A stretch of DNA of 64,000 nucleotides. Origin: Parcubacteria bacterium C7867-001 (lineage in GTDB: Bacteria; Patescibacteriota; Minisyncoccia; Phycocordibacterales; Phycocordibacteraceae). Shown piece by piece: positions 1 to 64,000 of this stretch. Location of the stretch: positions 214,320 to 278,319 of the forward strand of contig LFCK01000002.1 in the NCBI GenBank assembly GCA_001189095.1, read 5' to 3'. How positions within the stretch are numbered: the first letter of the stretch is position 1; every line of letters begins with the position of its first letter. The notes under the pieces are model-generated. The model was given only the letters and a program-made list of their open reading frames with translations. It did not search any database and was not told the DNA's origin. Made by a program: the position numbers and the translations under genes.

Positions 1-58
1 TCGTGAAGGCGAGTGGTCGAGCGTCCTACTCGATATTCGACCGTTTTCAAATCACCGA

Positions 59-481
59 TTGCGATTCATCGTTCATAATTTCAACGCTGAAGTCGGTAAA
101 CTCGATAGTTCGCTCGTAAAGTTCGATCCGCTTACCGGAGACGTCTACTACAACTACATTTCAGGGTACACCACACCACTCCTCCGGCTCTATTGGCGCA
201 GCGCAAACCATACGCTCGAAGACGATCTTTTCGGTATCGCAATGCGGGAGGATGATCCGGTATCCGCAGAACGTCACAACAACAACTTCCGCGGCACCTG
301 CAAGCTTATGTCCGAACAGTCGAATTATGTCGACTATTATTTCTTCGTACCTAATGAAACGTATCCCACTGCCGACTGCTTCACTCCTAATTACGCTCTC
401 GTGGGTCCTTTCGTCGTCGCTCACTACACTTATAGCGACCGTGTAGGAGTGATTGCAGGTTCCATTCTCCTTGAGGACTAG
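59..481 (+). CDS. hypothetical protein (may be the C-terminal part of a gene continuing upstream of the window)
   Basis: 140-aa ORF; no recognisable motif; frame is open to window start. Confidence 0.3.
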   Translation: MRFIVHNFNAEVGKLDSSLVKFDPLTGDVYYNYISGYTTPLLRLYWRSANHTLEDDLFGIAMREDDPVSAERHNNNFRGTCKLMSEQSNYVDYYFFVPNETYPTADCFTPNYALVGPFVVAHYTYSDRVGVIAGSILLED

Positions 482-526
482 AACCTGTCATTTTCTCCCC
501 CAATTGCCTGTGATAGAGTTCCCGAT

Positions 527-817
527 ATGGCTTCGGCTGATGACGTCAAAAAACTTGCTGCGCTCGCGCGCATAACCCTTTCCGAAGAGGAAATTGATAC
601 CTTCACGAAAGAATTCGAGGGTATCTTGGCGTACGTTGGCCAGATAGAATCGCTCTCGGTCACTCCCGAGGTGAATCGAGCTCCCGCAGTTCGCAACGTA
701 TTTCGTGAAGACGGTGAACCGCACGAGAAGGGGAAGTATACCGAGAAGCTCGCCGCTCAATTCCCAGAACGCGATGGTCAGTATCTCAAGGTGAAGCAGA
801 TCATTTCCCATGACTAA
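527..817 (+). CDS. gatC: Asp-tRNA(Asn)/Glu-tRNA(Gln) amidotransferase subunit C
   Basis: 96 aa; typical GatC length and sequence; overlaps the downstream gatA start by 8 nt. Confidence 0.85.
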   Translation: MASADDVKKLAALARITLSEEEIDTFTKEFEGILAYVGQIESLSVTPEVNRAPAVRNVFREDGEPHEKGKYTEKLAAQFPERDGQYLKVKQIISHD

Positions 818-2246
818 GGCTCCGAACGAACTCATGCTTGTCGAAGCGGCGCGTGCACTTCGCTCGCGCGAAATTACTGTGCGCGAACTCTGGGACGCGT
901 GTCACTCCGCAGCGGTTGCAAAGAATCCGGAATTGAACGCGTATCTCGAGATATTTAACGCAGATGACGCAGCGATAGACGCTGCGCAGGCACGCATCGA
1001 GAAAGAAGGCGACGCGGCACCTATGCTCTGCGGCATACCGCTCGCAATCAAGGACAACATTCTTATCGATGGGAAAACGGCGAGTGCCGCATCCAAGATG
1101 CTTGAGAATTATCGTGCGACCTACGACGCAACGGTCATCAAGAAATTAAAGGATCAAAACGCTCTCTTTATCGGACGAACGAACATGGATGAATTTGCTA
1201 TGGGCGGTTCGACCGAGCATTCGGCATTTGGTGTAACGAAGAATCCGCATGACACGAAACGAACGCCGGGCGGGTCCTCAGGCGGATCGGCCGCAGCTGT
1301 CGCTGCGGACACTTGCATCGCGGCGCTCGGAACCGACACAGGTGGCTCCATTCGCCAGCCTGCAAGCCACTGCGGAATCGTTGGCGTGAAGCCGACCTAC
1401 GGTCGCGTGTCGCGCAACGGGCTCATTGCCATGGGTTCTTCGCTCGATCAAGCAGGGCCGATGACAAAGTCGGTTGAGGATGCGCGTATCCTTCTCTCTG
1501 CGATTTCGGGTACCGATCCGCTCGATTCCACCACTATTACGGATGCAACGTACACGAACCGCACTGTGGAAGGGAAGATGCGCATCGGTGTGCCGCGAGA
1601 TCTTCTCGCGGAAGGGCTTGATGCGGATGTGCGCGAGCGGTTTGACGCGGCACTTGAAGCGTTCCGTTCGGAGGGTCATGAAGTAGTCGACGTATCTCTT
1701 CCGACGAGTCGTTACGGACTTGCTGCGTATTACATCGTGATGCCAGCCGAAGTATCGACGAACCTCGCGCGTCTCGACGGCATGCGCTACGGACACGCGG
1801 TGCGCGAGACAACGCTGCTTGACGATTATCGCGCGTCCCGCACCGAGGGATTCGGTGCAGAGACCAAGCGACGCATTCTTCTTGGTACTTATGTGCTTTC
1901 GTCAGGTTACATCGATGCGTATTACCGCAAAGCGGAAGCTGCACGTGCTCTTCTGCGGGCAGAATATGCGAAGGCGTTTGAGGGAGTGGATCTAATTGCC
2001 GTCCCGACGGTGGTTGCTCCTGCGTTCGTATTCGGTGCTAAGTCTGATCCGGTCGCTATGTATCTTGAGGACGTATTCACCGTCACCGCGAACCTCACGG
2101 GCGCTCCGGCCATCTCGGTTCCTATGGGGCGTGTCGAACGCGACGGCGTGTCGCTTCCGGTAGGAATGCACTTCACCGCGCCGCACGGAGCGGAAGACCG
2201 TTTGTTTACAGCTGCCGCACAGCTCGAGGAAAAGGGACTATACTAA
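810..2246 (+). CDS. gatA: Glu-tRNA(Gln) amidotransferase subunit A (amidase signature family)
   Basis: 478 aa; amidase signature GGSSGGSAAAVAA; translationally coupled to gatC. Confidence 0.9.
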   Translation: MTKAPNELMLVEAARALRSREITVRELWDACHSAAVAKNPELNAYLEIFNADDAAIDAAQARIEKEGDAAPMLCGIPLAIKDNILIDGKTASAASKMLENYRATYDATVIKKLKDQNALFIGRTNMDEFAMGGSTEHSAFGVTKNPHDTKRTPGGSSGGSAAAVAADTCIAALGTDTGGSIRQPASHCGIVGVKPTYGRVSRNGLIAMGSSLDQAGPMTKSVEDARILLSAISGTDPLDSTTITDATYTNRTVEGKMRIGVPRDLLAEGLDADVRERFDAALEAFRSEGHEVVDVSLPTSRYGLAAYYIVMPAEVSTNLARLDGMRYGHAVRETTLLDDYRASRTEGFGAETKRRILLGTYVLSSGYIDAYYRKAEAARALLRAEYAKAFEGVDLIAVPTVVAPAFVFGAKSDPVAMYLEDVFTVTANLTGAPAISVPMGRVERDGVSLPVGMHFTAPHGAEDRLFTAAAQLEEKGLY

Positions 2247-2250
2247 ACGC

Positions 2251-2835
2251 ATGTACGAAGCAGGAACCTCTGCAACCACGCCCATTCATTTCCTGAACCT
2301 CGAGTTCTTTCTCCGGCTCCTGTATGACACAGCTGTGCATCTTTCGGTTCCGGGCGGCATCATGCCGTTCCTCACCTCTGTTTGGAACCTTGTGACGATG
2401 GTTGGCTACCTTATCGCGCTCGTCTCGTTGATCTCGCTCGTGTATGCCATCGTGCGGTTGAAGCAGGTGTATGAAGCCGATGCAGTGAACTACACGACAC
2501 TCGACAGCGCACATGCAGAAAATATGACCGAGCATGCGCGTTGGAACCACATTCTCACGCTCGTCGAAAGTCCGCTTGAAAGCGATTGGCGCCAGTCCAT
2601 CATCGAAGCAGATATCATGCTGAACGACGTTCTTGAGCATCATGGCTACGAAGGAGAAACGCTCGGTGAGCGCCTGAAGCAGGCGCGCTTCGAATCTATT
2701 AATGAAGCGTGGGAGGCGCACAAGGTTCGTAACGAAATAGCGCACCAAGGTTCAACGTTTAAGGTCGATGATACCCTTGCGTACCGCACCATCCAGAAAT
2801 ACAAACGCGTCTTCGAGGAGCTCAAGGCTATTTAG
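2251..2835 (+). CDS. hypothetical membrane protein
   Basis: 194-aa ORF; hydrophobic segment LVTMVGYLIALVSLISLVYAIV; true start may be an internal Met. Confidence 0.4.
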   Translation: MYEAGTSATTPIHFLNLEFFLRLLYDTAVHLSVPGGIMPFLTSVWNLVTMVGYLIALVSLISLVYAIVRLKQVYEADAVNYTTLDSAHAENMTEHARWNHILTLVESPLESDWRQSIIEADIMLNDVLEHHGYEGETLGERLKQARFESINEAWEAHKVRNEIAHQGSTFKVDDTLAYRTIQKYKRVFEELKAI

Positions 2836-2878
2836 TGCCGCTTGAAAAGAGGAGGGGGGTGGAGTAGAATCCACGGAT

Positions 2879-2949
2879 AGCGGGGTGGACCAGCGGTAGG
2901 TCGCAAGGCTCATAACCTTGAAGCACAGGTTCGATTCCTGTCCCCGCAA
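2879..2949 (+). tRNA. tRNA-Met (anticodon CAT), initiator-like
   Basis: Cloverleaf with anticodon loop CTCATAA; near-colinear with E. coli tRNA-fMet (GCGGGGTGGA...CCCCGCAAC); unpaired 1-72 position; CCA not encoded. Confidence 0.7.
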
Positions 2950-2952
2950 CAA

Positions 2953-2989
2953 GCAATACAAAAAGCGCCGAAAGGCGCTTTTTGTATTG
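2953..2989 (+). terminator. intrinsic terminator
   Basis: Palindrome caatacaaaaagcgcc-gaaa-ggcgctttttgtattg immediately 3' of the tRNA. Confidence 0.6.
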
Positions 2990-3244
2990 CGCCGTTGCGG
3001 GGAAGAGAAGCGCGGGGCGCTTCTCGTCAGGAATCGAACGCCGGAGTATGTTTCGCTCAGCAGAGCGAAACGACGAGGCGGTGCCCAGAGCGAATGCGAG
3101 TGTCGACGAGCATTCGACTCGCGGGCGATATGTCGTACTCGACGGTCCTGTCCCCTCACTTCGTGGCCGACACATGCTTACCTTCCCCAGAAGGACACTT
3201 CCTGTCCTTCTGTCCCCAACTCCTCAAAGTGCTACACTATTCTC

Positions 3245-3646
3245 ATGAAAGGCTTCACCACCAACATCGAACAAGCAGCACTTGAAAACGAGTCATTCCG
3301 ACGTGTTCTGTACACGGCAAAGCATTCGCAGCTCGTCCTTATGAGTCTCTCGGCAGGCGAAGAAATCGGCGAAGAGGTGCATGACGTGGATCAGTTTATC
3401 CGCATTGAAGAAGGGGAGGGGACGTGCGTTATGGACGGCGAAGAACAGACACTTACCGATGGTTTTATCGTACTTGTGCCTGCTGGCGTTCGTCACAACA
3501 TTATTAATACCTCGCGCGACGAAGCGATGAAGCTGTATACACTCTATGCGCCGCCCCACCACAAGGATGGCACGGTGCACGAAACCAAGGCCGAAGCCGA
3601 AGCAAGCGAAGAACACTACGATGGAACAACGACCGACAACGTCTAG
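3245..3646 (+). CDS. cupin-domain protein
   Basis: 133 aa; cupin-like G-x5-H...E core and H near the C-terminal strand (VPAGVRHNIIN); ATG at 3245 chosen because the longer ORF would run across the tRNA. Confidence 0.65.
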   Translation: MKGFTTNIEQAALENESFRRVLYTAKHSQLVLMSLSAGEEIGEEVHDVDQFIRIEEGEGTCVMDGEEQTLTDGFIVLVPAGVRHNIINTSRDEAMKLYTLYAPPHHKDGTVHETKAEAEASEEHYDGTTTDNV

Positions 3647-4121
3647 CCGGCTCAAGCTCAATCATTTCGCGATCCCCTATTTCGCGATACTCGCGTTCAT
3701 GTTTGGCGGGATTTTAAATAGTGGCGGTATCGACTGGTACGCGTCGCTGGTCCTTCCGTCATGGAGTCCGCCAAACATTCTCATTGCACTTATATGGGCG
3801 ATCATCTATGTGTGTGCAACGGCGTCACTTCTCATTGTTTGGAACAAAACACCGCATGATGCGCGGTTCCGTACTATCGTTGTCGGGTATGGCGTGGTCA
3901 CGCTCATCAATTTCCTCTGGAGCATACTCTTTTTCGATCTGCATATGCTGGTATGGTCGGTTGTGTGCTCGGTTGTTCTCGCGGTAGCCCTCGGCGTTCT
4001 TGCCAAACTCATTGAGCCTCGCTCTCGAGTGGCCGCGCTCCTTCTTCTGCCGTATATCGTGTGGGTGCTGTTTGCCTTTCGTCTCACAGCGTCCGTTACT
4101 GCGCTCAACCTCCCGCTGTAG
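3621..4121 (+). CDS. tspO: TspO/MBR (tryptophan-rich sensory protein) family membrane protein
   Basis: About 166 aa, 5 TM; motifs WYASLVLPSWSPP, LWSILFF and LLLPYIVWVLFA typical of TspO; start uncertain (3621 or 3700). Confidence 0.7.
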   Translation: MEQRPTTSSRLKLNHFAIPYFAILAFMFGGILNSGGIDWYASLVLPSWSPPNILIALIWAIIYVCATASLLIVWNKTPHDARFRTIVVGYGVVTLINFLWSILFFDLHMLVWSVVCSVVLAVALGVLAKLIEPRSRVAALLLLPYIVWVLFAFRLTASVTALNLPL

Positions 4122-4223
4122 AGACATTCATGAATGTATAAACGAGTGTCTTAACCAAAAGTTAAGGCGAGTACGGCTATAGTGCATGTGGTCGAACCTC
4201 GTTATCAGCACGCTAACTGATAC

Positions 4224-4412
4224 ATGCGTATGGCAGATCGCACCACTATGAGTCGTCGCGGCTTCGCGGTGATGGATGAAGACCGGCAGCGCGAAATCGC
4301 GAGCATGGGAGGCAAGGCAGCACACGCTCAGGGAACCGCCCACCGATTCAATTCGGAAGAGGCAAGAATCGCAAGCCAGAAGGGCGGTAGAGTCCGGCAA
4401 GAGGCGGGCTGA
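4224..4412 (+). CDS. KGG-repeat general stress protein
   Basis: Small basic protein with GGKAAHAQG and SQKGG repeats (KGG stress-protein motif). Confidence 0.55.
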   Translation: MRMADRTTMSRRGFAVMDEDRQREIASMGGKAAHAQGTAHRFNSEEARIASQKGGRVRQEAG

Positions 4413-4473
4413 CCCTCGACGTGCTCAATGAGTACCCTCCATAAGAAAAGCGTCGGCCAAAAGGCCGACGCTT

Positions 4474-5139
4474 CTATATAGTGGGGAACCATTGCGAGAC
4501 GACTTTCGTCCCGCCCGGCTCAAGCGCGACGAACCCGTTCGGGTTCGCCGTGAAGTGAGTCGAGGGCATGGAATATTCGTACCAGAAACTGATAACGACG
4601 CTCCACACTCCGGGGGGATACACGCTCGATTGGTGCTCATCGTAGTCGTCGTCAGACGACGTGATGCGACTCAGTCGCGCAGAAGAAGTCATCTTGAACT
4701 CTGTCTTGATGCCGTTCACTTCCCACGATGTGAGTCGTCGGATCTGAGACGTGTCAACGTCATAGATGCCGAACTCTTCGCCGATACCTCGTATGAGGGC
4801 TCGCATCGGTTTCTCGACTTTCCGCTTGCGATTCCGGTTGCGTTTGGGTGTCTCACTCAAGCCCCATGGCTTTACCTTCTCAATGGACGTACCGCTGGGG
4901 AGAATACGACGTACTTCCCGAAGCGTGTGCGTGCAAAGATGGGGCTCCGGCCCGCTCCGAACAATGCTCTTTGCGCTATGCGCAAAACGAGCAAACGTCC
5001 CGTTTACGAGTATCGGTAGCACATCGAGTTCGTTAGTCTCGATGTAAAGATCGTGTAGGCTTTTGTACTCCGGAAGATTGAAGTCTTCCGGTCGTACGCC
5101 GCCCCTTCCAAGGAGGGCGAGTAATTTTTCATACTTCAT
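4474..5139 (-). CDS. hypothetical protein
   Basis: 221-aa ORF downstream of, and co-oriented with, the hybrid histidine kinase; no recognisable domain; contains the basic stretch KRNRNRKRK. Confidence 0.45.
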   Translation of the reverse strand: MKYEKLLALLGRGGVRPEDFNLPEYKSLHDLYIETNELDVLPILVNGTFARFAHSAKSIVRSGPEPHLCTHTLREVRRILPSGTSIEKVKPWGLSETPKRNRNRKRKVEKPMRALIRGIGEEFGIYDVDTSQIRRLTSWEVNGIKTEFKMTSSARLSRITSSDDDYDEHQSSVYPPGVWSVVISFWYEYSMPSTHFTANPNGFVALEPGGTKVVSQWFPTI

Positions 5140-5200
5140 CCTCGCCTCCGTGGATTCGTATTCTGCCTAGAGCCTACCTGTTGGGACTGCATTCTGCAAT

Positions 5201-7210
5201 CTAGAGACCCGGCACCACGCGGGTAAGCTCTGCGAGGCCGATGGGTTTGACGAGGTACTCGTCGAACCCTGCCGCCTCGGCGCGGGTCCGTGTTTCCTCG
5301 AGACTGTAGCCGGTGAGCGCAATGAGTTTGCCATCAAACCCGAGTGCGCGGAGGTCGTGCGCAACGTCAAAGCCATCGCGGCCCGGAAGGCCGATATCGA
5401 GCAGTATCGTATCGGGGCGGTTGTTCTGCACAGACTCGACGGCTTGATCGCCGTCATACGCGTACGAAACGGAAGCGCCACGCAGCTCGAGAAGTTTTCC
5501 GATGCCCCATGATGCTGCGTCGTTATCGTCAACAACGAGAACGCGCGGTCCCGAACCCTGCTTTTCGCGTGGGTGCAGCACGTTCGGTTTTTGAGGGAGG
5601 ATCTCTTTCGATGCGCGATTCTGTTTCGAGCGGGGAAGTCGGACGACGAAGGTGCTGCCAGCATCCTTGCCAGCGCTCTCCGCACGAACGCTTCCGCCAT
5701 GCATTTCGACCAAACTCCGAACGAGTGCGAGTCCGATGCCAAGGCCTTTGTTGGCTTTGCTGCCAGTTTCTGCTTGGCGGAATGGCTCGAAGATGTACGC
5801 GAGCGTGTCAGGCGCGATGCCGATGCCATTGTCTTGTACGCGTAGTTCGACGTCGTTTCCCTTCTCTCCGATCGAGATAGTGATGCGGTCGCCTGCGTTT
5901 GAGTAGCGGGATGCGTTCGTAAGGAGGTTGCTCACTATTTGTTCGATACGAGTGGAATCGCCGTCGACAAGTAGGGTGTCGGAGGGTGCCTGTATGAAGA
6001 GTTGCTGGTGCCGTTCCTTGAATGAGTGATCGGTCGAAAGTGCTGCTTTGCGAACGACCTGTTCAACGTCCACAACCTCTCGTTGGAGCGAAAGTTTTCC
6101 TTCAGAAATGCGGGATACGTCCAGAAGGTCGTCGAGCAAGCGCTTCACCACGTGCATGCGGTCGTCCATGATCGTGAGTGCTTCGGTGTCCTCTGCATCA
6201 AAGCCTCCTTTCGCCTTCAGGTATTCGATCGAGGCGACTACTGGCGCAAGTGGGTTGCGTAGTTCATGTGCGAGCACGGCGATAAAGTCGTTTTTCGCTC
6301 GCGACTCCACCGAGATGCGTGATACGGCATTCTCAAGGTTTGCGACCTGCAGCCGAAGAAGATTCGAGGTGACCCGGCGACTTTCCTCAAGCGATGAGAA
6401 GGACAGGAACAGCAGCCCGACGATGATGAGGAACAGCTCCGTTTGGTAGAGGCGATCACCAAAGAGTTCCGGCGCGGGCACGTGCGGTCCCACAAGAAGG
6501 CTCGCGACTGCGAACACCGAAGTCACGATAAGTGCGAGAGTGATGAATCGTGGTCGCAGCCGCAGTGCAATCCAGAAGAGTGGAATGAGCATGAAGTAGA
6601 CGAATGAAATTCCGGCGATCGTCGGTATGTTCGTAAAGAAGAGGAAATATTCAATGGTGCCGAGCAGGAGAAACGCCGCAGCGGTTTCAAGGAGTTCAAG
6701 CCAACGGCGTGCGAATCGGGGCTTTACCCACCAGCGCATAACAAACGGCGTTACCACGAACACGGTAAATATGGTCGCCACGTACCACGGCCCCCAGCCG
6801 ATCGAGATGCGCGCAGGGAATCCGAGGGCGTCGCTCGCAAAATGCGCGAATGTTCCGGCGGTGGGGATGATAAGCGAAGAGGCCAGTGCGGCGATGAACA
6901 GAATGAATACATCTCGCCAGCTTCGGAACAACGGGTCGATGTTCTGCGAGCGCAGTATGTATGCGCCCGCTACCGCGAACAGTGCGTGAGCAAGCGGCAT
7001 GACGAGGAGCGAAATCGGTGAGGCGCCTGCGATGAGTCCATTCGTGAGAGAGGCGAAGTACACGATCGGCCAGAACGCGAGGCCCTCAAGCGCGAGAATG
7101 CCTATGGCTATGCCGGTGGCAGGGAAGATGACTGCCGGTGGCGGAACGAGCGAAGATACGCGCGCGAGGATCAGAAAGGCAAGGAAGAGCGTGCAGGACA
7201 CGAAAAACAC
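5201..7210 (-). CDS. hybrid sensor histidine kinase/response regulator (MASE1-like membrane sensor, HisKA, HATPase_c, REC)
   Basis: 669 aa; about 8 N-terminal TM helices; H-box AVLAHELRNPLAPV; G-box DNGIGI...GLGIGL; C-terminal receiver VLVVDDN...LLDIGLPGRDG...KPI. Confidence 0.85.
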   Translation of the reverse strand: MFFVSCTLFLAFLILARVSSLVPPPAVIFPATGIAIGILALEGLAFWPIVYFASLTNGLIAGASPISLLVMPLAHALFAVAGAYILRSQNIDPLFRSWRDVFILFIAALASSLIIPTAGTFAHFASDALGFPARISIGWGPWYVATIFTVFVVTPFVMRWWVKPRFARRWLELLETAAAFLLLGTIEYFLFFTNIPTIAGISFVYFMLIPLFWIALRLRPRFITLALIVTSVFAVASLLVGPHVPAPELFGDRLYQTELFLIIVGLLFLSFSSLEESRRVTSNLLRLQVANLENAVSRISVESRAKNDFIAVLAHELRNPLAPVVASIEYLKAKGGFDAEDTEALTIMDDRMHVVKRLLDDLLDVSRISEGKLSLQREVVDVEQVVRKAALSTDHSFKERHQQLFIQAPSDTLLVDGDSTRIEQIVSNLLTNASRYSNAGDRITISIGEKGNDVELRVQDNGIGIAPDTLAYIFEPFRQAETGSKANKGLGIGLALVRSLVEMHGGSVRAESAGKDAGSTFVVRLPRSKQNRASKEILPQKPNVLHPREKQGSGPRVLVVDDNDAASWGIGKLLELRGASVSYAYDGDQAVESVQNNRPDTILLDIGLPGRDGFDVAHDLRALGFDGKLIALTGYSLEETRTRAEAAGFDEYLVKPIGLAELTRVVPGL

Positions 7211-7308
7211 CCGTTTTTTGAAGAGCGGGCTCCGAAAGAGGAGCGGGTAGGTTGGCGCTGCTATACGTTATAGATGATACCAAAAAGGGATATGAAGAAC
7301 GGATGAGC

Positions 7309-7347
7309 TTACAGAAACGCCGGAAGCGAAGCTTCCGGCGTTTCTGT
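7309..7347 (-). terminator. intrinsic terminator (bidirectional hairpin)
   Basis: cagaaacgccggaagcgaagcttccggcgtttctg directly downstream of the 7358-7825 minus-strand gene. Confidence 0.5.
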
Positions 7348-7357
7348 AAGCGATTTC

Positions 7358-7825
7358 TTAGCTGTAGATCGGGCGATACTCTTCATCATCACGCGAACGG
7401 CGGGTCAACGCCCAGATTCCGATGCCGACGAGCGCGAGGAGGAACAGCGCGCCAGCAACGAAGCTTGGTGTTAAGACGTCCATAAACGAGACAGATGCTT
7501 CAGTCGCAGGCGCTGGAGCCGGTGCGGCTGATGGTTCCACTACAGGAGTTGTCACGCTTCCGTCGACTGGTGCGGAGACGCCAGAGTTTGGTATGAGGGC
7601 CGAGCCGTCACTCGTCACTGCGACGGGAGATGGTTGCGTTCCGGCTTCGCTCATAAGTTGTCCTCCAGCGCCGGTTGCGAGTCCCTGACGATACTGGTAG
7701 CCCGTATCGAATCCGGTCACCATTGCGGACGCGGGAAGCGCAAGCAGAAGACTCGCCGCGAATACCGCACCGAGTGCGCCGAGGACGGCGCCACTCACGA
7801 AGAATGTTCCAGTTGAGTTGTGCAT
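7358..7825 (-). CDS. secreted Pro/Ala/Ser-rich protein with C-terminal membrane anchor
   Basis: N-terminal signal peptide; low-complexity PAPAPA region; C-terminal hydrophobic helix followed by RRSRDDEE (sorting-signal-like tail without LPXTG). Confidence 0.5.
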   Translation of the reverse strand: MHNSTGTFFVSGAVLGALGAVFAASLLLALPASAMVTGFDTGYQYRQGLATGAGGQLMSEAGTQPSPVAVTSDGSALIPNSGVSAPVDGSVTTPVVEPSAAPAPAPATEASVSFMDVLTPSFVAGALFLLALVGIGIWALTRRSRDDEEYRPIYS

Positions 7826-8115
7826 AGAAAGTTGTGTTATCCGATAAGAGGGACGCGCTTCCTTCCTGGGGAGAAGGGGAGCGGACGTTCCTGCTAAGGA
7901 GCATGCGCTACAGGCCCTGAAGCCGCAGTGAAAAACTCATGAGCCCCAGATGAACGAAACAGAGCAAGAGTTTGACTTTTTATCAAAAATATGTTATCCA
8001 CACTGACAGTGCTTGCGCCGCCGAGTACTTAGTGTATATTTAACACTAGATTGTGCAGCGGCACAGGAGTTCCTTGAAAGGACCCATACCCATCTAACAA
8101 AGGAAGGTGTCTCTG

Positions 8116-8940
8116 ATGGAGGCTCTACCATTCGTGGTCGCTGGGGGCTCTGTCCCTGGAACTGACCACACCAAGCCTGGGCAACCCGGCTGGATCAACA
8201 ACCAAGATGCGTTCGCCTGGATGAAGACCGATAACGTGCTGGTAGCTGTGGTCTGCGACGGGTGCGGCAGTATGCCGCACAGCGACGTGGGCGCGCAGCT
8301 TATGGCACCGCTTATCGCAAAGCATTTGGCCGTAGTGTCGGAAGACCTGCAGCCTAAAGATGCATTCACTATGCTCGAACGCTGGGTGTATCCATTTATG
8401 GAACACACTGCGCGCGCCATAGGTGTCGACGTTCAAAAAACCATTAACGAGTATTTCTTGTTCACGGTGCTCGGCGTTCTCATAACTCCTAAGCACACGG
8501 TGATCTTCGAAGCGGGGGATGGTGTCTATGCCGTGAATGGCGAGACAACCGTCATACCACCCTATCCCGATAACGCGCCGCCCTACTTAGGACATCGCTT
8601 TACGGGAGGGTGGCCTCGCAACCAAATTGGTATTCGTATCCGCGAACAGCGCAAAACAGAAGAGATCACCTCAATTCTGCTTGGCACTGATGGCGTCACT
8701 GACGTCATTCGCGCGCGCGACAAACCATTTCCCGGACGTAAAGAAGGACCGGTTTTCGGACCGCTCTCTCAGTTCTGGGAAGACGAGCTCTTCGTCGCTA
8801 ACTCCGACATGATTCGTCGGGGTCTCGCGCGTGCGAATCGTGAAGCTGTGGAAGATGGACTGATCAAGAAGGGATTGCTCTCGGACGACACTACTATTGT
8901 TGTTGTTCGTCGGCAGTCAGAAGGAGGCGGTAATGCCTAA
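8116..8940 (+). CDS. PP2C-family Ser/Thr protein phosphatase
   Basis: VAVVCDGCGS, GTDGVTDV and DDTTIVVV metal-binding motifs; ATG 8116 lies 9 nt after AAGGAAGG; stop overlaps the kinase start. Confidence 0.8.
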   Translation: MEALPFVVAGGSVPGTDHTKPGQPGWINNQDAFAWMKTDNVLVAVVCDGCGSMPHSDVGAQLMAPLIAKHLAVVSEDLQPKDAFTMLERWVYPFMEHTARAIGVDVQKTINEYFLFTVLGVLITPKHTVIFEAGDGVYAVNGETTVIPPYPDNAPPYLGHRFTGGWPRNQIGIRIREQRKTEEITSILLGTDGVTDVIRARDKPFPGRKEGPVFGPLSQFWEDELFVANSDMIRRGLARANREAVEDGLIKKGLLSDDTTIVVVRRQSEGGGNA

Positions 8941-10798
8941 CTACACACTCGGCGGAAAGAAGCTGATGCTTCGTCCGAACGATGCGGTGGGGAAAGGAGG
9001 AGAGGCCGACGTCTTCATTGAGGACGGACGTGCTATCAAAATCTACAAGCCACCGAACCATCCAGATCTTGCGGGCGATGCAGCGGCGCAAGCTGCTGCA
9101 AAAGACCGCATCAATGAGCACCAACGGAAGCTTCCCGCGTTCCCGCGCGGACTTCCGGGACACGTCATCGTTCCCGAAGCGCTGGTACTCGACGTTCAGG
9201 GACGTATCGCTGGATACGCAATGAAGCCTCTCATCGGGGCGGAAGTGCTGTATCGCTACGGCGAACGTTCCTTTCGCGAAGCAGGTGCTTCTGACGAAAC
9301 AGCTGTGGCGGTGCTTGCTGACCTCCGGCAAACGGTGGAAGGCGTGCATCGCGCGAATGTCGTTGTCGGAGACTTCAACGATCTTAACGTTCTTGCGAAG
9401 GGCCGCGAGGCTTTTCTCATCGACGCTGACAGCATGCAATTCGGACCGTTCTATACGCATGTGTTCACGACTCGTTTCGTGGATCCGCTCGTGTGCGATC
9501 CGAGAGCGAAGGCGCTCATCATGAAAGAGCCGCACAATCGGAATTCTGATTGGTACGCCTACGCCATCATGCTGATGCAATGTCTCTTGTATGTCGGGCC
9601 GTATGGCGGTGTGTATGCACCCAAAGACCCGGCCAAGCGACTGCCGCACGATTTGCGACCACTGCGGCGAGTTACGGTGTTCGACCCTGAGGTCAAATAT
9701 CCGAAACCCGCTCGACACTTCCGTATCCTTCCTGACGATTTGCTCAATCACTTCGAGCAGACGTTTGTGAAAGATAAGCGCGGAGCCCCGGATGCGCGTC
9801 TCGTTGAGAACCTTCGGTTCACGACGTGCGCGAAATGCGGGACGACTCACGCACGGGCAGTGTGCCCGTCGTGCGTGCATGTGACGCCACCAATGCAGAA
9901 AGAGATTCACAAAGGAGCCATTTCGGCTTTCAAAGAATTCTCAACTGCTGGCGTTATCCTGCATGCGACACTTGAACACGACACGCTCCGCCTCGTTTAT
10001 CACGAAGCGGGGAAGTATCTGCGGGAAGGCGGGAACGAGTTTGCCCAAGGCACACTCGACCCACATTTCCGCTACCGCGTAAGCGGCGAAAAGACGCTCA
10101 TGGGCCGCGGCAATCACGCTATCGTCTTTGATGGCGACCGCCGCGACCAACTTGTGGTCGATGCCTACGGATTATTGCCACTGTTTGACGCGAATGCGAA
10201 GAATACGTTCTTCGTACGCGACGGCGGATTGTGGCGAATTGGAACGCTCGGGGCTGAATATCCCGACCGTTTCGGCGATGTCCTTCCGGGCCAGACACTG
10301 TTCTGGTGCGGAGACACGCACGGGTTTGGTTTGTATCGCGCGGGGGAGCTTACACGCTACTTCGTATTCGGTACGGGCCAGCCTGGCATCAATGATTCAA
10401 TCAAGCTTCCTCCCATTCGGGGGAAGCTCGTCGACGCACTCTGTGTGTTCGGCGAGGATCGGTTGTGGTTTTTTGTTTCGACCGCGAATAACGGTCGGAC
10501 GGAAAATCACTGCTATGTCCTTGATTATCGCGGCACGCTTCTTGCGGAGACTCAAGCTGAGGCCGGAGACGGCAGCTGGCTTGGGACGCTCCGCGGAAAA
10601 TGTGCCGCAAAGGGATTCCTACTCTCATCTACGGATGATGGTGTCGTGCGGATTGAATCCGCAAACGGCACCGTTAGCGTGGTGAAGGAATTCCCGGCTA
10701 CAGCGGAATTCGTCGACGCTGAAACGAAATTGCTCTTGGGAAACCGAGGGCTCTATGCGGTCCAGCGTGGCGATGTTTGGAGGTTGGTCCTCAAATAG
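8933..10798 (+). CDS. atypical Ser/Thr protein kinase with Zn-ribbon and beta-rich C-terminal domain
   Basis: Gly-loop GKGGEADVF; AIKIYK lysine; catalytic HRANVVVGDFNDLNVL; LIDADS (DFG-like); CAKCG...CPSC zinc ribbon; roughly 300-aa repeat-like C-terminus; AAGGAGG RBS; 8-nt overlap with PP2C. Confidence 0.75.
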   Translation: MPNYTLGGKKLMLRPNDAVGKGGEADVFIEDGRAIKIYKPPNHPDLAGDAAAQAAAKDRINEHQRKLPAFPRGLPGHVIVPEALVLDVQGRIAGYAMKPLIGAEVLYRYGERSFREAGASDETAVAVLADLRQTVEGVHRANVVVGDFNDLNVLAKGREAFLIDADSMQFGPFYTHVFTTRFVDPLVCDPRAKALIMKEPHNRNSDWYAYAIMLMQCLLYVGPYGGVYAPKDPAKRLPHDLRPLRRVTVFDPEVKYPKPARHFRILPDDLLNHFEQTFVKDKRGAPDARLVENLRFTTCAKCGTTHARAVCPSCVHVTPPMQKEIHKGAISAFKEFSTAGVILHATLEHDTLRLVYHEAGKYLREGGNEFAQGTLDPHFRYRVSGEKTLMGRGNHAIVFDGDRRDQLVVDAYGLLPLFDANAKNTFFVRDGGLWRIGTLGAEYPDRFGDVLPGQTLFWCGDTHGFGLYRAGELTRYFVFGTGQPGINDSIKLPPIRGKLVDALCVFGEDRLWFFVSTANNGRTENHCYVLDYRGTLLAETQAEAGDGSWLGTLRGKCAAKGFLLSSTDDGVVRIESANGTVSVVKEFPATAEFVDAETKLLLGNRGLYAVQRGDVWRLVLK

Positions 10799-10827
10799 GT
10801 TGAGGACAAAAACAAAGGAGAAGTACC

Positions 10828-11913
10828 ATGGCTCAGATAGCCACAGCACTACCGGTTCCAAAGCTCTTCAATGCGAAGAACGCCGGGGTGTGGTCGTACC
10901 GACCTGACCAGCGCGCGGTGTTCAACACCGCGAACGACTGGAAAAGGCAATACCAACTCAAGGCGTCGGGACTCGATGTCTTGAAGGTCATGCTCCTGCT
11001 GATCGACCTGCAGAAGGATTTCTGCTTTCCGGAAGGTTCGCTCTTCGTGGGCGGCCGTTCGGGACGTGGAGCTATCGATGACTCGGCGCGCATCGCTGAG
11101 TTCATCTACCGGAACCTGAATATGCTAACGAGCATCGCAACGACGCTCGATACGCACTTCGCGTACCAGTGCTTCTTCCCGTCGTTCTGGAACGATGAGA
11201 GCGGTCAGCCGCTCCAACCGTTCGACGTCATCATGGGAAATCTCGACATCATGCGCGCCGGCGTGTGCGTGGGGAAGGCTTCGGTCAACCCCTCCGCAGC
11301 CAGCGTCGTCGCTCATGGCGACTACGTCACGCTGCAAAAGCAGATGGCGTACTACTGTCAGGAGCTCGACAAGGGCGGCAAGTACAACCTGATTATTTGG
11401 CCCGAGCATTGCTTGCTCGGATCCGACGGTCACGTTCTTGCCGGCGTCATTCACGAAGCTCGTCTCTTCCACGCCTATGCGCGTGCGTCGCAATCGCTTT
11501 CGGAAATTAAGGGCGGAAGCCCGTACTCCGAGAACTATTCGGTGCTTCGTCCAGAAGTGATGACCACGTTCGACGGACAACCGTTACCGGGTGTCCAGAA
11601 GAACGTGAAGTTCATCAAGACGCTGCTCGCGTACGACCGCGTCATTATCGCGGGTCAGGCAGGCAGTCACTGCCTCAAGAGCTCGACCGAGGACTTCCTC
11701 GAAGAGATCTTGATTCAGGACAAGTCGCTCGCCCGGAAGGTCTATGTGCTTGCGGACTGCACGTCCGCGGTTACGGTTCCTGATGGCAGCGGCGGATTCA
11801 TCGTCGACAACACGCCGAACATGGAAGCTGCGTTCGCGCAGTTTGCCAATGCCGGCATGAACATCGTGAAGTCCACCACTCCGATTCAGGACTGGCCGGG
11901 CTTTATGCACTAA
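10828..11913 (+). CDS. isochorismatase-family cysteine hydrolase, nicotinamidase (PncA)-like with large insertion
   Basis: IDLQKDF (catalytic Asp); TLDTHF; WPEHCLLGSDGH (matches PncA WPPHCVSGTPG); KGG...YSENYS; AGQAGSHCL (catalytic Cys); AAGGAG RBS. Confidence 0.75.
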   Translation: MAQIATALPVPKLFNAKNAGVWSYRPDQRAVFNTANDWKRQYQLKASGLDVLKVMLLLIDLQKDFCFPEGSLFVGGRSGRGAIDDSARIAEFIYRNLNMLTSIATTLDTHFAYQCFFPSFWNDESGQPLQPFDVIMGNLDIMRAGVCVGKASVNPSAASVVAHGDYVTLQKQMAYYCQELDKGGKYNLIIWPEHCLLGSDGHVLAGVIHEARLFHAYARASQSLSEIKGGSPYSENYSVLRPEVMTTFDGQPLPGVQKNVKFIKTLLAYDRVIIAGQAGSHCLKSSTEDFLEEILIQDKSLARKVYVLADCTSAVTVPDGSGGFIVDNTPNMEAAFAQFANAGMNIVKSTTPIQDWPGFMH

Positions 11914-11979
11914 GACGGGTTTACTCGCATGGCGGAATGGTTCCGTCATGCGAGCGCCCACTCGCAAGGAGGACTCACC

Positions 11980-12819
11980 ATGAGTTCAGCTGACGTAAGT
12001 GCACTCTTTAGTGCAGCGCATCAAGACGGCACACTCTCGAAAGGAGCGCTCGCCGTTCTCGATGCTGAAGATCTCGGCGCCGTGATCAATCAAGGTCTCG
12101 GAATCACTCCGGACCAAGTATCCGCGACCGATATTCAGCTCATTATCGGGAATATCGACGACTCGAGTTCAATCGCGTCGTGCGGCAACGAGCAGCCGAT
12201 GCGGGACGGATACAATCTTGTCTACGACTCGCTGCTCGGAACCAAGCAAAAGGGCGGCATCCTGATGGCGGCCAATCTCTTCAATCGAGGCCTTTTACAC
12301 GGCTTCGATACATTGGAGAACGCTGTTCGTCTCGACGCACGCAACTACAATCCTTCGGGCGGTACGCCGCTCTATGATTCGACGGCGGTTGTCCTTGGGC
12401 TTGCCGCTGCCAAACGGCAGCAGTTCAGCGACAACGGCGTCCCGGCTCGTGCGATCGTTCCGATTTACACGGACGGCGCCGATGTCGGCTCGCGCATGCG
12501 TGCATCCGATATCGAAATCATCGTTCGCGACCTTCTCCAGACGGAGCAGTTCATCGTGATCGGCGTCGGCATCGATGACAGCACGAAGGACCACCAAGGA
12601 AACGTGATCCGCAAGGGTACCGATTTCAAGGCGGTCTTCCAGAGCATGGGCATCCAGGATCGCTGGATCCTGACGCCAGGCAACTCGCCGAGCGAGATTC
12701 GTGGCGCGTTCGCCATGGTGTCTCAATCGGTGTCGCTTGCCAGTCAGAACGCTGGCTCTTTCAGCAAAGGCGTGAAGGGCGGCTTCAGCCAAGGTGCGAT
12801 GGGTGGGTTCGGAGCGTAA
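11980..12819 (+). CDS. vWA-domain (TerY-like) protein
   Basis: MIDAS residues NIDDSSSIAS (DxSxS), GGTPLYDS and IYTDGAD; Gly-rich C-terminal tail; AAGGAGG RBS 7 nt upstream of ATG 11980. Confidence 0.65.
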   Translation: MSSADVSALFSAAHQDGTLSKGALAVLDAEDLGAVINQGLGITPDQVSATDIQLIIGNIDDSSSIASCGNEQPMRDGYNLVYDSLLGTKQKGGILMAANLFNRGLLHGFDTLENAVRLDARNYNPSGGTPLYDSTAVVLGLAAAKRQQFSDNGVPARAIVPIYTDGADVGSRMRASDIEIIVRDLLQTEQFIVIGVGIDDSTKDHQGNVIRKGTDFKAVFQSMGIQDRWILTPGNSPSEIRGAFAMVSQSVSLASQNAGSFSKGVKGGFSQGAMGGFGA

Positions 12820-12964
12820 GCTCTAGAACTCAGGGTCCAGTTCTTTACGTACGGGTGCGAAGGAGGCAGTGCCTCCTTCGCTACTCGCTTCGAGATTCCT
12901 TCGGGAATCTCCTTTATAGGGTGTTTGAGCACACGCTCGAACGTCCTAAAAGGAAAACAGTTCT

Positions 12965-13930
12965 TTGGAGAAGAATATGGTTTCAATTCTCGATTGCTAC
13001 AAAGGCTCGCTCGTCGGCGTGTTGTGCGGCGACGCCCTTGGCGCGCCGTACGAAACATGGACTGAAGATCGCATTCTTGCGGATATTAACAGTCGAGGAG
13101 GACTTGTCCTCTTCGACTACGACGATCCGTGGGGCAAGGACGGCCGGTTTCCGGCAGGTCGGCCCACCGACGATTCGGAAATGACCGCTGCGCTCGCCGA
13201 GTACCTCGTACACGGCGGCGGTCCGGAAAAGCTCTATGCGCTCTTCCGGAAATGCGTTATCGACAAGAAAAGCTTTCTCTGCGACCTTCCGGCCTATGGT
13301 TTCGGTGGCACGACGCGTAACGCGCTCGCGCAGCCTACCTATCTAGAAGCGCTTGCGAATCCCGATCCGAACGATCCGATTCCGAGTAACGGCAGTCTGA
13401 TGCGAGCGGCGCCGATCGCGCTCCTCGTACGCGGCCAGCCAGTTCTCGTGCGTGAACTTGCCGAAATGCAAGCGCTCATGACACATCGGCATCCGGAAGC
13501 TATCGCTGCGACCGTTGCGTACTCGCTCATCTTGGATCATGTCCTCGATGGCTTCACGTACAAAACGGCTGTGAAGAAAACACTCGAACTCATTCCGCTT
13601 AACGACGGCTACGAGCGCATTGCGAAAGTGCTGCTCCGAGGAAAACCGAAGAAGCCGCAACCGCCGACCCATAAATTTCGTGGCGGCGCGGTGTACTCGC
13701 TTCGTGTCGTCCACTGGGCGGTGTCGACGAGCTCCTCCTTTGAGGAGGGAATCTTCAAAGCAGTTACTATTGGTGGCGACACCGATACGTATGCTGCAAT
13801 TGCGGGCGGAATGCTCGGCGCCATGTACGGCGTCCATGCGATTCCGGAAAAATGGAGCTCAGGACTTCTGGGCCGCGCGCGTATGTGCGAGCTTGCAGCA
13901 AAACTCTGTGAGCTGAACGTTCGAAGGTAG
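12965..13930 (+). CDS. ADP-ribosylglycohydrolase family protein (DraG/ARH-like)
   Basis: GDALGAPYE, TDDSEM, GSLMRAAP and GGDTDTYAAIAGGMLGA di-metal site motifs. Confidence 0.85.
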   Translation: MEKNMVSILDCYKGSLVGVLCGDALGAPYETWTEDRILADINSRGGLVLFDYDDPWGKDGRFPAGRPTDDSEMTAALAEYLVHGGGPEKLYALFRKCVIDKKSFLCDLPAYGFGGTTRNALAQPTYLEALANPDPNDPIPSNGSLMRAAPIALLVRGQPVLVRELAEMQALMTHRHPEAIAATVAYSLILDHVLDGFTYKTAVKKTLELIPLNDGYERIAKVLLRGKPKKPQPPTHKFRGGAVYSLRVVHWAVSTSSSFEEGIFKAVTIGGDTDTYAAIAGGMLGAMYGVHAIPEKWSSGLLGRARMCELAAKLCELNVRR

Positions 13931-14086
13931 CGTAAGGAAAGGGTGCCGCGCTTCGCGCGGCACCCCAACCTACTGAGAAATTGAAACCATCTTTTATGGA
14001 GCGCCTGAATTTAGGTTCAGACGTTCCTAGAAGATTTGTTCTTTGAGAATTCGAACATCAAAGAGTCTCAAGAAAAGGAGAAAGCA

Positions 14087-15937
14087 ATGACAAATCTCAC
14101 GGGACGGGTGGTTATCGCCCAAATGAATCCTGAACCTGCGAATATTCGCGCGAATCTTCACTGGATCCTCTTCTTCATCGAAGAGGCGAAGGCGAAGGGC
14201 GCGGACCTCGTCATTTTCCCTGAACTCGCGGTGTCGGGGTACCTCCTCGGCGATCGTTGGGAAAATGACGCGTTCATTCGCGAGCTTGAACGAGCAAATG
14301 AGCACATTCGGATGGCGAGCAAAGACATTGCCGTTATCTGGGGCTCTGTGAAGGCCGACTGGGAAAAAATCGGTGAAGACGGCCGCGTACGCAAGTACAA
14401 CGCTGCGTTTGTCGCGCAGAACGGCGAATGGGTTTCCAACAGCGTTTTGCGCGGCTGGATCCCAAAAACCAATCTGCCGAAGTACCGTATCTTCGACGAT
14501 GCGCGTCACTTCTATCCCGCAGCGAATCTCGCGCGCGACATGGACCTCGACCTCTCGTACCTCCTCCAACCGTTCTTCCTCATGCTCGGGGATGACCCGA
14601 CGCGTGTCGGTCTGACGGTCTGCGAGGACCTCTGGGAAGACGAGTACTCAACGAAACCATCACGCATTTACGGCGCGCACGGCGTCGATCTCTTGATCGA
14701 CATCTCATGTTCGCCGTGGACCGCGGACAAGTGGCGTGCGCGCGAGCGCATGTTGCGGAGTCGCGTCATGGACTCGGGCGTACCGATCATCTACGTGAAT
14801 TCGTTCGGTCTTCAGAACAACGGCAAGAACCTTGTCTGGTTCGACGGCGACTCTGCCATCATCGATCAGAGCGGGAACTTCGTGTGGCGTGCGCCGCAGC
14901 ACAAGGGCTGCATCATGCCGCTCGATCTCAGTAGGCTCAACGAGCCGCTCCCTGAACGCAAGTCGATGGGCATCAAGGAAATCCACGATGCCATCATCGC
15001 TTCCGTGCGCGAGTTCTTCGCGCCGTTCAAGAAGGTCGTCATCGGCCTTTCAGGCGGTATCGATTCGGCGGTTTCCGCAGCACTCATCGCGCGCGCCATC
15101 GGCTCGCACATGGTACTCGCAGTCAACATGCCGACCGAGTTCAACTCGGCAACGACGAAGAATCTCGCGCAGCAATGCGCGGAGAATCTCAAGGTTGAGT
15201 ACAAGGTCGTGCCGATTCAAGGGCTCTATGAAGTGCATCTTGCGATGCTCGCAAGCGCGGGCGTCAAGAATCCCTCGACGCTCGTGAAGGAGAATATCCA
15301 AGCGAGAATCCGTGGCGGTTCCGTGCAAGCTGCGCTCGCGGCGGCGCATAATGGCGTCTTCGTGTGTAACGGCAATAAGACTGAGATGGCGCTCAACTAC
15401 TTCACCCTCTACGGTGATGGTGCGGGCGCCGCAGCCTTCCTCGCCGACCTTTGGAAAGGGCAGGTGTACGAGCTCGCTCGCTACCTGAACGAAACTGAAG
15501 GTCGCGAGCTGATTCCGGAAGGAATCATGACCATCGTCCCATCTGCAGAACTTTCTGCGGATCAGGCAGTCGACGAAGGGAAGGGGGATCCTATCTTCTT
15601 CCCATACCACGACAAGCTCCTGCGCGCCTTCACCGAATGGCGCTGGGATCCGACGACGGTTATGATTGCTGCGCTCGAAGGCACGCTCGAAGGAGAGCTT
15701 GGCTGCGAGCCAGGAACGATTACGAAGTACTTCAAGACTCCGAAAGAGTTTGTGGAGAATCTCGAATGGGCGTGGCGTCAGTACAGCATGGAGTACAAAC
15801 GCGTGCAGACGCCGCCGGTGCTGCTTACCTCGCGTCGAGCTTTCGGGTTCGACCGCCGCGACACCATTGCGGACGGGTACCTCACCGAGGAGTTCTTCTC
15901 CTACAAGGATTTGCTCCTCGACCGTGAACTCGCCTGA
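14087..15937 (+). CDS. nadE: glutamine-dependent NAD+ synthetase (CN-hydrolase + NAD synthetase domains)
   Basis: N-terminal nitrilase-like domain (FPELAVSGY); C-terminal PP-loop SGGIDSAVSAAL; AAAGGAG RBS. Confidence 0.9.
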   Translation: MTNLTGRVVIAQMNPEPANIRANLHWILFFIEEAKAKGADLVIFPELAVSGYLLGDRWENDAFIRELERANEHIRMASKDIAVIWGSVKADWEKIGEDGRVRKYNAAFVAQNGEWVSNSVLRGWIPKTNLPKYRIFDDARHFYPAANLARDMDLDLSYLLQPFFLMLGDDPTRVGLTVCEDLWEDEYSTKPSRIYGAHGVDLLIDISCSPWTADKWRARERMLRSRVMDSGVPIIYVNSFGLQNNGKNLVWFDGDSAIIDQSGNFVWRAPQHKGCIMPLDLSRLNEPLPERKSMGIKEIHDAIIASVREFFAPFKKVVIGLSGGIDSAVSAALIARAIGSHMVLAVNMPTEFNSATTKNLAQQCAENLKVEYKVVPIQGLYEVHLAMLASAGVKNPSTLVKENIQARIRGGSVQAALAAAHNGVFVCNGNKTEMALNYFTLYGDGAGAAAFLADLWKGQVYELARYLNETEGRELIPEGIMTIVPSAELSADQAVDEGKGDPIFFPYHDKLLRAFTEWRWDPTTVMIAALEGTLEGELGCEPGTITKYFKTPKEFVENLEWAWRQYSMEYKRVQTPPVLLTSRRAFGFDRRDTIADGYLTEEFFSYKDLLLDRELA

Positions 15938-16085
15938 TGTTCGACTCCGTGAGGAAGCGCGAAGCGCTTCCTCACGGGTCCTTTTCCAAAGGAAAAGGAT
16001 TTCGTATGGGGCGCCGAAACGAATTGTTTCGACGTCGCTACGGAAAAAAGTTCTTTGCAACCAACAACAGAGAAAGGGCATACCT

Positions 16086-17444
16086 ATGGCTCAACTCGTC
16101 GACGATTGCATTAGGCAATCGGAGGGTGGCGACTGGATCATCCAGTCTTTGCTCGACACCGACTTCTACAAGTTCACGATGGACTATTTCATTCATACGC
16201 TCCATCGTGGCGTGGAGGTCGAGTTCGGCCTCATCAATCGCAATCCGCGCATTCCGCTCGCCAAGATCATTGACGAGAGGGAACTGCGCCGGCAACTCGA
16301 TCATGTGATGACGCTTTCGCTCAGCGAAGATGAACTCGCGTTCATTCGCCGGCAGAACGTCTTCAGCAAACAGGCCTCCACTGAGAAATACATGGAGTTC
16401 CTGAAGCAGCTGCGTCTTACGACGTACACGCTCAAGCGTGTCGGCGACCAATACGAACTTCGGTTCAAGGCGCCGTGGGAAACGGTTACGTTCTGGGAAA
16501 TCGCCTCAATGGCGATCATCTCCGAACTTCTGTACATCGCGCTTATGCGCTCGATGACAAAAGCGGATCGGGTCCTGTTCTTCGATAACGCCGTGCGTCG
16601 TCTCCAAACGATGCTCGAGCAAATCAAGACGCGTCCTTGGGTACAGATGGCTGAATTCGGCACCCGCCGCAGATTCAGTCGCTCATGGCACAACGTCGCG
16701 ATAGAGATGTTCGCCGAAACACTCGGCACGCAGCTCATCGGCACCAGCAATGCGCTCTTGGTGCTCAACCATAATTTGCAACCGGTTGGGACCAACGCGC
16801 ACGAACTTCCGATGGTGCTTACTGCTATCGCGCCGACGGATGAAGAAAAACGCATGGCGCAGTACAGCGTGCTGCGCCAGTGGGAGCCGCTCTTCGACGA
16901 GAAACTGCGCATCACGCTTCCCGATACGTACGGAAGCGAGCAGTTCTGGAAAAATATGCCGGAAGATCTTGCGTTCCGTGTCGCTCATAACTGGAGCGGC
17001 CAACGACAGGACTCCGGCGATCCGGTCGACGAAGGGCTTCGCTATATCAACTGGCTGAAGAGCCAAGGGGTTAACGCGAAGAAAGCCCACAAGAAGGACA
17101 TGTCTTCGGACGGTCTCAATGTGCCGCTGATGTTCAAAATCAACGACGCGCTGCGTGACTTGATCGACGATCTGTACGGAATGGGTACGCACGCCTCGAA
17201 TATCGAGGGGTGCCATCCTGATCCGAATCAGCGCGCTGTTGTGAACGGCGTCGCACTTGACCTTACGAACGACGAGCTCTTCAGGGGCCACTCGATCGTA
17301 TGCAAGGTGATGTCCGCGAACGGGCAGCCGGCGGTGAAGCTCTCGAACAACGTCAACAAGGCCACCGGCCCCAAGGACGAAGTCGAGAAATACCTCCGAC
17401 TCTTCGGGCATGCCGGCATGGTCAAACAAGCCGTGCTCGTCTGA
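16086..17444 (+). CDS. pncB: nicotinate phosphoribosyltransferase family protein
   Basis: LLDTDFYKFTM signature; about 450 aa; the longer upstream in-frame extension (from 15666) overlaps nadE and was rejected. Confidence 0.8.
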   Translation: MAQLVDDCIRQSEGGDWIIQSLLDTDFYKFTMDYFIHTLHRGVEVEFGLINRNPRIPLAKIIDERELRRQLDHVMTLSLSEDELAFIRRQNVFSKQASTEKYMEFLKQLRLTTYTLKRVGDQYELRFKAPWETVTFWEIASMAIISELLYIALMRSMTKADRVLFFDNAVRRLQTMLEQIKTRPWVQMAEFGTRRRFSRSWHNVAIEMFAETLGTQLIGTSNALLVLNHNLQPVGTNAHELPMVLTAIAPTDEEKRMAQYSVLRQWEPLFDEKLRITLPDTYGSEQFWKNMPEDLAFRVAHNWSGQRQDSGDPVDEGLRYINWLKSQGVNAKKAHKKDMSSDGLNVPLMFKINDALRDLIDDLYGMGTHASNIEGCHPDPNQRAVVNGVALDLTNDELFRGHSIVCKVMSANGQPAVKLSNNVNKATGPKDEVEKYLRLFGHAGMVKQAVLV

Positions 17445-17454
17445 AGACGCTCTC

Positions 17455-17502
17455 TGTAAAAAATGATCCCCCGAGCCAAAGGCTCGGGGGATTTTCTTTT
17501 TG
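17455..17502 (+). terminator. bidirectional intrinsic terminator
   Basis: aaaaaatgatcccccgagcc-aaa-ggctcgggggattttctttttg between convergent pncB and nadM. Confidence 0.65.
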
Positions 17503-17514
17503 TTTCGGAGCTAA

Positions 17515-18402
17515 TCAGCTTCCGAGAAGCATAGCCGCAAGCGGGCGATGCCACGGCACCAACCGTTCGATGAGGTCGTGTCGGTGCACCCACTCGATCG
17601 CATCTGCGTCATCGCCGCCAACGGGGTCTCCGTTGAGGTAATTCGCGCGGAAGAATCGGGTGGTGATGCCGTCAGGAGTGTCGCGATAGCGTGGGTCCTC
17701 GATCGGCTTCGAACCAACGTACGTCGGCTTCGTGATCACGATACCGAGGATCTCCTCCGTACGTTCCCGCATCGCCGTCTCCTCATCAGATTCCCCGACG
17801 TCGCCGAACCCGCCCATGAAGGAACAGAGTCCCTCGTGGCGTTTCTTCTTGATCAGAAGGAACTCGGCGTTTCTGCGCACAATCGCGAGGTCGGCGGTTC
17901 CGTACGGAATCGGATAGCGAGTTTGGGTCGCCCAGATGAGCGCTTCGCGCCCGTCGGTCGTTGTTGGCATCGTCACGCGCGAGCGTATCTCGGTCCCACT
18001 GATGTGGGGCAAGGACGCCGGAATAACATGCCGCATCAGCGTACCCGAATACACATTCAGGAAGCTGTCGCGACCGCCGTACAGTACGACGTGCGCGGTG
18101 TCTCCACCGCACAAGTTTGTGACAAGCGTATCAAGGTCGCGCGACCAGTAGGTCGGCGAAAGTGGGTGGTCGATGATTTCTTCCACCTGCGCCTCGGGAT
18201 ACACTTCGAGCACCATGTGCTTGCGTACCTCATAGGGAAGGGGGTTCTTCATCGTCGGCAAGCCGCCTGAAGAAGCGAGCAGGATGAGCAGATGCTCATG
18301 CCGATCGCGTGCATACTCGATGATTCTTCGGTGTTCTGGGTGGAGGTAGGGCACTTGGAAGCGCCCGACCACAACCCCGACCGATTTCGGTCTCGTATCC
18401 AT
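17515..18402 (-). CDS. nadM: bifunctional NMN adenylyltransferase / Nudix (ADP-ribose) hydrolase, NadM-Nudix-like
   Basis: N-terminal GVVVGRFQVPYLHPEH (nucleotidyltransferase GRFQP.H motif); C-terminal Nudix box GGFGDVGESDEETAMRERTEEILG. Confidence 0.75.
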   Translation of the reverse strand: MDTRPKSVGVVVGRFQVPYLHPEHRRIIEYARDRHEHLLILLASSGGLPTMKNPLPYEVRKHMVLEVYPEAQVEEIIDHPLSPTYWSRDLDTLVTNLCGGDTAHVVLYGGRDSFLNVYSGTLMRHVIPASLPHISGTEIRSRVTMPTTTDGREALIWATQTRYPIPYGTADLAIVRRNAEFLLIKKKRHEGLCSFMGGFGDVGESDEETAMRERTEEILGIVITKPTYVGSKPIEDPRYRDTPDGITTRFFRANYLNGDPVGGDDADAIEWVHRHDLIERLVPWHRPLAAMLLGS

Positions 18403-18482
18403 TGGCTATTCTCCAAAGAGCTCGGCGCCGTAGGGCGCCGCAAGCTGCAGAAAGTATACTACACAATTAAATAAGCGTCAAA

Positions 18483-18935
18483 TTATGCTCGGAGCATCGA
18501 AAGCGCTTCCTCGAGCGTGTCCACCTGCGTGATTCCATATCGTTCGCAAACGATATCGATATTTCCTTTACGCCAAAATCCTTTCGGGCAAATCATAATG
18601 AGTTTTCCGGACTCCTTTCCGAAGAGACCGAGCTCGATCATGGAAACAGGGGATTTGGTTGTTGGGTCGAGATACATGAGTATTTTCTCCGCGCGTTCGA
18701 GTCCCTCAAGTTCCCATTCCACCTGCTCGCGGAACGGGGCATTTTCCTTTTCCTGTACCCACGAGTTGTCCCAGTCATCGCGACGAGGATTGAGGATTAT
18801 CCAGTCCGTATCGGCGAGGGCGTCTTGTACCTTCTTCTGCCACTCCTCAGCCGCACCCATCTCGATGCTTCCAGCTAAGAAGAGTAGTTTCTCTGCATCG
18901 ACGGGAACCGGCTGCGGTGGCTGATAGATCTGCAT
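18483..18935 (-). CDS. nucleoside 2-deoxyribosyltransferase-like / LOG-like (SLOG fold) protein
   Basis: About 150 aa; LFLAGSIEMG, ILNPRRDDW and IELGLFGKESGKLIMICPKG resemble the Nuc_deoxyrib_tr-like family; start ATG at 18935 directly abuts the nrtR stop. Confidence 0.5.
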   Translation of the reverse strand: MQIYQPPQPVPVDAEKLLFLAGSIEMGAAEEWQKKVQDALADTDWIILNPRRDDWDNSWVQEKENAPFREQVEWELEGLERAEKILMYLDPTTKSPVSMIELGLFGKESGKLIMICPKGFWRKGNIDIVCERYGITQVDTLEEALSMLRA

Positions 18936-18936
18936 G

Positions 18937-19644
18937 CTAAATGACTTCAATATCGCGCACGGTTTTTGATGCGAACTTATAGAGTTGTGCAGGACGGAAT
19001 TTGCCGCCAGTGCGCTTCTTCGCAAGCTCCTTCAAGATGCCAATCTTGAGGATTTTCTTGCGGAAATTACGCTTGTCGAGATCTTTTCCAATAATGGATT
19101 CATATGCCTTCTCGAGCTCGGTGAGCGTAAACTCAGCGGGAAGGAGTTTTTGTATGAGTGTAGTGTAGCGAACGCGTGAGCGAAGGCGGGTTAGGGCGGT
19201 TTCAAGCATGTCGGTATGGTCATATGCGAGCGTGCCCGCTTTCTCAACAGTCTTCCACCATGAATCTTCACCGTCTTTGCGCTCCGCATCGCTAAGCGAC
19301 TCCCAAGGCACGAAAGCGATGTGCGCGACAGATACGACGCGCCCGCGCTTGTCGCGATTAAGTGCACTAAAGGTGTAGAGCTGCTCGAGGTGGAGCTTTG
19401 CAGGATCGATACCGGTCTTATCCTTTATATGTCGAGCGGCTGCCTCTTCAGCTGTCTCAAGAGGGGAGAGGAGTCCACCAGGAAGCGCGATGGCGTTCAC
19501 GTAGTGTGGCGGGCGATTTACGCGGATGACGCGCACAAGGAGCTCACCCTCCTTAAGGGTGAAGAGTGCAATATCGGTAGCAACGACGGCGAAATGTAGC
19601 TTCGGGGCATCAGTCATACGGTAAGGATACCGCAGGAAGGACAT
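18937..19644 (-). CDS. nrtR: NrtR-family regulator (Nudix domain + C-terminal winged helix)
   Basis: Degenerate Nudix box GGLLSPLETAEEAAARHIKDKTG followed by a basic wHTH-like C-terminus (DKRNFRKKILKIGILKE); lies in a NAD-metabolism cluster. Confidence 0.65.
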   Translation of the reverse strand: MSFLRYPYRMTDAPKLHFAVVATDIALFTLKEGELLVRVIRVNRPPHYVNAIALPGGLLSPLETAEEAAARHIKDKTGIDPAKLHLEQLYTFSALNRDKRGRVVSVAHIAFVPWESLSDAERKDGEDSWWKTVEKAGTLAYDHTDMLETALTRLRSRVRYTTLIQKLLPAEFTLTELEKAYESIIGKDLDKRNFRKKILKIGILKELAKKRTGGKFRPAQLYKFASKTVRDIEVI

Positions 19645-19714
19645 ATTGTCAATAGTACACTTTGTAGAAAGGATGATTGAAGATACGGCGCTAAAAGTGT
19701 AGTGTGATGAAATT

Positions 19715-19788
19715 GCTGGTGTAGCTCAGGTAGTTAGAGCATGGGACTCATAAACCCAAGGTCGAAGGTGCAAGTCCTTCCACCAGCA
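19715..19788 (+). tRNA. tRNA-Met (CAT) elongator type (could also be tRNA-Ile2, lysidine-modified CAT)
   Basis: GCTGGTG...CACCAGC acceptor; anticodon loop ACTCATAA; T-loop GGTCGAAGG; CCA not encoded. Confidence 0.8.
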
Positions 19789-19936
19789 CATGTAGTCGCG
19801 TAAGCGACGTAGTGGCATGGTGGAAGGACTTGCAGGTCGCAGGCGCGTCGGCGCCGAGACGGGGTCGCGGAAATTTTCAGCAGAAAATTATCCGTGACCA
19901 AAGCCTCACCAGCACATGTAGTCGCGTAAGCGACGT
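19781..19936 (+). repeat. 30-bp perfect direct repeat (caccagcacatgtagtcgcgtaagcgacgt) at 19781-19810 and 19907-19936, flanking 96 bp
   Basis: First copy spans the 3' acceptor end of the tRNA; the spacer carries an inverted 16-nt copy of the tRNA T-arm (ggtggaaggacttgca); each copy contains a small GTAA-loop hairpin. Confidence 0.7.
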
Positions 19937-19950
19937 GCTAGGCTAGGGAA

Positions 19951-20289
19951 ATGAGTAGCGGCGGCATGCATCACCTTCACGTTCGGAAGCGCGTCTATAA
20001 AAACGTCGACGTATTTCCGAGTCCGGATTCGTTCAAGCGATTTCTCGACAAGGCGATGTATGTCGTCGGTCTTATTTCTCCAATAGCGTTTTTGCCGCAG
20101 GTGCTCGATGTCTATGCTTCGCATAATGTATCGTCTCTTTCACTGATTACGTGGACCGTGCTCGCGCTGGTGAACGTGCTCTGGACGCTCTATGGCTGGG
20201 TACACAAGGAATACGCGATTTTCATCGCAAACGCCTTTATGGCGGTACTTCAGATCTTCCTTATTGGCGCCATTGTTATATATCGGTAG
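19951..20289 (+). CDS. PQ-loop / SemiSWEET-like small transporter
   Basis: 112 aa, 3 TM; PQ motif in FLPQVLDVYASH; size and topology fit a SemiSWEET. Confidence 0.55.
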   Translation: MSSGGMHHLHVRKRVYKNVDVFPSPDSFKRFLDKAMYVVGLISPIAFLPQVLDVYASHNVSSLSLITWTVLALVNVLWTLYGWVHKEYAIFIANAFMAVLQIFLIGAIVIYR

Positions 20290-20365
20290 GTTCTTGCGAG
20301 ACAGCCTAAAAACCGCTACAGTCTCCTCACGGCCTTAGGGCCGTATATGTTTGTGGTCGTTATCT

Positions 20366-20439
20366 GCGGTCGTAGCTCAACTGGTTAGAGCACTCGCCTG
20401 TCACGCGAGAGGTTGCGGGTTCAAGTCCCGTCGACCGCG
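20366..20439 (+). tRNA. tRNA-Asp (GTC)
   Basis: GCGGTCG/CGACCGC acceptor; anticodon loop CTGTCAC; T-loop GGTTCAAGTCC. Confidence 0.85.
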
Positions 20440-20444
20440 CAAGA

Positions 20445-20478
20445 CACAAAGTCCCCGAAAGGGGACTTTGTGCTTTTC
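20445..20478 (+). terminator. intrinsic terminator
   Basis: caaagtcccc-gaaa-ggggactttg followed by tgcttttcg. Confidence 0.65.
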
Positions 20479-20677
20479 GTGGTCGAAGCAGGCGGAGCCT
20501 GCGTCGGGACTTGAACGGCTCGTTGATGTTTTTCTAGCAAGAAAAACCAGCGAGCCAGGCCCGAGCGGAGCGTCGAGCGTCGGCGAGGCGCGAGCGCTTG
20601 GGCAAGCCCGTTGGAACTTGAACTAGACTTCCGCTCACATTTTCCCTAGGATGATTCATAGACAAGGAGAAATAGCG

Positions 20678-20917
20678 ATGATGCGTGCAGATGAACTCAG
20701 GCAGTTCCTCGAAACCCAGAACCTCAAGCCGGAGACGGTTTCCGCGATTGAAGAGCGACTCGCTCGTGTCGTTATCACTGGCGGGCTGCTCGACGGCTGC
20801 TTTTCCGACTGCGACACCGAGCGTGTTCTCGGCGACACGGCACTTTCGGAAGGCTTCACGGAGTTCTACTTCAAGGTAAACGGCATAACCGTACCGAAAG
20901 ACCCTAGCGGCGCATAG
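20678..20917 (+). CDS. hypothetical small protein
   Basis: 79 aa; AAGGAG RBS before ATG 20678; followed by the hairpin gagaccccgac-accg-tcggggtctc. Confidence 0.45.
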   Translation: MMRADELRQFLETQNLKPETVSAIEERLARVVITGGLLDGCFSDCDTERVLGDTALSEGFTEFYFKVNGITVPKDPSGA

Positions 20918-20967
20918 ATCGTTTATGAGACCCCGACACCGTCGGGGTCTCACGCTATACTTTCCCC

Positions 20968-21621
20968 ATGCCTCCCACCAAGGCTAAAAAACCTTCATTC
21001 CTCCTTGTTGCTGGGACGCTTATCTTCGTGCTCGGTATCGCTACCTCCTCCATTGTGTATCAGAGCACGATGAAGCAGAATCGGTCCCATGTTCTTCATG
21101 CGGCGCATGTCGTTGCACTGAATGTCACGCCGTCCGACATTGTTTTGCTCACTGGCTCATCGACTGATGTCACGACATCCGTCTACCAACGAACCAAAAA
21201 GCATCTCATGCAAATGCATGACACTGTTTCGCAAATGCGCTTCGCGTATGTGCTCGGAAAGAATAGTGCAGGAGAGGTATTTTTCTATGCTGATTCCGAA
21301 GATCCTTCATCAGAGGACTATTCACCGCCCGGACAAGTGTACGACGAAGCGTCGCCGCTGCTACATGCAATGTTTACTGATGGAACTGAGCGGATAGAGG
21401 GTCCGATTACAGATCGGTGGGGAACCTGGGTCTCAGCGTACGAACAAATTCACGCCTCAGATGGGACCGTCATCGGCGTGGTTGGTGTTGATCTTCCTGC
21501 AGAAAAGCATCTTACGACACTCATAGCGTATACTGCCGTTCCGCTTCTCGTAGCGATCGTGTTCATCGCGCTGCTCATCTTCGTGCGTCGGGCGCAGAGG
21601 GCTGACGCCGCTTTTCAGTAA
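20968..21621 (+). CDS. membrane protein with extracytoplasmic sensor-like domain flanked by two TM helices (no output domain)
   Basis: N-terminal TM (FLLVAGTLIFVLGIA); about 150-aa periplasmic segment; C-terminal TM (LLVAIVFIALLIFV); the architecture resembles the sensor module of histidine kinases/diguanylate cyclases. Confidence 0.45.
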   Translation: MPPTKAKKPSFLLVAGTLIFVLGIATSSIVYQSTMKQNRSHVLHAAHVVALNVTPSDIVLLTGSSTDVTTSVYQRTKKHLMQMHDTVSQMRFAYVLGKNSAGEVFFYADSEDPSSEDYSPPGQVYDEASPLLHAMFTDGTERIEGPITDRWGTWVSAYEQIHASDGTVIGVVGVDLPAEKHLTTLIAYTAVPLLVAIVFIALLIFVRRAQRADAAFQ

Positions 21622-21666
21622 AATGTAGATGAAAAACCGCCCAGCATATGCTGGGCGGTGTACTCT

Positions 21667-21921
21667 TTAGGACCGAGGAGGCCGAGTACCTCGAGGAGTC
21701 ACGGGAATGTTCCGCACGTCGGTCTCGACGCCACAGTCGGGGCACGAGAATGTGATGTACGTATCGCTTGAACCGTCGTAGTGGTGACTGCGGGTGTAGT
21801 AGAGATCATGCTGGGAGACCAGCAGGACCGCGCCACAGCCCCCGCCACCATTACCTTCGCCGGTGCAGGTGAACTCCTTAGACCAGCCCCGCTGCTTGCG
21901 GCCCTTCTTGATGACTTCCAT
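21667..21921 (-). CDS. small zinc-ribbon protein
   Basis: 84 aa; CTGEGNGGGGCG ... CPDCG Cys pairs; ATG at 21921. Confidence 0.4.
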   Translation of the reverse strand: MEVIKKGRKQRGWSKEFTCTGEGNGGGGCGAVLLVSQHDLYYTRSHHYDGSSDTYITFSCPDCGVETDVRNIPVTPRGTRPPRS

Positions 21922-22327
21922 GGAAGCCTCCTCGTGCAAGATAATCGGTGAACATTTTGAAGTGGTCGAACACGAATTCGTCTTTGCGAGCAATGATCAG
22001 ATCCTTGCTCAAGATAACCGTGCATGTCTTTCCAGCTTCGTTGCGGATAGTGCCGCTTGCATTCCCGATGAACGTCGTCGAGATGTAGTGGCCGCGCGGG
22101 TCGCGTCCGTCGACGGCATAGGTGCCGAGGACGCCAAGCGGCGCGAACGCGAGCCCCGTTTCTTCGGCGAGTTCGCGGACAGCAGTTGCTGAAAGCAGCT
22201 CGCCGTCTTCTTGCTTGCCGCCGGGGAAGGCGAGGCCTTTCACGGAGCCGAGTCGTTCAACGACAACAAAAGCGTTCGGCAGGCCGTTCCAGTGCGCGAT
22301 GATGTCTGCGCAGTAGATGATTTTCAT
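21878..22327 (-). CDS. Nudix hydrolase
   Basis: Nudix box GGKQEDGELLSATAVRELAEETGL. Confidence 0.7.
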   Translation of the reverse strand: MKIIYCADIIAHWNGLPNAFVVVERLGSVKGLAFPGGKQEDGELLSATAVRELAEETGLAFAPLGVLGTYAVDGRDPRGHYISTTFIGNASGTIRNEAGKTCTVILSKDLIIARKDEFVFDHFKMFTDYLARGGFHGSHQEGPQAAGLV

Positions 22328-22340
22328 AGCAACTCTCCTT

Positions 22341-22853
22341 TTAGTAGGTCATGAGGGAATCGATGCGGTACTCGCCGAGCTTTGCGCGGCCATTGAGCTC
22401 GGTGAGCTCGATGATGAACGCGCATCCGGCAACGGTCGCGCCAACCTTTTTTACGAGCGTGCACGCAGCGGCAGCGGTGCCGCCGGTTGCGAGCAAGTCG
22501 TCGAGCACGAGCACGCGAGCGCCAGCGGCGAACGCTTCCTCTTGCATCTCGACGACGTCCTCGCCGTATTCAAGACCGTAGGCCACTTGAAATGCAGCGC
22601 GCGGCAGTTTGCCTTTCTTGCGGACCATTCCGAGGGGGATCTGCAGTCGAGCGGCGAGTGCGCCGCCGAAGAGAAATCCTCGAGCATCGAGCGCCGCAAT
22701 GGCGTCGACCTTCCCGTCCCAGCGATTTGCGAGCTCCTCGATGACGCCCTGAAAGGCGGTCGGGTTCGCGAGTAGGGGAGCGATGTCTTTGAAGACGATT
22801 CCGCATTTGGGGAAGTCAGGAACATCACGAACATGTGCTTTGAAGTTGGTCAT
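22341..22853 (-). CDS. apt: adenine phosphoribosyltransferase
   Basis: HVRDVPDFPKCGIVFKDI N-terminal signature; PRPP-binding VLVLDDLLATGGT. Confidence 0.85.
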   Translation of the reverse strand: MTNFKAHVRDVPDFPKCGIVFKDIAPLLANPTAFQGVIEELANRWDGKVDAIAALDARGFLFGGALAARLQIPLGMVRKKGKLPRAAFQVAYGLEYGEDVVEMQEEAFAAGARVLVLDDLLATGGTAAAACTLVKKVGATVAGCAFIIELTELNGRAKLGEYRIDSLMTY

Positions 22854-22960
22854 TCGGTTACTCCTTTTCAAAGAACTCACAACCTTGGCGATAGTACCTT
22901 GATTCTCTGATTCGTACACAATGAAGTGGTAATGTGTAACAAAAGTAGTACATTATATGC

Positions 22961-23695
22961 ATGCAGCTCAAAACCGTCTTTAAGCGGCTCGGTCTCGGGA
23001 AGCATTCAGATGAGGTCTATACGGCCCTACTCAAATCAAAGCGTTCGATGCTTGCGGCACATATCGCTAAGGCGGCCGGCGTTGCGCGGCCGCAGGTGTA
23101 CCGAAATCTCGACGAGCTTGTTGCGCAGAAGTTTGTGTCAAAGCGTCACGAAGGGAAGAGGACGTACTATCGTGCCGAAAGTCCTCGCCGCATCGACGAG
23201 GCATTCGAAACCGTTGAAAAGGATGTTGCTGCGCTTACACAGCAGTACGCGAAGTCGAAGGAGAAAGCGGTTCCGGAATACGTCCGGTTTCTCCATGGTT
23301 TCTCGGGAATTCGCGCAGTGTTCGATGACGTTATCGATCACACGCCGCGCGGCGCTACCTTTTATAGGTATACGTCTGAACGGGATCTCTCAGCGGTGAA
23401 CAAATATCTTTCCCCCAGCTATCGTGCACGCCGCGACCAGAAGAAGCTCGAGCGTCTTGTCATAAGTAACCCAGTTTCAGGCAAGCAGAAGCGTCCACGG
23501 CTCGAACGGTTCATAAAATACATTGAACCCAGCACAGATCTCTTCGATCAGAACATCATCCAGCTCGTCTACGGCAATCGCCTTGCGTTCATAAATCTCT
23601 CCGCTGAAGAGGCATTCATCATAGAAGACTCTTCGCTAGCCGCCTTTCAGAAGGTTATTTTCCAGCAACTCTATAAAAAGCTCGGGGCGGGCTAG
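22961..23695 (+). CDS. TrmB-family transcriptional regulator
   Basis: N-terminal wHTH (EVYTALLKS...IAKAAGVARPQVYRNLDELVAQKFV) plus a C-terminal ligand-binding-like domain. Confidence 0.6.
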   Translation: MQLKTVFKRLGLGKHSDEVYTALLKSKRSMLAAHIAKAAGVARPQVYRNLDELVAQKFVSKRHEGKRTYYRAESPRRIDEAFETVEKDVAALTQQYAKSKEKAVPEYVRFLHGFSGIRAVFDDVIDHTPRGATFYRYTSERDLSAVNKYLSPSYRARRDQKKLERLVISNPVSGKQKRPRLERFIKYIEPSTDLFDQNIIQLVYGNRLAFINLSAEEAFIIEDSSLAAFQKVIFQQLYKKLGAG

Positions 23696-24078
23696 TTTCC
23701 TGGCTTCTGTGAGTTGCGAAGCACTTGCTGCTTCTTGTGTTCGCGGAGTTCCTTGTCGAGGCGGTCGAGTGTAGCGTCATCGTCGTCTTCGATATCGATG
23801 AAGTCGTCGCGAGCCGGTTTTAACGCGCGGATTATCTCATCGAGCTTGAGTTGAATGGCGTGCGAATCGCGGTTCTGGGTGTTCTGAATAAGGAACACCA
23901 TCAGGAAGGTGAGCACGGTTGTTCCTGTATTAATGAAGAGCTGCCATGTATCGGAAAATTCAAAGAAGGGACCTGAAACAGCCCAGAGCACAATGATGCC
24001 AACGGCGAGCACGAATGTCGCTGGAGCACCCATCGCAAAGCTCGTCGAATGCGCGATCTTCCGGAAGAGTTCATTCAT
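23692..24078 (-). CDS. low-affinity iron permease-like (Fet4-related, DUF) membrane protein
   Basis: LIQNTQNRDSHAIQLKLDEIIRA motif characteristic of this family; 2 TM; acidic C-terminus. Confidence 0.5.
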   Translation of the reverse strand: MNELFRKIAHSTSFAMGAPATFVLAVGIIVLWAVSGPFFEFSDTWQLFINTGTTVLTFLMVFLIQNTQNRDSHAIQLKLDEIIRALKPARDDFIDIEDDDDATLDRLDKELREHKKQQVLRNSQKPGN

Positions 24079-24136
24079 ATCTAAATGATAGCAGAACCCC
24101 GCGACTGGAATCGCGGGGTTCGTGCGTAAGTCTTCT

Positions 24137-24328
24137 CTAGTGATTGCTGCAGCACTTGCAGGTGCCAAGCTTCGGGATCATCGCGATGATGATGAGCACC
24201 GGCCATGCGATGGCTACATACATCGGATTCACGACACCAAGCGTTGAAAGGAGGAACGCAAGGGCGATGAGGATGATAGCAATCGGGAGAATCTTATGAT
24301 GGGGGCATTTGCACGTGTTGGAACTCAT
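24137..24328 (-). CDS. small Cys-rich membrane peptide
   Basis: 63 aa; two TM helices; N-terminal CKCPHH and C-terminal CKCC motifs. Confidence 0.35.
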   Translation of the reverse strand: MSSNTCKCPHHKILPIAIILIALAFLLSTLGVVNPMYVAIAWPVLIIIAMIPKLGTCKCCSNH

Positions 24329-24463
24329 ACGTAGTGAGAAGGGATTACGGATAATCGCACGCTAGTAGCGTAGCACTTCAGGGAGCGCTCATGACGAAGT
24401 CGGGGGATAGCTGGGTCGTTGAAAAAAGCTCCTATATACAGTACGCTCAGGGAGTTCTACTAC

Positions 24464-24539
24464 GCCGTTGTAGCTCAGTTGGTAGAGCACTTCCATGGTA
24501 AGGAAGAGGTCATCGGTTCGATCCCGATCAACGGCTCCA
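24464..24539 (+). tRNA. tRNA-Thr (GGT)
   Basis: GCCGTTG/CAACGGC acceptor; anticodon loop ATGGTAA; T-loop GGTTCGATCCC; CCA encoded. Confidence 0.85.
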
Positions 24540-24591
24540 GTTTTAAACCCAAGAAATTGCGCAGGGCCCGCCCCAGTCGTATAGTTCTTGT

Positions 24592-25050
24592 ATGACTAAG
24601 AAGATACTTTCAATCTTCATCCCTGTTCTCGTTTTACTCGCTGCGGGCGCATACACATATCAGGTACATATTACTGGTCAGTGGGATTTTTGGAACGCGC
24701 CGCCCTCGGAAATAAATATTGCAGATACTGTGCAAGAAGCGTTTCGCGGCACGGACTACTACAAGAATCTCTCAAAAGACGACAAAGAGTACGCCACTCT
24801 TTCTTTAGCGCAGGTATCACGAGCATCGCTCGTGCTCGCAGCTATAAAAGGGCACTATGTAAAAACGGGTATGTACCCAGCCACTCTTGAGGAGATTGAA
24901 TTTATCGAAGATAAATTGACACTCATTGATCCACTTACGGGAGAACGCTTTTACTATCGTCTGCGCGAAGAAGAGGTTGGATATGAATTTTGCTATCGAG
25001 GAAGTGAACGAACTCGTGAGTGCTTTACCAAAAACGGGCCAGTCCAATAG
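24592..25050 (+). CDS. secreted hypothetical protein
   Basis: 152 aa with N-terminal signal/TM segment. Confidence 0.5.
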   Translation: MTKKILSIFIPVLVLLAAGAYTYQVHITGQWDFWNAPPSEINIADTVQEAFRGTDYYKNLSKDDKEYATLSLAQVSRASLVLAAIKGHYVKTGMYPATLEEIEFIEDKLTLIDPLTGERFYYRLREEEVGYEFCYRGSERTRECFTKNGPVQ

Positions 25051-25559
25051 CTAGTCTCCCTTCCCGGTTTTTGGATCCCATCCGAAAAAGAAAGAAAAGA
25101 ATGGGCGGACAGCGGACAGGGGTCGGGGCGAGCCCCGAGTCCGCGAGGCGCGAGTGGTCAGGATTCTTTTGCGAAATGGGTTCTAACCGAGTACCGTAGG
25201 GTCTCCAAAAGGTGCGTGGATAACGTTTATTCAGCGGACAGAAAGAATGTAATACTTAGGGCATGGGAGCGGGACCTCCCAGATCCGCGTCCGACCGCGA
25301 AAGCGCAAGGATATGTTTCTAACTCCGACCTACAGGCAGGCGGAATGAAAAAGAAAACGCGCGATTCTCCCGAAGAGCTGTACATTTACATGCGTCCTCC
25401 GTAGCGAGGAATGGCAGAAACAAAGAGGTGAGCAGCTCGCCTCAAGTACCCTAGGGCTTCATGCCCGAGCCGCCCGACGTCTTCTCCTTCACTGTGAGAA
25501 CGACTCGGGCGGCTTCTGCCTTTCCGTATATAAGGACAAATGGTATAACCGTTTTATTC

Positions 25560-25635
25560 GCCACCGTAGCTCAGTTGGTAGAGCATCTCACTCGTAACGA
25601 GAAGGTCGCCAGTTCAATCCTGGCCGGTGGCTCCA
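25560..25635 (+). tRNA. tRNA-Thr (CGT)
   Basis: GCCACCG/CGGTGGC acceptor; anticodon loop CTCGTAA; T-loop AGTTCAATCCTGG; CCA encoded. Confidence 0.8.
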
Positions 25636-25640
25636 AATAT

Positions 25641-26021
25641 ATGGCCGAAGGCCCGCCTAAGAAGCCCGATCAAGATCCGATGTTTCTCCCGCAGGAACAT
25701 GTCGAGATCTGGCGAGCGTTCATGGCTATGCGCCAAGACCTTGCCGAAAAAGAAGCGCTCATCAAAGGGCAGGAGGAAACAATCCGCAGTGCTGAAGGAC
25801 GCCTCGCTGAGATGGAGAAGCAGGCAGGAATCTATCTAGTTAGCAATCAGCCCACTCGCGAGCAGCGACTCATCGCACTCCTTCGTCAGTCGCTCGAAGA
25901 CATGCGGACTGCGCATCGAGGAGCGAGAGTCATCGCTGATTCGCTGCGAGAGCAGTACGAAAAGCTTGGACGCGAGTACGATTTCGAGTTGAATCCGCCC
26001 AAACCGGAAGAAAAAGAGTAG
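25641..26021 (+). CDS. hypothetical coiled-coil protein
   Basis: 126 aa; charged heptad-like sequence; starts 6 nt after the tRNA CCA. Confidence 0.45.
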   Translation: MAEGPPKKPDQDPMFLPQEHVEIWRAFMAMRQDLAEKEALIKGQEETIRSAEGRLAEMEKQAGIYLVSNQPTREQRLIALLRQSLEDMRTAHRGARVIADSLREQYEKLGREYDFELNPPKPEEKE

Positions 26022-26051
26022 TTCCAAAAAACTCGCCGGCGTGCTTTACTC

Positions 26052-26465
26052 ATGGCGGACAAACAGCATAAGGGGCGTTCAATGCTCGTTGTATACGTTT
26101 CTCATCCTATTCGCAGCGACCCGCTGGCGAATGAACAGAAAATACACGCAATCTGCTCGATGCTTTACGCGCAGGGTATCGTTCCTGTCGCTCCGTACCT
26201 GCTCGCAATGCGCGCGCTTCCGCACGGAAGTTCGTTCGGCGATCAAAGGAGCATCGTGCGCACCACGTGTGAAGAATATCTCGCGCGCGGTTTCGTCGAT
26301 GAAATGTGGCTTTACGGAAACGAGGAGTCGAAAGGCATGCTCGATGACATCGAGCTCGCCTTCAGATATCGCCTCACGAACGTCGTTCCGCAGACACCGA
26401 CGACGGAGCGAGTGTTGCAGCACTTCGTCAATCGCCAAGCCGCAGGCTTGGCGTCAGTGCGGTAA
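26052..26465 (+). CDS. hypothetical protein (possibly nucleoside 2-deoxyribosyltransferase-like, DUF4406-type)
   Basis: 137 aa; LVVYVSHPIRSDP N-terminus followed by a Rossmann-like pattern; weak resemblance only. Confidence 0.4.
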   Translation: MADKQHKGRSMLVVYVSHPIRSDPLANEQKIHAICSMLYAQGIVPVAPYLLAMRALPHGSSFGDQRSIVRTTCEEYLARGFVDEMWLYGNEESKGMLDDIELAFRYRLTNVVPQTPTTERVLQHFVNRQAAGLASVR

Positions 26466-26494
26466 GAAACGCGGCGCCTTTGGCGCCGCGTTTT
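26466..26494 (+). terminator. intrinsic terminator
   Basis: aaacgcggcgcc-tttg-gcgccgcgtttt. Confidence 0.55.
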
Positions 26495-26510
26495 GCTATA
26501 CTCGACCTCA

Positions 26511-27386
26511 ATGAACGAAGAGAATCCCCGGCTTGCTGAGCTTGAGGCGATGATGGCGTCGCCCGATTTCTGGACCGATAAAGACAAAGCGCAGACGCTC
26601 GTACGCGAGTACCAGCTCCTCAAAGAAGGGGGTTCAGGCGATCCGCATGATGCTGGAGATGCGACACTCGCGATACTCGCTGGTGCTGGAGGCGACGACG
26701 CGGAGGACTTTGCGGCAATGTTGCGGCGTATGTACGAAGGGTACGCGGGTCGAAAAGGTTGGGGTGTTCGTGAGCTCCACACGAACGAAAATGATCATGG
26801 CGGCTATCGCAACGTGCTTCTTGAAATCACCGGCTCGGGAGTTTATGGACGCCTGAAGCATGAAGCTGGTGTGCACCGGCTTGTTCGTATCTCTCCCTTT
26901 AATGCGCAAGCGAAACGCCAGACTTCGTTCGCGCTCATTGAAATTCTGCCGAAACTTGCACCGAACGATAAAGTCGAGCTGAAGCCTGAAGACCTTGATA
27001 TACAGTTTGCGCGCTCAGGCGGCGCAGGCGGACAGAACGTGAACAAGCGCGAGACGGCGGTCCGCATCGTCCATACCCCGACTGGCATTTCCGCACATGT
27101 GACGAGCGAGCGCAGTCAGCAAGCAAACCGCGAGAAGGCGCTCGAGCTGGTGAAGGCGAAGATCTTCGCGCAGGAGGAGGCCAAGCGCGAAGCGGAAGCG
27201 AAGGGTCGCTCCATAGCCACCTCGACGGCGAACGAGTGGGGAAGTCAGCGCCGCTCTTACGTTCTTCATCCGTATAAGATGGTAAAAGACCACGATTCCG
27301 GCTGCGAAAGCGGCAATCCTGATGCGGTACTTTCCGGTGACCTTGATAATTTCATAGACGCATCCATACAAGGTGGGGTAGAATAG
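26511..27386 (+). CDS. prfB: peptide chain release factor 2 (short N-terminus, no programmed frameshift)
   Basis: SPF tripeptide motif (RISPFNA); GGQ motif ([10 protein letters not shown]); about 291 aa, lacking about 70 N-terminal residues compared with canonical RF2; single continuous frame. Confidence 0.8.
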
Positions 27387-27393
27387 CGAGGTT

Positions 27394-28074
27394 ATGATCT
27401 ATTTCGACAAGGTGACGAAGGAATACCGCGATGGCACTCCCGCCCTCGAAGACGTCACCCTCTCGATCTCTCCAAAAGAATTCGTTTCCATCGTCGGTCA
27501 CTCGGGTGCCGGCAAGACGACGCTCCTCAAGATGCTGCTCGCGGAAGAAAAACCAACCGACGGTTCGGTCTTTTTTGAATCAGTCGACATCCACACACTT
27601 CCAAAAAGCGCGTTACATCACTATCGCCGCAAGATAGGCACGGTCTTTCAGGATTTCCGCCTCATTCCGAACAAGACCGCGTATGAAAATATCGCTTTCG
27701 CTATGGAAGCTGCTGGACGCCCCGACGACGAAATAGAGTCCGACGTGCCGTATATCCTTGAGCTCGTAAATCTTGGGGATAAGGCACATCACTTCCCGAG
27801 TCAGCTTTCAGGTGGCGAGCAGCAGCGTGTCGCTATTGGCCGGGCCATCATCAATCAGCCGGACGTCATAGTTGCAGATGAACCGACCGGAAATCTCGAT
27901 CCGGTGAATACGTACGAAATCATCGAGATCATGAAGAAGATCAATGAGCTCGGCACGACCGTCATTCTCACGACGCATAATAAAGGTGTCGTTGACGCGA
28001 TGGGGAAGCGTGTGATCACGATGGACAAGGGCCGCGTCATCCGCGATGATCAGAACGGTCACTATATTCTCTAA
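27394..28074 (+). CDS. ftsE: cell-division ABC ATPase FtsE
   Basis: Walker A GHSGAGKTT, signature LSGGEQQR, Walker B VIVADEPTGNLD; 226 aa. Confidence 0.9.
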   Translation: MIYFDKVTKEYRDGTPALEDVTLSISPKEFVSIVGHSGAGKTTLLKMLLAEEKPTDGSVFFESVDIHTLPKSALHHYRRKIGTVFQDFRLIPNKTAYENIAFAMEAAGRPDDEIESDVPYILELVNLGDKAHHFPSQLSGGEQQRVAIGRAIINQPDVIVADEPTGNLDPVNTYEIIEIMKKINELGTTVILTTHNKGVVDAMGKRVITMDKGRVIRDDQNGHYIL

Positions 28075-28078
28075 TCCT

Positions 28079-29002
28079 ATGATGCTCACTTTCCGAAGAA
28101 TCCTTGAGAACGGCGCGAAGAACTTTTACCGCGGAGGCGCGGTCTCGTTCGCGACCGTGCTCATCATGACGGTGACGCTCATCATCATCGGCTCGCTCCT
28201 CTTCCTCTCAGCCATACTTTCGAATACGCTCGCAAGCATTCAGGACAAAGTGGATGTGAACGTCTACTTCGTGACGAGTGCGTCGGAGAACGACATCATG
28301 GGGGTGAAGAACAAGCTTGAGCAGCTGCCGGAAGTGAAGTCTGTTGAGTACACCTCGAGAGATCAGGCACTCGCTGAATTTCGCGAACGCCACTCAAATG
28401 ACCAGCTCACGCTTCAGGCTCTCGACGAGCTCGGTACTAATCCGCTCGGCGCCTCGCTCGCTATCAAGGCGAAGAATCCTTCGCAGTATGAGGGCATCGT
28501 ACAGTTCCTTTCGGATGAACCAGCGCTCTCCGTGGGTGGTTCTTCCATCATCGATCGCATCAACTACTACCAGAACAAGACCGTCATCGATCGGCTCACC
28601 AACGCACTCCGAACCACCGAGCAGGCAGGGCTCGTCATCGTTCTTCTCTTTGCAATAGCTTCGATTGTGATAGTCCTCGCCTCAATGCGCCTCGCTATTT
28701 ACACCGCACGCGACGAAATCGGCGTCATGCGTCTCATGGGAGCCTCAAATATGTATATTCGCGGTCCCTTCATCGTCGCTGCTATGATCTCCGGACTTCT
28801 TGCAGCCATCATCACCCTCGTCCTTTTCTATCCGGTCGCATGGTATGTCGGTAGTTCCTTCTCGGGCTGGCTCGGTGGGTTCAATCTCTTCGACTACTAC
28901 ATCTCGCATTTCCCACTCGTGTTCCTTATCATCGTCGGCTCAGGCATCCTGCTCGGTGCCGTTGCAAGCTTCGTGGCGGTGCGTCGCTATCTCAAGATCT
29001 AA
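28079..29002 (+). CDS. ftsX: cell-division permease-like FtsX
   Basis: 4 TM with a large periplasmic loop, immediately after ftsE. Confidence 0.8.
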   Translation: MMLTFRRILENGAKNFYRGGAVSFATVLIMTVTLIIIGSLLFLSAILSNTLASIQDKVDVNVYFVTSASENDIMGVKNKLEQLPEVKSVEYTSRDQALAEFRERHSNDQLTLQALDELGTNPLGASLAIKAKNPSQYEGIVQFLSDEPALSVGGSSIIDRINYYQNKTVIDRLTNALRTTEQAGLVIVLLFAIASIVIVLASMRLAIYTARDEIGVMRLMGASNMYIRGPFIVAAMISGLLAAIITLVLFYPVAWYVGSSFSGWLGGFNLFDYYISHFPLVFLIIVGSGILLGAVASFVAVRRYLKI

Positions 29003-29005
29003 GGT

Positions 29006-30652
29006 ATGGCCACGAAAGGACACAAATACATCTTCGTCATCGGCGGGGTGATGAGCGGCGTTGGGAAAGGAATTGCCGTGTCGTCGATTGGCCTTGTATT
29101 GAAGCAGCGCGGCTATGAAGTGAATCTTGTAAAGATTGACCCGTATCTCAACGTTGATGCGGGCACGATGAATCCGACCGAGCACGGAGAAGTGTTCATT
29201 TTGCGTTCGGGTCTTGAAACAGATCAGGACATGGGCAACTACGAACGCTTCCTCGGGCGTGATTTGGGTCCAGAGGACTACATGACAAGCGGCATGGTGT
29301 ATCAGACGGTGATTAATCGCGAGCGAGCGCTCGAATACGGTGGGAAATGTGTCGAAGCCGTGCCGCACGTGCGGGATGAAATCTTGCGTCGCATCGAAGC
29401 TGCCGCAGCGCACAACGGTAGTCAGATCTCCGTCATCGAAATCGGTGGCACGGTCGGCGACTTCCAGAACGCACTCTTCATAGACGCAGCTCGCGTCATG
29501 AAGCTCACGCAGCCGGACGATGTCGCTTTTGTGATGGTTTCCTACCTTCCGGTGCCAAACACAATTGGGGAAATGAAGACGAAGCCAACGCAGAGCGCTG
29601 TTCGCGAACTCAATTCCTACGGCGTGCAGCCGGATTTCATCCTCGCGCGCGCTAACCATCCTATTGACGACAAGCGTAAGGAAAAGCTGGCTATCTCCTG
29701 CAACGTACGCGCCGATCGTATTATTTCAGCACCCGATGTCCGCAGTATTTATGATGTGCCGCTTAATTTCGAAAAGGACCACCTGGGCGATAAGCTCCTT
29801 GATGCGCTTAGTCTCTCGAAAGAGAAGGAGGCTGATTTCACCGATTGGCAGAAATTTGTGGACGCAACGCATGCGGAGAATCCAGAAGTGAAGATAGGTA
29901 TCGTTGGTAAATATTTTGATACGGGCGATTACGTTCTCTCAGATGCGTATCTTTCGGTCATTGAGGCAATAAAGTTTTCAGCTGCGGAAGTGGGAGTGAA
30001 AACGAAAATCGATTGGGTGAATGCGAAGGAGTTCCAGAGCGGTGAGAATGTCGAGAAGCTCGCTCAGTACGACGGCATTATCGTGCCGGGCGGCTTCGGT
30101 GAGACGGGCATCGAAGGCAAGATACACGCGATTAAATATGCACGTGAGAATAAGATTCCGTACTTCGGACTTTGCTACGGCATGCAGCTTGCGGTCATCG
30201 AAGTGGCGCGTCACAAGCTGGGTATTGAGGGTGCGCACACTGTCGAGATAAATCCGACAGCGACGCACCCGATTGTCGACGTCATGCCTGAGCAGAAGGA
30301 TCTCATTGCGCAGGGAAACTACGGTGGCACCATGCGTCTTGGGGTGTATCCGGCACAGCTCAAGGAGGGGACTATTGCGCACGAAGCGTATGGTGCAGAT
30401 AGTGTCGAGGAGCGTCACCGCCACCGCTACGAAATAAACCCCGAATACATCGAGCAGCTTTCAACAGCAATAACGTTTTCAGGAACCTCGCCAGACGGCG
30501 TGCTTATGGAAATTGCCGAACTTCCGAAAGGCGAGCATCCATTCTTCCTCGGTACCCAATTCCATCCAGAGCTCCAGGCGCGCCCTCTTTCGCCACACCC
30601 GCTCTTCACGGCGTTCTTGACGGCATCAAAAAAACGAAGCGGTATAAAGTAA
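29006..30652 (+). CDS. pyrG: CTP synthase
   Basis: N-terminal GGVMSGVGKGI synthase domain; C-terminal GATase with GLCYGMQ catalytic Cys. Confidence 0.92.
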   Translation: MATKGHKYIFVIGGVMSGVGKGIAVSSIGLVLKQRGYEVNLVKIDPYLNVDAGTMNPTEHGEVFILRSGLETDQDMGNYERFLGRDLGPEDYMTSGMVYQTVINRERALEYGGKCVEAVPHVRDEILRRIEAAAAHNGSQISVIEIGGTVGDFQNALFIDAARVMKLTQPDDVAFVMVSYLPVPNTIGEMKTKPTQSAVRELNSYGVQPDFILARANHPIDDKRKEKLAISCNVRADRIISAPDVRSIYDVPLNFEKDHLGDKLLDALSLSKEKEADFTDWQKFVDATHAENPEVKIGIVGKYFDTGDYVLSDAYLSVIEAIKFSAAEVGVKTKIDWVNAKEFQSGENVEKLAQYDGIIVPGGFGETGIEGKIHAIKYARENKIPYFGLCYGMQLAVIEVARHKLGIEGAHTVEINPTATHPIVDVMPEQKDLIAQGNYGGTMRLGVYPAQLKEGTIAHEAYGADSVEERHRHRYEINPEYIEQLSTAITFSGTSPDGVLMEIAELPKGEHPFFLGTQFHPELQARPLSPHPLFTAFLTASKKRSGIK

Positions 30653-30692
30653 TTAACGGTGCATCCGATGTTAGTGCGTAAGAGGGGTATAC

Positions 30693-30998
30693 TTGAAACG
30701 TCTTTACAAACGGCGAAAGCCATTAGCCATACCAACCATGTCTACTACCGGAAAGATCATTGTCGCGATTATCATCATTGCGCTTATCGGTCTCGGGATC
30801 TATTACTGGACGACGAACGGTGCGAAAGCTCCTTCGGATAGCTCGCAGGCAACGCAGACGTCGGAAACAAGTCCGAAAGACGCGACTGACGACGCACTTC
30901 TCAAGGATAGTGCTGCTATCGACCTCCAGATCAACGGATTCGCGTCCGATAATGCGGCAGTGGAATCAGGGCTCAATGATCAGCCGATATCTCAATAA
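30693..30998 (+). CDS. small membrane-anchored hypothetical protein
   Basis: Single TM (IIVAIIIIALIGLGIYYW) followed by a Ser/Thr/Asp-rich tail; start may be 30738. Confidence 0.4.
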   Translation: MKRLYKRRKPLAIPTMSTTGKIIVAIIIIALIGLGIYYWTTNGAKAPSDSSQATQTSETSPKDATDDALLKDSAAIDLQINGFASDNAAVESGLNDQPISQ

Positions 30999-31020
30999 TT
31001 TATTCGTCTAACAACTATCT

Positions 31021-31851
31021 ATGAAACTACAAGCACTTGCTTCAGGAGGACTCGGGCTCATGATCGCACTCATGCCGCTTGCGGCGTCTGCGAACGAGGG
31101 ACGTGATGACGGACTCCGTTTCGGTCTCTCAGCATCGACGAGCGTCCGCGTTGGGCACGAGGAAGATCGTGCTGAACGGAAGGCGGAGCATCAGGGAAAG
31201 ATCGAGGATAAGGCGCATGAGCGCGCAGGGAAGGAAATAGAGCGTCGCCTCGAAGGGCTCAATAAGCTGATCGAGCGCATCACGAATGCAAAGCGTATCG
31301 ACGGTGACGATAAGGCTACTCTCTCGGCAACGCTCACTGCTCAGATTAATGCGCTCACGGCGCTTAAGGCGAAGATAGACGCAGACACCTCAACTACGAC
31401 CCTCAAGGAGGATGTACAGTCCATCACGAAGTCGTATCGTATCTTTGCGCTCGTCATGCCACAGGCATCCATCACTGCCTCGGCTGACCGCGTGAAGTAT
31501 GTCGCTGATCAGCTCTCAACGCTTTCGGCAAAGCTGAAGACCCGCCTCGATGCGCTTACCGCTGGTGGCACCGACGTCTCAGCTTCAGTCACGCTTCTCG
31601 CTGACATGAACGCAAAGATTGCGAGCGCTAAGGTACAGGCGCAAGCTGCTATCGATGGCATTGTGAATTTGAAGCCGGACAACGGCGACAAGACCGTCAT
31701 GGAATCAAATCTTGCTGCGCTCAAAGCAGCGCGTGAAAAGGTTCGTGCTGCACAGGCCGACCTCAAGACCGCGCGCGAAGACGCACGCAAGATCATGATC
31801 AACATCAAGGGAAAGGGTGAAGTGCACGCAAGCACCACTACCTCTATCTAG
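31021..31851 (+). CDS. secreted coiled-coil hypothetical protein
   Basis: Signal peptide ending ...PLAASA; long Ala/Lys-rich helical region. Confidence 0.5.
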   Translation: MKLQALASGGLGLMIALMPLAASANEGRDDGLRFGLSASTSVRVGHEEDRAERKAEHQGKIEDKAHERAGKEIERRLEGLNKLIERITNAKRIDGDDKATLSATLTAQINALTALKAKIDADTSTTTLKEDVQSITKSYRIFALVMPQASITASADRVKYVADQLSTLSAKLKTRLDALTAGGTDVSASVTLLADMNAKIASAKVQAQAAIDGIVNLKPDNGDKTVMESNLAALKAAREKVRAAQADLKTAREDARKIMINIKGKGEVHASTTTSI

Positions 31852-31864
31852 TTCTTCCTAACGG

Positions 31865-31897
31865 CAAACCCCCGATCGCTCTGCGATCGGGGGTTTG
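31865..31897 (+). terminator. intrinsic terminator
   Basis: caaacccccgatcgc-tct-gcgatcgggggtttg followed by ctatttg. Confidence 0.65.
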
Positions 31898-31952
31898 CTA
31901 TTTGACTCAGGAAGGAGTTAACTAATCCTAGGTAGAACGATAGGAGGCAATC

Positions 31953-32303
31953 ATGCCCTATCAATTTCAGGTGAAGTTCGTTAACTCGCGTGGGGTGATG
32001 CGGTTCTGTAATTGGCCGGTCAACCGTACGGATGGCCAGCTTGAGTGGCGCATGCATAACTACGCTACGATCATAGCTCAAATCGAGGGAGGCCTTGATT
32101 TTGAGGGAACCAAAGCGGTTCTCATGCACTTCGGTCTCTGGTCCGAAGATAAGGAGTATCCGGCGGATGAACTCAGGTTCCTCTCGCCGCATACGCTTCT
32201 GCGTGCGCGGCGACTCCTTGAACGGAGACGCCCGCGTTTGATGGCGCTTCGGCCCATCAACCATCTGACGAACCAGTACCTGTCCGAACCAGAGTCACTC
32301 TGA
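31953..32303 (+). CDS. hypothetical protein
   Basis: 116-aa ORF with a GGAGG-like RBS (ataggaggcaatcATG). Confidence 0.45.
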   Translation: MPYQFQVKFVNSRGVMRFCNWPVNRTDGQLEWRMHNYATIIAQIEGGLDFEGTKAVLMHFGLWSEDKEYPADELRFLSPHTLLRARRLLERRRPRLMALRPINHLTNQYLSEPESL

Positions 32304-32305
32304 AC

Positions 32306-32340
32306 GGAAAAAGGCGCGCCACAGGCGCGCCTTTTTGTTT
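32306..32340 (+). terminator. bidirectional intrinsic terminator
   Basis: aaaaaggcgcgcc-aca-ggcgcgcctttttgttt. Confidence 0.65.
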
Positions 32341-32346
32341 CCATTT

Positions 32347-32568
32347 TTAGAGGTTCGAAATCTCCTTAAGATTCCGGTTCGGGAGGTAGAGGATGATGAA
32401 TCCGATGATGATGCCGACCAGCGCCGACCCCCAGTGTATGCCGCCGAGGAACGTATGATCGAATAAATCGAGCAGCACCCATATGCCGCGCCAGATAATA
32501 ACGATTCCGAATACGATACCTGCGTTATGAGCAAAGTATCCGAGGGAAAGGGTTGAATTCTTTTTCAT
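32347..32568 (-). CDS. small membrane protein (2 TM)
   Basis: 73 aa from Met MKKNSTLSLGYFAHNAGIVFGIVIIW... Confidence 0.4.
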   Translation of the reverse strand: MKKNSTLSLGYFAHNAGIVFGIVIIWRGIWVLLDLFDHTFLGGIHWGSALVGIIIGFIILYLPNRNLKEISNL

Positions 32569-32657
32569 GTTCCTATTGTACGGCACGTTGGTTGAAAAAC
32601 CCTCCTTTTTCCGGTATCGTGCGTCAATCGCGGGCCCGCGCCCGCTTTGTGCTACAT

Positions 32658-32677
32658 TGCCAGATCGTCTAATGGTA
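32658..32677 (+). other. tRNA-Gln 5' fragment (acceptor 5' strand + D-arm), detached
   Basis: tgccaga-tc-gtc-taatggta; identical to the 5' part of the downstream tRNA-Gln except for the acceptor; its complement (tctggca) is found at 32867-32873. Confidence 0.5.
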
Positions 32678-32720
32678 AGTGGAAACTTGCTATCGGCGCT
32701 CGCTCGGAAGTGTTCTGTGC

Positions 32721-32791
32721 TGCGGAATCGTCTAATGGTAGGACGCATCCCTCTGGAGGATGTTATCTAGGTTCGAGTCCTAGTTCCGCAG
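32721..32791 (+). tRNA. tRNA-Gln (CTG), complete
   Basis: Acceptor tgcggaa/ttccgca; 3-bp D stem typical of tRNA-Gln; anticodon loop CTCTGGA; T-loop GGTTCGAGTCC. Confidence 0.8.
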
Positions 32792-32820
32792 CACAGCACA
32801 TTTCACTCACTCGCTTGATA

Positions 32821-32874
32821 GTAGGACGCATCCCTCTGGAGGATGTTATCTAGGTTCGAGTCCTAGTCTGGCAG
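32821..32874 (+). tRNA. tRNA-Gln (CTG) 3' portion (D-arm to acceptor 3' strand), lacking a contiguous 5' acceptor
   Basis: gtaggacgcatccctctggaggatgttatctaggttcgagtcctag is identical to the complete copy, then tctggca-g; the matching 5' half lies 160 nt upstream. Confidence 0.55.
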
Positions 32875-32899
32875 CAAAACGCATATACGAAAACCCCGG

Positions 32900-33466
32900 C
32901 TATTGCCGGGGTGGAGTTTCGTTGTTCGGAAATTGAACTACATTTGTATCGTCATATTGTGAGAGATCAAGACGCAGCTCGTACCGAACTTCAAGTTTTA
33001 TACGAAGAGCATCGCGTTCTTCACGAATCTTAGGAATACGTTCTTCGAGAAGCGGTTGGACGCCGAGCCTGATAATGTCGGCTCTAGCACAAAGAGCATC
33101 TCCTCCAGGCATCTTATAAATACCCGGAGCACTTTCTCCTGAAACATATCGCCGGATGGTGTACGGTGTCGTGTTGCAGAGTTCAGCGATTACGTTTGAG
33201 TCGAGCTCACAGTGATGAACTGCTGCATGCATGATCATGGTGAACGCCAAACGGTTTTCGTTGAAAGAAAGATCCCTCTTCGTGATGAGTGTGAGCAGAT
33301 CTTCTTGCTTCATGAGAAGTCGACTGAGCTTTCCCAGCAGAAGCATGTCAGGGTCGTTTTCTGCCCCGACAGATTTTTCATCAGACATTGGTTTATCTCC
33401 AAAGTTCGAGTTTCTACTGAAGAGGGTATGTATAAGCGCATTGGACGTCAAGGAAGGTTCCAACAT
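32900..33466 (-). CDS. hypothetical protein with possible HTH
   Basis: 188-aa ORF; helix-turn-helix-like segment LCNTTPYTIRRYV; no confident family. Confidence 0.35.
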   Translation of the reverse strand: MLEPSLTSNALIHTLFSRNSNFGDKPMSDEKSVGAENDPDMLLLGKLSRLLMKQEDLLTLITKRDLSFNENRLAFTMIMHAAVHHCELDSNVIAELCNTTPYTIRRYVSGESAPGIYKMPGGDALCARADIIRLGVQPLLEERIPKIREERDALRIKLEVRYELRLDLSQYDDTNVVQFPNNETPPRQ

Positions 33467-33537
33467 CGTCCCAGACAGCCAGCCAAGATAGAGTACGAAA
33501 GTAGCGTTTCTGGCGGGCGTTTTGGTAAGATACTTCC

Positions 33538-34158
33538 ATGAGAAACATCATCACCATGACGTTTGTAAGCATGGATGGCGTCATGCAGGCGCCGGGCGGC
33601 TCGAAGGAAGATACTGCAGAAGGTTTTAAGTACGGCGGTTGGCAGTTTGGTCGCGACTATGATGATCCGATTACAGATGCGCTACTGAAGGAGTTCTTCA
33701 CGACCCCGTTCGAACTCCTTCTCGGAAAGGTTACGTACGACATTTTTGCTGCCTACTGGCCGAATCATCCGGAAATCGAATTGGTAGCTACTCCGTTTAA
33801 CGCGACGAAAAAATATGTTGTCTCCGATGTTCCGATGGAACTTCTATGGAATAACTCCGAACTTATCACTGGTGACGATGTCGTGGAGAAAATCAAGAAA
33901 CTAAAAGAAATGGACGGTCCCGATTTGTGGGTGTGGGGGAGCGGCAAGCTTATCCAGACTCTGCTCATGAACGATCTCGTTGATCGTATGCACGTGTGGA
34001 CACATCCGGTAACGATAGGTACTGGAAAGAAGCTATTCGCTGAAGGCACGCAGCCGCGTAACTTCACAATGACTGACGCGAAAGTTACCAAAACGGGCGT
34101 CATTGTTGCCACGTACGAGCCGGCTGGTGTTCTTACGACTGGTGAGGCACCAACGTAA
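33538..34158 (+). CDS. dihydrofolate reductase-like (RibD C-terminal domain) family protein
   Basis: MTFVSMDGVMQ...GGW...LLLGKVTY...VWGSGKLIQTLL pattern typical of the RibD_C/YwjB family. Confidence 0.65.
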   Translation: MRNIITMTFVSMDGVMQAPGGSKEDTAEGFKYGGWQFGRDYDDPITDALLKEFFTTPFELLLGKVTYDIFAAYWPNHPEIELVATPFNATKKYVVSDVPMELLWNNSELITGDDVVEKIKKLKEMDGPDLWVWGSGKLIQTLLMNDLVDRMHVWTHPVTIGTGKKLFAEGTQPRNFTMTDAKVTKTGVIVATYEPAGVLTTGEAPT

Positions 34159-34261
34159 AAGAGCGACGAACCTTGCAGAATAGTTCTAACCTCGTTCAGT
34201 TCCCGCAGCTCAAGGTGTACGGTTTCAAATGCACAACAAACGCTCGTGATACTCTAAACTC

Positions 34262-34372
34262 ATGGTACGAAAAGTACTTATCTTTCTAGCTGTATTTGCT
34301 GCAGGTCTAATCGTCGGCGCATTTATTGAGGATCAGTATCGTTGCTGGACTGGGGTGCCTAATTGCGATTAG
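34262..34372 (+). CDS. possible 36-aa hydrophobic peptide
   Basis: MVRKVLIFLAVFAAGLIVGAFIEDQYRCWTGVPNCD; lies in a locally AT-rich intergenic stretch; no RBS check possible. Confidence 0.2.
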   Translation: MVRKVLIFLAVFAAGLIVGAFIEDQYRCWTGVPNCD

Positions 34373-34413
34373 TCAGAGGTCCAACGTTTCTCTAGACATC
34401 AAGTAACCTATCT

Positions 34414-34845
34414 ATGCCCGAACTCAAAACTCAACTCACCAAAGCAAGTGTTACGAAATTCCTCAGCTCAATCAAAGACGAGCAGAAGCGCAAAGATTGC
34501 GTTGCCATCTGCAAAATGATGGAGAAGGCGACCAAGTGGAAGCCGGAGATGTGGGGTGCTTCCATCGTCGGTTTCGGCCGCAGGAAATACAAATACGCCA
34601 GCGGCAAAGAAGGTGAGTGGATGGTCATCGGTTTTGCGCCGCGAGCCCAAAACATCGCGCTCTACGGCCTCATCGTTTTCACCATGAAATATGGAAAGTT
34701 GAAGAAAGGAGAAAATGATTTCCTCTTGAAGCTGGGTAAGTACAAAGAAGGGGGAGGATGCCTCTATATCAACAAGCTTTCAGATATCGATACGAAACAG
34801 CTCGAGAAAATAATCAAACTCGCCGCAGTGCGTAAGGTACACTGA
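34414..34845 (+). CDS. DUF1801 (YdhG-like) domain protein
   Basis: MPELKTQLTKASVTKFLSSIKDEQKRKDC...MWGASIVGFGRRKYKYASG pattern of the DUF1801 family. Confidence 0.55.
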   Translation: MPELKTQLTKASVTKFLSSIKDEQKRKDCVAICKMMEKATKWKPEMWGASIVGFGRRKYKYASGKEGEWMVIGFAPRAQNIALYGLIVFTMKYGKLKKGENDFLLKLGKYKEGGGCLYINKLSDIDTKQLEKIIKLAAVRKVH

Positions 34846-34849
34846 ATGC

Positions 34850-35428
34850 ATGAAAAAGATCCTTGTCGGAATACTGCTTCTTGCAGTCATTCTCGTGGCA
34901 GCGTTCTACGCGTTCAACTCCTATATCTATAACGAGAAGCAGGCTCCCGTAGCAAAGGAGTATACCGATGCGGCATACCGGATTGATGGCGTTTCGGTGC
35001 AACTTACAGATGGGTTTGCTGAAGTCGAGGCTGCGCCGGGATCTGCTTCGAAGATCACTACGCGCTATTTCGGGAACGAGTACAGGACTGACGTGAATGA
35101 GGATGGACGCGAGGATGTTGTTTTCTTGCTTACCCAAGAGACAGGGGGAAGCGGAGTCTTTTTCTATGTCGTTGCAGCCCTCAATACCGAACGAGGGTAT
35201 ATCGGTTCCGATGGCTACCTGCTAGGAGATAGAATCGCTCCACAACCGATAGGAATGAGCCCTAATCCACGGCACAAAAATGTGATTGTCGCGAACTATG
35301 CAGATCGCGCGGCAGGTGAGCCGATGACCACTCAGCCCTCCATCGGCAAAAGTGTCTATCTGAAACTCGATCCAGCAAGCATGCAGTGGGGAATTGTTGA
35401 ACCAGATTTTGAAGGAGAATCCCGCTAG
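34850..35428 (+). CDS. secreted hypothetical protein
   Basis: Signal/TM helix LVGILLLAVILVAAFYAF; 192 aa. Confidence 0.5.
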   Translation: MKKILVGILLLAVILVAAFYAFNSYIYNEKQAPVAKEYTDAAYRIDGVSVQLTDGFAEVEAAPGSASKITTRYFGNEYRTDVNEDGREDVVFLLTQETGGSGVFFYVVAALNTERGYIGSDGYLLGDRIAPQPIGMSPNPRHKNVIVANYADRAAGEPMTTQPSIGKSVYLKLDPASMQWGIVEPDFEGESR

Positions 35429-35539
35429 GTTCAGAAGGATGTCTCAGTGTCATTCCTGCTCGTAGGAAGCGTCGGTCCGCGGCTATTGTCTTTATTTTGA
35501 CATTATGTTATAATCAAACCTACAATAACTTACTATCTC

Positions 35540-35953
35540 ATGCCTGATTACTCGAAGCCCCGTTTTCCAAAAAAGCCCTTTAACCGCGGAGGTTCTGATC
35601 GCTTCCCGAGCGATCGGCAAATGCACAAAGCGAACTGCAGCAACTGCGGTAATGCCTGTGAAGTGCCGTTCCGCCCGAACGGCAAGAAGCCTATTTTCTG
35701 CAGCAATTGCTTCGTGAAGGACGATGCTCCTCGCTCGACCTTCGCTCCGAAGCGTGACTTCGCGCCGCGCCCTTCCTTCAACGCAGCGCCTGCTCGCGAT
35801 GATCGCGGCATGCAGGAATTGAAGCGAGAGATGCAGGGCATCAACGAGAAGCTCTCGCGCATGCTTTCTCTTATGGAAGTGGCGCAAGCGCCCGTCGCAG
35901 CAAAGGCGCCAGCGCGAAAGAAAGTTGCTAAGAAAGCAGCGAAGAAAAAGTAA
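35540..35953 (+). CDS. CxxC zinc-ribbon protein with Lys/Ala-rich tail
   Basis: CSNCGNAC...FRPNGKKPIFCSNCF Zn-ribbon motif; C-terminal AKKAAKKK. Confidence 0.5.
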   Translation: MPDYSKPRFPKKPFNRGGSDRFPSDRQMHKANCSNCGNACEVPFRPNGKKPIFCSNCFVKDDAPRSTFAPKRDFAPRPSFNAAPARDDRGMQELKREMQGINEKLSRMLSLMEVAQAPVAAKAPARKKVAKKAAKKK

Positions 35954-35957
35954 GCCC

Positions 35958-37448
35958 ATGGGGAAGGGTACGGGAAACAGGTCAGACAACGGAGGACCGC
36001 GAGAAGCGGTCTTGCGTTTTGAGGGTGTCTCCTTCTCTTACGGCCACAACTATCCAATCCTCGACGAGGTCGACTTTTCCCTTAAGCGAGGGGCGAAAGT
36101 AACCATCATGGGCCAGAATGGTGCTGGCAAATCGACCATTCTGAAACTCATTACCGGCGCACTCGAGCCTGAAGATGGAAAGATTCAAAAAGTCCACGGG
36201 CTTACGGTCGCGACAGCTCATCAGACAATTACCCCAAAAGAACGCGCGCTCACGGTGCGGGAGTTTTTTGCGTCCTGCTTCAGTGAAAAAGTGTATGACT
36301 TGGACCCGAGAATAGACTCCGTGCTGGAGATAGTGAATCTTCATGCCCCGAAAGACCGTTTGATACAGGATTTCTCTGGAGGTCAGCAGGCGCGTCTTCT
36401 TTTGGCGAGCGCGCTCATACAGGATCCCGATGTCTTGCTGCTCGACGAGCCGACCAACAACCTCGATCATGCGGGCATCGAGCATCTCACCACCTTCCTT
36501 AAGGACTATACGAAGACCTGTATGGTCATTTCCCATGACGCGGACTTTTTGAATTCGTTCACCAGCGGCGTGCTGTATCTCGATGTGCATACGCACAAGG
36601 TGGAGCAATATGTCGGAGACTATTTTGCGCTTCTTGCGGAAATCAGCGCTCGTATTGAACGGGAAAACCGGAAGAACGCGCAGCTCGCCAAGAAAATACA
36701 GGACAACAAAGACAAGGCGAACTTCTTCGCGCAGAAGGGAGGCAAGATGCGTCTTGTTGCTAAGAAGATGCGTACTGAAATCGAGGAAATGGAAGAGGAA
36801 AAGGTGGATGTCCGAAAGGAAGACAAGACCATTCGTCCATTCGTCATCCCCAGCCAGCCAGAGGTAACGGGGCCGCTTCTCACCATTAGCGCGCTTTCCA
36901 TAATGGATCCCAAGACCCACAAGCCGAAAAAGAAAACGGCGAATATCATCCTGAAGAAAAATACGCATCTTCTTCTCAAAGGCCCAAATGGCATAGGGAA
37001 GTCGACGCTACTCGAATCTCTTGCGAGCGGTGCTGCAGAAGGCGCGACCATCGCGTCGAATGTGCGTGTCGGGTATTACCGCCAAGACTTCTCGACACTT
37101 AATTTCGAGGAGACCATATACGAATCCTTGACGGACGCAATGGAAAAACCGGATGAGCAGAAAATGCGCGCGGTTGCAGCTTCCTTCCTCCTTACTGCCG
37201 ACCACCTCGGAAAGAAGATCGGCGTTCTCTCCGAGGGTCAGAAAGGACTTGTCGCGTTCGCGCGTCTCGTTCTCGAGCGGCCGGGGGTCCTCATACTCGA
37301 TGAACCAACGAACCACCTCAACTTCAGGCACCTTCCGGTCATTGCGAAGGCACTCGATCAGTACGAAGGCGCCATGGTGCTCGTCTCGCACGTACCGGAA
37401 TTCGTCGCGCAGGTGCGTATAGACGAGGTGCTTGACTTGGAGAAGTAG
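35958..37448 (+). CDS. ABC-F family ATPase (two ABC domains, no TM)
   Basis: Two Walker A sites (GQNGAGKST and GPNGIGKST); two signature motifs (FSGGQQARL, LSEGQKGLV); charged inter-domain linker. Confidence 0.85.
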   Translation: MGKGTGNRSDNGGPREAVLRFEGVSFSYGHNYPILDEVDFSLKRGAKVTIMGQNGAGKSTILKLITGALEPEDGKIQKVHGLTVATAHQTITPKERALTVREFFASCFSEKVYDLDPRIDSVLEIVNLHAPKDRLIQDFSGGQQARLLLASALIQDPDVLLLDEPTNNLDHAGIEHLTTFLKDYTKTCMVISHDADFLNSFTSGVLYLDVHTHKVEQYVGDYFALLAEISARIERENRKNAQLAKKIQDNKDKANFFAQKGGKMRLVAKKMRTEIEEMEEEKVDVRKEDKTIRPFVIPSQPEVTGPLLTISALSIMDPKTHKPKKKTANIILKKNTHLLLKGPNGIGKSTLLESLASGAAEGATIASNVRVGYYRQDFSTLNFEETIYESLTDAMEKPDEQKMRAVAASFLLTADHLGKKIGVLSEGQKGLVAFARLVLERPGVLILDEPTNHLNFRHLPVIAKALDQYEGAMVLVSHVPEFVAQVRIDEVLDLEK

Positions 37449-37502
37449 GGATTCGCATTTTCCTCCGGTACACACACGAAGGAAAACCGCTATACTTCCT
37501 CT

Positions 37503-37979
37503 ATGACTCTCAAAGATATCTTTCGTCTACTCGTATCCCTCGGCATACCACAGATTGCAGGAGGAGTGGGTGCGATTTTTTCTGTGGCAGCAATACCTTC
37601 GTGGTACGCCTCGCTCGTTCGACCCTCTCTTGCTCCGCCAAATTGGGTATTCGGTCCCGTGTGGACGACGCTCTTTCTTCTCATGGGCATAGCGTTGTTT
37701 CTGGTGTGGCGAAAAGGAATCAATGTGTTAGGGGGCAAGACGGCGCTTGTGTGGTTCTCAGTACAACTGGCACTTAACGTTCTCTGGTCGTTCCTCTTCT
37801 TTGGACTAAAAAGTCCGAGCTTCGCACTTATTGAAATCGCGATTCTCTGGGTTTCTATCATGGCGACAATTTTGGCCTTCAACAAGATTTCGCGGATCGC
37901 AGCGCTCCTCCTTCTCCCGTACCTTCTGTGGACTTCGTTTGCTGCGTATCTCAACGCTCTGTTCTTCGTTCTCAACTAG
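37503..37979 (+). CDS. tspO: TspO/MBR family membrane protein (second paralog)
   Basis: WYASLVRPSLAPPNWVFGPVW, LWSFLFF and LLLPYLLWTSFA motifs. Confidence 0.75.
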   Translation: MTLKDIFRLLVSLGIPQIAGGVGAIFSVAAIPSWYASLVRPSLAPPNWVFGPVWTTLFLLMGIALFLVWRKGINVLGGKTALVWFSVQLALNVLWSFLFFGLKSPSFALIEIAILWVSIMATILAFNKISRIAALLLLPYLLWTSFAAYLNALFFVLN

Positions 37980-37997
37980 GAACTTCCGGTCATTGCT

Positions 37998-38198
37998 ATG
38001 AAAACCTATTCCCGACAATTCAAGAACGAGCACGGTGACACCGTAACCATCCGCACGAATGAAGAAACTCGGTATGGCATAGACGGGGTACAGGTCCTTG
38101 TCGGCGGCGCGGAAGGGGATACCGAGTTTTTCGTTACCAAACAGGAAGCCGTTGAGCTCTACGAAGCGCTCGGAGCCATTTTAAAGCGCGGACGCTAA
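37998..38198 (+). CDS. small hypothetical protein
   Basis: 66-aa ORF. Confidence 0.35.
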   Translation: MKTYSRQFKNEHGDTVTIRTNEETRYGIDGVQVLVGGAEGDTEFFVTKQEAVELYEALGAILKRGR

Positions 38199-38291
38199 CG
38201 CACCGGTGGGCGCTTGCGCTCCCTCACGAGAGGAGTATCGTCGGTACTAGAATATCCAGTCGGATACTCGTAGCAGGAAGGAGACGCCGTC

Positions 38292-39338
38292 ATGGCGATC
38301 AAGTACCAGCTCGAGGACCTCTTGGTCCAACTTCACCGAACAACGCCGGCGAAAGTCGACGCAATACGCGAGAGTTGCCGGCGCTCAGAAAACGGCCTTC
38401 TCTCGGTGGGTCTCAAGATCCACTATCTGGGAGAGGGTGCGGAATTTGACCCCCTCATCGATGCTCTTGGTGGGGCAGAAGAGATCCTCGTGAATCACTA
38501 TCGAAACACGAAGGCCACGCTCTGCTTCGTACTCCCTCCCGTAGGGAACGCGCATGCAGCGATTTGGCTCTTGCAGTGCATCGAGCGTTCCGTTGGTATC
38601 GCTCTTTTCAACAACCCGCAGATCCAGATTCAAGTCTGTACTCCGGGAAGAATCGATAAGGAAAACTCCGCGATACTTGCGATGTGCTTCTACCTCGGGT
38701 CAGACGTGCTTCGGCGCTACAACCTGAACGACTTCGAAACGACGTTTACAACGTATGTCACCCATCCGATGTTCGGTGGACCAACGGATCTTTCTCGAGG
38801 AATGCGCATTGTGCTCTACGATGCGTATGGTGACTTCGATAAGAACTTTGAGTGGTGGAAAATAGCAGGACGCGCTCGCGCTCTCGAAATTGCACCGCAG
38901 CTCCCGTTCGACTTCGGACGGAGCGACGTTCTTACCGCAACAAGCCCAGTCGATGTTCGCAACATCAATCTGGTCGCGACGCTCCTTGTACACGCCACGT
39001 TTGGCGGGTACTGGGAGAAGCTCGGCAAGAAGTTCGTAAAGGACTTCAAGGAGCTGCTCGATCGTCACATGCTCACAGCGCTCCTTGGAGCACCGTGGTT
39101 ACGGACCGACGAACCTGAAACGTTCGACAACGACGCGTTCTACGCCGCGCTCCAAGAGCTCACGGCGTACGCGCTCGGCGAAGCCGAACGTCTCAAGAAG
39201 TTGCAGCGTCGTTTCTTCGCGTGGAGAAACAGCGAGCCGGATACGAGCATCCTCGAAGAGGTGCACGACCTGCTCGCTGCGTATCGAAAAGTAATGCGTA
39301 CGGAAGCCCTGCGCTTCATCGGAGAGGAGAAGAAATGA
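38292..39338 (+). CDS. hypothetical protein (orphan, 348 aa)
   Basis: AGGAAGGAG RBS; no recognisable motif; stop overlaps the start of the following small ORF (ATGA). Confidence 0.55.
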   Translation: MAIKYQLEDLLVQLHRTTPAKVDAIRESCRRSENGLLSVGLKIHYLGEGAEFDPLIDALGGAEEILVNHYRNTKATLCFVLPPVGNAHAAIWLLQCIERSVGIALFNNPQIQIQVCTPGRIDKENSAILAMCFYLGSDVLRRYNLNDFETTFTTYVTHPMFGGPTDLSRGMRIVLYDAYGDFDKNFEWWKIAGRARALEIAPQLPFDFGRSDVLTATSPVDVRNINLVATLLVHATFGGYWEKLGKKFVKDFKELLDRHMLTALLGAPWLRTDEPETFDNDAFYAALQELTAYALGEAERLKKLQRRFFAWRNSEPDTSILEEVHDLLAAYRKVMRTEALRFIGEEKK

Positions 39339-39475
39339 AAACTGCACACCAACCCGGCTCGCAACCGCTTGAGATTCCGGAGAGCATCCCGAATCCGGCT
39401 CACGAGCCACGGACCCTCCCGACACCGACGACTAAACCGGTCAAAGCACCGGAAAAGGTTCCGGAGAAAGTCTAA
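39335..39475 (+). CDS. possible 46-aa Pro/Thr-rich peptide
   Basis: MKTAHQPGSQPLEIPESIPNPAHEPRTLPTPTTKPVKAPEKVPEKV; ATGA start/stop overlap with the upstream gene; followed by a strong terminator. Confidence 0.3.
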   Translation: MKTAHQPGSQPLEIPESIPNPAHEPRTLPTPTTKPVKAPEKVPEKV

Positions 39476-39479
39476 GAGT

Positions 39480-39511
39480 GCCGCCGCCCCGTTTCGGGGC
39501 GGCGTTTTGTT
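39480..39511 (+). terminator. intrinsic terminator
   Basis: gccgccccg-ttt-cggggcggc followed by gttttgtt. Confidence 0.65.
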
Positions 39512-39523
39512 ACACTAGTGTAA

Positions 39524-39807
39524 TGAAAGCTAAGACAAGGAGTGCGGTCCGGACATTTACCGATATTCCGAATATCGGACCAGCAATCGCAAAAGATTTC
39601 GTACAGATTGGCATCAAAGACCCAGTGGGTTTACAAGGGAAGGACGCGTTCACGCTCTACAAGAAATTGTGCACGAAGACCGGAACCCGTCACGATCCGT
39701 GCGTTCTCGACACTTTCATGGCCGCAGTCGATTTTATGGATGGCGCACCGGCGCGTCCATGGTGGCACTACACACAGGAGCGCAAGAAGCGCTTTCCGAA
39801 TATATAG
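39524..39807 (+). CDS. helix-hairpin-helix (Cdd1-like) DNA-binding protein
   Basis: TFTDIPNIGPAIAKDFVQIGI HhH motif; 94 aa. Confidence 0.5.
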
Positions 39808-39824
39808 CGAGCTATACTTGCGGT

Positions 39825-40541
39825 ATGGACGAAGTAGAAATGCTGCGCAAAGAGCTCGCTGAGAATGCGAGCGAATCGAAAATGAACTGGCTGCGCGCCG
39901 CGGTTCTTGGTGCAAATGACGGCATCGTTTCGGTTGCTGCGCTCGTGGTCGGCGTTGCGGGAGCCTCGACCGATTCTTTTACGCTTCTCATCACCGGTGT
40001 TGCAGGTCTACTCTCCGGCGCTCTCTCGATGGCGGTCGGCGAATATATTTCCGTCTCAAGCCAGCGCGATACAGAGAAGGCGATGCTCGCGAAAGAGCTC
40101 GTTGAGCTTCGGAAGCAGCCGGACGCGGAGTTGAGTGAGCTCGCGCTTATTTATGAACGTAAAGGTCTTTCGAAAGAGACTGCGCGCACGGTTGCGGAGG
40201 AGCTTTCTCGTAAAGACGCCTTTGCTGCGCATGTCGACGCGGAACTCCACATCGATCCGAACAATCTTGTGAGTCCGATACAAGCCGCATTCGCTTCCGC
40301 TGTTTCTTTCACGATTGGCGCACTTATTCCAGTACTTGCCATTACGCTTCCGCCTGAAGCACTACGCGTTCCAGCGACGTTCGCTGCAGTACTCGTCGCG
40401 CTTGTTGTCACGGGCATTTTGAGCGCGAAGGTGAGCGGAACGAAAACGCTCCCTGTTACGGTGCGCGTTGTCTGCGGCGGTGCGCTCGCGATGGTTATCA
40501 CCTTCGGTATCGGCATGCTTTTTGGTGTTGCGGCGATTTAA
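39825..40541 (+). CDS. VIT1/CCC1-family iron/manganese transporter
   Basis: NWLRAAVLGANDGIVSVAALVVGVA signature; cytosolic helical domain; 5 TM. Confidence 0.8.
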   Translation: MDEVEMLRKELAENASESKMNWLRAAVLGANDGIVSVAALVVGVAGASTDSFTLLITGVAGLLSGALSMAVGEYISVSSQRDTEKAMLAKELVELRKQPDAELSELALIYERKGLSKETARTVAEELSRKDAFAAHVDAELHIDPNNLVSPIQAAFASAVSFTIGALIPVLAITLPPEALRVPATFAAVLVALVVTGILSAKVSGTKTLPVTVRVVCGGALAMVITFGIGMLFGVAAI

Positions 40542-40558
40542 TTTGGTAGAATGCACGT

Positions 40559-40849
40559 ATGGGACTGAACTCTGCTCCGCATGGTTCGAATGAAAAGTTC
40601 GCTTCTCGCGAACGTGTCTTGGCGCGCAACACCTTTCAGATAGAGCTCGCGCAGCGGTACTTCGGCATCATGGGCGATACCGCAATGTTTTCATGGACCG
40701 ACGGGGGAGATAATTCTCTCGCTGCTCGTTTTGCAAAATACGAAGAAACACATGAGATAAATTACTCAAAACTCTCGTCGGAAGAGCTGGATGCGGTCAT
40801 TAAGGATATGGGTCTTGAGTCCTCACTTCGCAACGAAATCGTACACTAA
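40559..40849 (+). CDS. hypothetical protein
   Basis: 96-aa ORF. Confidence 0.4.
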   Translation: MGLNSAPHGSNEKFASRERVLARNTFQIELAQRYFGIMGDTAMFSWTDGGDNSLAARFAKYEETHEINYSKLSSEELDAVIKDMGLESSLRNEIVH

Positions 40850-40883
40850 CTCCTCTCTACGGCTGTGCTAAAATGCCGCTACC

Positions 40884-41996
40884 GTGACCCTCTCCAAGGA
40901 CTCAAATAGCGAACATTCCGGAACTCGAAAGCGCCTTATCGGTGGCGCTCTTATTGTTTCGGGCCTCATCCTCGCCTTTTGGTTCGGCGGCATTCCTTCA
41001 AAATACGATCGGGCTGAAGCGGAAGGGAAGAAGCCTCTCGAAAAACTGGTCGATGCAATTTTGCCTGAACCGAAGCTTGATACGGCAGACTATGACAAAC
41101 GTATGCTCGCGCTCGCGCATGTGGTTCCGGCAACCACGACCAGCACTTCAACCGCAACCACCACCAAGAAGAGCCTCTGGCCGGCGAAGACGGTATATCC
41201 GAACGCAGGCGCACTCCTTCCGTTTAACCGTATCCTCGCATATTACGGAAACTTCTATTCAAAAGGCATGGGGGTGCTTGGCGAATATCCGGAAGACGTG
41301 ATGATTGCAAAACTCCTTGCCGAGAAGAAGAATTGGGAAGCTGCGGACCCTTCGACTCCCGTCATTCCCGCCATTCACTACATCGTCGTAACGGCACAGG
41401 GAAGTGCTGGCAAGGACGGAAAGTATCGTCTGCGCATGCCGGATGATCAAATCGATAAGGCGCTCGCTGTTGCCGAAAAAGTACACGGCGTCGTTTTCAT
41501 CGACTTCCAAGTTGCTCTCTCGAACTTGCAGACGGAGCTTCCGATCTACGAGGAATATTTGAAGAAACCAAACGTACATCTCGGCGTCGACCCTGAGTTT
41601 GCGATGCAGCCTTCCGGTAAGAAGCCGGGGACGGTCATCGGCACGATGGATGCGACCGACATAAACTTCGCTGCGAGCTATCTCGCAAAGCTGGTACAAG
41701 ACAACAAGCTTCCGCCGAAAGTGCTCGTCATTCACCGCTTCACCAAGGGTATGGTAACGAATTACCAAGCTATTAAACCGCTTCCCGAGGTGCAGATAGT
41801 GATAGATATGGACGGCTGGGGCTTCGGCGCCAAGAAAATTAATACCTACAACACGGTGATTACTCCCGAGCCGGTGCAGTTCGCAGGTTTCAAGCTGTTT
41901 TACAAGAATGACCTCAAAGCGCCTTCGACCCGCTTGCTTACACCGGCTGAAGTTCTCAAGCTCACGCCTGCGCCGATTTACATCCAGTATCAATAG
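40884..41996 (+). CDS. membrane-anchored extracytoplasmic hypothetical protein (possibly glycoside-hydrolase-like TIM barrel)
   Basis: N-terminal TM (LIGGALIVSGLILAFWF); Thr-rich linker; 300-aa domain with alternating beta/alpha pattern; family assignment tentative. Confidence 0.45.
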   Translation: MTLSKDSNSEHSGTRKRLIGGALIVSGLILAFWFGGIPSKYDRAEAEGKKPLEKLVDAILPEPKLDTADYDKRMLALAHVVPATTTSTSTATTTKKSLWPAKTVYPNAGALLPFNRILAYYGNFYSKGMGVLGEYPEDVMIAKLLAEKKNWEAADPSTPVIPAIHYIVVTAQGSAGKDGKYRLRMPDDQIDKALAVAEKVHGVVFIDFQVALSNLQTELPIYEEYLKKPNVHLGVDPEFAMQPSGKKPGTVIGTMDATDINFAASYLAKLVQDNKLPPKVLVIHRFTKGMVTNYQAIKPLPEVQIVIDMDGWGFGAKKINTYNTVITPEPVQFAGFKLFYKNDLKAPSTRLLTPAEVLKLTPAPIYIQYQ

Positions 41997-42002
41997 CGAC
42001 GT

Positions 42003-42608
42003 ATGTCATACCGGAACCTCCGAAAGCTTCTTCTCGCGCTCGGATTCCTCGTCGTATTTGTCTATGCGGCTTACACGGGCGCTGACCTCCCGAAGAATGG
42101 ACAGTACGTCGACCGTCTCTCGGGGAAAGCCGTTCCCATAGACCCTTCTGTCACCTTTGAATACGGAAAGCCTATTCAGATCGCCTATGTGGTAGACGGC
42201 GATACGGCGCAGCTCATAAACGGCGAATACGTTCGCTACATCGGCATCGATACGCCGGAAGAGTTCGATCCACGAAAGCCCGAACAGTGCTATGCGAAAG
42301 AGGCGGCCGCTGAAAATCGAAAACTCGTGCAAGGACAGTATGTCGTCATACAAAAAGAGATTACCGAGCGCGATAAATATGGCCGCATCCTTGGCTACCT
42401 CTACCTTTCCGACGGAACCTTTGTGAATAAAAAGCTCGTCGAGGACGGGTTTGCGTTCGCCTACCCTTACAAACCAGACACCGCGAAAGCGGACGAGTTC
42501 GCCGCCGCCGAAGTGGCGGCGAAAGAAGCAAAGCACGGTCTCTGGAGTGTCTGTACGACCTATAGACTCTCAGGCGGAAGGGAACAAACCAATGATCTCG
42601 GGCGTTAA
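42003..42608 (+). CDS. secreted thermonuclease (SNase-like)
   Basis: N-terminal TM/signal; YVVDGDTAQL...IGIDTPE...YGRILGY staphylococcal-nuclease motifs. Confidence 0.8.
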   Translation: MSYRNLRKLLLALGFLVVFVYAAYTGADLPKNGQYVDRLSGKAVPIDPSVTFEYGKPIQIAYVVDGDTAQLINGEYVRYIGIDTPEEFDPRKPEQCYAKEAAAENRKLVQGQYVVIQKEITERDKYGRILGYLYLSDGTFVNKKLVEDGFAFAYPYKPDTAKADEFAAAEVAAKEAKHGLWSVCTTYRLSGGREQTNDLGR

Positions 42609-43204
42609 GCTTTAGGCAACGTCCGAAATGTTATTGAGTAGCGGAGCTCAGAAACTTTCGGAACCGAATGCTGAAAGTCCCAACGGCTTTCATGCTGCAT
42701 GAGATACGCCGAGCGCGGCGCGACCTCCACTTCCTGTATGTCGCGCGTCATCCGTTTGCGACGCATGCGTGACCATGTCGGACGCAGACGAAGGCGGCAC
42801 CAGCCGGAAAGCGATATGCCGATGATGGAGTCGAAACTCTCGTTGTCTCGGTGCCAGCCTATCGCCGCACCCTTAGGATATTCGGTGATGAGTGCTTCGA
42901 CGACAGCCGATTTTGGAATATCAAGCCATTTTGCGATCTTATTCGCGCAGGGGATCAAGAACGGAGGCAGAGGCGGACCCTTCACCAGCTTCGCTTTCGC
43001 GAAGTCGTAGCTCCAGCCGAAATTCATAACGCGCCGCTTCGCCGCGTAGCCTTCCTGCATTGGGTGGGTGAGCGGTAAGTCCTCGATGTAGCCGATAAGC
43101 TCCCGCTCCTCTTCTTCAGTGAGGAAATTGGCGCGATAGACGAAGCCGTTCGGGAGTACTGCGCCCGAGTCAAAAAGTTTCTGCTGCCCCTGCACACCCT
43201 TCAT
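42605..43204 (-). CDS. alkB: alpha-ketoglutarate-dependent dioxygenase AlkB
   Basis: IGWHRDNESFD (HxD) plus a downstream His and RxxxR; about 199 aa. Confidence 0.8.
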   Translation of the reverse strand: MKGVQGQQKLFDSGAVLPNGFVYRANFLTEEEERELIGYIEDLPLTHPMQEGYAAKRRVMNFGWSYDFAKAKLVKGPPLPPFLIPCANKIAKWLDIPKSAVVEALITEYPKGAAIGWHRDNESFDSIIGISLSGWCRLRLRPTWSRMRRKRMTRDIQEVEVAPRSAYLMQHESRWDFQHSVPKVSELRYSITFRTLPKA

Positions 43205-43249
43205 TCCTACGAGTGTAGGGAAGGGAAAACTATCCCCATATACACATGT

Positions 43250-44290
43250 TCATTTCGAGAGATAGGTCAGGATATCAGCGTAGAGCGCACGGGTTCGCTC
43301 TCTCGTTTTCTTCCCAAGTGCTGCATAGTGGTCGAGTCCCGGTGAGGCGTTTATTTCGAGGATGCGGAAACGTTTCGGCACAGTCGAAAGGTCATCTATC
43401 GAAAGCACGTCGATGCCCGCAAGTGTGAGATTCATGTCGCGAGCCAGCGCAACAGCGAGCTTCTTCCACGCTGGATGGACCGTGTCGGTTACGTCAACGC
43501 CGGTACCTCCACTCGAGAGATTCGCAATATTGAGCACGAGTACCTCAGTTCCTTTCGGTGGAACCGAGCGCAAGGTGTATCCGCCGCGCGAAAGGCATTC
43601 GCGTATGCGAGGGTCGTGAATATCGATAGTGAGCCGTTCTGTTTTCTTGTGTCCTTGTATCGCGGCTTTAATAAGCGAACGCAACGATGATTTTCCGTCA
43701 CCGATAACGGAGAAAGGTCGGCGTTCGTACGCACACACGAATTTCCCGTTGAACACGACGATACGATAATCCCTCCCAGCAACGGGCTTTTGGACGAGCG
43801 CAACGCGGTCATGTAAAAAAACATCCGTGAGTGCGCGATCGAATTCTTGCTTCGTGCGCACGAGCGCGGTACTTCTTCCTTGGCTGCCGCTATTTGGCTT
43901 CACGAAAACCGGAAATCCGAGGGTTCGTGCGTAGACGTATGCCGCTTTCGAGCTCTGTTTCGAGCCGATGGTTTTTGCCCAGAGAGGAGAATAGAAGGCT
44001 TTGCCAGAGACGGTTGGGTACCCCATCTTTTTCATAAAGAAGTTCGCGTAATCTTTGTCTTTTGCGATTTCAGCTGCCGCTTGGGTATTCACGTCGAGGC
44101 TCGAGTAGCGGAGGTAGCGCTTTCCGCGAGGAACCTCGAGCTGCACCACGATTCCCCAGTCTGGCTCGACAAGAACCTTAAGTCCGCGTTTTTTGGCTTC
44201 CGCGCGCAAGAGGCGGCTCGCTAGTGGGGGTTGTTTCCGCTCGTGTGTTTGCATAGTGACACGAGTATACCCCGTAGCGGGGAAATGCAA
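43250..44290 (-). CDS. ATP-grasp domain ligase (RimK/Ddl-like)
   Basis: GFPVFVKPNSGSQGRS ATP-grasp P-loop-like motif; EINASPG near the C-terminus; start may be an internal Met. Confidence 0.55.
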   Translation of the reverse strand: MHFPATGYTRVTMQTHERKQPPLASRLLRAEAKKRGLKVLVEPDWGIVVQLEVPRGKRYLRYSSLDVNTQAAAEIAKDKDYANFFMKKMGYPTVSGKAFYSPLWAKTIGSKQSSKAAYVYARTLGFPVFVKPNSGSQGRSTALVRTKQEFDRALTDVFLHDRVALVQKPVAGRDYRIVVFNGKFVCAYERRPFSVIGDGKSSLRSLIKAAIQGHKKTERLTIDIHDPRIRECLSRGGYTLRSVPPKGTEVLVLNIANLSSGGTGVDVTDTVHPAWKKLAVALARDMNLTLAGIDVLSIDDLSTVPKRFRILEINASPGLDHYAALGKKTRERTRALYADILTYLSK

Positions 44291-44338
44291 GGAGAAGCCT
44301 TGTTTGGCCGCTCGCTCGCTCGGGGTATACTCTCATTC

Positions 44339-45331
44339 ATGAAACTTTTTCTTTTTCCCGTCATTATTTCGATACTTACTCTTGCCGCGGTGGCGGTTTG
44401 GGGCGGGCCGGAGGCGCTCATTCTCGCGAGCATCCTCGTCGTCCTTGAAGTAACCCTCTCGTTCGATAACGCGGTCGTGAACGCGAAGGTGCTCATGAAC
44501 ATGACTCATGAGTGGCAGCGTCGCTTCCTCACATGGGGTATTCTTTTCGCCGTCTTCTTCACGCGTCTCGTGCTTCCGATTCTTATTGTGAGCGTCAGCG
44601 TCTGGCGTTCGCCGCTCGACGTTCTCAATCTCGCCGCATTCTTTCCGAACGAATATGCGGTGCTTCTCGACCATGCACACGCGGGTGTGAGCGCCTTCGG
44701 TGCCGCCTTCCTCCTCATGGTGTCGCTTAAATATTTCCTCGACAGCAGCAAGACCCTCCACTGGTTCAAGGCCCTTGAACGCGGTCTTTCCTCGTGGGGC
44801 CGTGTCGAGGCAGTCGAAATCGGTATTTCACTCGTCACGGTCCTCGGCTTCTCGTTCTTCGTTCCGCACGAGGAGCAGTCAGTGGTGCTCATTGCAGGAT
44901 TGGTCGGCATCATCCTCTTCATCTTCATGCGCGGTCTTGCAGGTTCGTATTCCGAGCAAATGACGCAAGGGGCAGCGAAAGGATTCGCTCTTTTCATGTA
45001 TCTCAACATCCTTGATACTGCCTTCTCGCTCGACAGTGTGGTGGGTGCATTCGCACTTACGACCCAGATCCCGATCATTGTCGCTGGTCTCGGTATCGGT
45101 GCTATTTTCGTGCGTACGCTTACCGTTTACCTCGTTGAACACAAGGCGCTTGCAGCCCTTATCTACCTTGAACATGGTGCGCACTGGGCTATTCTCGGCC
45201 TTGCGGTAAGTATGTATGCGAGCCTGTTGTTCGAGATTCCGGAGGTCATTACGGGAGGAATCGGTGCCTTCTTCGTTATTGCGGCCTACCTTTCCTCTAT
45301 TCGCGTGCGCAAGAATCCCACGTCCCCGTAA
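44339..45331 (+). CDS. TerC/DUF475-family integral membrane protein
   Basis: LSFDNAVVNA signature; about 8 TM. Confidence 0.7.
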   Translation: MKLFLFPVIISILTLAAVAVWGGPEALILASILVVLEVTLSFDNAVVNAKVLMNMTHEWQRRFLTWGILFAVFFTRLVLPILIVSVSVWRSPLDVLNLAAFFPNEYAVLLDHAHAGVSAFGAAFLLMVSLKYFLDSSKTLHWFKALERGLSSWGRVEAVEIGISLVTVLGFSFFVPHEEQSVVLIAGLVGIILFIFMRGLAGSYSEQMTQGAAKGFALFMYLNILDTAFSLDSVVGAFALTTQIPIIVAGLGIGAIFVRTLTVYLVEHKALAALIYLEHGAHWAILGLAVSMYASLLFEIPEVITGGIGAFFVIAAYLSSIRVRKNPTSP

Positions 45332-45355
45332 TCCCCGCTTTACGAAGGGGTAGGG

Positions 45356-46084
45356 GTGCGTACAATAGATCCGTTAGCAGCATCTAATTTTCTTCTTCGT
45401 ATGCGAATTGTATATATAGTCATTGCGCTCGCGGCGCTCGGTCTCATCGGCTGGCTCGTGCTTGGTGGTGCAAAATCAGCCACGGGAACCCCGACCGCTG
45501 AAAATCTTACCGGAACCACGACGGCACCAGTCGAGGGAACGACGTATCAGATAGATCCGTCTGCAAGCACCGTAACGTTTGCGGGCAGCAAACCTCTTAT
45601 TCCAAATTACGTTGATACCGGAACTATTGGCATCAAGAGCGGCACGCTTTCAGTGAATGGGGCAACCGGCACCGGTTCGGTGGTCATCGATATGGCTACG
45701 GTAAAAGTCGGTATGACCGGTAAGGGTACCGGTCCTGCAGACTCGCTTACCGAGCACCTCAAGAAGTCTGACTTCTTCGACATTGCGACGTATCCGACGG
45801 CGACCTTCACCATTTCGAATGTTGCAGCGCGTGCAGATAGCGGAACAACTTCGCTGTATGACGTGACGGGAACACTCACCATGAAAGGTAAGACGAATGA
45901 GGTAACCTTCCCCGCGAAGATTTATCTTCAAGATGGAAAACTTCACGCGGACGCCTCGGTCACCATTGATCGCACGAAGTGGGGAATCACCTTCGGCTCA
46001 AAGGATTTCGTTGCGAACATTGGCAATAACGCCATTAGCAACGACGTGAAGCTTACGCTCAACATCGTCGCAAATCCGCAGTAA
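45356..46084 (+). CDS. YceI-like periplasmic protein
   Basis: YQIDPSASTVTF...HLKKSDFFD...TGTLTMKGKTNEVTF pattern of the YceI family; N-terminal TM. Confidence 0.75.
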   Translation: MRTIDPLAASNFLLRMRIVYIVIALAALGLIGWLVLGGAKSATGTPTAENLTGTTTAPVEGTTYQIDPSASTVTFAGSKPLIPNYVDTGTIGIKSGTLSVNGATGTGSVVIDMATVKVGMTGKGTGPADSLTEHLKKSDFFDIATYPTATFTISNVAARADSGTTSLYDVTGTLTMKGKTNEVTFPAKIYLQDGKLHADASVTIDRTKWGITFGSKDFVANIGNNAISNDVKLTLNIVANPQ

Positions 46085-46094
46085 CGGCTATATA

Positions 46095-46128
46095 AAAACC
46101 GCCGGAGCGTGCTGCTCCGGCGGTTTTT
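46095..46128 (+). terminator. bidirectional intrinsic terminator
   Basis: aaaaaccgccggagc-gtgct-gctccggcggttttt. Confidence 0.65.
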
Positions 46129-46129
46129 A

Positions 46130-49100
46130 TTATGCTGAGTACCGTGCGCGGATTTCCTTACCCGGCCAGCGGTAGTAGAGCATCGGGATGAGGACGAGGG
46201 TGAGGAGCAGGGAGAAGGCGAGACCGAACATGATAGCGAACGCGAGCGGCGCCCAGAATGGCGAAGCGAACGCGAGCGGCACCATTCCAATGACTGTCAC
46301 GATGGTCGTGAGAAGGATAGGGCGCAGACGCGAGCCGGCAGCTTCAACGACGACGTCTTCAAGCGAGAGATGTTCTTGCTCGCGATGGATGCGCGCGATT
46401 GAGTCCATGAGAATGATGGCGTGGTTGATGATGACGCCTGCAAGCGCGATGACACCGAGCATCGAGGTGAGGGAGAGCGGTTGGCCCATGAGCGTAAGAC
46501 CAACATGCACGCCAACGAGCGAGAGCGGAATAATAAGAAGCAGGTAGAGAGAGTGACGGAATGAGTTGAACTCAAGGACGAGAATCGAAAGCATGAGTGC
46601 CGCACCGGCGACAAGCGCGATGATGAGCTCAAGGAATGACTTCGTGACGTCTTCAGATTCGCCGCCGAGCTTCATGGTGACGCCTTTGCCGAGCTTGTCG
46701 TTCGTGAACGCTTTGGCGAATTGATTCGTTGCCTCGATAGCGTTGCTGGTTGCTGCGACTTCGGCAGTGACCGTTGAAATGCGGTTACCTGCCTCGTGAC
46801 GTATAGAAGTCTGCGCCGCTTCATACGTAACGGTCGCAATTGAAGAGAGCGGAACCGGACCCTTCGCTCCCGGGATGAGAAGACTGCGCACGGCGTCGAC
46901 GGTGACATGCGTTGTGTCGGACGGATCTCGGTACTGCGGATTAAGGTCGAGCTTCACGCGCGCCTCGATATCGTTCTTGCCGGTGCGTATAGAGGTCGCT
47001 TTCGTGCTGAAGAGCGCCGTGCGGAGCGTGCCTGCAACGGTGGCAGGGGACACGCCGAGCGCTGCGGCTTTTGCGGTATCGAGCGACACAAGGAATTCGG
47101 CGCTCGCGTCTTGCGTGCTCGAGTTCATATTCACGACGCCCGGAATATCGGAGAGAACCTGCGTAGCACGGTCGGTGGTCTCCGTGAGCTCGCCAAGGTC
47201 ATCACCTGAGAAGGTGATGGTTATAGGAGAGGAGGACGGCGGTCCGCCAGACGGCTCACCTACGGTGATTTTCGCTGAGGTTACTTTCTGAAGTTCCTTG
47301 CGTAGTTCCTCGACGAATTCAGTGCTCGTCTGCTTGTGGCCTTTCGGAAGATTGATGGTGATGTTCGCTATCTGACTTCCAGACGACGGTCCTGAGAATC
47401 CGCCTGCGAACTGGCTTCCCGAACCGACAACAGTCACAAAGGATTCGATATTTTTATTCGTGTAGAGAATTTCTTCCACTTCGCGTACGGAGAGATCGGT
47501 TTCGGCGAGATCCGTTCCCTGAGGTTTCTCGATGTTCACATAGGCGTAGTCGAAGTCTTCACCGGGGAAGAAGATTGATTTCAGAAGACCGGTCGCTGGG
47601 AGCGCAAGGGCAAAGATAAAGAGTCCGATCATGAGCCAGATGAAGCGGTTCTGATTCTTTGTGTCGTGAAGGAGCTTATGGAGGAACTCTCGGTACCATG
47701 CCTGCGCAAGCTTGTTGTAGCGCTCTTGGCGCGTCTCCTCAGTTGAATGCGTGACTTTCACGTACTTGATGCAGAGCAGTGGCACCATGCCGAGTGCGAC
47801 GAAGATGGACGCAAGGAGCACGAAAATGACGGTCGAAGGAATTGAGGCTAGGAACTTGCCGACGATGCCTGAAAGGAAGAATAGCGGAACGAACACAACG
47901 ATGGTCGTGAAGGTGCCGGCGATAAGTGGCCATGCATATTCGCGTATTGCGGCGATAGCAGCTTCGCGTTTGTCACCAAATTTTAGAAGGCGGGTATGGA
48001 ATGCTTCCACCACCACGACACCCGAGTCCACCAAGATACCGATCGCGAGGATAAGCGAGAAGAGCGAAACGTTATTGAGCGAGTTGCCGAGGCCGTAGAG
48101 AGCGATGAAGGCGATAAGGAAAGAAAGCGGAATGGATGCTGCGGCAACAAGCGACTCGCGGAGTCCGAGTGTTGCGTAGAGCACGAGCATGACGAGAATG
48201 ACGGTCTCGATGCCTGCGCGCGAAAGTTCAGTGAGACTCTTGTTAACTTCTTCTGCCGCGTCATACGGGATCGTGATGTCGGTGTTCGCAAGGATGCCAG
48301 ACTGCAGTTCTTTCACGCGATCCTTAACCGCTGTTGCTGTTGCAACAATGTTGCCGCCGCGCGTTTTGAAAACAGTAAGCGTAAGTGATGGATTGGCTGG
48401 TTCGCCATCGACCGACACGCGCGAGAACGAGTGCGGGTCTTCGAGGGCGTCGACGACGTCAGCCACATCTGAGACGTGTATGGTACTGCCGCCAGGGCCG
48501 GCGATCGACACATTCGCTACATCTTCAGTAGTTGTGATGCCGGAATCGAAACGCACGGCGTAATTTACGCCGTCGACGGTGATGGATCCTGCAGGAGTCG
48601 CGACACCCGCGGACGAAATCGCGTTTACCACGTCGGAAAGCGAAAGGCCGTACTGGCGGAGCTTTGCGCTCTTTGCGATGACCTGTACCTGTCGGTCGCG
48701 AACGCCCGAAATGCTTACGGTTGAAACGCCCGTTATACGCTTCACTTCATCACTCACGTCGTCTGCGAGCGCGGTCAACTCTCCCGCTGAGAGCGCGCCT
48801 GATATGGAAATCTCGAGTATGGGCTGGTCGGCGAAGTTAACATCGGACACGGTCGGCGTGGTCGCCTCGGAAGGAAGCTCTGGCTCCGCTTTCGCTACCG
48901 CGTCTTTAAGGAGCTGAATGGATTTGTCGATGTCAGCAGAAGCATCGAATTCGACGGAAACGCTCGAAACGCCGTCACCTGAGGTCGAGGTGACCTTTGA
49001 GACATGCTCCACTGAGAGAACGTTGTCCTCGATCTTGTTCGTGATGAGACGTTCGACGTCAGCGGCGGAAGCGCCGGGAAGCACGGTCGTTACGATGCCG

Positions 49101-49234
49101 AGCGGAATCGCAATATCAGGTGTCGCTTCCTTTGGCATTGCGGTTACGGCATAGAGACCGCTCGCAATAAGCACGATCATCAAGAAGACCGTGAAGTGGT
49201 TTTTGTCTAAGAAGAAACTCCAGAACTTCGTCAT
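46130..49234 (-). CDS. RND-family efflux transporter (AcrB-like)
   Basis: 1034 aa; 12 TM with two large periplasmic loops. Confidence 0.9.
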   Translation of the reverse strand: MTKFWSFFLDKNHFTVFLMIVLIASGLYAVTAMPKEATPDIAIPLGIVTTVLPGASAADVERLITNKIEDNVLSVEHVSKVTSTSGDGVSSVSVEFDASADIDKSIQLLKDAVAKAEPELPSEATTPTVSDVNFADQPILEISISGALSAGELTALADDVSDEVKRITGVSTVSISGVRDRQVQVIAKSAKLRQYGLSLSDVVNAISSAGVATPAGSITVDGVNYAVRFDSGITTTEDVANVSIAGPGGSTIHVSDVADVVDALEDPHSFSRVSVDGEPANPSLTLTVFKTRGGNIVATATAVKDRVKELQSGILANTDITIPYDAAEEVNKSLTELSRAGIETVILVMLVLYATLGLRESLVAAASIPLSFLIAFIALYGLGNSLNNVSLFSLILAIGILVDSGVVVVEAFHTRLLKFGDKREAAIAAIREYAWPLIAGTFTTIVVFVPLFFLSGIVGKFLASIPSTVIFVLLASIFVALGMVPLLCIKYVKVTHSTEETRQERYNKLAQAWYREFLHKLLHDTKNQNRFIWLMIGLFIFALALPATGLLKSIFFPGEDFDYAYVNIEKPQGTDLAETDLSVREVEEILYTNKNIESFVTVVGSGSQFAGGFSGPSSGSQIANITINLPKGHKQTSTEFVEELRKELQKVTSAKITVGEPSGGPPSSSPITITFSGDDLGELTETTDRATQVLSDIPGVVNMNSSTQDASAEFLVSLDTAKAAALGVSPATVAGTLRTALFSTKATSIRTGKNDIEARVKLDLNPQYRDPSDTTHVTVDAVRSLLIPGAKGPVPLSSIATVTYEAAQTSIRHEAGNRISTVTAEVAATSNAIEATNQFAKAFTNDKLGKGVTMKLGGESEDVTKSFLELIIALVAGAALMLSILVLEFNSFRHSLYLLLIIPLSLVGVHVGLTLMGQPLSLTSMLGVIALAGVIINHAIILMDSIARIHREQEHLSLEDVVVEAAGSRLRPILLTTIVTVIGMVPLAFASPFWAPLAFAIMFGLAFSLLLTLVLIPMLYYRWPGKEIRARYSA

Positions 49235-49238
49235 GGGG

Positions 49239-50783
49239 CTAGATTGTCGGAGGGGCGACGTTTACTTTCTGTCCTTCGGAAAGTCCGCGAGCGTCAGTGA
49301 CGATGCTGGTTTCAATTGGAAGGGACGAGGTGATGCTGATGCGATCGCCAATGACGTCTCCAATGGTGACCGGAAGAGCGATGAGGCGGCCGTCAGTGCC
49401 AACGGTAAAGACTTCGCGGGAATTCGCGGAGAGCTTCACTGCGGTAAGCGGGAGGAGTACTTGAATCGTGGTCGTTGCGGTCGCTTGCTTTACGGGAGCT
49501 CCTGGAAGCGTGATGCGAACCGACTGACCGTTTAGGAGGCTAGAGGTTCCGGTCACCGCAATGCGGATGTCGATTTGCTTCGTGATCGGATCGAGTGCTG
49601 GCGAGATCTGCGTGACAAGGCCGGTTGCCTCGCCTTCAATGGCGACTTTGGTGCCGACCGCGAGCGCGGAACGGTTTTCTTCTGAAACGAACGCATCTAT
49701 TTCAAGAGCGCCATTCTGGGCAACGGTTGCAACATGCTCGAGATTCGAGACGTAGTCGCCGACATGGACCGGAAGGAAGTTAATGGTGCCCGCGATAGGT
49801 GCGCGGATGATGGTCTTTTCGTAGTTTGCCTGTGCGAGGCGGAGTGCGCCGAGCGCCTGCTTCACGGAAGCGTTGCCGCCCGTGTTTGCTTGGCTCTGGC
49901 TCTTATATGAAGCCTGTGCGCTCGCGATCGTCGAGAGAAGTGTGTTCACGGTCGAACGAGCAGTTGCAAGGGCGGTGAGTTGCGTCGCGCTTACATTCGA
50001 GCTGCGTTCGCTCGATACTTGTGCGAGTTCGGTAAGGAGCGTGGTGGTTTTTTGCGTTGCGTTCACGGCGTTCGCAAGAAGCGTGTTCGGGTCTGCGGTC
50101 GCTGCGGTTGGAAGGCTTTTTTGCCATACGTCCATCGCTTCAGCAATGGCGCGTCGTTCGCGGGACATCTGGGAAGGAGAGACGCTACTTGCGCTCACGA
50201 GGAGTTCGGGACCGAAGGCACCTTCGTCGCCGAAGAAGGTATCGACGTACTGGGAGAGTGTAGTGTCGAGTGTCGCGTAGGCCGAGGTGTATGCGTTAAG
50301 GGCGTTCGTCTTAACTTGCTCAGGAGCAACCGTCTGCGAGGCGGCGAGTGCTGCTTCGTAGGCGCCCTCTGCAGAAAGGACGGAGGCAGATTCAGTGTCG
50401 TTCTCAAGCGCGACGATTACGAAGCCTGCCGGGACGGAGTCACCAACATTCGCACGGACTGAACGGACGGCGCCTCCCGCCTGTGCAAGGAGTTCCGCTT
50501 CACTTACTGAGCGGACCGTGCCGAGAATGCTCGTGCCGGAGCCGGAGCCGGAAAGTTCGGCAACCGTTGCAACCGAGACGCTGCGGAGTCCTGCGTTTGT
50601 ATCGCTCGCTGCTTTGTTCGAGCCGAGGAGGAAGCCGATGCTGCCGAGAAGTATCACTACAAGAACGGCAATGCCGATCTGATAACGCGGACGCAGCGAT
50701 CGGTAGCGCTTATACAGCGCTCCAAGCGATGAAACAACCCGAGAAAAAAGCTGGCGTATGCCAGCAAGGATATTCGATACCAT
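49239..50783 (-). CDS. efflux periplasmic adaptor (HlyD/MFP family)
   Basis: N-terminal TM; coiled-coil and beta-barrel segments; 5 nt upstream of the RND gene. Confidence 0.8.
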   Translation of the reverse strand: MVSNILAGIRQLFSRVVSSLGALYKRYRSLRPRYQIGIAVLVVILLGSIGFLLGSNKAASDTNAGLRSVSVATVAELSGSGSGTSILGTVRSVSEAELLAQAGGAVRSVRANVGDSVPAGFVIVALENDTESASVLSAEGAYEAALAASQTVAPEQVKTNALNAYTSAYATLDTTLSQYVDTFFGDEGAFGPELLVSASSVSPSQMSRERRAIAEAMDVWQKSLPTAATADPNTLLANAVNATQKTTTLLTELAQVSSERSSNVSATQLTALATARSTVNTLLSTIASAQASYKSQSQANTGGNASVKQALGALRLAQANYEKTIIRAPIAGTINFLPVHVGDYVSNLEHVATVAQNGALEIDAFVSEENRSALAVGTKVAIEGEATGLVTQISPALDPITKQIDIRIAVTGTSSLLNGQSVRITLPGAPVKQATATTTIQVLLPLTAVKLSANSREVFTVGTDGRLIALPVTIGDVIGDRISITSSLPIETSIVTDARGLSEGQKVNVAPPTI

Positions 50784-50871
50784 ATGAACGTATTATGAAC
50801 CAAGGAGGGGGTATTGTCAAAAAAGTAGTGGCACGGAGTATACTGTTCGCATACATCTCATTCCCTAATAT

Positions 50872-51459
50872 ATGAATACACAAACGATTATTGCGCTCGT
50901 CATTGCCGTCGTTGTTGTCGGCGGAGGCGTCTGGTATTTCTCTTCGATGGGCCCTCAAGGCGTGCCGAACGGAGAGGCAGGAACCTCGAACAATGGGACC
51001 GGAACACTTCAAAGTCTCATGGGGCTTACCGGCTCGATGAAGTGCGACGTTGCGACTGCCGCTGGTCCTTCGCAGTCTTCGGGAACCGTGTATATCACGA
51101 ATGGAAAGATGCGTGGCGATTTTAATTCAACGAGCGCAGCGACCGGTGAAGCGGTTATCGAGTCTCATATGATCCGCTCGGGCGGATTCATGTATACGTG
51201 GTCGAGCGCTGCTCCACAGGGCGTAAAGTTCTCGGAAGAGGCTATCGCGTCAGCGAGCTCCCAATCGAGCGGACAGGGAAGCGTGGATCCTAACGCGCAG
51301 GTCACTTACTCCTGCTCTCTGTGGGCTGCGGATGAAGCGCAATTCACTCCGCCGTCGACGGTCTCCTTCATCGACATGTCCGCGATGATGCCGGGTGGCG
51401 CGGCAGGTACGCTCCCAGCGGGCGGTACCGGATATCCTGCAAATCCGTACAACTACTAA
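50872..51459 (+). CDS. secreted hypothetical protein
   Basis: N-terminal TM/signal; Gly/Ser-rich; 195 aa. Confidence 0.5.
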   Translation: MNTQTIIALVIAVVVVGGGVWYFSSMGPQGVPNGEAGTSNNGTGTLQSLMGLTGSMKCDVATAAGPSQSSGTVYITNGKMRGDFNSTSAATGEAVIESHMIRSGGFMYTWSSAAPQGVKFSEEAIASASSQSSGQGSVDPNAQVTYSCSLWAADEAQFTPPSTVSFIDMSAMMPGGAAGTLPAGGTGYPANPYNY

Positions 51460-51470
51460 ATCAGAATGAG

Positions 51471-51506
51471 AAAACCGCCCGAGGCAAAGCCTCGGGCGGT
51501 TTTCTT
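51471..51506 (+). terminator. intrinsic terminator
   Basis: aaaaccgcccgagg-caaa-gcctcgggcggttttcttc. Confidence 0.6.
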
Positions 51507-51527
51507 CAGAAAGAGGATGCTAGAATC

Positions 51528-52520
51528 GTGAGTGACATGGTGCTTGTTCGTCACTGGAAAAAAATATTCGGATGGAGCGTACTTGCGCTCGTCGCTCTGG
51601 CGCTCGCGTTCCTCCTTATCTATGCGCAACTTTTTGGTCCTGCGGATAAGACCGCGGGAACCGAGCAATTCTTCATTACTCCTGAAGACACGATCGACAC
51701 GGTCGCTACTCGACTTAAATACGAACACTTCGTGCGAAGTGATATTGCTGCACGCATTGCGCTTCTGGAGGTCGCCACCAAAGGCCTTCATGCGGGCGGG
51801 TATACGATTTCGGCGAGCATGGATACGCTCGCTATCGCCGACATTCTCGGAGAACCACCGTATCTTGCGTGGATAAAGATTCCGCGCGGTTACCGCAAGG
51901 AGCAGATTGCCACGCTGCTTACGCGCGAACTTGGCTGGGACAACGCGCAGAAGGAGGAATGGCTCGCATCCTTTAAGGGAACCTCGTTCTACGAAGGTAT
52001 CTTCTTCCCGACGACCTACCTTATTCCGACCGAAGAGGCGCCCGCACGCGTGGCCGAGCGCATGAAGCAGAAGTTTTCGGACACCTACGCGCTTCTCGTT
52101 GAGAAGTCCGCTAAACGTTCGACACCATGGCCGGAAATTGTGATCATTGCATCGCTCATCGACCGCGAGGCTGCAGGTCCCGAGGACGTGAAGCTCATCT
52201 CCGGCGTTATCTGGAATCGTCTCGCGAAAAAGATGCCGCTTGGCATCGACGCGACGCTGCAATATATAAAAGGAACGGAAGGGAGCTGGTGGCCCACGGT
52301 GCATAGCGAGGATAAATACCTCGAGTCCGCATTCAATACCTATTTCAAATCAGGGCTCCCGCCGCACCCTATAGATAATCCAAACAAGGTTGCGCTCGAA
52401 GCGGCTCTCAATCCCGCGACGACCACCTGTCTCTACTATCTCCATGACTACAAGGGCCAGATACATTGCTCGAATACCTATAAAGGACACGTCGCGAACG
52501 TGAACAAATACCTCAAATAA
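51528..52520 (+). CDS. mltG: endolytic murein transglycosylase MltG (YceG-like)
   Basis: N-terminal TM; GIFFPTTYLIP and C-terminal YYLHDYKG...H motifs of the YceG family. Confidence 0.8.
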   Translation: MSDMVLVRHWKKIFGWSVLALVALALAFLLIYAQLFGPADKTAGTEQFFITPEDTIDTVATRLKYEHFVRSDIAARIALLEVATKGLHAGGYTISASMDTLAIADILGEPPYLAWIKIPRGYRKEQIATLLTRELGWDNAQKEEWLASFKGTSFYEGIFFPTTYLIPTEEAPARVAERMKQKFSDTYALLVEKSAKRSTPWPEIVIIASLIDREAAGPEDVKLISGVIWNRLAKKMPLGIDATLQYIKGTEGSWWPTVHSEDKYLESAFNTYFKSGLPPHPIDNPNKVALEAALNPATTTCLYYLHDYKGQIHCSNTYKGHVANVNKYLK

Positions 52521-52552
52521 AGAAGCCCCGCGCAAAGCGCGGGGCCCACTCG

Positions 52553-53428
52553 CTAGGATTCTTTTGAGAATCGTGCGTTCAGTACCATATACGTTACGGC
52601 CGTAGAATCGTTGCTGCTTAACGCTTCCTCAAACGTACGCCGTTTGTGTTCATGGCGGAACGGTGAGGTGCAGGCAGTTTCCTGAAGCGCTTCGAGTACG
52701 CCATGAGGATTCGCAAAGCGATTCATGGATCGAAGTCCTTCAAGGGTCCCGAGACGACGCAATATTTGAATCGCGCGCACGGTCTCTTTCTCCTTGCGGG
52801 CGTAGATCTTTCGTCTACTTGCTTCATGGGCGTTGATTGGCCCTGACCATGTATACGGGTGGTCGCGGAGCAGCCAGCGAGCAAAGGTGCTTGTGAATTT
52901 GCCGGCAGTGCTGCGTGTATCGCTGGGGATATTCGATTCCATCTTTTCTGGATCGAAGAACCCAAGCAGCTGTTCGAGGAATTGCTCTCCGGATTTGTCG
53001 TAGGTTACTGGAGACCAGGTGTCCACGAGGCCGCCACCATAGAAGAGCACCTCTTTTTCGCCTTCTTCGTCTTTCTGTGGCTCGAAATAGTACTCGCCAA
53101 GCATCTTCCATGCGTACTGTGCGATGAAGGTACGCAATTCGTTCCCTCCAATTTTCCACTCCCGTTTGTCCTGAAGCGGTGACGTGAACCGTTCGGGGTC
53201 ATCCGTTTTGAAGTAGTCATATTTGGCATGGCCGTACGCAAGTTCGAGGTAGAAGGAAAATGCGTCGCAAGGATTCTCGGGTTGTATCCGTAATCCGTAC
53301 GAAAGCAGTCCGAGCATTTCTTCCGCTGTCCGAGCGCTCTCGAACCGTTCTTTCCATTCGCTCCAGTGCCGTATTGGTTCAAGTACGCGACCCATGAGCG
53401 GGTGCTTCACTCCAATAACCGTGTCCAT
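52553..53428 (-). CDS. hypothetical protein
   Basis: 291-aa ORF; hairpin gccccgcgc-tttg-gcgcggggc plus T-run directly downstream on this strand. Confidence 0.5.
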   Translation of the reverse strand: MDTVIGVKHPLMGRVLEPIRHWSEWKERFESARTAEEMLGLLSYGLRIQPENPCDAFSFYLELAYGHAKYDYFKTDDPERFTSPLQDKREWKIGGNELRTFIAQYAWKMLGEYYFEPQKDEEGEKEVLFYGGGLVDTWSPVTYDKSGEQFLEQLLGFFDPEKMESNIPSDTRSTAGKFTSTFARWLLRDHPYTWSGPINAHEASRRKIYARKEKETVRAIQILRRLGTLEGLRSMNRFANPHGVLEALQETACTSPFRHEHKRRTFEEALSSNDSTAVTYMVLNARFSKES

Positions 53429-53490
53429 GACTGTCCCTTTCTTTTCTTTGGTTAGAGAAGGTCCCCGAGCAGTCGCTCGGGGACCTTTGG

Positions 53491-54018
53491 TTAAGCGGTG
53501 AGACCGAGCGCTTCAAGCCCAGCTTCATGCTTTCCGCGGGTGGCTTCGAGTGCCTCAGCGCCAGCCATCCGGCTGAATGCCTCAGCGTGGAAGACTTCCT
53601 GCGGGAGGATCTTAGCGAACACGTCGCGGATATCCGCAGGCGTATTCGGGTGATCCACGATAGCGCGGATGCGCACGAGCCGCATGTGCTCAGCGTGCGC
53701 CGCAACGGCAGCGCCGGTGCGGAACGATTCGATGCCGGGGAGCGTCTGCTCCCAGTAACGCTCGTTCTTGTCGAGCACTTTCGCTTCGATGCCGCGAGCA
53801 TGCAGCAAACTAGCGACCCAGTTTGCATGATCTTCTTCTTGGCTCGCGATGACTTCGAGGATGCGAGCATGCTCGAGGTCTTCGCAGTATTCGCCAGCGA
53901 AGATGCGGATACGGCCTGCGGCCGTGACTTCACCGTGATACTGCTTAGTGAGCCAGTCCACCATCTTCTTGGAGTCCCTGAGGACGTTCTCAAGCCAGAT
54001 GCGCGTACGGTTATTCAT
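53491..54018 (-). CDS. ferritin-like superfamily protein
   Basis: Paired E/H motifs (EDHANW, AHAEHMRL, EVFHAEAF) typical of di-iron four-helix bundles. Confidence 0.5.
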   Translation of the reverse strand: MNNRTRIWLENVLRDSKKMVDWLTKQYHGEVTAAGRIRIFAGEYCEDLEHARILEVIASQEEDHANWVASLLHARGIEAKVLDKNERYWEQTLPGIESFRTGAAVAAHAEHMRLVRIRAIVDHPNTPADIRDVFAKILPQEVFHAEAFSRMAGAEALEATRGKHEAGLEALGLTA

Positions 54019-54107
54019 GGCGGTTCTCCTTTTCTCAATGAACGCCTGTCTTCGATGATAGGGTAGTGGTAAAAATTTAGTATATATGTTTATATATATT
54101 CATAAAC

Positions 54108-54869
54108 ATGAGTAAGCTTACAACCACCCTCGAATCTCTCGGCCTCACGAAAAGCGAAGCGCGTGCCTACGAGGCAGGACTCGCACAAGACAGCTGCTCC
54201 ATCGAGCGGTTGAGTCGCGTGCTCGGCATGAACCGCGCAACGCTTTATCACGCACTCTACGAGCTCGAAAAGAAAGGACTCGCACGCAAACGCACCGAGA
54301 ATGGAAAGTTATTGGTGAGCATGGTGCGTGAAGAAGGACTTCGTGCATTTCTTGCGGAAGAGGAACGCTCGCTTGAAGAGCGTAAAGAAGCGATTACCTC
54401 CATCATTGAACGTTTGCCAAAGCCGAAAGGCGGACCCACGCTTCCTGACGTTGAGTATTTTTCCGGTATGGAAGGAATATCCATGGCGCTTGATATCGCG
54501 TTTCGCGCGAAGAGTAAGCGCTGGGATGTCATTGCTCCTAAGACCAACTTCTTCTCGGAGGCCGATGAGGACTTCGCCGAATTCTATCTCCGTGAGCGGA
54601 AACGACGCGGGATCGTCGCTCGCTCTCTGTGGGAGAAGACGGAAAAGAATATCCGCGTGAGTCAGGAAGTCATGAAGGAGCGCCGTCCGCGCTATCTTCC
54701 GCAGGCATACAACGGCCGTTTCAAAGGAATCGTTATCTTGTTTGATACGCGTGTTTTGTTCGTCTCGTCGTTTGAGGAGAAGCAGGCAATTCTTATAAAT
54801 TCCGAGGATATGCACTCGACGCTTTCCGTGATGTTCGATAGCTTGTGGAGCGCAAGCGAGGAGTGTTAG
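54108..54869 (+). CDS. TrmB-family transcriptional regulator
   Basis: N-terminal wHTH (LGLTKSEARAYEAGLAQDSCSIERLSRVLGMNRATLYHALYELEKKGL); divergent from the ferritin-like gene. Confidence 0.6.
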   Translation: MSKLTTTLESLGLTKSEARAYEAGLAQDSCSIERLSRVLGMNRATLYHALYELEKKGLARKRTENGKLLVSMVREEGLRAFLAEEERSLEERKEAITSIIERLPKPKGGPTLPDVEYFSGMEGISMALDIAFRAKSKRWDVIAPKTNFFSEADEDFAEFYLRERKRRGIVARSLWEKTEKNIRVSQEVMKERRPRYLPQAYNGRFKGIVILFDTRVLFVSSFEEKQAILINSEDMHSTLSVMFDSLWSASEEC

Positions 54870-54921
54870 TTGTTGACGCGTGGATATACGCGTGTAGTAT
54901 CGCGGCAGAAAGGAGTCTCGA

Positions 54922-55470
54922 ATGGGACACACATATATTTGGCCGCTGCCGGGACATGCTGTTCCAGTCGCGGTCGGCCCCGGTCACCCGGGCGCTTTCG
55001 GAGCCGTACGTAAGCACGACGTCCATACCGGCGTCGATCTCTATGCTCCAGAAGGTCAGCAGGTTGCTGCGGTTGAGGACGGAGTCGTTACGGCTATCGA
55101 TGAATTCTTCACGGGTGGCGCCGACACGCCGCTCGATGAAGACGGCGAGCGGATATGGCTTCAGACGGCTGCGATCTTCATCGAAGGGGCGTCCGGTGTT
55201 CTTCTTTACGGAGAGGTCGACGTTGCCCTCGGCGTTTACGTCGGCAGAAAGGTTCACGCGGGCGGAACCATTGGTTTCGTGAAGCGCGTTCTCAAACCGA
55301 AAAAGGATGGGCGCCCGTATGGCAATCCGATGAATTCGCCAACCATGCTCCACTTCGAGCGGTATGCGAAGGGCACGACACGCGCGGTCTTCTGGAATCT
55401 CGGGGAAAATCGTCCCGATGAACTCCATGATCCGACAAGCATCCTGCTCGAAGCATCGAAGTCTTTATGA
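54922..55470 (+). CDS. M23/LytM-like domain protein (possibly degenerate)
   Basis: HTGVDLYAPEG (HxxxD) and MLHFE in place of the canonical HxH; no signal peptide. Confidence 0.5.
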   Translation: MGHTYIWPLPGHAVPVAVGPGHPGAFGAVRKHDVHTGVDLYAPEGQQVAAVEDGVVTAIDEFFTGGADTPLDEDGERIWLQTAAIFIEGASGVLLYGEVDVALGVYVGRKVHAGGTIGFVKRVLKPKKDGRPYGNPMNSPTMLHFERYAKGTTRAVFWNLGENRPDELHDPTSILLEASKSL

Positions 55471-55530
55471 TACCTGAACCGCGGCGCTCTGCGCCGCGGT
55501 TTTCCTTTTCCGCGCTATACTGCCCTTCGA

Positions 55531-57353
55531 TGGAGAAGAAAAAAACCATAAGCTACGCCAAGCGTACGCTCCAGATCTACCTTTCAGAAGCGGTGAAATA
55601 TCCGTGGGCCTTTACCTTTATGGTCATCGGTCTTGTGGGTCTTCAAGTGGGCTACTTGGTCGCCCCGCTCTATCTGCGCACGTTCTTCAATCTCCTTGTT
55701 TCGCATACGCCGGACGCGCCTACGGTCCATCTCTTGCTTACGACGCTCGGATTCATCGCTGCAGCATACTTCGTCGAGTGGTTCTCGCGCCGCGTCTTTA
55801 CCTTCAGTCTCATACAGGTCGACTCTGGAGTGATGATGCGTCTCTACAATCGCGCCTTCGACAATCTCATTCGTCACTCGCACCACTTTTTCTCGAATCA
55901 GTTCGCCGGAACGCTCACGCGTCGTGTGAGCAAATTCGCAAACGCTTTCGAGACGATTTGTGACGCGATTTTCATGCAGTTCGTCCCGACGGCGCTCTTT
56001 GTCGCGGGTGCGATTATCATTCTCTTCCTTCGAAATCACGTTATCGGCCTCATTCTCCTCGCGTGGGTCGTCCTTTTCGTTTCGTTCCAGATATTCTTCA
56101 TGAAGCTGCAACAGCCGGTGCGCCAGCGCCGCGCGGAGGAAGACAGTCGTATGGTTGGTTCGCTTGCGGATGCCATCGGAAATCAATCAACTATCACGCT
56201 TTTTGCCGGAGTTTCATTTGAAACCAAGCGTTTCCACAACGCAGTTGCTTCGTGGCAGCGTGCCGTCCAGAAAGTCTGGAATGCAGACGAATATTCTTGG
56301 ACCGTACTCGGATTCATGATGGGCGCGATAGAGATAATCATGCTTTACGGCGCACTCGTATTTTGGGAGCAAGGTCTACTCACGGTGGGCGACTTTGCGC
56401 TCATTCAAGCCTATCTCCTCACGACGTTCGACCGGCTCGTTATGATCAATCGCGATCTACGTCGCTTCAATGAGGCGTTTGCTGACGCGGGCGAGATGAC
56501 GGAAATAATCGAGACGCCGCTCGATATTGGTGACACGAAGAACGCAAAATCCCTTGAAGTCTCGAAAGGTGTCGTAGAGTTCTCGAATGTTGATTTCAAG
56601 TTCAGTGATTCGCGCTCCATTATGCAGGACTTCAATCTCTCGATCGCGGGCGGTGAGAAGGTGGCGCTCGTCGGTCCGTCAGGTGCAGGGAAGTCGACCA
56701 TCACGAAGCTGCTGCTGCGTCTCTATGATGTCACCGGCGGTGCCGTTCGCATCGACGGACAGAATATCCGCGAAATGACGCAGGCGTCCGTTCGCGATGC
56801 TATTGCGTTCGTACCGCAAGAACCCATTCTTTTCCACCGTACGCTCATGGAAAATATCCGCTACGGCAAGCGCGACGCAACCGATGAAGAGGTTATCGAC
56901 GCTGCGAAGCGTGCGCATTGCTATGAATTCATCGTGCAGACGCCTGAAGGATTCAATACGTTTGTGGGCGAGCGCGGTATTCGCCTTTCAGGCGGCGAAC
57001 GTCAGCGCGTCGCCATTGCGCGCGCTATTCTCAAGAACGCACCTATTCTCGTACTCGATGAAGCGACGTCGTCACTCGATTCCGAGAGCGAGGCTTTGAT
57101 TCAGGATGCGCTTAGAAAGCTCATGGAAGGAAAGACGGTCATCGCGATAGCGCACCGCCTCTCGACCATCATGGAAATGGATCGCATTATCGTCATCGAG
57201 AATGGCAAGGTCGCGACTACGGGTACTCATACCGAGCTTCTCGCCAAGGAGGGAATCTACAAGAAACTCTGGTCCATTCAGGCAGGCGGATTTATCCAGG
57301 GTGATACCGAAAAAGCACCTTTGAACAACGAAGAGTTGCTCGACGCGGATTGA
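55531..57353 (+). CDS. ABC exporter, fused permease/ATPase (MsbA-like)
   Basis: 6 TM N-terminal domain; Walker A GPSGAGKST; signature LSGGERQR; Walker B ILVLDEATS. Confidence 0.85.
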
Positions 57354-57426
57354 CTTCTGATTTCCACGGGAGTATCACTCAGGTGGGATGCTGCGTGCAT
57401 TGGACACATTAGCTAGGAGTATTTCC

Positions 57427-57633
57427 ATGTGGGAAGAAATTGAATCGGGCTACGACACCCCCATGCGGGCCCATACCGCGAGTCATCGCTTGTCGGTTCC
57501 AGACGGCTGGCTGGTCAGAACGATTGTCGTCGTCGGCAGCTTGGAACCCAATGTCTCGGTGAATCAGATCCACGTGTCCGACCCGGAACACCACTGGTCT
57601 CTGGTGAAAGGGGCAGCAAAACAGGCTGCATAG
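57427..57633 (+). CDS. small hypothetical protein
   Basis: AGGAG RBS before ATG 57427; 68 aa. Confidence 0.4.
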   Translation: MWEEIESGYDTPMRAHTASHRLSVPDGWLVRTIVVVGSLEPNVSVNQIHVSDPEHHWSLVKGAAKQAA

Positions 57634-57639
57634 TTCGTG

Positions 57640-57676
57640 CGCGCCGCCCTCGGAGAGGGCGGCGTTTTCATTGACG
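57640..57676 (+). terminator. intrinsic terminator
   Basis: gcgccgccctc-ggaga-gggcggcg followed by ttttcattg. Confidence 0.6.
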
Positions 57677-57733
57677 AACTATATATATAAAGGTATCGTG
57701 CAACTACACCGGCCCGAGGGCCATTTTTAATTC

Positions 57734-59539
57734 ATGGAAATTCGCAACATCGCCATCATCGCGCACGTCGACCACGGAAAGACGACGCTTACCGACGCTA
57801 TCCTCAAACAGACAGGAGCGGCGGCTGAAGGCACGACCATGGACTCAAACTCCATCGAAAAGGAGCGCGGCATCACCATCTACTCAAAGAATGCCGCTAT
57901 CGAATATAAAGGAACGAAGATAAACATCGTTGACACGCCGGGGCACGCCGACTTCGGTTCGGAAGTGGAGCGCGTGCTCCGTTCCATCGACTCAGTGCTC
58001 CTCATCGTCGATGCTCAGGAAGGCCCCATGCCGCAAACGCGCTTTGTGCTCAAGAAGTCGCTCGAACTCGGACTCAAACCGATTGTCGTCCTTAATAAGA
58101 TAGATAAGCCGGCTGCAGATCCGGCGCGTGCGGAAGAGCAGGTTCTCGAACTCTTCTTCGAGCTCGGTGCCAACGACGATCAGGCGAACTTCCCAGTCGT
58201 ATACGCTATTGGCCGCGATGGCGTCGCCGGAAAGAAGCTCGAAGACATGCCAAGCAATGGTGGAGCTTCCCGCGATCTCACGCCGCTTCTCGACGTTATC
58301 CTTGAGCACGTACAGCCAGCGTCTTCTCCAGAACTCGCGAGCAAGCCGCTTAAGCTTCAGGCATTTAACCTCGGATACGACAATTTCCTCGGTCGCCTTG
58401 CCATTTGCCGCATATACGAGGGCGTCGTGCATTCGACAGATAACGTATTCGAGAAGAAGCCGGATGGAACGACCCGCTCGGGCAAACTCACCAAGATTTT
58501 CACGTTTAAAGGACTTGAACGCGTTGAGACTGATTCGGCCGAAGCCGGAGACATTGTCCTCATTGCCGGACTTCCGGAAATCTACATCGGAGAAACGGTA
58601 ACGAGCGACGAAAACGCCGAGCCGCTTCCAGCTATCGCAATTGATGAGCCGACGATTACGGTTAACTTCCTCGTGAACAATTCGCCGTTCGCTGGAAAGG
58701 AAGGGAAGTTCGTGACGAGCCGCCAGCTGCGCGATTACCTTGAGCGCGAGCTTCAGGTGAACGTTGGTCTTAAAGTGGACTTCTCGTCCCCTGAAGCCTT
58801 CAAGCTTTCTGGTCGCGGCGAACTCCATATCGCGGTGCTTCTTGAGAATATGCGCCGCGCAGGATACGAAATGCAGGTCAGCCAGCCACAGGTCATCATC
58901 CGCGAAGAGAACGGACAGAAACTTGAGCCATACGAAGAAGTCATTATTGATACTCCAAGCGAATTCCAAGGCGCCATTATCGAAAAGCTCGGCCAGCGCG
59001 CATTCGTGCTCCAGAACCTCACGCAGCAGGATAATTCAGTCCGCCTTACGCTCGAGGGTCCAACACGCGGACTTCTCGGCTACAAGAATATTTTCGTTGT
59101 CGACACCAAGGGTGAGGGCATCCTTTCTTCGCGCTTCACTGCATTCAAGCCGTACGCAGGCGAAATAAAGAAGCGTCAGGTAGGCTCGATGATTTCCATG
59201 GCCTCCGGCAAGTCGCTCGGCTACGCACTCTGGTATCTTCAGGAACGCGGCGTACTCTACATCCATCCAGCAACGGAAGTGTACGAAGGTATGGTGGTGG
59301 GCAACACCAGCAAGGGCGAGGAAATGATGGTGAACCCGACCAAGGCGAAGAACCAGTCCAATGTCCGCTCTTCAGGAAACGACGAGGCGATAAACCTCTT
59401 CCCGCCGATTCTCCTTACGATTGAGCGCGGTCTCGAGCTTATGCAGGAGGACGAATACCTCGAGATCACTCCACAATCGGTTCGTTTGCGTAAGCAGTTC
59501 CTCACCGAACAGGATCGCGCGAAGGCTCGCCGCGTCTAG
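57734..59539 (+). CDS. typA: translational GTPase TypA/BipA
   Basis: [11 protein letters not shown]1 motif; DTPGH; NKID; EF-G-like domains; 601 aa. Confidence 0.9.
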
Positions 59540-59865
59540 TTGACGCATACTGGTTTCCGCGTAAGGTTTTGGTACCGAAGCTCGTTCGGTACAAGGAGAA
59601 AATTCAATGAAAGGCATTGCAACAGCTGCAACAGCGCTTTCTTTCGGCGCCGGCATGGTGGTCGCCGCCCTCAAGGTTCCGGAAGCGCTTATGTTGGTTG
59701 CTCCCGTCGGAGCGCTTGCTTTGATTTTCGTCGCTATCCTCGAATTCAAGTAGTGCGGCACTAAACCCTACAGCGCGGCTCACTGAGCCGCGTTTTTCGT
59801 CTCATGCGGTTTTCATGGGGCAAGGACTACACTGGCAGTTCATTAGAAGGTAATCGATTTTCACC

Positions 59866-60023
59866 ATGCTTATCACCATCGCAGTCGTGCTCCTCGTCCT
59901 GTGGGCGCTCGGGCTCGTGGCGAGCTATACGCTCGGCGGATTCATCCACCTGCTTCTGTTAGCCGCGCTTATCATGTTTCTCGTGCGGATCATTCAAGGA
60001 AGAAACCCGATAAGCGGGACCTA
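59866..60023 (+). CDS. small membrane protein (lmo0937-like)
   Basis: 52 aa: MLITIAVVLLVLWALGLVASYTLGGFIHLLLLAALIMFLVRIIQG. Confidence 0.35.
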
Positions 60024-60287
60024 GTCGAGAATTTCGACCTATTCTGGTCGAATACCCCACCGACGTTGCCAAACGTCGGTGGGGTATTCCGCTGCTTGCT
60101 TTTAGGTGAATTGCGTGATATAGTGCTCCTACAATCGTTTTTGACTAGTTTTATGTCTTGAGAGCCTCTCGAGACCGCCCACAAAGATACTAAGGAGAGA
60201 TTGGGGTGAAACTCTTGAGACGCTTGTACTATCAAGCTCGCGCGCGAACGTTCTCCTACTCTACGCGCGGCATTTATCCATTTTACA

Positions 60288-61589
60288 ATGGCAACTACTT
60301 ACATAGTGCGTAAAAATTCGCGACCGGCGGCGGACCTTCAGGGTCCCTACCGCAAGTTCGCGCAGAAATCAGGTGGACGCGGGGGGAAAGGCCGTCCTAA
60401 TCGAAGCGATAGCGGTCGTGGTTCGCGTGGCGATTCCCGAGGAGGGAAGCGTGGCGGACGCGGTGGCTTTCAGGAGATGAACGTCGATGTGAACAAGCTC
60501 GTCAACAAAGTCGAGAAAATAGAAGCTGAAGCGATGTACGTCCCAAAGCATACGTTTGCCGATTTTCCGGTTGACGACCATCTTAAGGCGAACATTATCG
60601 GCAAGGGCTATACGACTCCGACCCCTATTCAGGATCAGGTGATTCCGGAAGTCCTTAAGGGCCACGATGTGGTCGGTCTCGCTAATACTGGTACCGGCAA
60701 GACGGCGACCTTCCTCATCCCGCTTATCGACAAGGTCCTCAAGCTCCGTGCCCTCGGGCAGAAAGAGCGCGTGCTCATCATGGCACCGACTCGCGAGCTT
60801 GCTATCCAAATAGAGAATGAATTCTTCGGCTTCGGCAAAGGACTTCAGCTCGGTTCGGTCACGTGCGTCGGCGGCGCCAACATCGTCCCGCAGATCCGTC
60901 TTCTTCGACGCGATCCTGCGTTCGTTATCGGTACTCCCGGTCGCCTCAAGGATCTTGCCGAGCGTCGCGATATTAACTTCAAGGACTTCTCAACGGTCGT
61001 CCTCGACGAGGCGGATCGTATGCTCGACATGGGCTTCGTTGACGACATGCGTCTCATTCTCGGGCAAATGTCGAAAGATCGTCATACGCTCTTCTTCTCG
61101 GCAACCCTTAACAAGGATATCGAGAAGCTGGTCCACGAATTTCTCAAGGATCCTGTCCGCATTTCGGTGAAGACCCGCGAAACCGCGGCAACCATCGATC
61201 AGGACGTCGTCTACACGCAGGCAGGTCGGAAGTTCGAGCAGCTCGTCGACATCCTCCGTGCTCCTGACATGACCAAGGTGCTCGTCTTCGGACGCACGAA
61301 GCACGGCGTGGAGCGCCTTGCGCGCGACCTTAATCGTGCAGGCATCAAGTCGGATTCTATCCATGGAGATAAGACGCACGGACGCCGCCAGAAGGCGCTC
61401 GGACTCTTCAAGCAGTCGCATGTGAACGTGCTTGTTGCGACCGACGTCGCAGCGCGCGGTCTCGACATTAGTGGCGTTTCGCACGTCATTAACTATGACC
61501 TCCCAGCTACCTATGAGGATTACACTCATCGTATCGGACGTACCGGACGAGCGGGTGAAATAGGTAAAGCGCTCACCTTCATCAACTAA
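60288..61589 (+). CDS. DEAD-box ATP-dependent RNA helicase
   Basis: Q-motif; Walker A GTGKT; DEAD box (VLDEADRMLDMGF); SAT; HRIGRTGRAG; RGG-rich N-terminus. Confidence 0.9.
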   Translation: MATTYIVRKNSRPAADLQGPYRKFAQKSGGRGGKGRPNRSDSGRGSRGDSRGGKRGGRGGFQEMNVDVNKLVNKVEKIEAEAMYVPKHTFADFPVDDHLKANIIGKGYTTPTPIQDQVIPEVLKGHDVVGLANTGTGKTATFLIPLIDKVLKLRALGQKERVLIMAPTRELAIQIENEFFGFGKGLQLGSVTCVGGANIVPQIRLLRRDPAFVIGTPGRLKDLAERRDINFKDFSTVVLDEADRMLDMGFVDDMRLILGQMSKDRHTLFFSATLNKDIEKLVHEFLKDPVRISVKTRETAATIDQDVVYTQAGRKFEQLVDILRAPDMTKVLVFGRTKHGVERLARDLNRAGIKSDSIHGDKTHGRRQKALGLFKQSHVNVLVATDVAARGLDISGVSHVINYDLPATYEDYTHRIGRTGRAGEIGKALTFIN

Positions 61590-61600
61590 CGAGGCACAAT

Positions 61601-61634
61601 AAAAACCGGCCCGCGTACGCGGGCCGGTTTTTAT
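61601..61634 (+). terminator. bidirectional intrinsic terminator
   Basis: aaaaaccggcccgcg-tacg-cgggccggttttta. Confidence 0.65.
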
Positions 61635-61646
61635 TAGGAGGAGGTA

Positions 61647-62357
61647 TTATTTCTTCGCGAGTTCTGCGTCGATGAGCGGTGCAATCGTGCTGTACGGCTG
61701 GGCGCCAGCTACGAGTGTGGTGCCGATAATGCCTGCTGGCGTACCGTTGACGCCGAATTTCGATGCCTCGGCGCGGTTTGCGGCGATTGCTGCATCGTAC
61801 TTCGACTTATTCTCATTCATAAGCTTGGTCACGCGAGCAACGTCGACCCCCGGAATTTTCTTGGTAAGTTCCTGAATCGAGGCGAGGTCGCCGAAGCCCT
61901 TATCGCCTTCGTCATCCTGCGCTTCGAACATTGCCTGATACCAGACATAGAACTTGTCTGGATATGCGTCCCACATAGCGCGAGCGAACTGCGCTGCTGC
62001 GGTCGAGTCGCTGCCAAGGAACTGGAAGTCCTTGAAGATCACGCGAAGCTTTCCAGTCTTCACATAGTTCTCATGCAATTGCGTCATAACGGTGGTGTCG
62101 AACTGTTTGCAGAATGGGCACTGGTAGTCGAACCAATACGCCATGACGACCGGAGCGTCGGGGCTCCCGATGTACGGATCGCCATTCATCTGTACATCTT
62201 TAATGTCGACTGCTTTCGCTGTGCCGCCGTCGTCATTCGGTGCAGCATCGGGACGACCGAACGCGAATGCGCCCGCGATAATAATCGCACCAGCAACAAC
62301 CGCAAGCGGTGTGCCATATTTTTCAATAAATGTTCCTCCTGTAGTGCTTTTTTCCAT
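61647..62357 (-). CDS. DsbA-family thiol:disulfide oxidoreductase, membrane-anchored
   Basis: CPFC active site (WFDYQCPFCKQF); N-terminal TM. Confidence 0.75.
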   Translation of the reverse strand: MEKSTTGGTFIEKYGTPLAVVAGAIIIAGAFAFGRPDAAPNDDGGTAKAVDIKDVQMNGDPYIGSPDAPVVMAYWFDYQCPFCKQFDTTVMTQLHENYVKTGKLRVIFKDFQFLGSDSTAAAQFARAMWDAYPDKFYVWYQAMFEAQDDEGDKGFGDLASIQELTKKIPGVDVARVTKLMNENKSKYDAAIAANRAEASKFGVNGTPAGIIGTTLVAGAQPYSTIAPLIDAELAKK

Positions 62358-62435
62358 ATATACGGATCCTACTAATAGTGTGGGACCAGTATACCATTTA
62401 CACCAGTTCGTCGAGATGGTCGGCTAAGGGCCCAG

Positions 62436-63101
62436 TTACGGGCGGTTTTTACGATGCATTTTATAGAATTCGATCCAGAAGGGAATCACGGAAACAACAA
62501 GAATGATGATAATGAACGGCGTGAGGTATTCCTGAATCTGCGGAAATGTTTTTCCAAGTATGTGGCCAAGCGTGGTGAGACCAGCGCCCCAGATAATCGC
62601 GCCGATGATGTTATATGTAATAAATTTTCCATACGGCATGTTGCCGACACCGGCGAAGATCGGAACGAATGTGCGCACGACCGCGAGGAAGCGGGCGAAG
62701 ATAATTGCGCGGCCACCGAATCTCGCATAGAACTCCTGCGTTCGCTCAAGATGTTTTTTATTGAAGAAGAATGAATCCTCTTTCGTAAAAATCTTTGGAC
62801 CGAGCTTACGTCCAATCCAGTAGCCGGCACTGTCGCCCAAAATTGCGGCGACCGTAACGGTGAGCGCAAGCGGAACAATCTCAAAGAACCCTTGCGTGCT
62901 CGCAATACCCGCGACGAAGAGAAGTGTGTCGCCGGGGAATATAAATCCGAATGGAATGCCTGATTCGCAAAAGACGATAAGGAAGAGGCCGACATAGCCG
63001 GCGCTTTGAATAAGTTCTGGTAGGGAAACGTGCAGTAGTGAAGAAAGCATAGAAGCAGCATATACTACCTTCGTCATGGAAGACAACGAATTCAAAGCCA
63101 T
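62436..63101 (-). CDS. DedA-family membrane protein
   Basis: GYVGLFLIVFCESGIPFGFIFPGDTLLFVAG signature. Confidence 0.8.
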   Translation of the reverse strand: MALNSLSSMTKVVYAASMLSSLLHVSLPELIQSAGYVGLFLIVFCESGIPFGFIFPGDTLLFVAGIASTQGFFEIVPLALTVTVAAILGDSAGYWIGRKLGPKIFTKEDSFFFNKKHLERTQEFYARFGGRAIIFARFLAVVRTFVPIFAGVGNMPYGKFITYNIIGAIIWGAGLTTLGHILGKTFPQIQEYLTPFIIIILVVSVIPFWIEFYKMHRKNRP

Positions 63102-63492
63102 AGTCGAAGACGAGTGGACGAAGGTCCCCGCGCGCTTTGCAAAGCATATTCAAAATGTCGCGCTCCTTATAGAAGATGAGCCGAACGAAGACATTCGAGC
63201 ACGCGAAGGTTTGAGTGCGCACGATACCTTGCTCGGTTTGTATCAAGGAATTCCGAATATCGAGCGCGGGAGTCTCTATGGAGTGGGTCCTACTATGCCT
63301 GACACCATCACACTCTTCCGTCTTCCGATTCTCGAAGAGGCTCACGAACTCACCGATACCGATACGTCGTTATATGGAAAGATGGTTCGCAAAGTTGTTC
63401 GAGAGACGTTGTGGCATGAAATTGGTCACTATCTTGGGCTCGACGAAGCGCAGATACATGAGCGCGAGGAGGAGCGAACCAACGATTTTTAG
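63076..63492 (+). CDS. zincin-like metallopeptidase family protein (DUF1025-type)
   Basis: C-terminal HEIGHYLGLDE (HExxH) motif; 138 aa. Confidence 0.6.
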   Translation: MEDNEFKAIVEDEWTKVPARFAKHIQNVALLIEDEPNEDIRAREGLSAHDTLLGLYQGIPNIERGSLYGVGPTMPDTITLFRLPILEEAHELTDTDTSLYGKMVRKVVRETLWHEIGHYLGLDEAQIHEREEERTNDF

Positions 63493-64000
63493 CTACTCCG
63501 AAGCTAGGTTATCCACACAAAAAATCGACACTTTTTTGATCAATTTTTACTCAAAAATGAGCGTCATTTTTATGTAGTAAGCTCATTCGGAGCAAGTCCG
63601 CCACGGGCTCATGGAAGCTCCTTAGAACTTTTTGGAAACAAAAGACCTATTTGGAAATTAGTAGAGAATCCAAGAAAAATGCCGAGATTGAATATGTTTT
63701 ATATTTTGATTTTTTTATCTCGGTCATCCGAGATTTCTTGTATATAAAAGGTATTTTCGATGAATATCGACAAGCCGAGCCTATTTTCTTGGTTTTTTCT
63801 TCTACTTTTTCATCCTAAAAGGACCTAAAAATAACCCTCTTTTGATACTAAAAAGCCTATCTCTTTTGAGGATAAAAAAGTGGCTATTTCCTTTCAAAAA
63901 TCTTGGAATCTCGTGGGAGCGGAAATCCTTGTTTGGCGTTTTGGTCTTATAGAATATAGCGAGTCGACATTTATCGCATGTCTGTATCTCGAGAAAAACT
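63493..64000. other. AT-rich non-coding region with consensus DnaA box
   Basis: GC drops sharply relative to the rest of the window; TTATCCACA at 63508-63516; inverted repeat atctcgg-tcatc-cgagat at 63716-63734; no ORF of 60 aa or more. Confidence 0.4.

Follow-up and report, generated by a model that had tools for sequence, protein, structure and literature searches.

A nicotinamidase gene embedded in a conserved TerY-P-like phosphatase-kinase-vWA cassette of a probable NrtR regulon

The locus analyzed here raises the question of why a nicotinamidase gene lies between the kinase and vWA genes of a phosphatase-kinase-vWA triad, next to genes of NAD metabolism. It is located in a 64-kb window, i.e. 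the whole stretch of DNA that was analyzed, from Parcubacteria bacterium C7867-001, a bacterium of the candidate phyla radiation (CPR). Positions 8116-12819 encode a PP2C phosphatase, a Ser/Thr kinase, a 361-residue nicotinamidase and a vWA/MIDAS protein, in that order. We conclude with moderate confidence that the core of the locus (8013-12912) is one conserved operon, pp2c, stk, long pncA and vwa, which belongs to an NrtR regulon and serves as a single unit for regulated nicotinamide salvage. The four genes stay together in hundreds of bacterial species and in some huge-phage contigs, mostly with an NrtR-type site in front, which points to a way of controlling vitamin B3 recycling by phosphorylation that has not been described before. 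No earlier description of the cassette was found in the literature, in agreement with a previous sequence-only reading of the locus, which knew of no account of a triad interrupted by a nicotinamidase.

The four cassette proteins

All four genes are on the forward strand. The phosphatase gene (8116-8940, 274 residues) overlaps by 8 nt the kinase gene (8933-10798, 621 residues), the ATG of which is preceded by GAAGGAGG. The nicotinamidase gene (10828-11913) starts 29 nt after the kinase stop codon and is preceded by AAGGAG; the vWA gene (11980-12819, 279 residues) follows after another 66 nt and is preceded by AAGGAGG. Re-reading of the sequence reproduced the coordinates, overlap, spacings and ribosome-binding sites reported previously. 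Pfam recognized only the phosphatase (PP2C_2, 2.7e-19), whereas the kinase, the nicotinamidase and the vWA protein had no Pfam match, so that other evidence was needed for these three. The domain types named in the sequence-only reading were thus borne out by Pfam for PP2C alone; the others were assigned by hhalign, structural models and conserved residues.

The phosphatase, a PP2C-type Ser/Thr enzyme, is related to E. coli PphC (BLASTP, 2e-7), and its metal-binding residues D48, D135, D192, D257 and D258 are at least 97% conserved in 71 homologs. The kinase family profile matched E. coli YegI in hhalign (98%, E 2e-13). A Foldseek search with the AlphaFold model of the kinase (pLDDT 88.9) assigned a protein-kinase fold to the N-terminal part and a beta-propeller to the C-terminal part, between which a four-cysteine zinc ribbon is located. 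Both the kinase residues K36, D147, N152, D164, D166 and D206-W207 and the zinc-ribbon residues C299, C302, C311 and C314 are at least 97% conserved in 81 sequences.

The Asp-Lys-Cys triad (D60, K228, C282) and the metal ligands (D108, H110, H194) of the nicotinamidase, noted earlier as PncA-like, are at least 97% conserved in 74 homologs and align with those of the classical PncA of M. tuberculosis (PDB 3pl1). The cassette enzyme is about 170 residues longer than PncA because of an N-terminal extension of ~50 residues, an insertion of ~80 residues between the metal ligands and a C-terminal insertion. An identical protein (100%) at NCBI carries the name nicotinamidase. Since the enzyme remains below the threshold of the Pfam Isochorismatase model, the assignment of nicotinamide as its substrate is based on active-site motifs and database names.

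Foldseek matched the model of the vWA protein (pLDDT 89.8) to integrin I-domains and vWF-A domains at a probability of 1.0. Its MIDAS residues (DxSxS at 60-64, T129, D165) are invariant among the homologs, and the complete MIDAS recognized in the sequence-only reading therefore stands. The Ser-rich C-terminal tail is disordered yet conserved, with S248, S250 and S255 retained. Across the four proteins, catalytic and ligand residues are at least 97% conserved (67-81 homologs); judged by these residues, all four are catalytically competent.

Conserved gene order and the NrtR-type operator

A search of the GTDB species genomes with the kinase family profile yielded 393 confirmed loci, the best 80 of which were analyzed. 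Among these best 80 of 393, the nicotinamidase gene immediately follows the kinase gene in 70 of 77 loci, nicotinamidase and vWA genes both follow it in 62 of 68, and PP2C precedes it in 70 of 74. The gene order is common to about 90% of these loci and extends over more than 10 phyla, with hosts among CPR, Cyanobacteria, Myxococcota, Gammaproteobacteria, Planctomycetota, Acidobacteriota and others. The genes are separated by tens of nucleotides. The proteins are ~50% identical between phyla, and the pairwise distances of the four correlate only moderately (r 0.43-0.68). Both look-ups that started from the nicotinamidase (2/2) led to the identical four genes. Chance does not come close to explaining such an arrangement. 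That an unrelated TerY-P triad and NAD genes merely happen to adjoin, an idea with nothing in its favor beyond its having been raised a priori in the sequence-only reading, is refuted by the comparative data and has next to no probability: the order is held across phyla, the cassette is recovered from the nicotinamidase side, and an NrtR-type operator precedes PP2C. The same evidence upholds the view that the nicotinamidase is functionally embedded between kinase and vWA rather than merely adjacent to them.

In L063, read directly, an Hsp70-like gene takes the place of the nicotinamidase and vWA genes after the PP2C-kinase pair, and in L059 and L079 the kinase lacks both as adjoining genes. 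The PP2C-kinase pair is therefore modular and may serve other clients.

A candidate sigma-70 promoter, TTGCGC-16 nt-TATATT, was read from the sequence at 8013-8040 on the forward strand; a consensus promoter scan did not detect it. The layout recurs in L002 and L003, where the hexamers are better (TTGACA or TTGACG, 16 nt, TATACT). The -10 hexamer is overlapped by an NrtR-type operator at 8029-8049, TTAGTGTATATTTAACACTAG, a 21-bp palindrome with the GT-N7-AC geometry of the published NrtR motif (PMC2330246). It is the sole match in the window at up to three mismatches, with 0.04 expected. An NrtR-type box precedes PP2C in 52 of 73 loci and was absent upstream of PP2C at the threshold used in the other 21; the remaining 1.3 Mb holds 35 sites, which amounts to a roughly 55-fold enrichment. 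NrtR-like boxes also occur at L059 and L063. Of 43 full-length loci, 30 contain a gene for NrtR itself. The link between the triad and an NrtR/NAD-salvage cluster proposed previously is thereby strengthened. Downstream of the operator, a boxA-like leader element, AGTTCCTTGAAA (8068-8079, forward strand), with a small hairpin ahead of it, is conserved in L001-L004 and recurs ahead of ARH, nadE, pncB and nadM.

Past the vWA gene, two forward-strand hairpins at 12857-12912 (12857-12881 and about 12893-12912, the latter followed by CTTTAT and kept in L001, L002 and L004) probably mark the end of the cassette transcript or an attenuation point. Since hairpins separate vWA, ARH, nadE and pncB from one another, a single long transcript across these genes is putative. 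On the forward strand follow genes for an ADP-ribosylglycohydrolase (ARH; 12977-13930; Pfam ADP_ribosyl_GH, 5.2e-57), the glutamine-dependent NAD synthetase NadE (14087-15937; Pfam NAD_synthase and CN_hydrolase; NCBIfam PRK13981, 2.4e-103) and the nicotinate phosphoribosyltransferase PncB (16086-17444; Pfam NAPRTase and NAPRTase_N; NCBIfam, 5e-100). The reverse strand encodes a NadM-like NMN adenylyltransferase-Nudix protein (17515-18402; Pfam NUDIX, weak NCBIfam NadM-Nudix matches), a Nuc_deoxyri_tr2 family protein (18483-18935; Pfam, 7.9e-32) and the NrtR regulator, composed of Nudix and winged-helix domains (18937-19644; Pfam NrtR_WHD, 7e-25, and NUDIX; NCBIfam NF050029, 2.2e-42). Pfam agrees with the earlier assignments of all these genes. 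The ARH link, however, held only in part: the gene is present here but in just 4 of 43 full-length loci, and ARH is a lineage-specific neighbor outside the conserved core. PncB occurs in 20 and NadE in 12 of the 43; NMNAT/NAD-kinase-like, Nudix and Prs genes also recur nearby.

Relation to TerY-P triads and published NrtR regulons

The cassette shares three domain types with the TerY-P triad (E. coli yegL-pphC-yegI). The homology of its kinase to YegI, for which Ser/Thr kinase activity has been shown by experiment (bioRxiv 10.1101/819920), extends over the kinase domain and the zinc ribbon (98%), and its PP2C is homologous to PphC, which makes the label TerY-P-like, used previously, a fair one. 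The MIDAS motifs of the vWA protein align with YegL, the overall relation being weak (27%). An Hsp70-like gene adjoins both E. coli yegI (yegD) and the kinase of L063. In contrast to TerY-P, the cassette has a nicotinamidase gene as an integral fourth member, and its kinase ends in a soluble beta-propeller, whereas YegI is reported to be a two-pass membrane protein (bioRxiv 10.1101/819920). The Gao-type defense version, unlike the cassette kinase, carries an OB-fold (PMC11090510). The genomic context is an NrtR/NAD regulon rather than ter genes, restriction systems or defense islands.

With the NrtR regulons described by Rodionov et al. 2008 (PMC2330246) the locus has in common the Nudix-winged-helix regulator, the palindrome over the promoter and the targets pncA, pncB, nadE and nadM. 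Published regulons contain pncA alone or pncA-pncB; in the cassette, a long-form nicotinamidase with extra segments is encoded in a four-gene operon headed by phosphatase and kinase.

Proposed mechanism and alternatives

In the most likely reading, the cassette is a unit for nicotinamide salvage that is both ADP-ribose-inducible and phospho-switched. By analogy with the known behavior of NrtR, NAD+ consumption would lead to a build-up of ADP-ribose, which would remove NrtR from the operator and allow transcription of the operon. The long nicotinamidase would convert nicotinamide to nicotinate and thereby supply PncB, NadE and the adenylyltransferase encoded alongside. Kinase, PP2C and vWA protein would form a TerY-P-type phospho-switch in which the phosphatase opposes the YegI-like kinase, whose zinc ribbon and propeller may act as docking or sensing domains. 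All phosphorylation and binding partners within the cassette are those we infer: phosphorylation would most likely occur on the Ser-rich tail of the vWA protein, on the extensions specific to this nicotinamidase family, or on both, and the MIDAS face would bind its partner according to phosphorylation, turning nicotinamidase activity or assembly on or off. That reduced CPR genomes and huge-phage contigs, most of the latter box-less, retain the whole cassette suggests that the nicotinamidase needs its three partners.

Such retention would also fit an obligate helper, and the triad, instead of being a regulatory switch, might serve to mature the nicotinamidase or load it with metal. The MIDAS would then handle the D108/H110/H194 metal or chaperone assembly, and kinase/PP2C cycling would drive release. 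We regard this as unlikely. Classical nicotinamidases, which are short, take up their metal without help, and the cassette has no AAA+ or chelatase partner, typical for vWA-assisted metal insertion. In favor of metal loading, both the MIDAS and the nicotinamidase metal site are invariant, a chaperone, the Hsp70-like protein, replaces nicotinamidase and vWA protein in some relatives, and a function as metal-sensing phospho-switches has been proposed for TerY-P triads (PMC11090510, citing Anantharaman 2012). Less probable still is outward signaling by kinase, PP2C and vWA protein, in which the nicotinamidase would be a sensor or co-factor and the nicotinamide/NAD status, read by the enzyme or the propeller, would be relayed by phosphorylation to other cellular targets. 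In L063 the PP2C-kinase pair stands with another partner gene behind an NrtR-like box, and this as well as the large propeller of the kinase is compatible with such a role, but the complete catalytic site and the frequent pncB argue for a working salvage enzyme, and the cassette neighborhoods contain no conserved downstream target gene.

A role in conflict would make the cassette either a TerY-P-type antiphage module with a nicotinamidase effector or, in cells and huge phages, an NAD+-recovery counter to NADase immunity. TerY-P-like modules confer antiphage defense (Gao 2020, as cited in PMC11090510), phages are known to rebuild NAD+ via the NARP1-3 pathways, and the cassette occurs in 14 IMG/VR contigs (42-436 kb), viral by database classification, and, rearranged, in the GenBank phage LR745208.1 (485 kb). 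One phage-classified flank encodes ThyX, a GIY-YIG homing endonuclease and a polynucleotide kinase-like protein. We nevertheless consider this role improbable. PADLOC, proposed as a check in the sequence-only reading, gave no TerY-P match at E of 1 or less, the ~50% identity between phyla is unusually high for immune genes, and in cells the cassette lies in a setting of NAD metabolism, behind an NrtR operator. Among 72,556 plasmids there was no full-length kinase match and only three distant partial ones; plasmids are essentially devoid of the cassette. A cellular antiphage role has no support, and the context is metabolic. Most of the phage-classified contigs lack the NrtR box. Phage-classified contigs carry the cassette alongside nadE and at times pncB, a gene content that would rebuild NAD+ from nicotinamide. 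NARP1 (Adps and Namat), NARP2 (NadV and NMNAT) and NARP3 (PnuC and NadR) differ from it in having neither a nicotinamidase nor the kinase/phosphatase/vWA set. In LR745208.1, the cassette genes are followed after about 3 kb by a gene of the Nuc_deoxyri_tr2 family.

The four genes and their products

The PP2C gene (8116-8940, plus strand; Pfam PP2C_2, 2.7e-19) overlaps by 8 nt the kinase gene, whose ATG at 8933 lies behind GAAGGAGG. The gene of the PncA-like protein (361 aa) begins 29 nt past the kinase stop with AAGGAG ahead of it, and the ATG of the vWA gene at 11980, preceded by AAGGAGG, follows 66 nt past the PncA stop; these three genes are likewise on the plus strand. Re-reading of the sequence gave the ORFs, the overlap, both gaps and the ribosome-binding sites as the sequence-only reading had described them. 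Farther along the plus strand are the genes of an ADP-ribosylglycohydrolase (ARH, 12977-13930; Pfam ADP_ribosyl_GH), a glutamine-dependent NadE (14087-15937; Pfam NAD_synthase and CN_hydrolase) and PncB (16086-17444; Pfam NAPRTase). Convergent with them, on the minus strand, are those of an NMNAT-Nudix protein (17515-18402; Pfam NUDIX), a Nuc_deoxyri_tr2 protein (18483-18935; Pfam Nuc_deoxyri_tr2) and NrtR (18937-19644; Pfam NrtR_WHD, 7e-25, and NUDIX, 2.7e-9). Two hairpins (12857-12881 and about 12893-12912) follow the vWA gene, and terminator-like hairpins follow nadE (15946-15978) and pncB (17465-17493). Based on the hairpins behind vwa, nadE and pncB, the four-gene cassette is a clear transcription unit, with possible read-through of the transcript past vwa into ARH, nadE and pncB. 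Comparison of the cassette leader and the intergenic regions with Rfam revealed no known family.

The domain assignments of the sequence-only reading were borne out by Pfam for PP2C, ADP_ribosyl_GH, NAD_synthase, NAPRTase and NUDIX, and the NCBIfam calls concur. By contrast, the kinase, the nicotinamidase and the vWA protein received no Pfam match, including Pkinase for the kinase and PF00857 for PncA, and PDB sequence searches with the three proteins gave motif-level matches only. As the Pfam, PADLOC, NCBIfam and PDB sequence searches yielded nothing significant, these three proteins were assigned by profile, structure and motif evidence.

Kinase alignments comprised 26 homologs (alignment A1) and then 81 sequences. 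In the latter, the Gly-rich loop GKGGEAD (G20-x-G22-G23) with K36, the catalytic loop D147-x4-N152, D164/D166 at the DFG position and D206-W207 of subdomain IX are at least 97% conserved; the Hanks-type motifs are thus all present, yet atypical in form (GDFNDLN, IDADS). Four cysteines (C299, C302, C311 and C314) are invariant in both alignments. The family profile aligns with E. coli YegI (hhalign 98%, E 2e-13) over 300 columns that include the CxxC...CPxC zinc ribbon, and YegI has been characterized experimentally as a Ser/Thr kinase (bioRxiv 10.1101/819920). In the AlphaFold model (pLDDT 88.9), the fold of the first half matches IRAK4, CaMKII, PknG and Aurora. The second half has beta-propellers as its matches, among them that of acylaminoacyl-peptidase and the N-terminal domain of clathrin. 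A small-molecule kinase is unlikely because of the homology to YegI, the protein kinases among the top fold matches and the D-W motif of subdomain IX.

The phosphatase is related to E. coli PphC (BLASTP E 2e-7), and its metal-binding aspartates are conserved among 71 homologs. The model of the vWA protein (pLDDT 89.8) matches integrin I-domains, vWF-A domains and PTMP1 (Foldseek, probability 1.0), and its MIDAS, consisting of DxSxS (60-64), T129 and D165, is invariant. The C-terminal tail is disordered, yet S248, S250, S255 and the terminal GGF are kept. Kinship to YegL is weak (hhalign 27%), with the MIDAS motifs aligned.

The catalytic triad of the nicotinamidase (D60, K228, C282) and its metal site (D108, H110 and H194, the last within WPEHC) are at least 97% conserved among 74 homologs. 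D60 and C282 pair with D8 and C138 of Mycobacterium tuberculosis PncA, to which the metal site also aligns; in this alignment the Lys column is a little out of register. Because the free pyridine nitrogen is bound by the metal site in the PncA family, the substrate is predicted to be nicotinamide itself. Compared with classical PncA, the window protein has about 170 additional residues, and it reaches 22.9 bits with the NCBIfam nicotinamidase model (PRK11609), the cut-off of which is 174. Some of its homologs have precomputed PF00857 matches, marked as faint where a strength is given. In seven of the comparison loci (L013 at 11899-13641, L028, L043, L045, L051, L056 and L083), the nicotinamidase carries at its N-terminus a fused domain of about 230 aa (GLCGRIIRGKKPEDF...HLRELFSGDGYTYTADG...), which is also encoded by a separate cassette gene in L094 (4038-4763), L028 (14830-15612) and L043 (14741-15430). 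This domain, absent from the window, has no Pfam or PDB match.

Occurrence in bacteria and in viral contigs

A scan with the kinase profile of one genome per GTDB species resulted in 393 confirmed loci, the best 80 of which were analyzed. They derive from the candidate phyla radiation (CPR)/Patescibacteria (36), to which the source of the window also belongs, Cyanobacteria (13), Gammaproteobacteria (8), Myxococcota (6), Acidobacteriota (3), Planctomycetota (2), six other groups with one locus each, and unclassified bacteria (6). Their six-frame ORFs were searched with ten window proteins, and the counts refer to loci with enough flanking DNA. Among these best 80 loci, PP2C lies directly 5' of the kinase in 70 of 74, the long nicotinamidase directly 3' of it in 70 of 77, and the nicotinamidase followed by the vWA gene in 62 of 68; the check proposed in the sequence-only reading, whether relatives keep the PncA-like gene between kinase and vWA, thus turned out positive. 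The intergenic gaps within the cassette amount to tens of nucleotides. When nicotinamidase homologs of a Haliangium and a Myxococcales genome were taken as the starting point, the four-gene set was recovered in both. The cassette proteins are strongly conserved across phyla, with a mean pairwise divergence of just 46-60%; the mirror-tree correlation among them is only moderate. The order kept across loci and phyla excludes the alternative put forward in the sequence-only reading, namely that triad and NAD genes are two unrelated modules adjacent by coincidence.

The 43 loci with full flanks contain an NrtR gene in 30 cases, PncB in 20, NadE in 12 and ARH in 4. Given its count, ARH was rejected as a core member of the cassette. 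Unsupervised clustering of the remaining ORFs revealed as recurrent neighbors an adenylyltransferase/NAD-kinase-like protein (17 loci), a Nudix hydrolase (11) and PRPP synthetase (9). In a Myxococcales locus (L082, 1185-9979) the cassette forms the tail of a longer same-strand row in the order NAPRTase, a 61-aa ORF on the opposite strand, NAD synthase, NADAR, PP2C, kinase, PncA and vWA, with an NrtR-like box ahead of the NAPRTase gene.

Other loci depart from the common order. In L063 (9135-13567), a gene for a 533-aa Hsp70-like protein takes the place of pncA and vwa behind the PP2C-kinase pair, and in L059 and L079 pncA and vwa are not next to the kinase gene; an NrtR-like box is still present in all three. 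In E. coli (L098, 4675-7986), yegD of the Hsp70 family likewise adjoins yegI.

A set of 14 IMG/VR contigs that are classified as viral (L083-L096, 42-436 kb) also carries the cassette, in some cases with nadE or pncB. Genes for ThyX, a polynucleotide kinase-like protein and a GIY-YIG homing endonuclease are among those flanking it, next to many ORFs lacking matches, a gene content compatible with a phage origin. In L097 (204111-224929 of LR745208.1, a 485-kb GenBank record entered as 'uncultured phage'), the cassette is rearranged to PncA, vWA, two unknown genes, PP2C and kinase, with a Nuc_deoxyri_tr2 gene approximately 3 kb further downstream. The NrtR box is missing from most of the viral-classified copies. 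On the 436-kb IMG/VR contig (L083), the cassette is preceded at a distance of about 1 kb by a major-vault-protein-like gene (3465-6086; MVP_shoulder 4e-29, Vault_3). A megablast of the window region against phages gave no match. A plasmid-borne mobile defense element was rejected, since a search of 72,556 plasmids for the kinase yielded only three distant partial matches.

The NrtR-type operator and a proposed phospho-switch

Upstream of the PP2C gene, at 8029-8049, the window contains a 21-bp palindrome, TTAGTGTA-N5-TACACTAA, which is the sole match in 64 kb (0.04 expected) and overlaps the -10 hexamer of a candidate promoter, TTGCGC-16-TATATT. In the loci L002 and L003, TTGACA or TTGACG and TATACT, spaced by 16 nt, take the same register. 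The exact core TAGTGT-N7-ACACTA is present in 35 of 82 loci, mostly just 5' of PP2C, and allowing at most three mismatches a box lies within 450 nt upstream of PP2C in 52 of 73; the other 1.3 Mb hold 35 sites at this stringency, several of them upstream of an nrtR gene. The published NrtR motif is a 21-bp palindrome with a GT-N7-AC core, from which ADP-ribose frees NrtR in vitro (PMC2330246). The palindrome upstream of PP2C has this geometry. The NrtR of the window scores 145 bits against NCBIfam NF050029, below the equivalog cut-off of 400. Published lists of NrtR regulons contain pncA or pncA-pncB but never the four-gene operon.

According to PMC11090510, TerY-P comprises a vWA protein, a PP2C and a kinase with a zinc ribbon and is tied to ter genes, restriction systems and defense. 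All three protein types have counterparts in the cassette; their genes lie in one operon, but the nicotinamidase gene is placed between those of the kinase and the vWA protein, and NAD-metabolism genes take the place of the ter, restriction or defense setting. In the suggested PADLOC search, the window proteins gave no TerY-P match at an E value of 1 or less. The phage NAD+ reconstitution pathways NARP1-3 rely on enzymes other than those of the cassette. A search of the full-text literature found no paper that ties a bacterial nicotinamidase to PP2C, vWA or TerY, in agreement with the sequence-only reading, which knew of no prior description. Given this, and the differences from TerY-P and NARP1-3, the cassette is classed as a TerY-P-like triad that has a metabolic enzyme of its own and belongs to a predicted NrtR regulon. 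A conserved operon under putative NrtR control appears to tie the entry enzyme of Preiss-Handler salvage to a phospho-switch of the TerY-P type.

If the operon follows the known behavior of NrtR, its inducer would be the ADP-ribose that arises when NAD+ is cleaved. By their conserved residues, each of the four proteins seems able to catalyze its reaction or bind its ligand. We therefore propose that the kinase and PP2C would control how far the vWA tail and/or the extensions of the nicotinamidase are phosphorylated, after which a MIDAS-mediated contact would gate the activity or assembly of the nicotinamidase. Both reduced CPR genomes and phage contigs have kept the full set, which suggests that the nicotinamidase needs its partners; the targets of phosphorylation and a complex of these proteins are inferred.

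The same four proteins could be related in other ways. The triad, with its invariant MIDAS, might serve the nicotinamidase as a metallochaperone or assembly aid and not as a switch. It might instead signal outward to other cellular targets, or the cassette might act in phage-host conflict, as defense or as NAD+ recovery. A more far-reaching version of the phospho-switch we consider rather unlikely. In that version, the long nicotinamidase would be obligately partner-dependent, active only in complex with the vWA protein and toggled by the YegI-like kinase and PP2C; the unit would be a portable NAD+-recovery device, induced in cells by ADP-ribose via NrtR and captured by huge phages as a fourth, Preiss-Handler-type NAD+ route that starts from nicotinamide freed by NADase immune systems, and among triads of the TerY-P type it would be the first to have a defined, measurable output.

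TerY-P-type triads are widespread, and the linkage of one of them to a readily assayed enzyme makes the logic of its signaling testable. Control of bacterial NAD+ salvage has, as far as we are aware, been mainly transcriptional (NrtR, NiaR, NadR), and the phospho-switch, if true, would add a post-translational layer and define a new subfamily of long nicotinamidases. The activity of sirtuins and NAD+-cleaving enzymes is set by nicotinamide clearance, so that a gated nicotinamidase could tune both. CPR bacteria rely on salvage, which makes the cassette relevant to their physiology, and its presence on huge-phage contigs would link it to the current question of how phage and host contest NAD+.

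Leader element and other features of the window

Ahead of the start codons of PP2C (8068-8079), ARH (12959-12970), nadE (14037-14048) and pncB (16049-16060) on the plus strand and of nadM (about 18409-18421) on the minus strand is a small hairpin with (A)GTTCTTTG(R)A behind it; the internal pncA and vwa genes lack this element. We take the element to resemble the boxA of rRNA leaders (TGCTCTTTAACAA). In the window, 17 sites fit the 12-mer pattern, compared with 8.6 expected; the leaders account for four of these sites. At the same places the element is conserved in the loci L001-L004, and it has no Rfam match. Since the strict boxA-like pattern was found in only 5 of 75 loci and is not general across phyla, the element is treated as lineage-specific.

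The best promoter-like site for nrtR, TTGACA-17-TATCCT (19652-19624, minus strand), overlaps the annotated ATG at 19644, and therefore translation may in fact begin with the Met of codon 10 (about 19617), from an mRNA that has no leader or a very short one. This site is overlapped only by a degenerate NrtR-like box with 5 mismatches of 16.

On the minus strand upstream of the cassette are located a hybrid histidine kinase gene (5201-7210) and a 155-aa ORF (7358-7825), between which a hairpin with a perfect stem of 20 bp (7307-7351) is probably a terminator; a weak Rfam miRNA match at this hairpin was dismissed as due to chance. Elsewhere the window carries ordinary chromosomal genes, encoding a GatA-type amidase, CTP synthase, BipA, an AcrB-type pump and ABC transporters. 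Six tRNA genes are singly dispersed (2879-2950, 19715-19789, 20366-20440, 24464-24539, 25560-25635 and 32721-32792); two of them are tRNA-Met genes, one of which begins 70 nt beyond the nrtR start codon.

Follow-up and report, generated by a model that had tools for sequence, protein, structure and literature searches.

[quoted passage not shown] Such insertions lie in loops or at the tops and bases of helices; some contain LAGLIDADG or GIY-YIG reading frames, the latter in inserts that belong to neither intron class, and many short insertions without a reading frame (<200 bp) are uncharacterised (Tsurumaki et al., J Bacteriol 2024, PMC11270868). The term tRNA is absent from that article, and a second one (PMC10714607) also covers CPR rRNA-gene insertions. 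We consider these rRNA insertion sequences the closest described system to the locus analysed here, which lies in a 64-kb stretch of DNA (the window) and in which a tRNA-Gln gene is interrupted in its D-loop by a segment that contains another, complete tRNA-Gln gene. The bacterial group is the same, and in both cases the host is a structural RNA gene. In the window, however, the host is a tRNA gene, an intact copy of the target always accompanies the interrupted one (in the window, within the insert itself) and, unlike the rRNA introns, the insert matches neither group I nor group II introns. The locus is probably a mobile insertion in a structural RNA gene, of the kind known from rRNA genes, with a built-in replacement tRNA. 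In the literature covered, which took in few subscription journals, we came across no account of insertions in tRNA genes or of nested tRNAs from CPR bacteria.

Other systems share some of these features. Integrative elements such as prophages and islands have tRNA genes as targets and bring along a copy of the tRNA segment that they displace. The locus resembles them in combining an intact tRNA with flanking tRNA fragments and in that the sequence brought in preserves the function of the gene, but the insert has only 146 bp and no integrase, it occupies the D-loop and not the region from the anticodon or T loop through the 3' end, it supplies a whole tRNA instead of a 3' segment and it has fragments on both sides. 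No recombinase was found among the reading frames within 3 kb of the locus, and the sole direct repeat at the junctions is GTA (32675-32677 and 32821-32823). Group I introns of bacterial tRNA genes lie in the anticodon loop, are about 200 nt or longer, self-splice, match Rfam and sometimes carry homing endonuclease genes. The insert differs from them in its length (146 nt, of which 71 are the tRNA), in its D-loop position and in matching only tRNA in Rfam. No family other than tRNA was returned at the gathering score (window and 18 related loci) or at E values up to 10 over 32550-32950 and up to 0.1 over 19700-25700. In T4-type phages, a free-standing GIY-YIG homing endonuclease (SegB) encoded beside tRNA genes promotes the inheritance of its own tRNA region. 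Loci related to ours likewise have GIY-YIG nuclease genes adjoining tRNA genes, but SegB belongs to a phage system with neither a split target nor a structured insert. A phage vector was considered and set aside, as the 5' sequences of both tRNA copies (the outer 20-mer and the inner 18-mer) are absent from the viral contigs scanned.

The disrupted tRNA genes of Archaea, which comprise genes with multiple introns, split genes, permuted genes and mobile introns (work of Fujishima and Kanai, summarised in PMC10714607), also invite comparison. Their interruptions occur at non-canonical positions including the D-loop, as in the window, helices join the ends, and there is evidence that intervening sequences have moved between tRNA genes; the archaeal cases rely on a splicing endonuclease acting at a bulge-helix-bulge, and the interrupted gene is the functional one (PMC10714607). 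Our locus is found in a bacterium, an intact copy is always present and no bulge-helix-bulge (two 3-nt bulges with a 4-bp helix between them) is visible at the junctions by inspection: after the 5' junction come a hairpin and 2 nt and then the closing helix, and at the 3' junction 2 nt separate the closing helix from the D stem.

All the pieces of the nested locus are present when 32400-33100 is read (Table 1). A sequence-only reading had recognised a complete tRNA-Gln(CTG) gene (hereafter B), and ARAGORN and Rfam agree: ARAGORN makes a single call, tRNA-Gln(ctg) at 32721-32792, and the Rfam tRNA model scores 60.9 bits at 32721-32791 (threshold 29) with a predicted cloverleaf, within the range of other Patescibacteria tRNA-Gln genes (57-70 bits). 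B is a canonical bacterial tRNA-Gln, with a 7-bp acceptor stem, a CUG anticodon, U1-A72 and G73. The same reading had taken a 20-nt upstream fragment for the 5' end of a second tRNA-Gln and tctggca for the complement of its acceptor strand, and both assignments hold: joined, the outer 5' and 3' pieces form a canonical 71-nt tRNA-Gln with no nucleotide lost at the junction. This joined tRNA differs from B at 6 positions, which amount to three compensatory acceptor pairs (4-6 with 67-69). The shared segment, announced as 54 nt from 32821, is an exact run of 47 nt (32738-32784 = 32821-32867), the remainder being the divergent acceptor strand; likewise, the interruption does lie in the D-loop and does enclose a whole tRNA-Gln, but it measures 146 nt, not 142, between positions 20 and 21, and the shared sequence at the break is GTA and not GGTA. 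A weaker tRNA likeness runs on upstream of 32821 (tcgcttgatagta against tcgtctaatggta, 9/13), which explains why Rfam returns a weak tRNA match of 33.9 bits at 32812-32874 for the outer 3' part.

Table 1. Features of the nested tRNA-Gln locus (positions in the window)
Feature	Position	Strand	Remarks
Promoter-like site TTGAAA-17-TATCGT	32592-32620	+	Upstream of outer 5' fragment
GC-rich leader hairpin gcgggcccgcgcccgc	32630-32645	+	Between promoter-like site and tRNA; listed as terminator-like
Outer tRNA-Gln, 5' fragment tgccagatcgtctaatggta	32658-32677	+	20 nt, positions 1-20; acceptor 5' strand TGCCAGA, D-stem 5' strand, D-loop
Hairpin Pa (agt-ggaa-act, GGAA loop)	32678-32687	+	Stretched to 32672-32693 in the MFE fold
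Closing helix Pb, 5' strand CTATC	32690-32694	+	Pairs with 32817-32821, 5 bp
Joining strand J1 ggcgctcgctcg	32695-32706	+	C/U-rich; conserved motif of the element family
Stalk Pc, 5' strand	32707-32720	+	Extends the acceptor stem of B
Inner complete tRNA-Gln(CUG), B	32721-32791	+	Acceptor TGCGGAA/TTCCGCA, discriminator G
Stalk Pc, 3' strand	32792-32804	+	Discriminator G32791 also pairs with C32720
Joining strand J2 actcactcgctt	32805-32816	+	C/U-rich; weak likeness to tRNA positions 8-16
Closing helix Pb, 3' strand GATAG	32817-32821	+	
Outer tRNA-Gln, 3' part	32824-32874	+	Positions 21-72 plus discriminator, ends tctggca-g; D-stem 3' strand, anticodon arm (CUG), T arm, acceptor 3' strand TCTGGCA
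Hairpin acccggc..gccgggt	32893-32912	.	Closes the tRNA unit

The promoter-like site is the only one in the locus, and its hexamers are kept in a sister contig (L245, see below). Because the insert contains no such site, B probably depends on this upstream promoter, to judge by sequence. Leader hairpins occur at the equivalent position in four related loci (L011, L147, L156 and L195), and the hairpin that closes the unit was scanned as a terminator for a convergent minus-strand gene only. A protein-coding reading of the locus was discarded: reading frames of 67-68 aa on the plus strand and of 133 aa on the minus strand are by-products of the tRNA sequence, the real neighbouring protein gene encodes a 73-aa membrane protein annotated in Parcubacteria bacterium C7867-001, and the 146-nt insert holds no reading frame at all.

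The stalk adds 13 bp to the inner acceptor stem (32707-32720 with 32791-32804) and is supported by an inverted repeat (I1) with 21-nt arms that are 90% complementary. The predicted fold of the region as a whole is nested (-88.7 kcal/mol; z = -4.3 relative to shuffled sequences), with the inner cloverleaf on a stalk within the outer acceptor helix. The insert belongs to an element family (type 1) that is inserted after the D-loop GGTA and consists of a 5' hairpin, a closing helix, a central hairpin and two C/U-rich strands, CGCTCGCTCGG and CTCGCTT, all of which are found in the window. In six other loci (L003, L011, L147, L156, L229 and L187), the two flanks of the insert stand together as one uninterrupted element, at the identical D-loop site after GGTA. 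By BLAST the element occurs once in the window; as for a repeat of the insert elsewhere in the window, the C/U-rich motifs proved too short to be specific in 64 kb, and this line was abandoned.

Homologous Pa hairpins with compensatory changes are found in the six other loci, and Pb takes the forms CTATC/GATAG, CTAGC/GCTAG, CTGC/GCAG, TGCCA/TGGCA and CTGTC/GACAG over the seven. In the alignment of Pa and Pb, 95.6% of the cells are paired and 6 pairs have changed on both sides; none of 500 shuffles reached the observed score, and controls slid out of position paired at 26-48%. The alignment comprises seven sequences from about four lineages, and its covariation is suggestive of Pa and Pb, not conclusive. 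The central hairpin folds in every family member, but the hairpins are out of register, so that column covariation was dropped in favour of folds of each sequence and a register-free count of stalk pairs. A tRNA at the tip of this hairpin occurs, among the loci listed, in the window alone. The other six members have an intact tRNA-Gln 15-50 nt further downstream instead, and their interrupted copies lack the T arm and anticodon loop, which implies that the element is not spliced there to give a working tRNA. In the stalk count, the window has pairs at 9 of the 10 positions past the acceptor stem, and the figure is 9-10 for the window and eleven loci of a second insert family (...CAAAGC[tRNA]GCTTTG...), in which the helices flanking the inner tRNA vary in sequence between genomes with pairing kept (a hand analysis). 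The mode for 214 ordinary tRNA-Gln genes is 4, and three of them reach 9 or more, one of which (L158) is nested too. The stalk is a discrete hallmark of nested tRNAs.

Nested and fragmented tRNA-Gln loci recur in Patescibacteria. The outer 20-mer occurs in at least 119 stretches of species-representative genomes and at least 120 of metagenomes, nearly all of them from Patescibacteria. It is the canonical start of the tRNA-Gln of this group, followed by TCTGGCA at the uninterrupted offset in 218 of the 249 occurrences among the matches listed, and for this reason the outer 5' fragment is not a chance resemblance. Among the same matches, at least 13 sources including the window have an orphan 20-mer followed by an insertion, and each of the 13 orphan fragments with enough sequence is followed, 63-758 nt downstream and in the same orientation, by a complete tRNA-Gln. 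A survey of 282 tRNAs in 1.70 Mb of loci from the matches listed, plus the window, found at least 80 tRNAs with exact copies (12 nt or more) of their own sequence within 700 nt; 40 such copies lie upstream in sense, 53 downstream in sense and 25 downstream in antisense, mostly from the T arm. A few sense copies are mere shared sequence of tandem tRNA genes (tRNA-Thr pairs, L047 and L077).

At least 15 loci including the window, out of about 240 tRNA-Gln loci listed, have a complete tRNA-Gln with a 5' fragment upstream of it and a 3' fragment downstream. The insertion sites fall in the D-loop, the anticodon loop or the T loop, and the inserts form several sequence families. In L005, L054, L195, L219 and the L011 group, the outer pieces have either decayed or lost parts. 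In L223, the outer halves match each other (TGCCGGA/TCCGGCA, T stem CTTGG/CCAAG) and form an allele that differs from the inner gene, without homogenisation. Five loci have GIY-YIG reading frames inside such inserts (E values of 1e-14 to 3e-19) and one has a LAGLIDADG frame; nuclease genes lie within or beside related elements in L102, L119, L126, L131, L135 and L184. A GIY-YIG model built from the insert frames and run on 240 sources recovered at least 30 GIY-YIG-like frames in 28 of the 240 sources listed, 16 of these 30 within 20 nt of a tRNA. The same model returned nothing in the 64-kb window, and the reading frames that neighbour the window insert had no match in Pfam.

The locus was compared with related genomes, as the sequence-only reading had suggested. 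The four upstream genes are shared by a sister contig (L245, Logan DRR274965), whose 263-aa protein is 94% identical and whose flank is 88% identical in nucleotide sequence over 2254 nt. At its orthologous site, TGCCAGATCGTCTAATGGTA runs directly into GGACAACAGACTCTG (GGTA followed by GGAC, unbroken), with no insertion in the D-loop; the contig ends in the anticodon loop and thus shows an empty D-loop site, not the intactness of the whole gene. Close relatives therefore hold filled and empty alleles of one D-loop site. More distant relatives (L242, L243 and L246/L247) share one tRNA-Gln allele, which differs from the body of the window copies at 14 of 58 positions. In L246/L247, the tRNA-Gln directly follows a homologue of the 263-aa protein (g263), as in the window; L242 and L243 are relatives by their pyrG neighbourhood, and their tRNA-Gln sits elsewhere. 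Both window copies carry another allele than these relatives, and the nearest bodies in the sample are those of L013, L031 and L148, with 3 differences each. A search for the orthologous locus by way of pyrG was given up, as the closest pyrG relatives are not syntenic downstream, and the 263-aa neighbour served instead; relatives of the 133-aa reading frame gave four matches and no more filled or empty sites. No donor of the TGCGGAA/TTCCGCA acceptor was matched in the viral contigs, the collection scanned.

The sister site is empty and syntenic relatives have another tRNA-Gln allele, so that both the insert and the body of the tRNA were acquired, the insertion being the derived state. At a background divergence of 12%, a run of 47 identical nt has a probability of 0.88^47, or about 0.002, so that such identity would be unlikely unless the two copies had been homogenised recently. 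Taken with the three acceptor pair changes, it fits a foreign gene homogenised by gene conversion rather than a local duplicate. The outer 3' body has the allele of the inner gene and not that of relatives, as co-conversion of flanking target sequence during homing would leave it, but a later gene conversion between the copies would look no different.

An insertion event in the D-loop, one of the possibilities raised at the outset, is thus favoured because: (i) the sister site is empty, (ii) a conserved element occupies the same site elsewhere and (iii) the allele is a different one. The alternatives have to be weighed against it. That a tandem tRNA-Gln pair was misjoined over the shared repeat deserves hardly any credence. 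The genome is admittedly a metagenome-assembled one, the window being identical to contig DGYL01000006.1 of GCA_002396685.1, and a repeat of this length can interrupt a k-mer assembly: an independent Logan assembly (SRR5324955) agrees base for base over the 5' fragment, the left half of the insert and 47 nt into B, where it ends within the repeat, as expected of a k-mer assembler. This second assembly nevertheless reproduces the left junctions (the right-hand junction is known from one assembly), and in the repeat graph, with each unique segment used once, a single linear path crosses both repeat copies. Any other join would pair mismatched acceptor strands, and at least 14 other loci from unrelated assemblies show the nested architecture. 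A purely local rearrangement, in which tandem tRNA-Gln genes recombined or slipped in situ with neither a mobile element nor import, is a more serious contender and still an unlikely one. The tRNA-Gln loci of relatives often hold several tandem tRNA-derived units, the 47-nt identity means that the copies exchange sequence, and no mobility gene is present. While this is compatible with a local origin, deriving the nested order from a tandem array would need at least two precise deletions, and the inner acceptor is three compensatory pairs apart while the body shows no difference. Tandem-gene recombination, as the sequence-only reading had it, moreover leaves two facts unexplained: the homology of the insert flanks to an element found at the same site in at least four other lineages, and the foreign body, with 14 of 58 positions unlike the allele of syntenic relatives while the flanks are 88% identical.

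It is tempting to ask if the interrupted gene could still function. The insert might act as an intervening sequence at the RNA level, the inner tRNA being cut out by RNase P and 3' processing and the outer halves then serving as a re-ligated or two-piece tRNA-Gln, with both copies expressed; we regard this as very improbable. The outer halves are intact, canonical and exactly complementary, the predicted fold and the covarying helices of the insert would suit such a gene, and the divergent inner acceptor stem would block cross-pairing between the copies. Against this, an intact tRNA-Gln accompanies every interrupted copy listed, which would be unexpected if the insert were removable. The T arm and anticodon loop are missing from the outer 3' part in the six loci with the same element, and in other nested loci the outer pieces are short by 3-10 nt or disrupted. 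There is neither a group I or II intron signature nor, at the junctions, a bulge-helix-bulge geometry, and no bacterial enzyme system capable of splicing an insert of this kind is known to us. The proposal of a spliced, non-canonical intervening sequence is disfavoured on these grounds, with intact copies always at hand and outer pieces decayed elsewhere. The particular case in which a split outer tRNA-Gln is still made, the inner tRNA being excised by ordinary end-processing and the two outer pieces held by the acceptor, D, closing and stalk helices as a two-piece or re-ligated molecule, seems marginally less probable again; if true, it would be a bacterial tRNA with a tRNA as its intervening sequence.

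We thus propose, as the probable explanation though by no means a settled one, that a homing-like cassette with its own tRNA split the resident gene, that the inner copy works and that the outer halves are a young relic. A 146-bp structured cassette with its own tRNA-Gln(CUG) would have broken the resident tRNA-Gln of this Parcubacteria/Paceibacteria genome at the DNA level, at D-loop positions 20/21. It may have entered by homology-dependent insertion, either through nuclease-triggered homing or through recombination with cassette-bearing donor DNA, the crossovers falling within the 20 nt of the conserved 5' end and close to the T arm. The conversion tract would have overwritten the resident body (positions 21-64), and the resident acceptor strands TGCCAGA and TCTGGCA would have stayed at the two ends. 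The resident promoter would then yield a single precursor of about 250 nt, in which the hairpin, the closing helix and the 13-bp stalk may stop the duplicated halves from mispairing, and the normal tRNA end-processing enzymes would free the inner tRNA as the working tRNA-Gln(CUG). The outer halves would be undecayed so far. The nested anatomy, the empty sister site, the homology of the flanks to a structured, covarying element at the same site elsewhere, the foreign allele and the nuclease genes of related inserts are observed; the homing mechanism, the choice of the functional copy and the processing route are inferred. Several observations rather argue against the cassette: genes for a nuclease, an integrase or a transposase are absent from the window insert and its immediate surroundings, no other listed member of the family has a tRNA inside, the viral contigs scanned yielded no donor, and the outer halves are as flawless as those of a functional interrupted gene would be.

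The insertion elements of CPR rRNA genes may thus have tRNA-gene counterparts. With the spare tRNA that it brings, complete in the window and partial elsewhere, the element would offset the cost of breaking an essential and usually single-copy gene. Such cassettes would move tRNA alleles horizontally, could yield new acceptor-stem variants and would leave layered tRNA fragments behind; these fragments confuse tRNA counts in metagenome-assembled genomes, and the outer 3' part already obtains a tRNA score from Rfam. We propose TGCGGAATCGTCTAATGG as a probe for the cassette in Patescibacteria genomes and metagenomes. Should the associated small GIY-YIG proteins prove specific for tRNA genes in their cleavage, they would represent new sequence-specific nucleases. 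More generally, the locus offers a bacterial test case for the question of whether split and intron-containing tRNA genes arise from mobile insertions.

Of the window's six tRNA genes, three have a module on their downstream side (see table below). The one following the first tRNA-Met comprises four pieces in this order: a terminator-like hairpin; gttgcgggga, the exact antisense of the tRNA-Met 3' end, discriminator and trailer included; a second hairpin leading to caggaatcgaac, which is antisense to the T stem and loop, and then to an insert of ~105 nt; and tcctgtcccctcac, a sense copy of the tRNA-Met 3' end. Jointly, these pieces would form a long helix, or else a small tRNA-like (mini) unit whose T loop is expanded. 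The module of the second tRNA-Met is made up of the antisense copy catggtggaaggacttgca, an insert containing gacggggtcgcgg...ccgtgacc, and after it cctcaccagcac and a second copy of the hairpin; the tRNA-Asp module is more decayed.

Downstream modules are also common 3' of tRNA genes in the loci fetched for comparison (L011, L013, L092, L156, L166, L197, L201, L207, L229, L232, L243 and others), where an antisense copy of the 3' end comes first, then a side hairpin, an insert in the T loop and a sense copy of the 3' end; in L232 the module belongs to tRNA-Lys. Among their inserts at least three conserved families can be told apart (...CACAAGGTGTACTGAA.CTGTAAG.TTCGA; ...CCGGAG...GAGGC.GTGCCCAGAG; and ...GGGGTCGCG...CGTGACCG), with no match in Rfam. 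The favoured proposal for the split tRNA-Gln, a structured insert that brought its own tRNA-Gln into the resident gene, does not account for the antisense copy in these modules.

Another insert family occurs in L143, L173 and L197 (D-loop), L010 (T arm) and L229. Its hairpin loops read GAGCGAAGCGA and CAGCGAGC, and complement the C/U-rich strands CTCGCTTCGCT and CGCTCGCTCGG of the window's own element family. This complementarity could reflect one motif in two orientations, whether as a protein site or as an element at the DNA level; alternatively, it could reflect RNA-RNA pairing.

Features in the window and in related loci
Feature	Sequence	Coordinates	Strand
tRNA-Met	window	2879-2950	
Four-piece module directly 3' of this tRNA-Met	window	2953-3160	
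Similar modules after second tRNA-Met and tRNA-Asp	window	19790-19935 and 20441-20640	
GC-rich stretch (~480 nt) between two tRNA-Thr genes	window	25060-25540	
116-aa ORF 5' of split tRNA-Gln locus	window	31953-32303	+
162-aa ORF just 3' of split tRNA-Gln locus	window	32900-33388	-
tRNA-Gln 5' fragment, LAGLIDADG ORF, other tRNA-Gln	L131	233-1070	
Layered tRNA-Gln locus (relative, pyrG 82%)	L243	9787-10115	
Contig end in sister tRNA-Gln	L245	2265-2299	

Rfam, searched at E values up to 0.1, matched nothing in the GC-rich stretch, and neither ORF flanking the split tRNA-Gln matched Pfam. The 116-aa gene is common to the window and the sister contig L245. The sole match of the 162-aa protein is this genome's own record. 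L245 breaks off within its tRNA-Gln, precisely in the anticodon loop; since the window genome's Logan contig ends within a repeat, the sister may likewise harbour a repeat or insertion beginning at that loop.

In L131, a 23-nt canonical tRNA-Gln 5' fragment precedes a 232-aa LAGLIDADG ORF, 3' of which lies a quite dissimilar tRNA-Gln(CUG), in which the D arm is a different one and the CCA is encoded. This arrangement looks like a nuclease gene moving together with a cleavage-resistant replacement tRNA. The L243 locus runs from an intact tRNA-Gln through a terminator hairpin and a complete downstream module to the second insert family (nested inserts of pattern ...CAAAGC[tRNA]GCTTTG...), present as its right half with a 3' fragment beginning at the anticodon loop; the left half of that family is absent from the locus. 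Such layering suggests successive events at a single tRNA gene.
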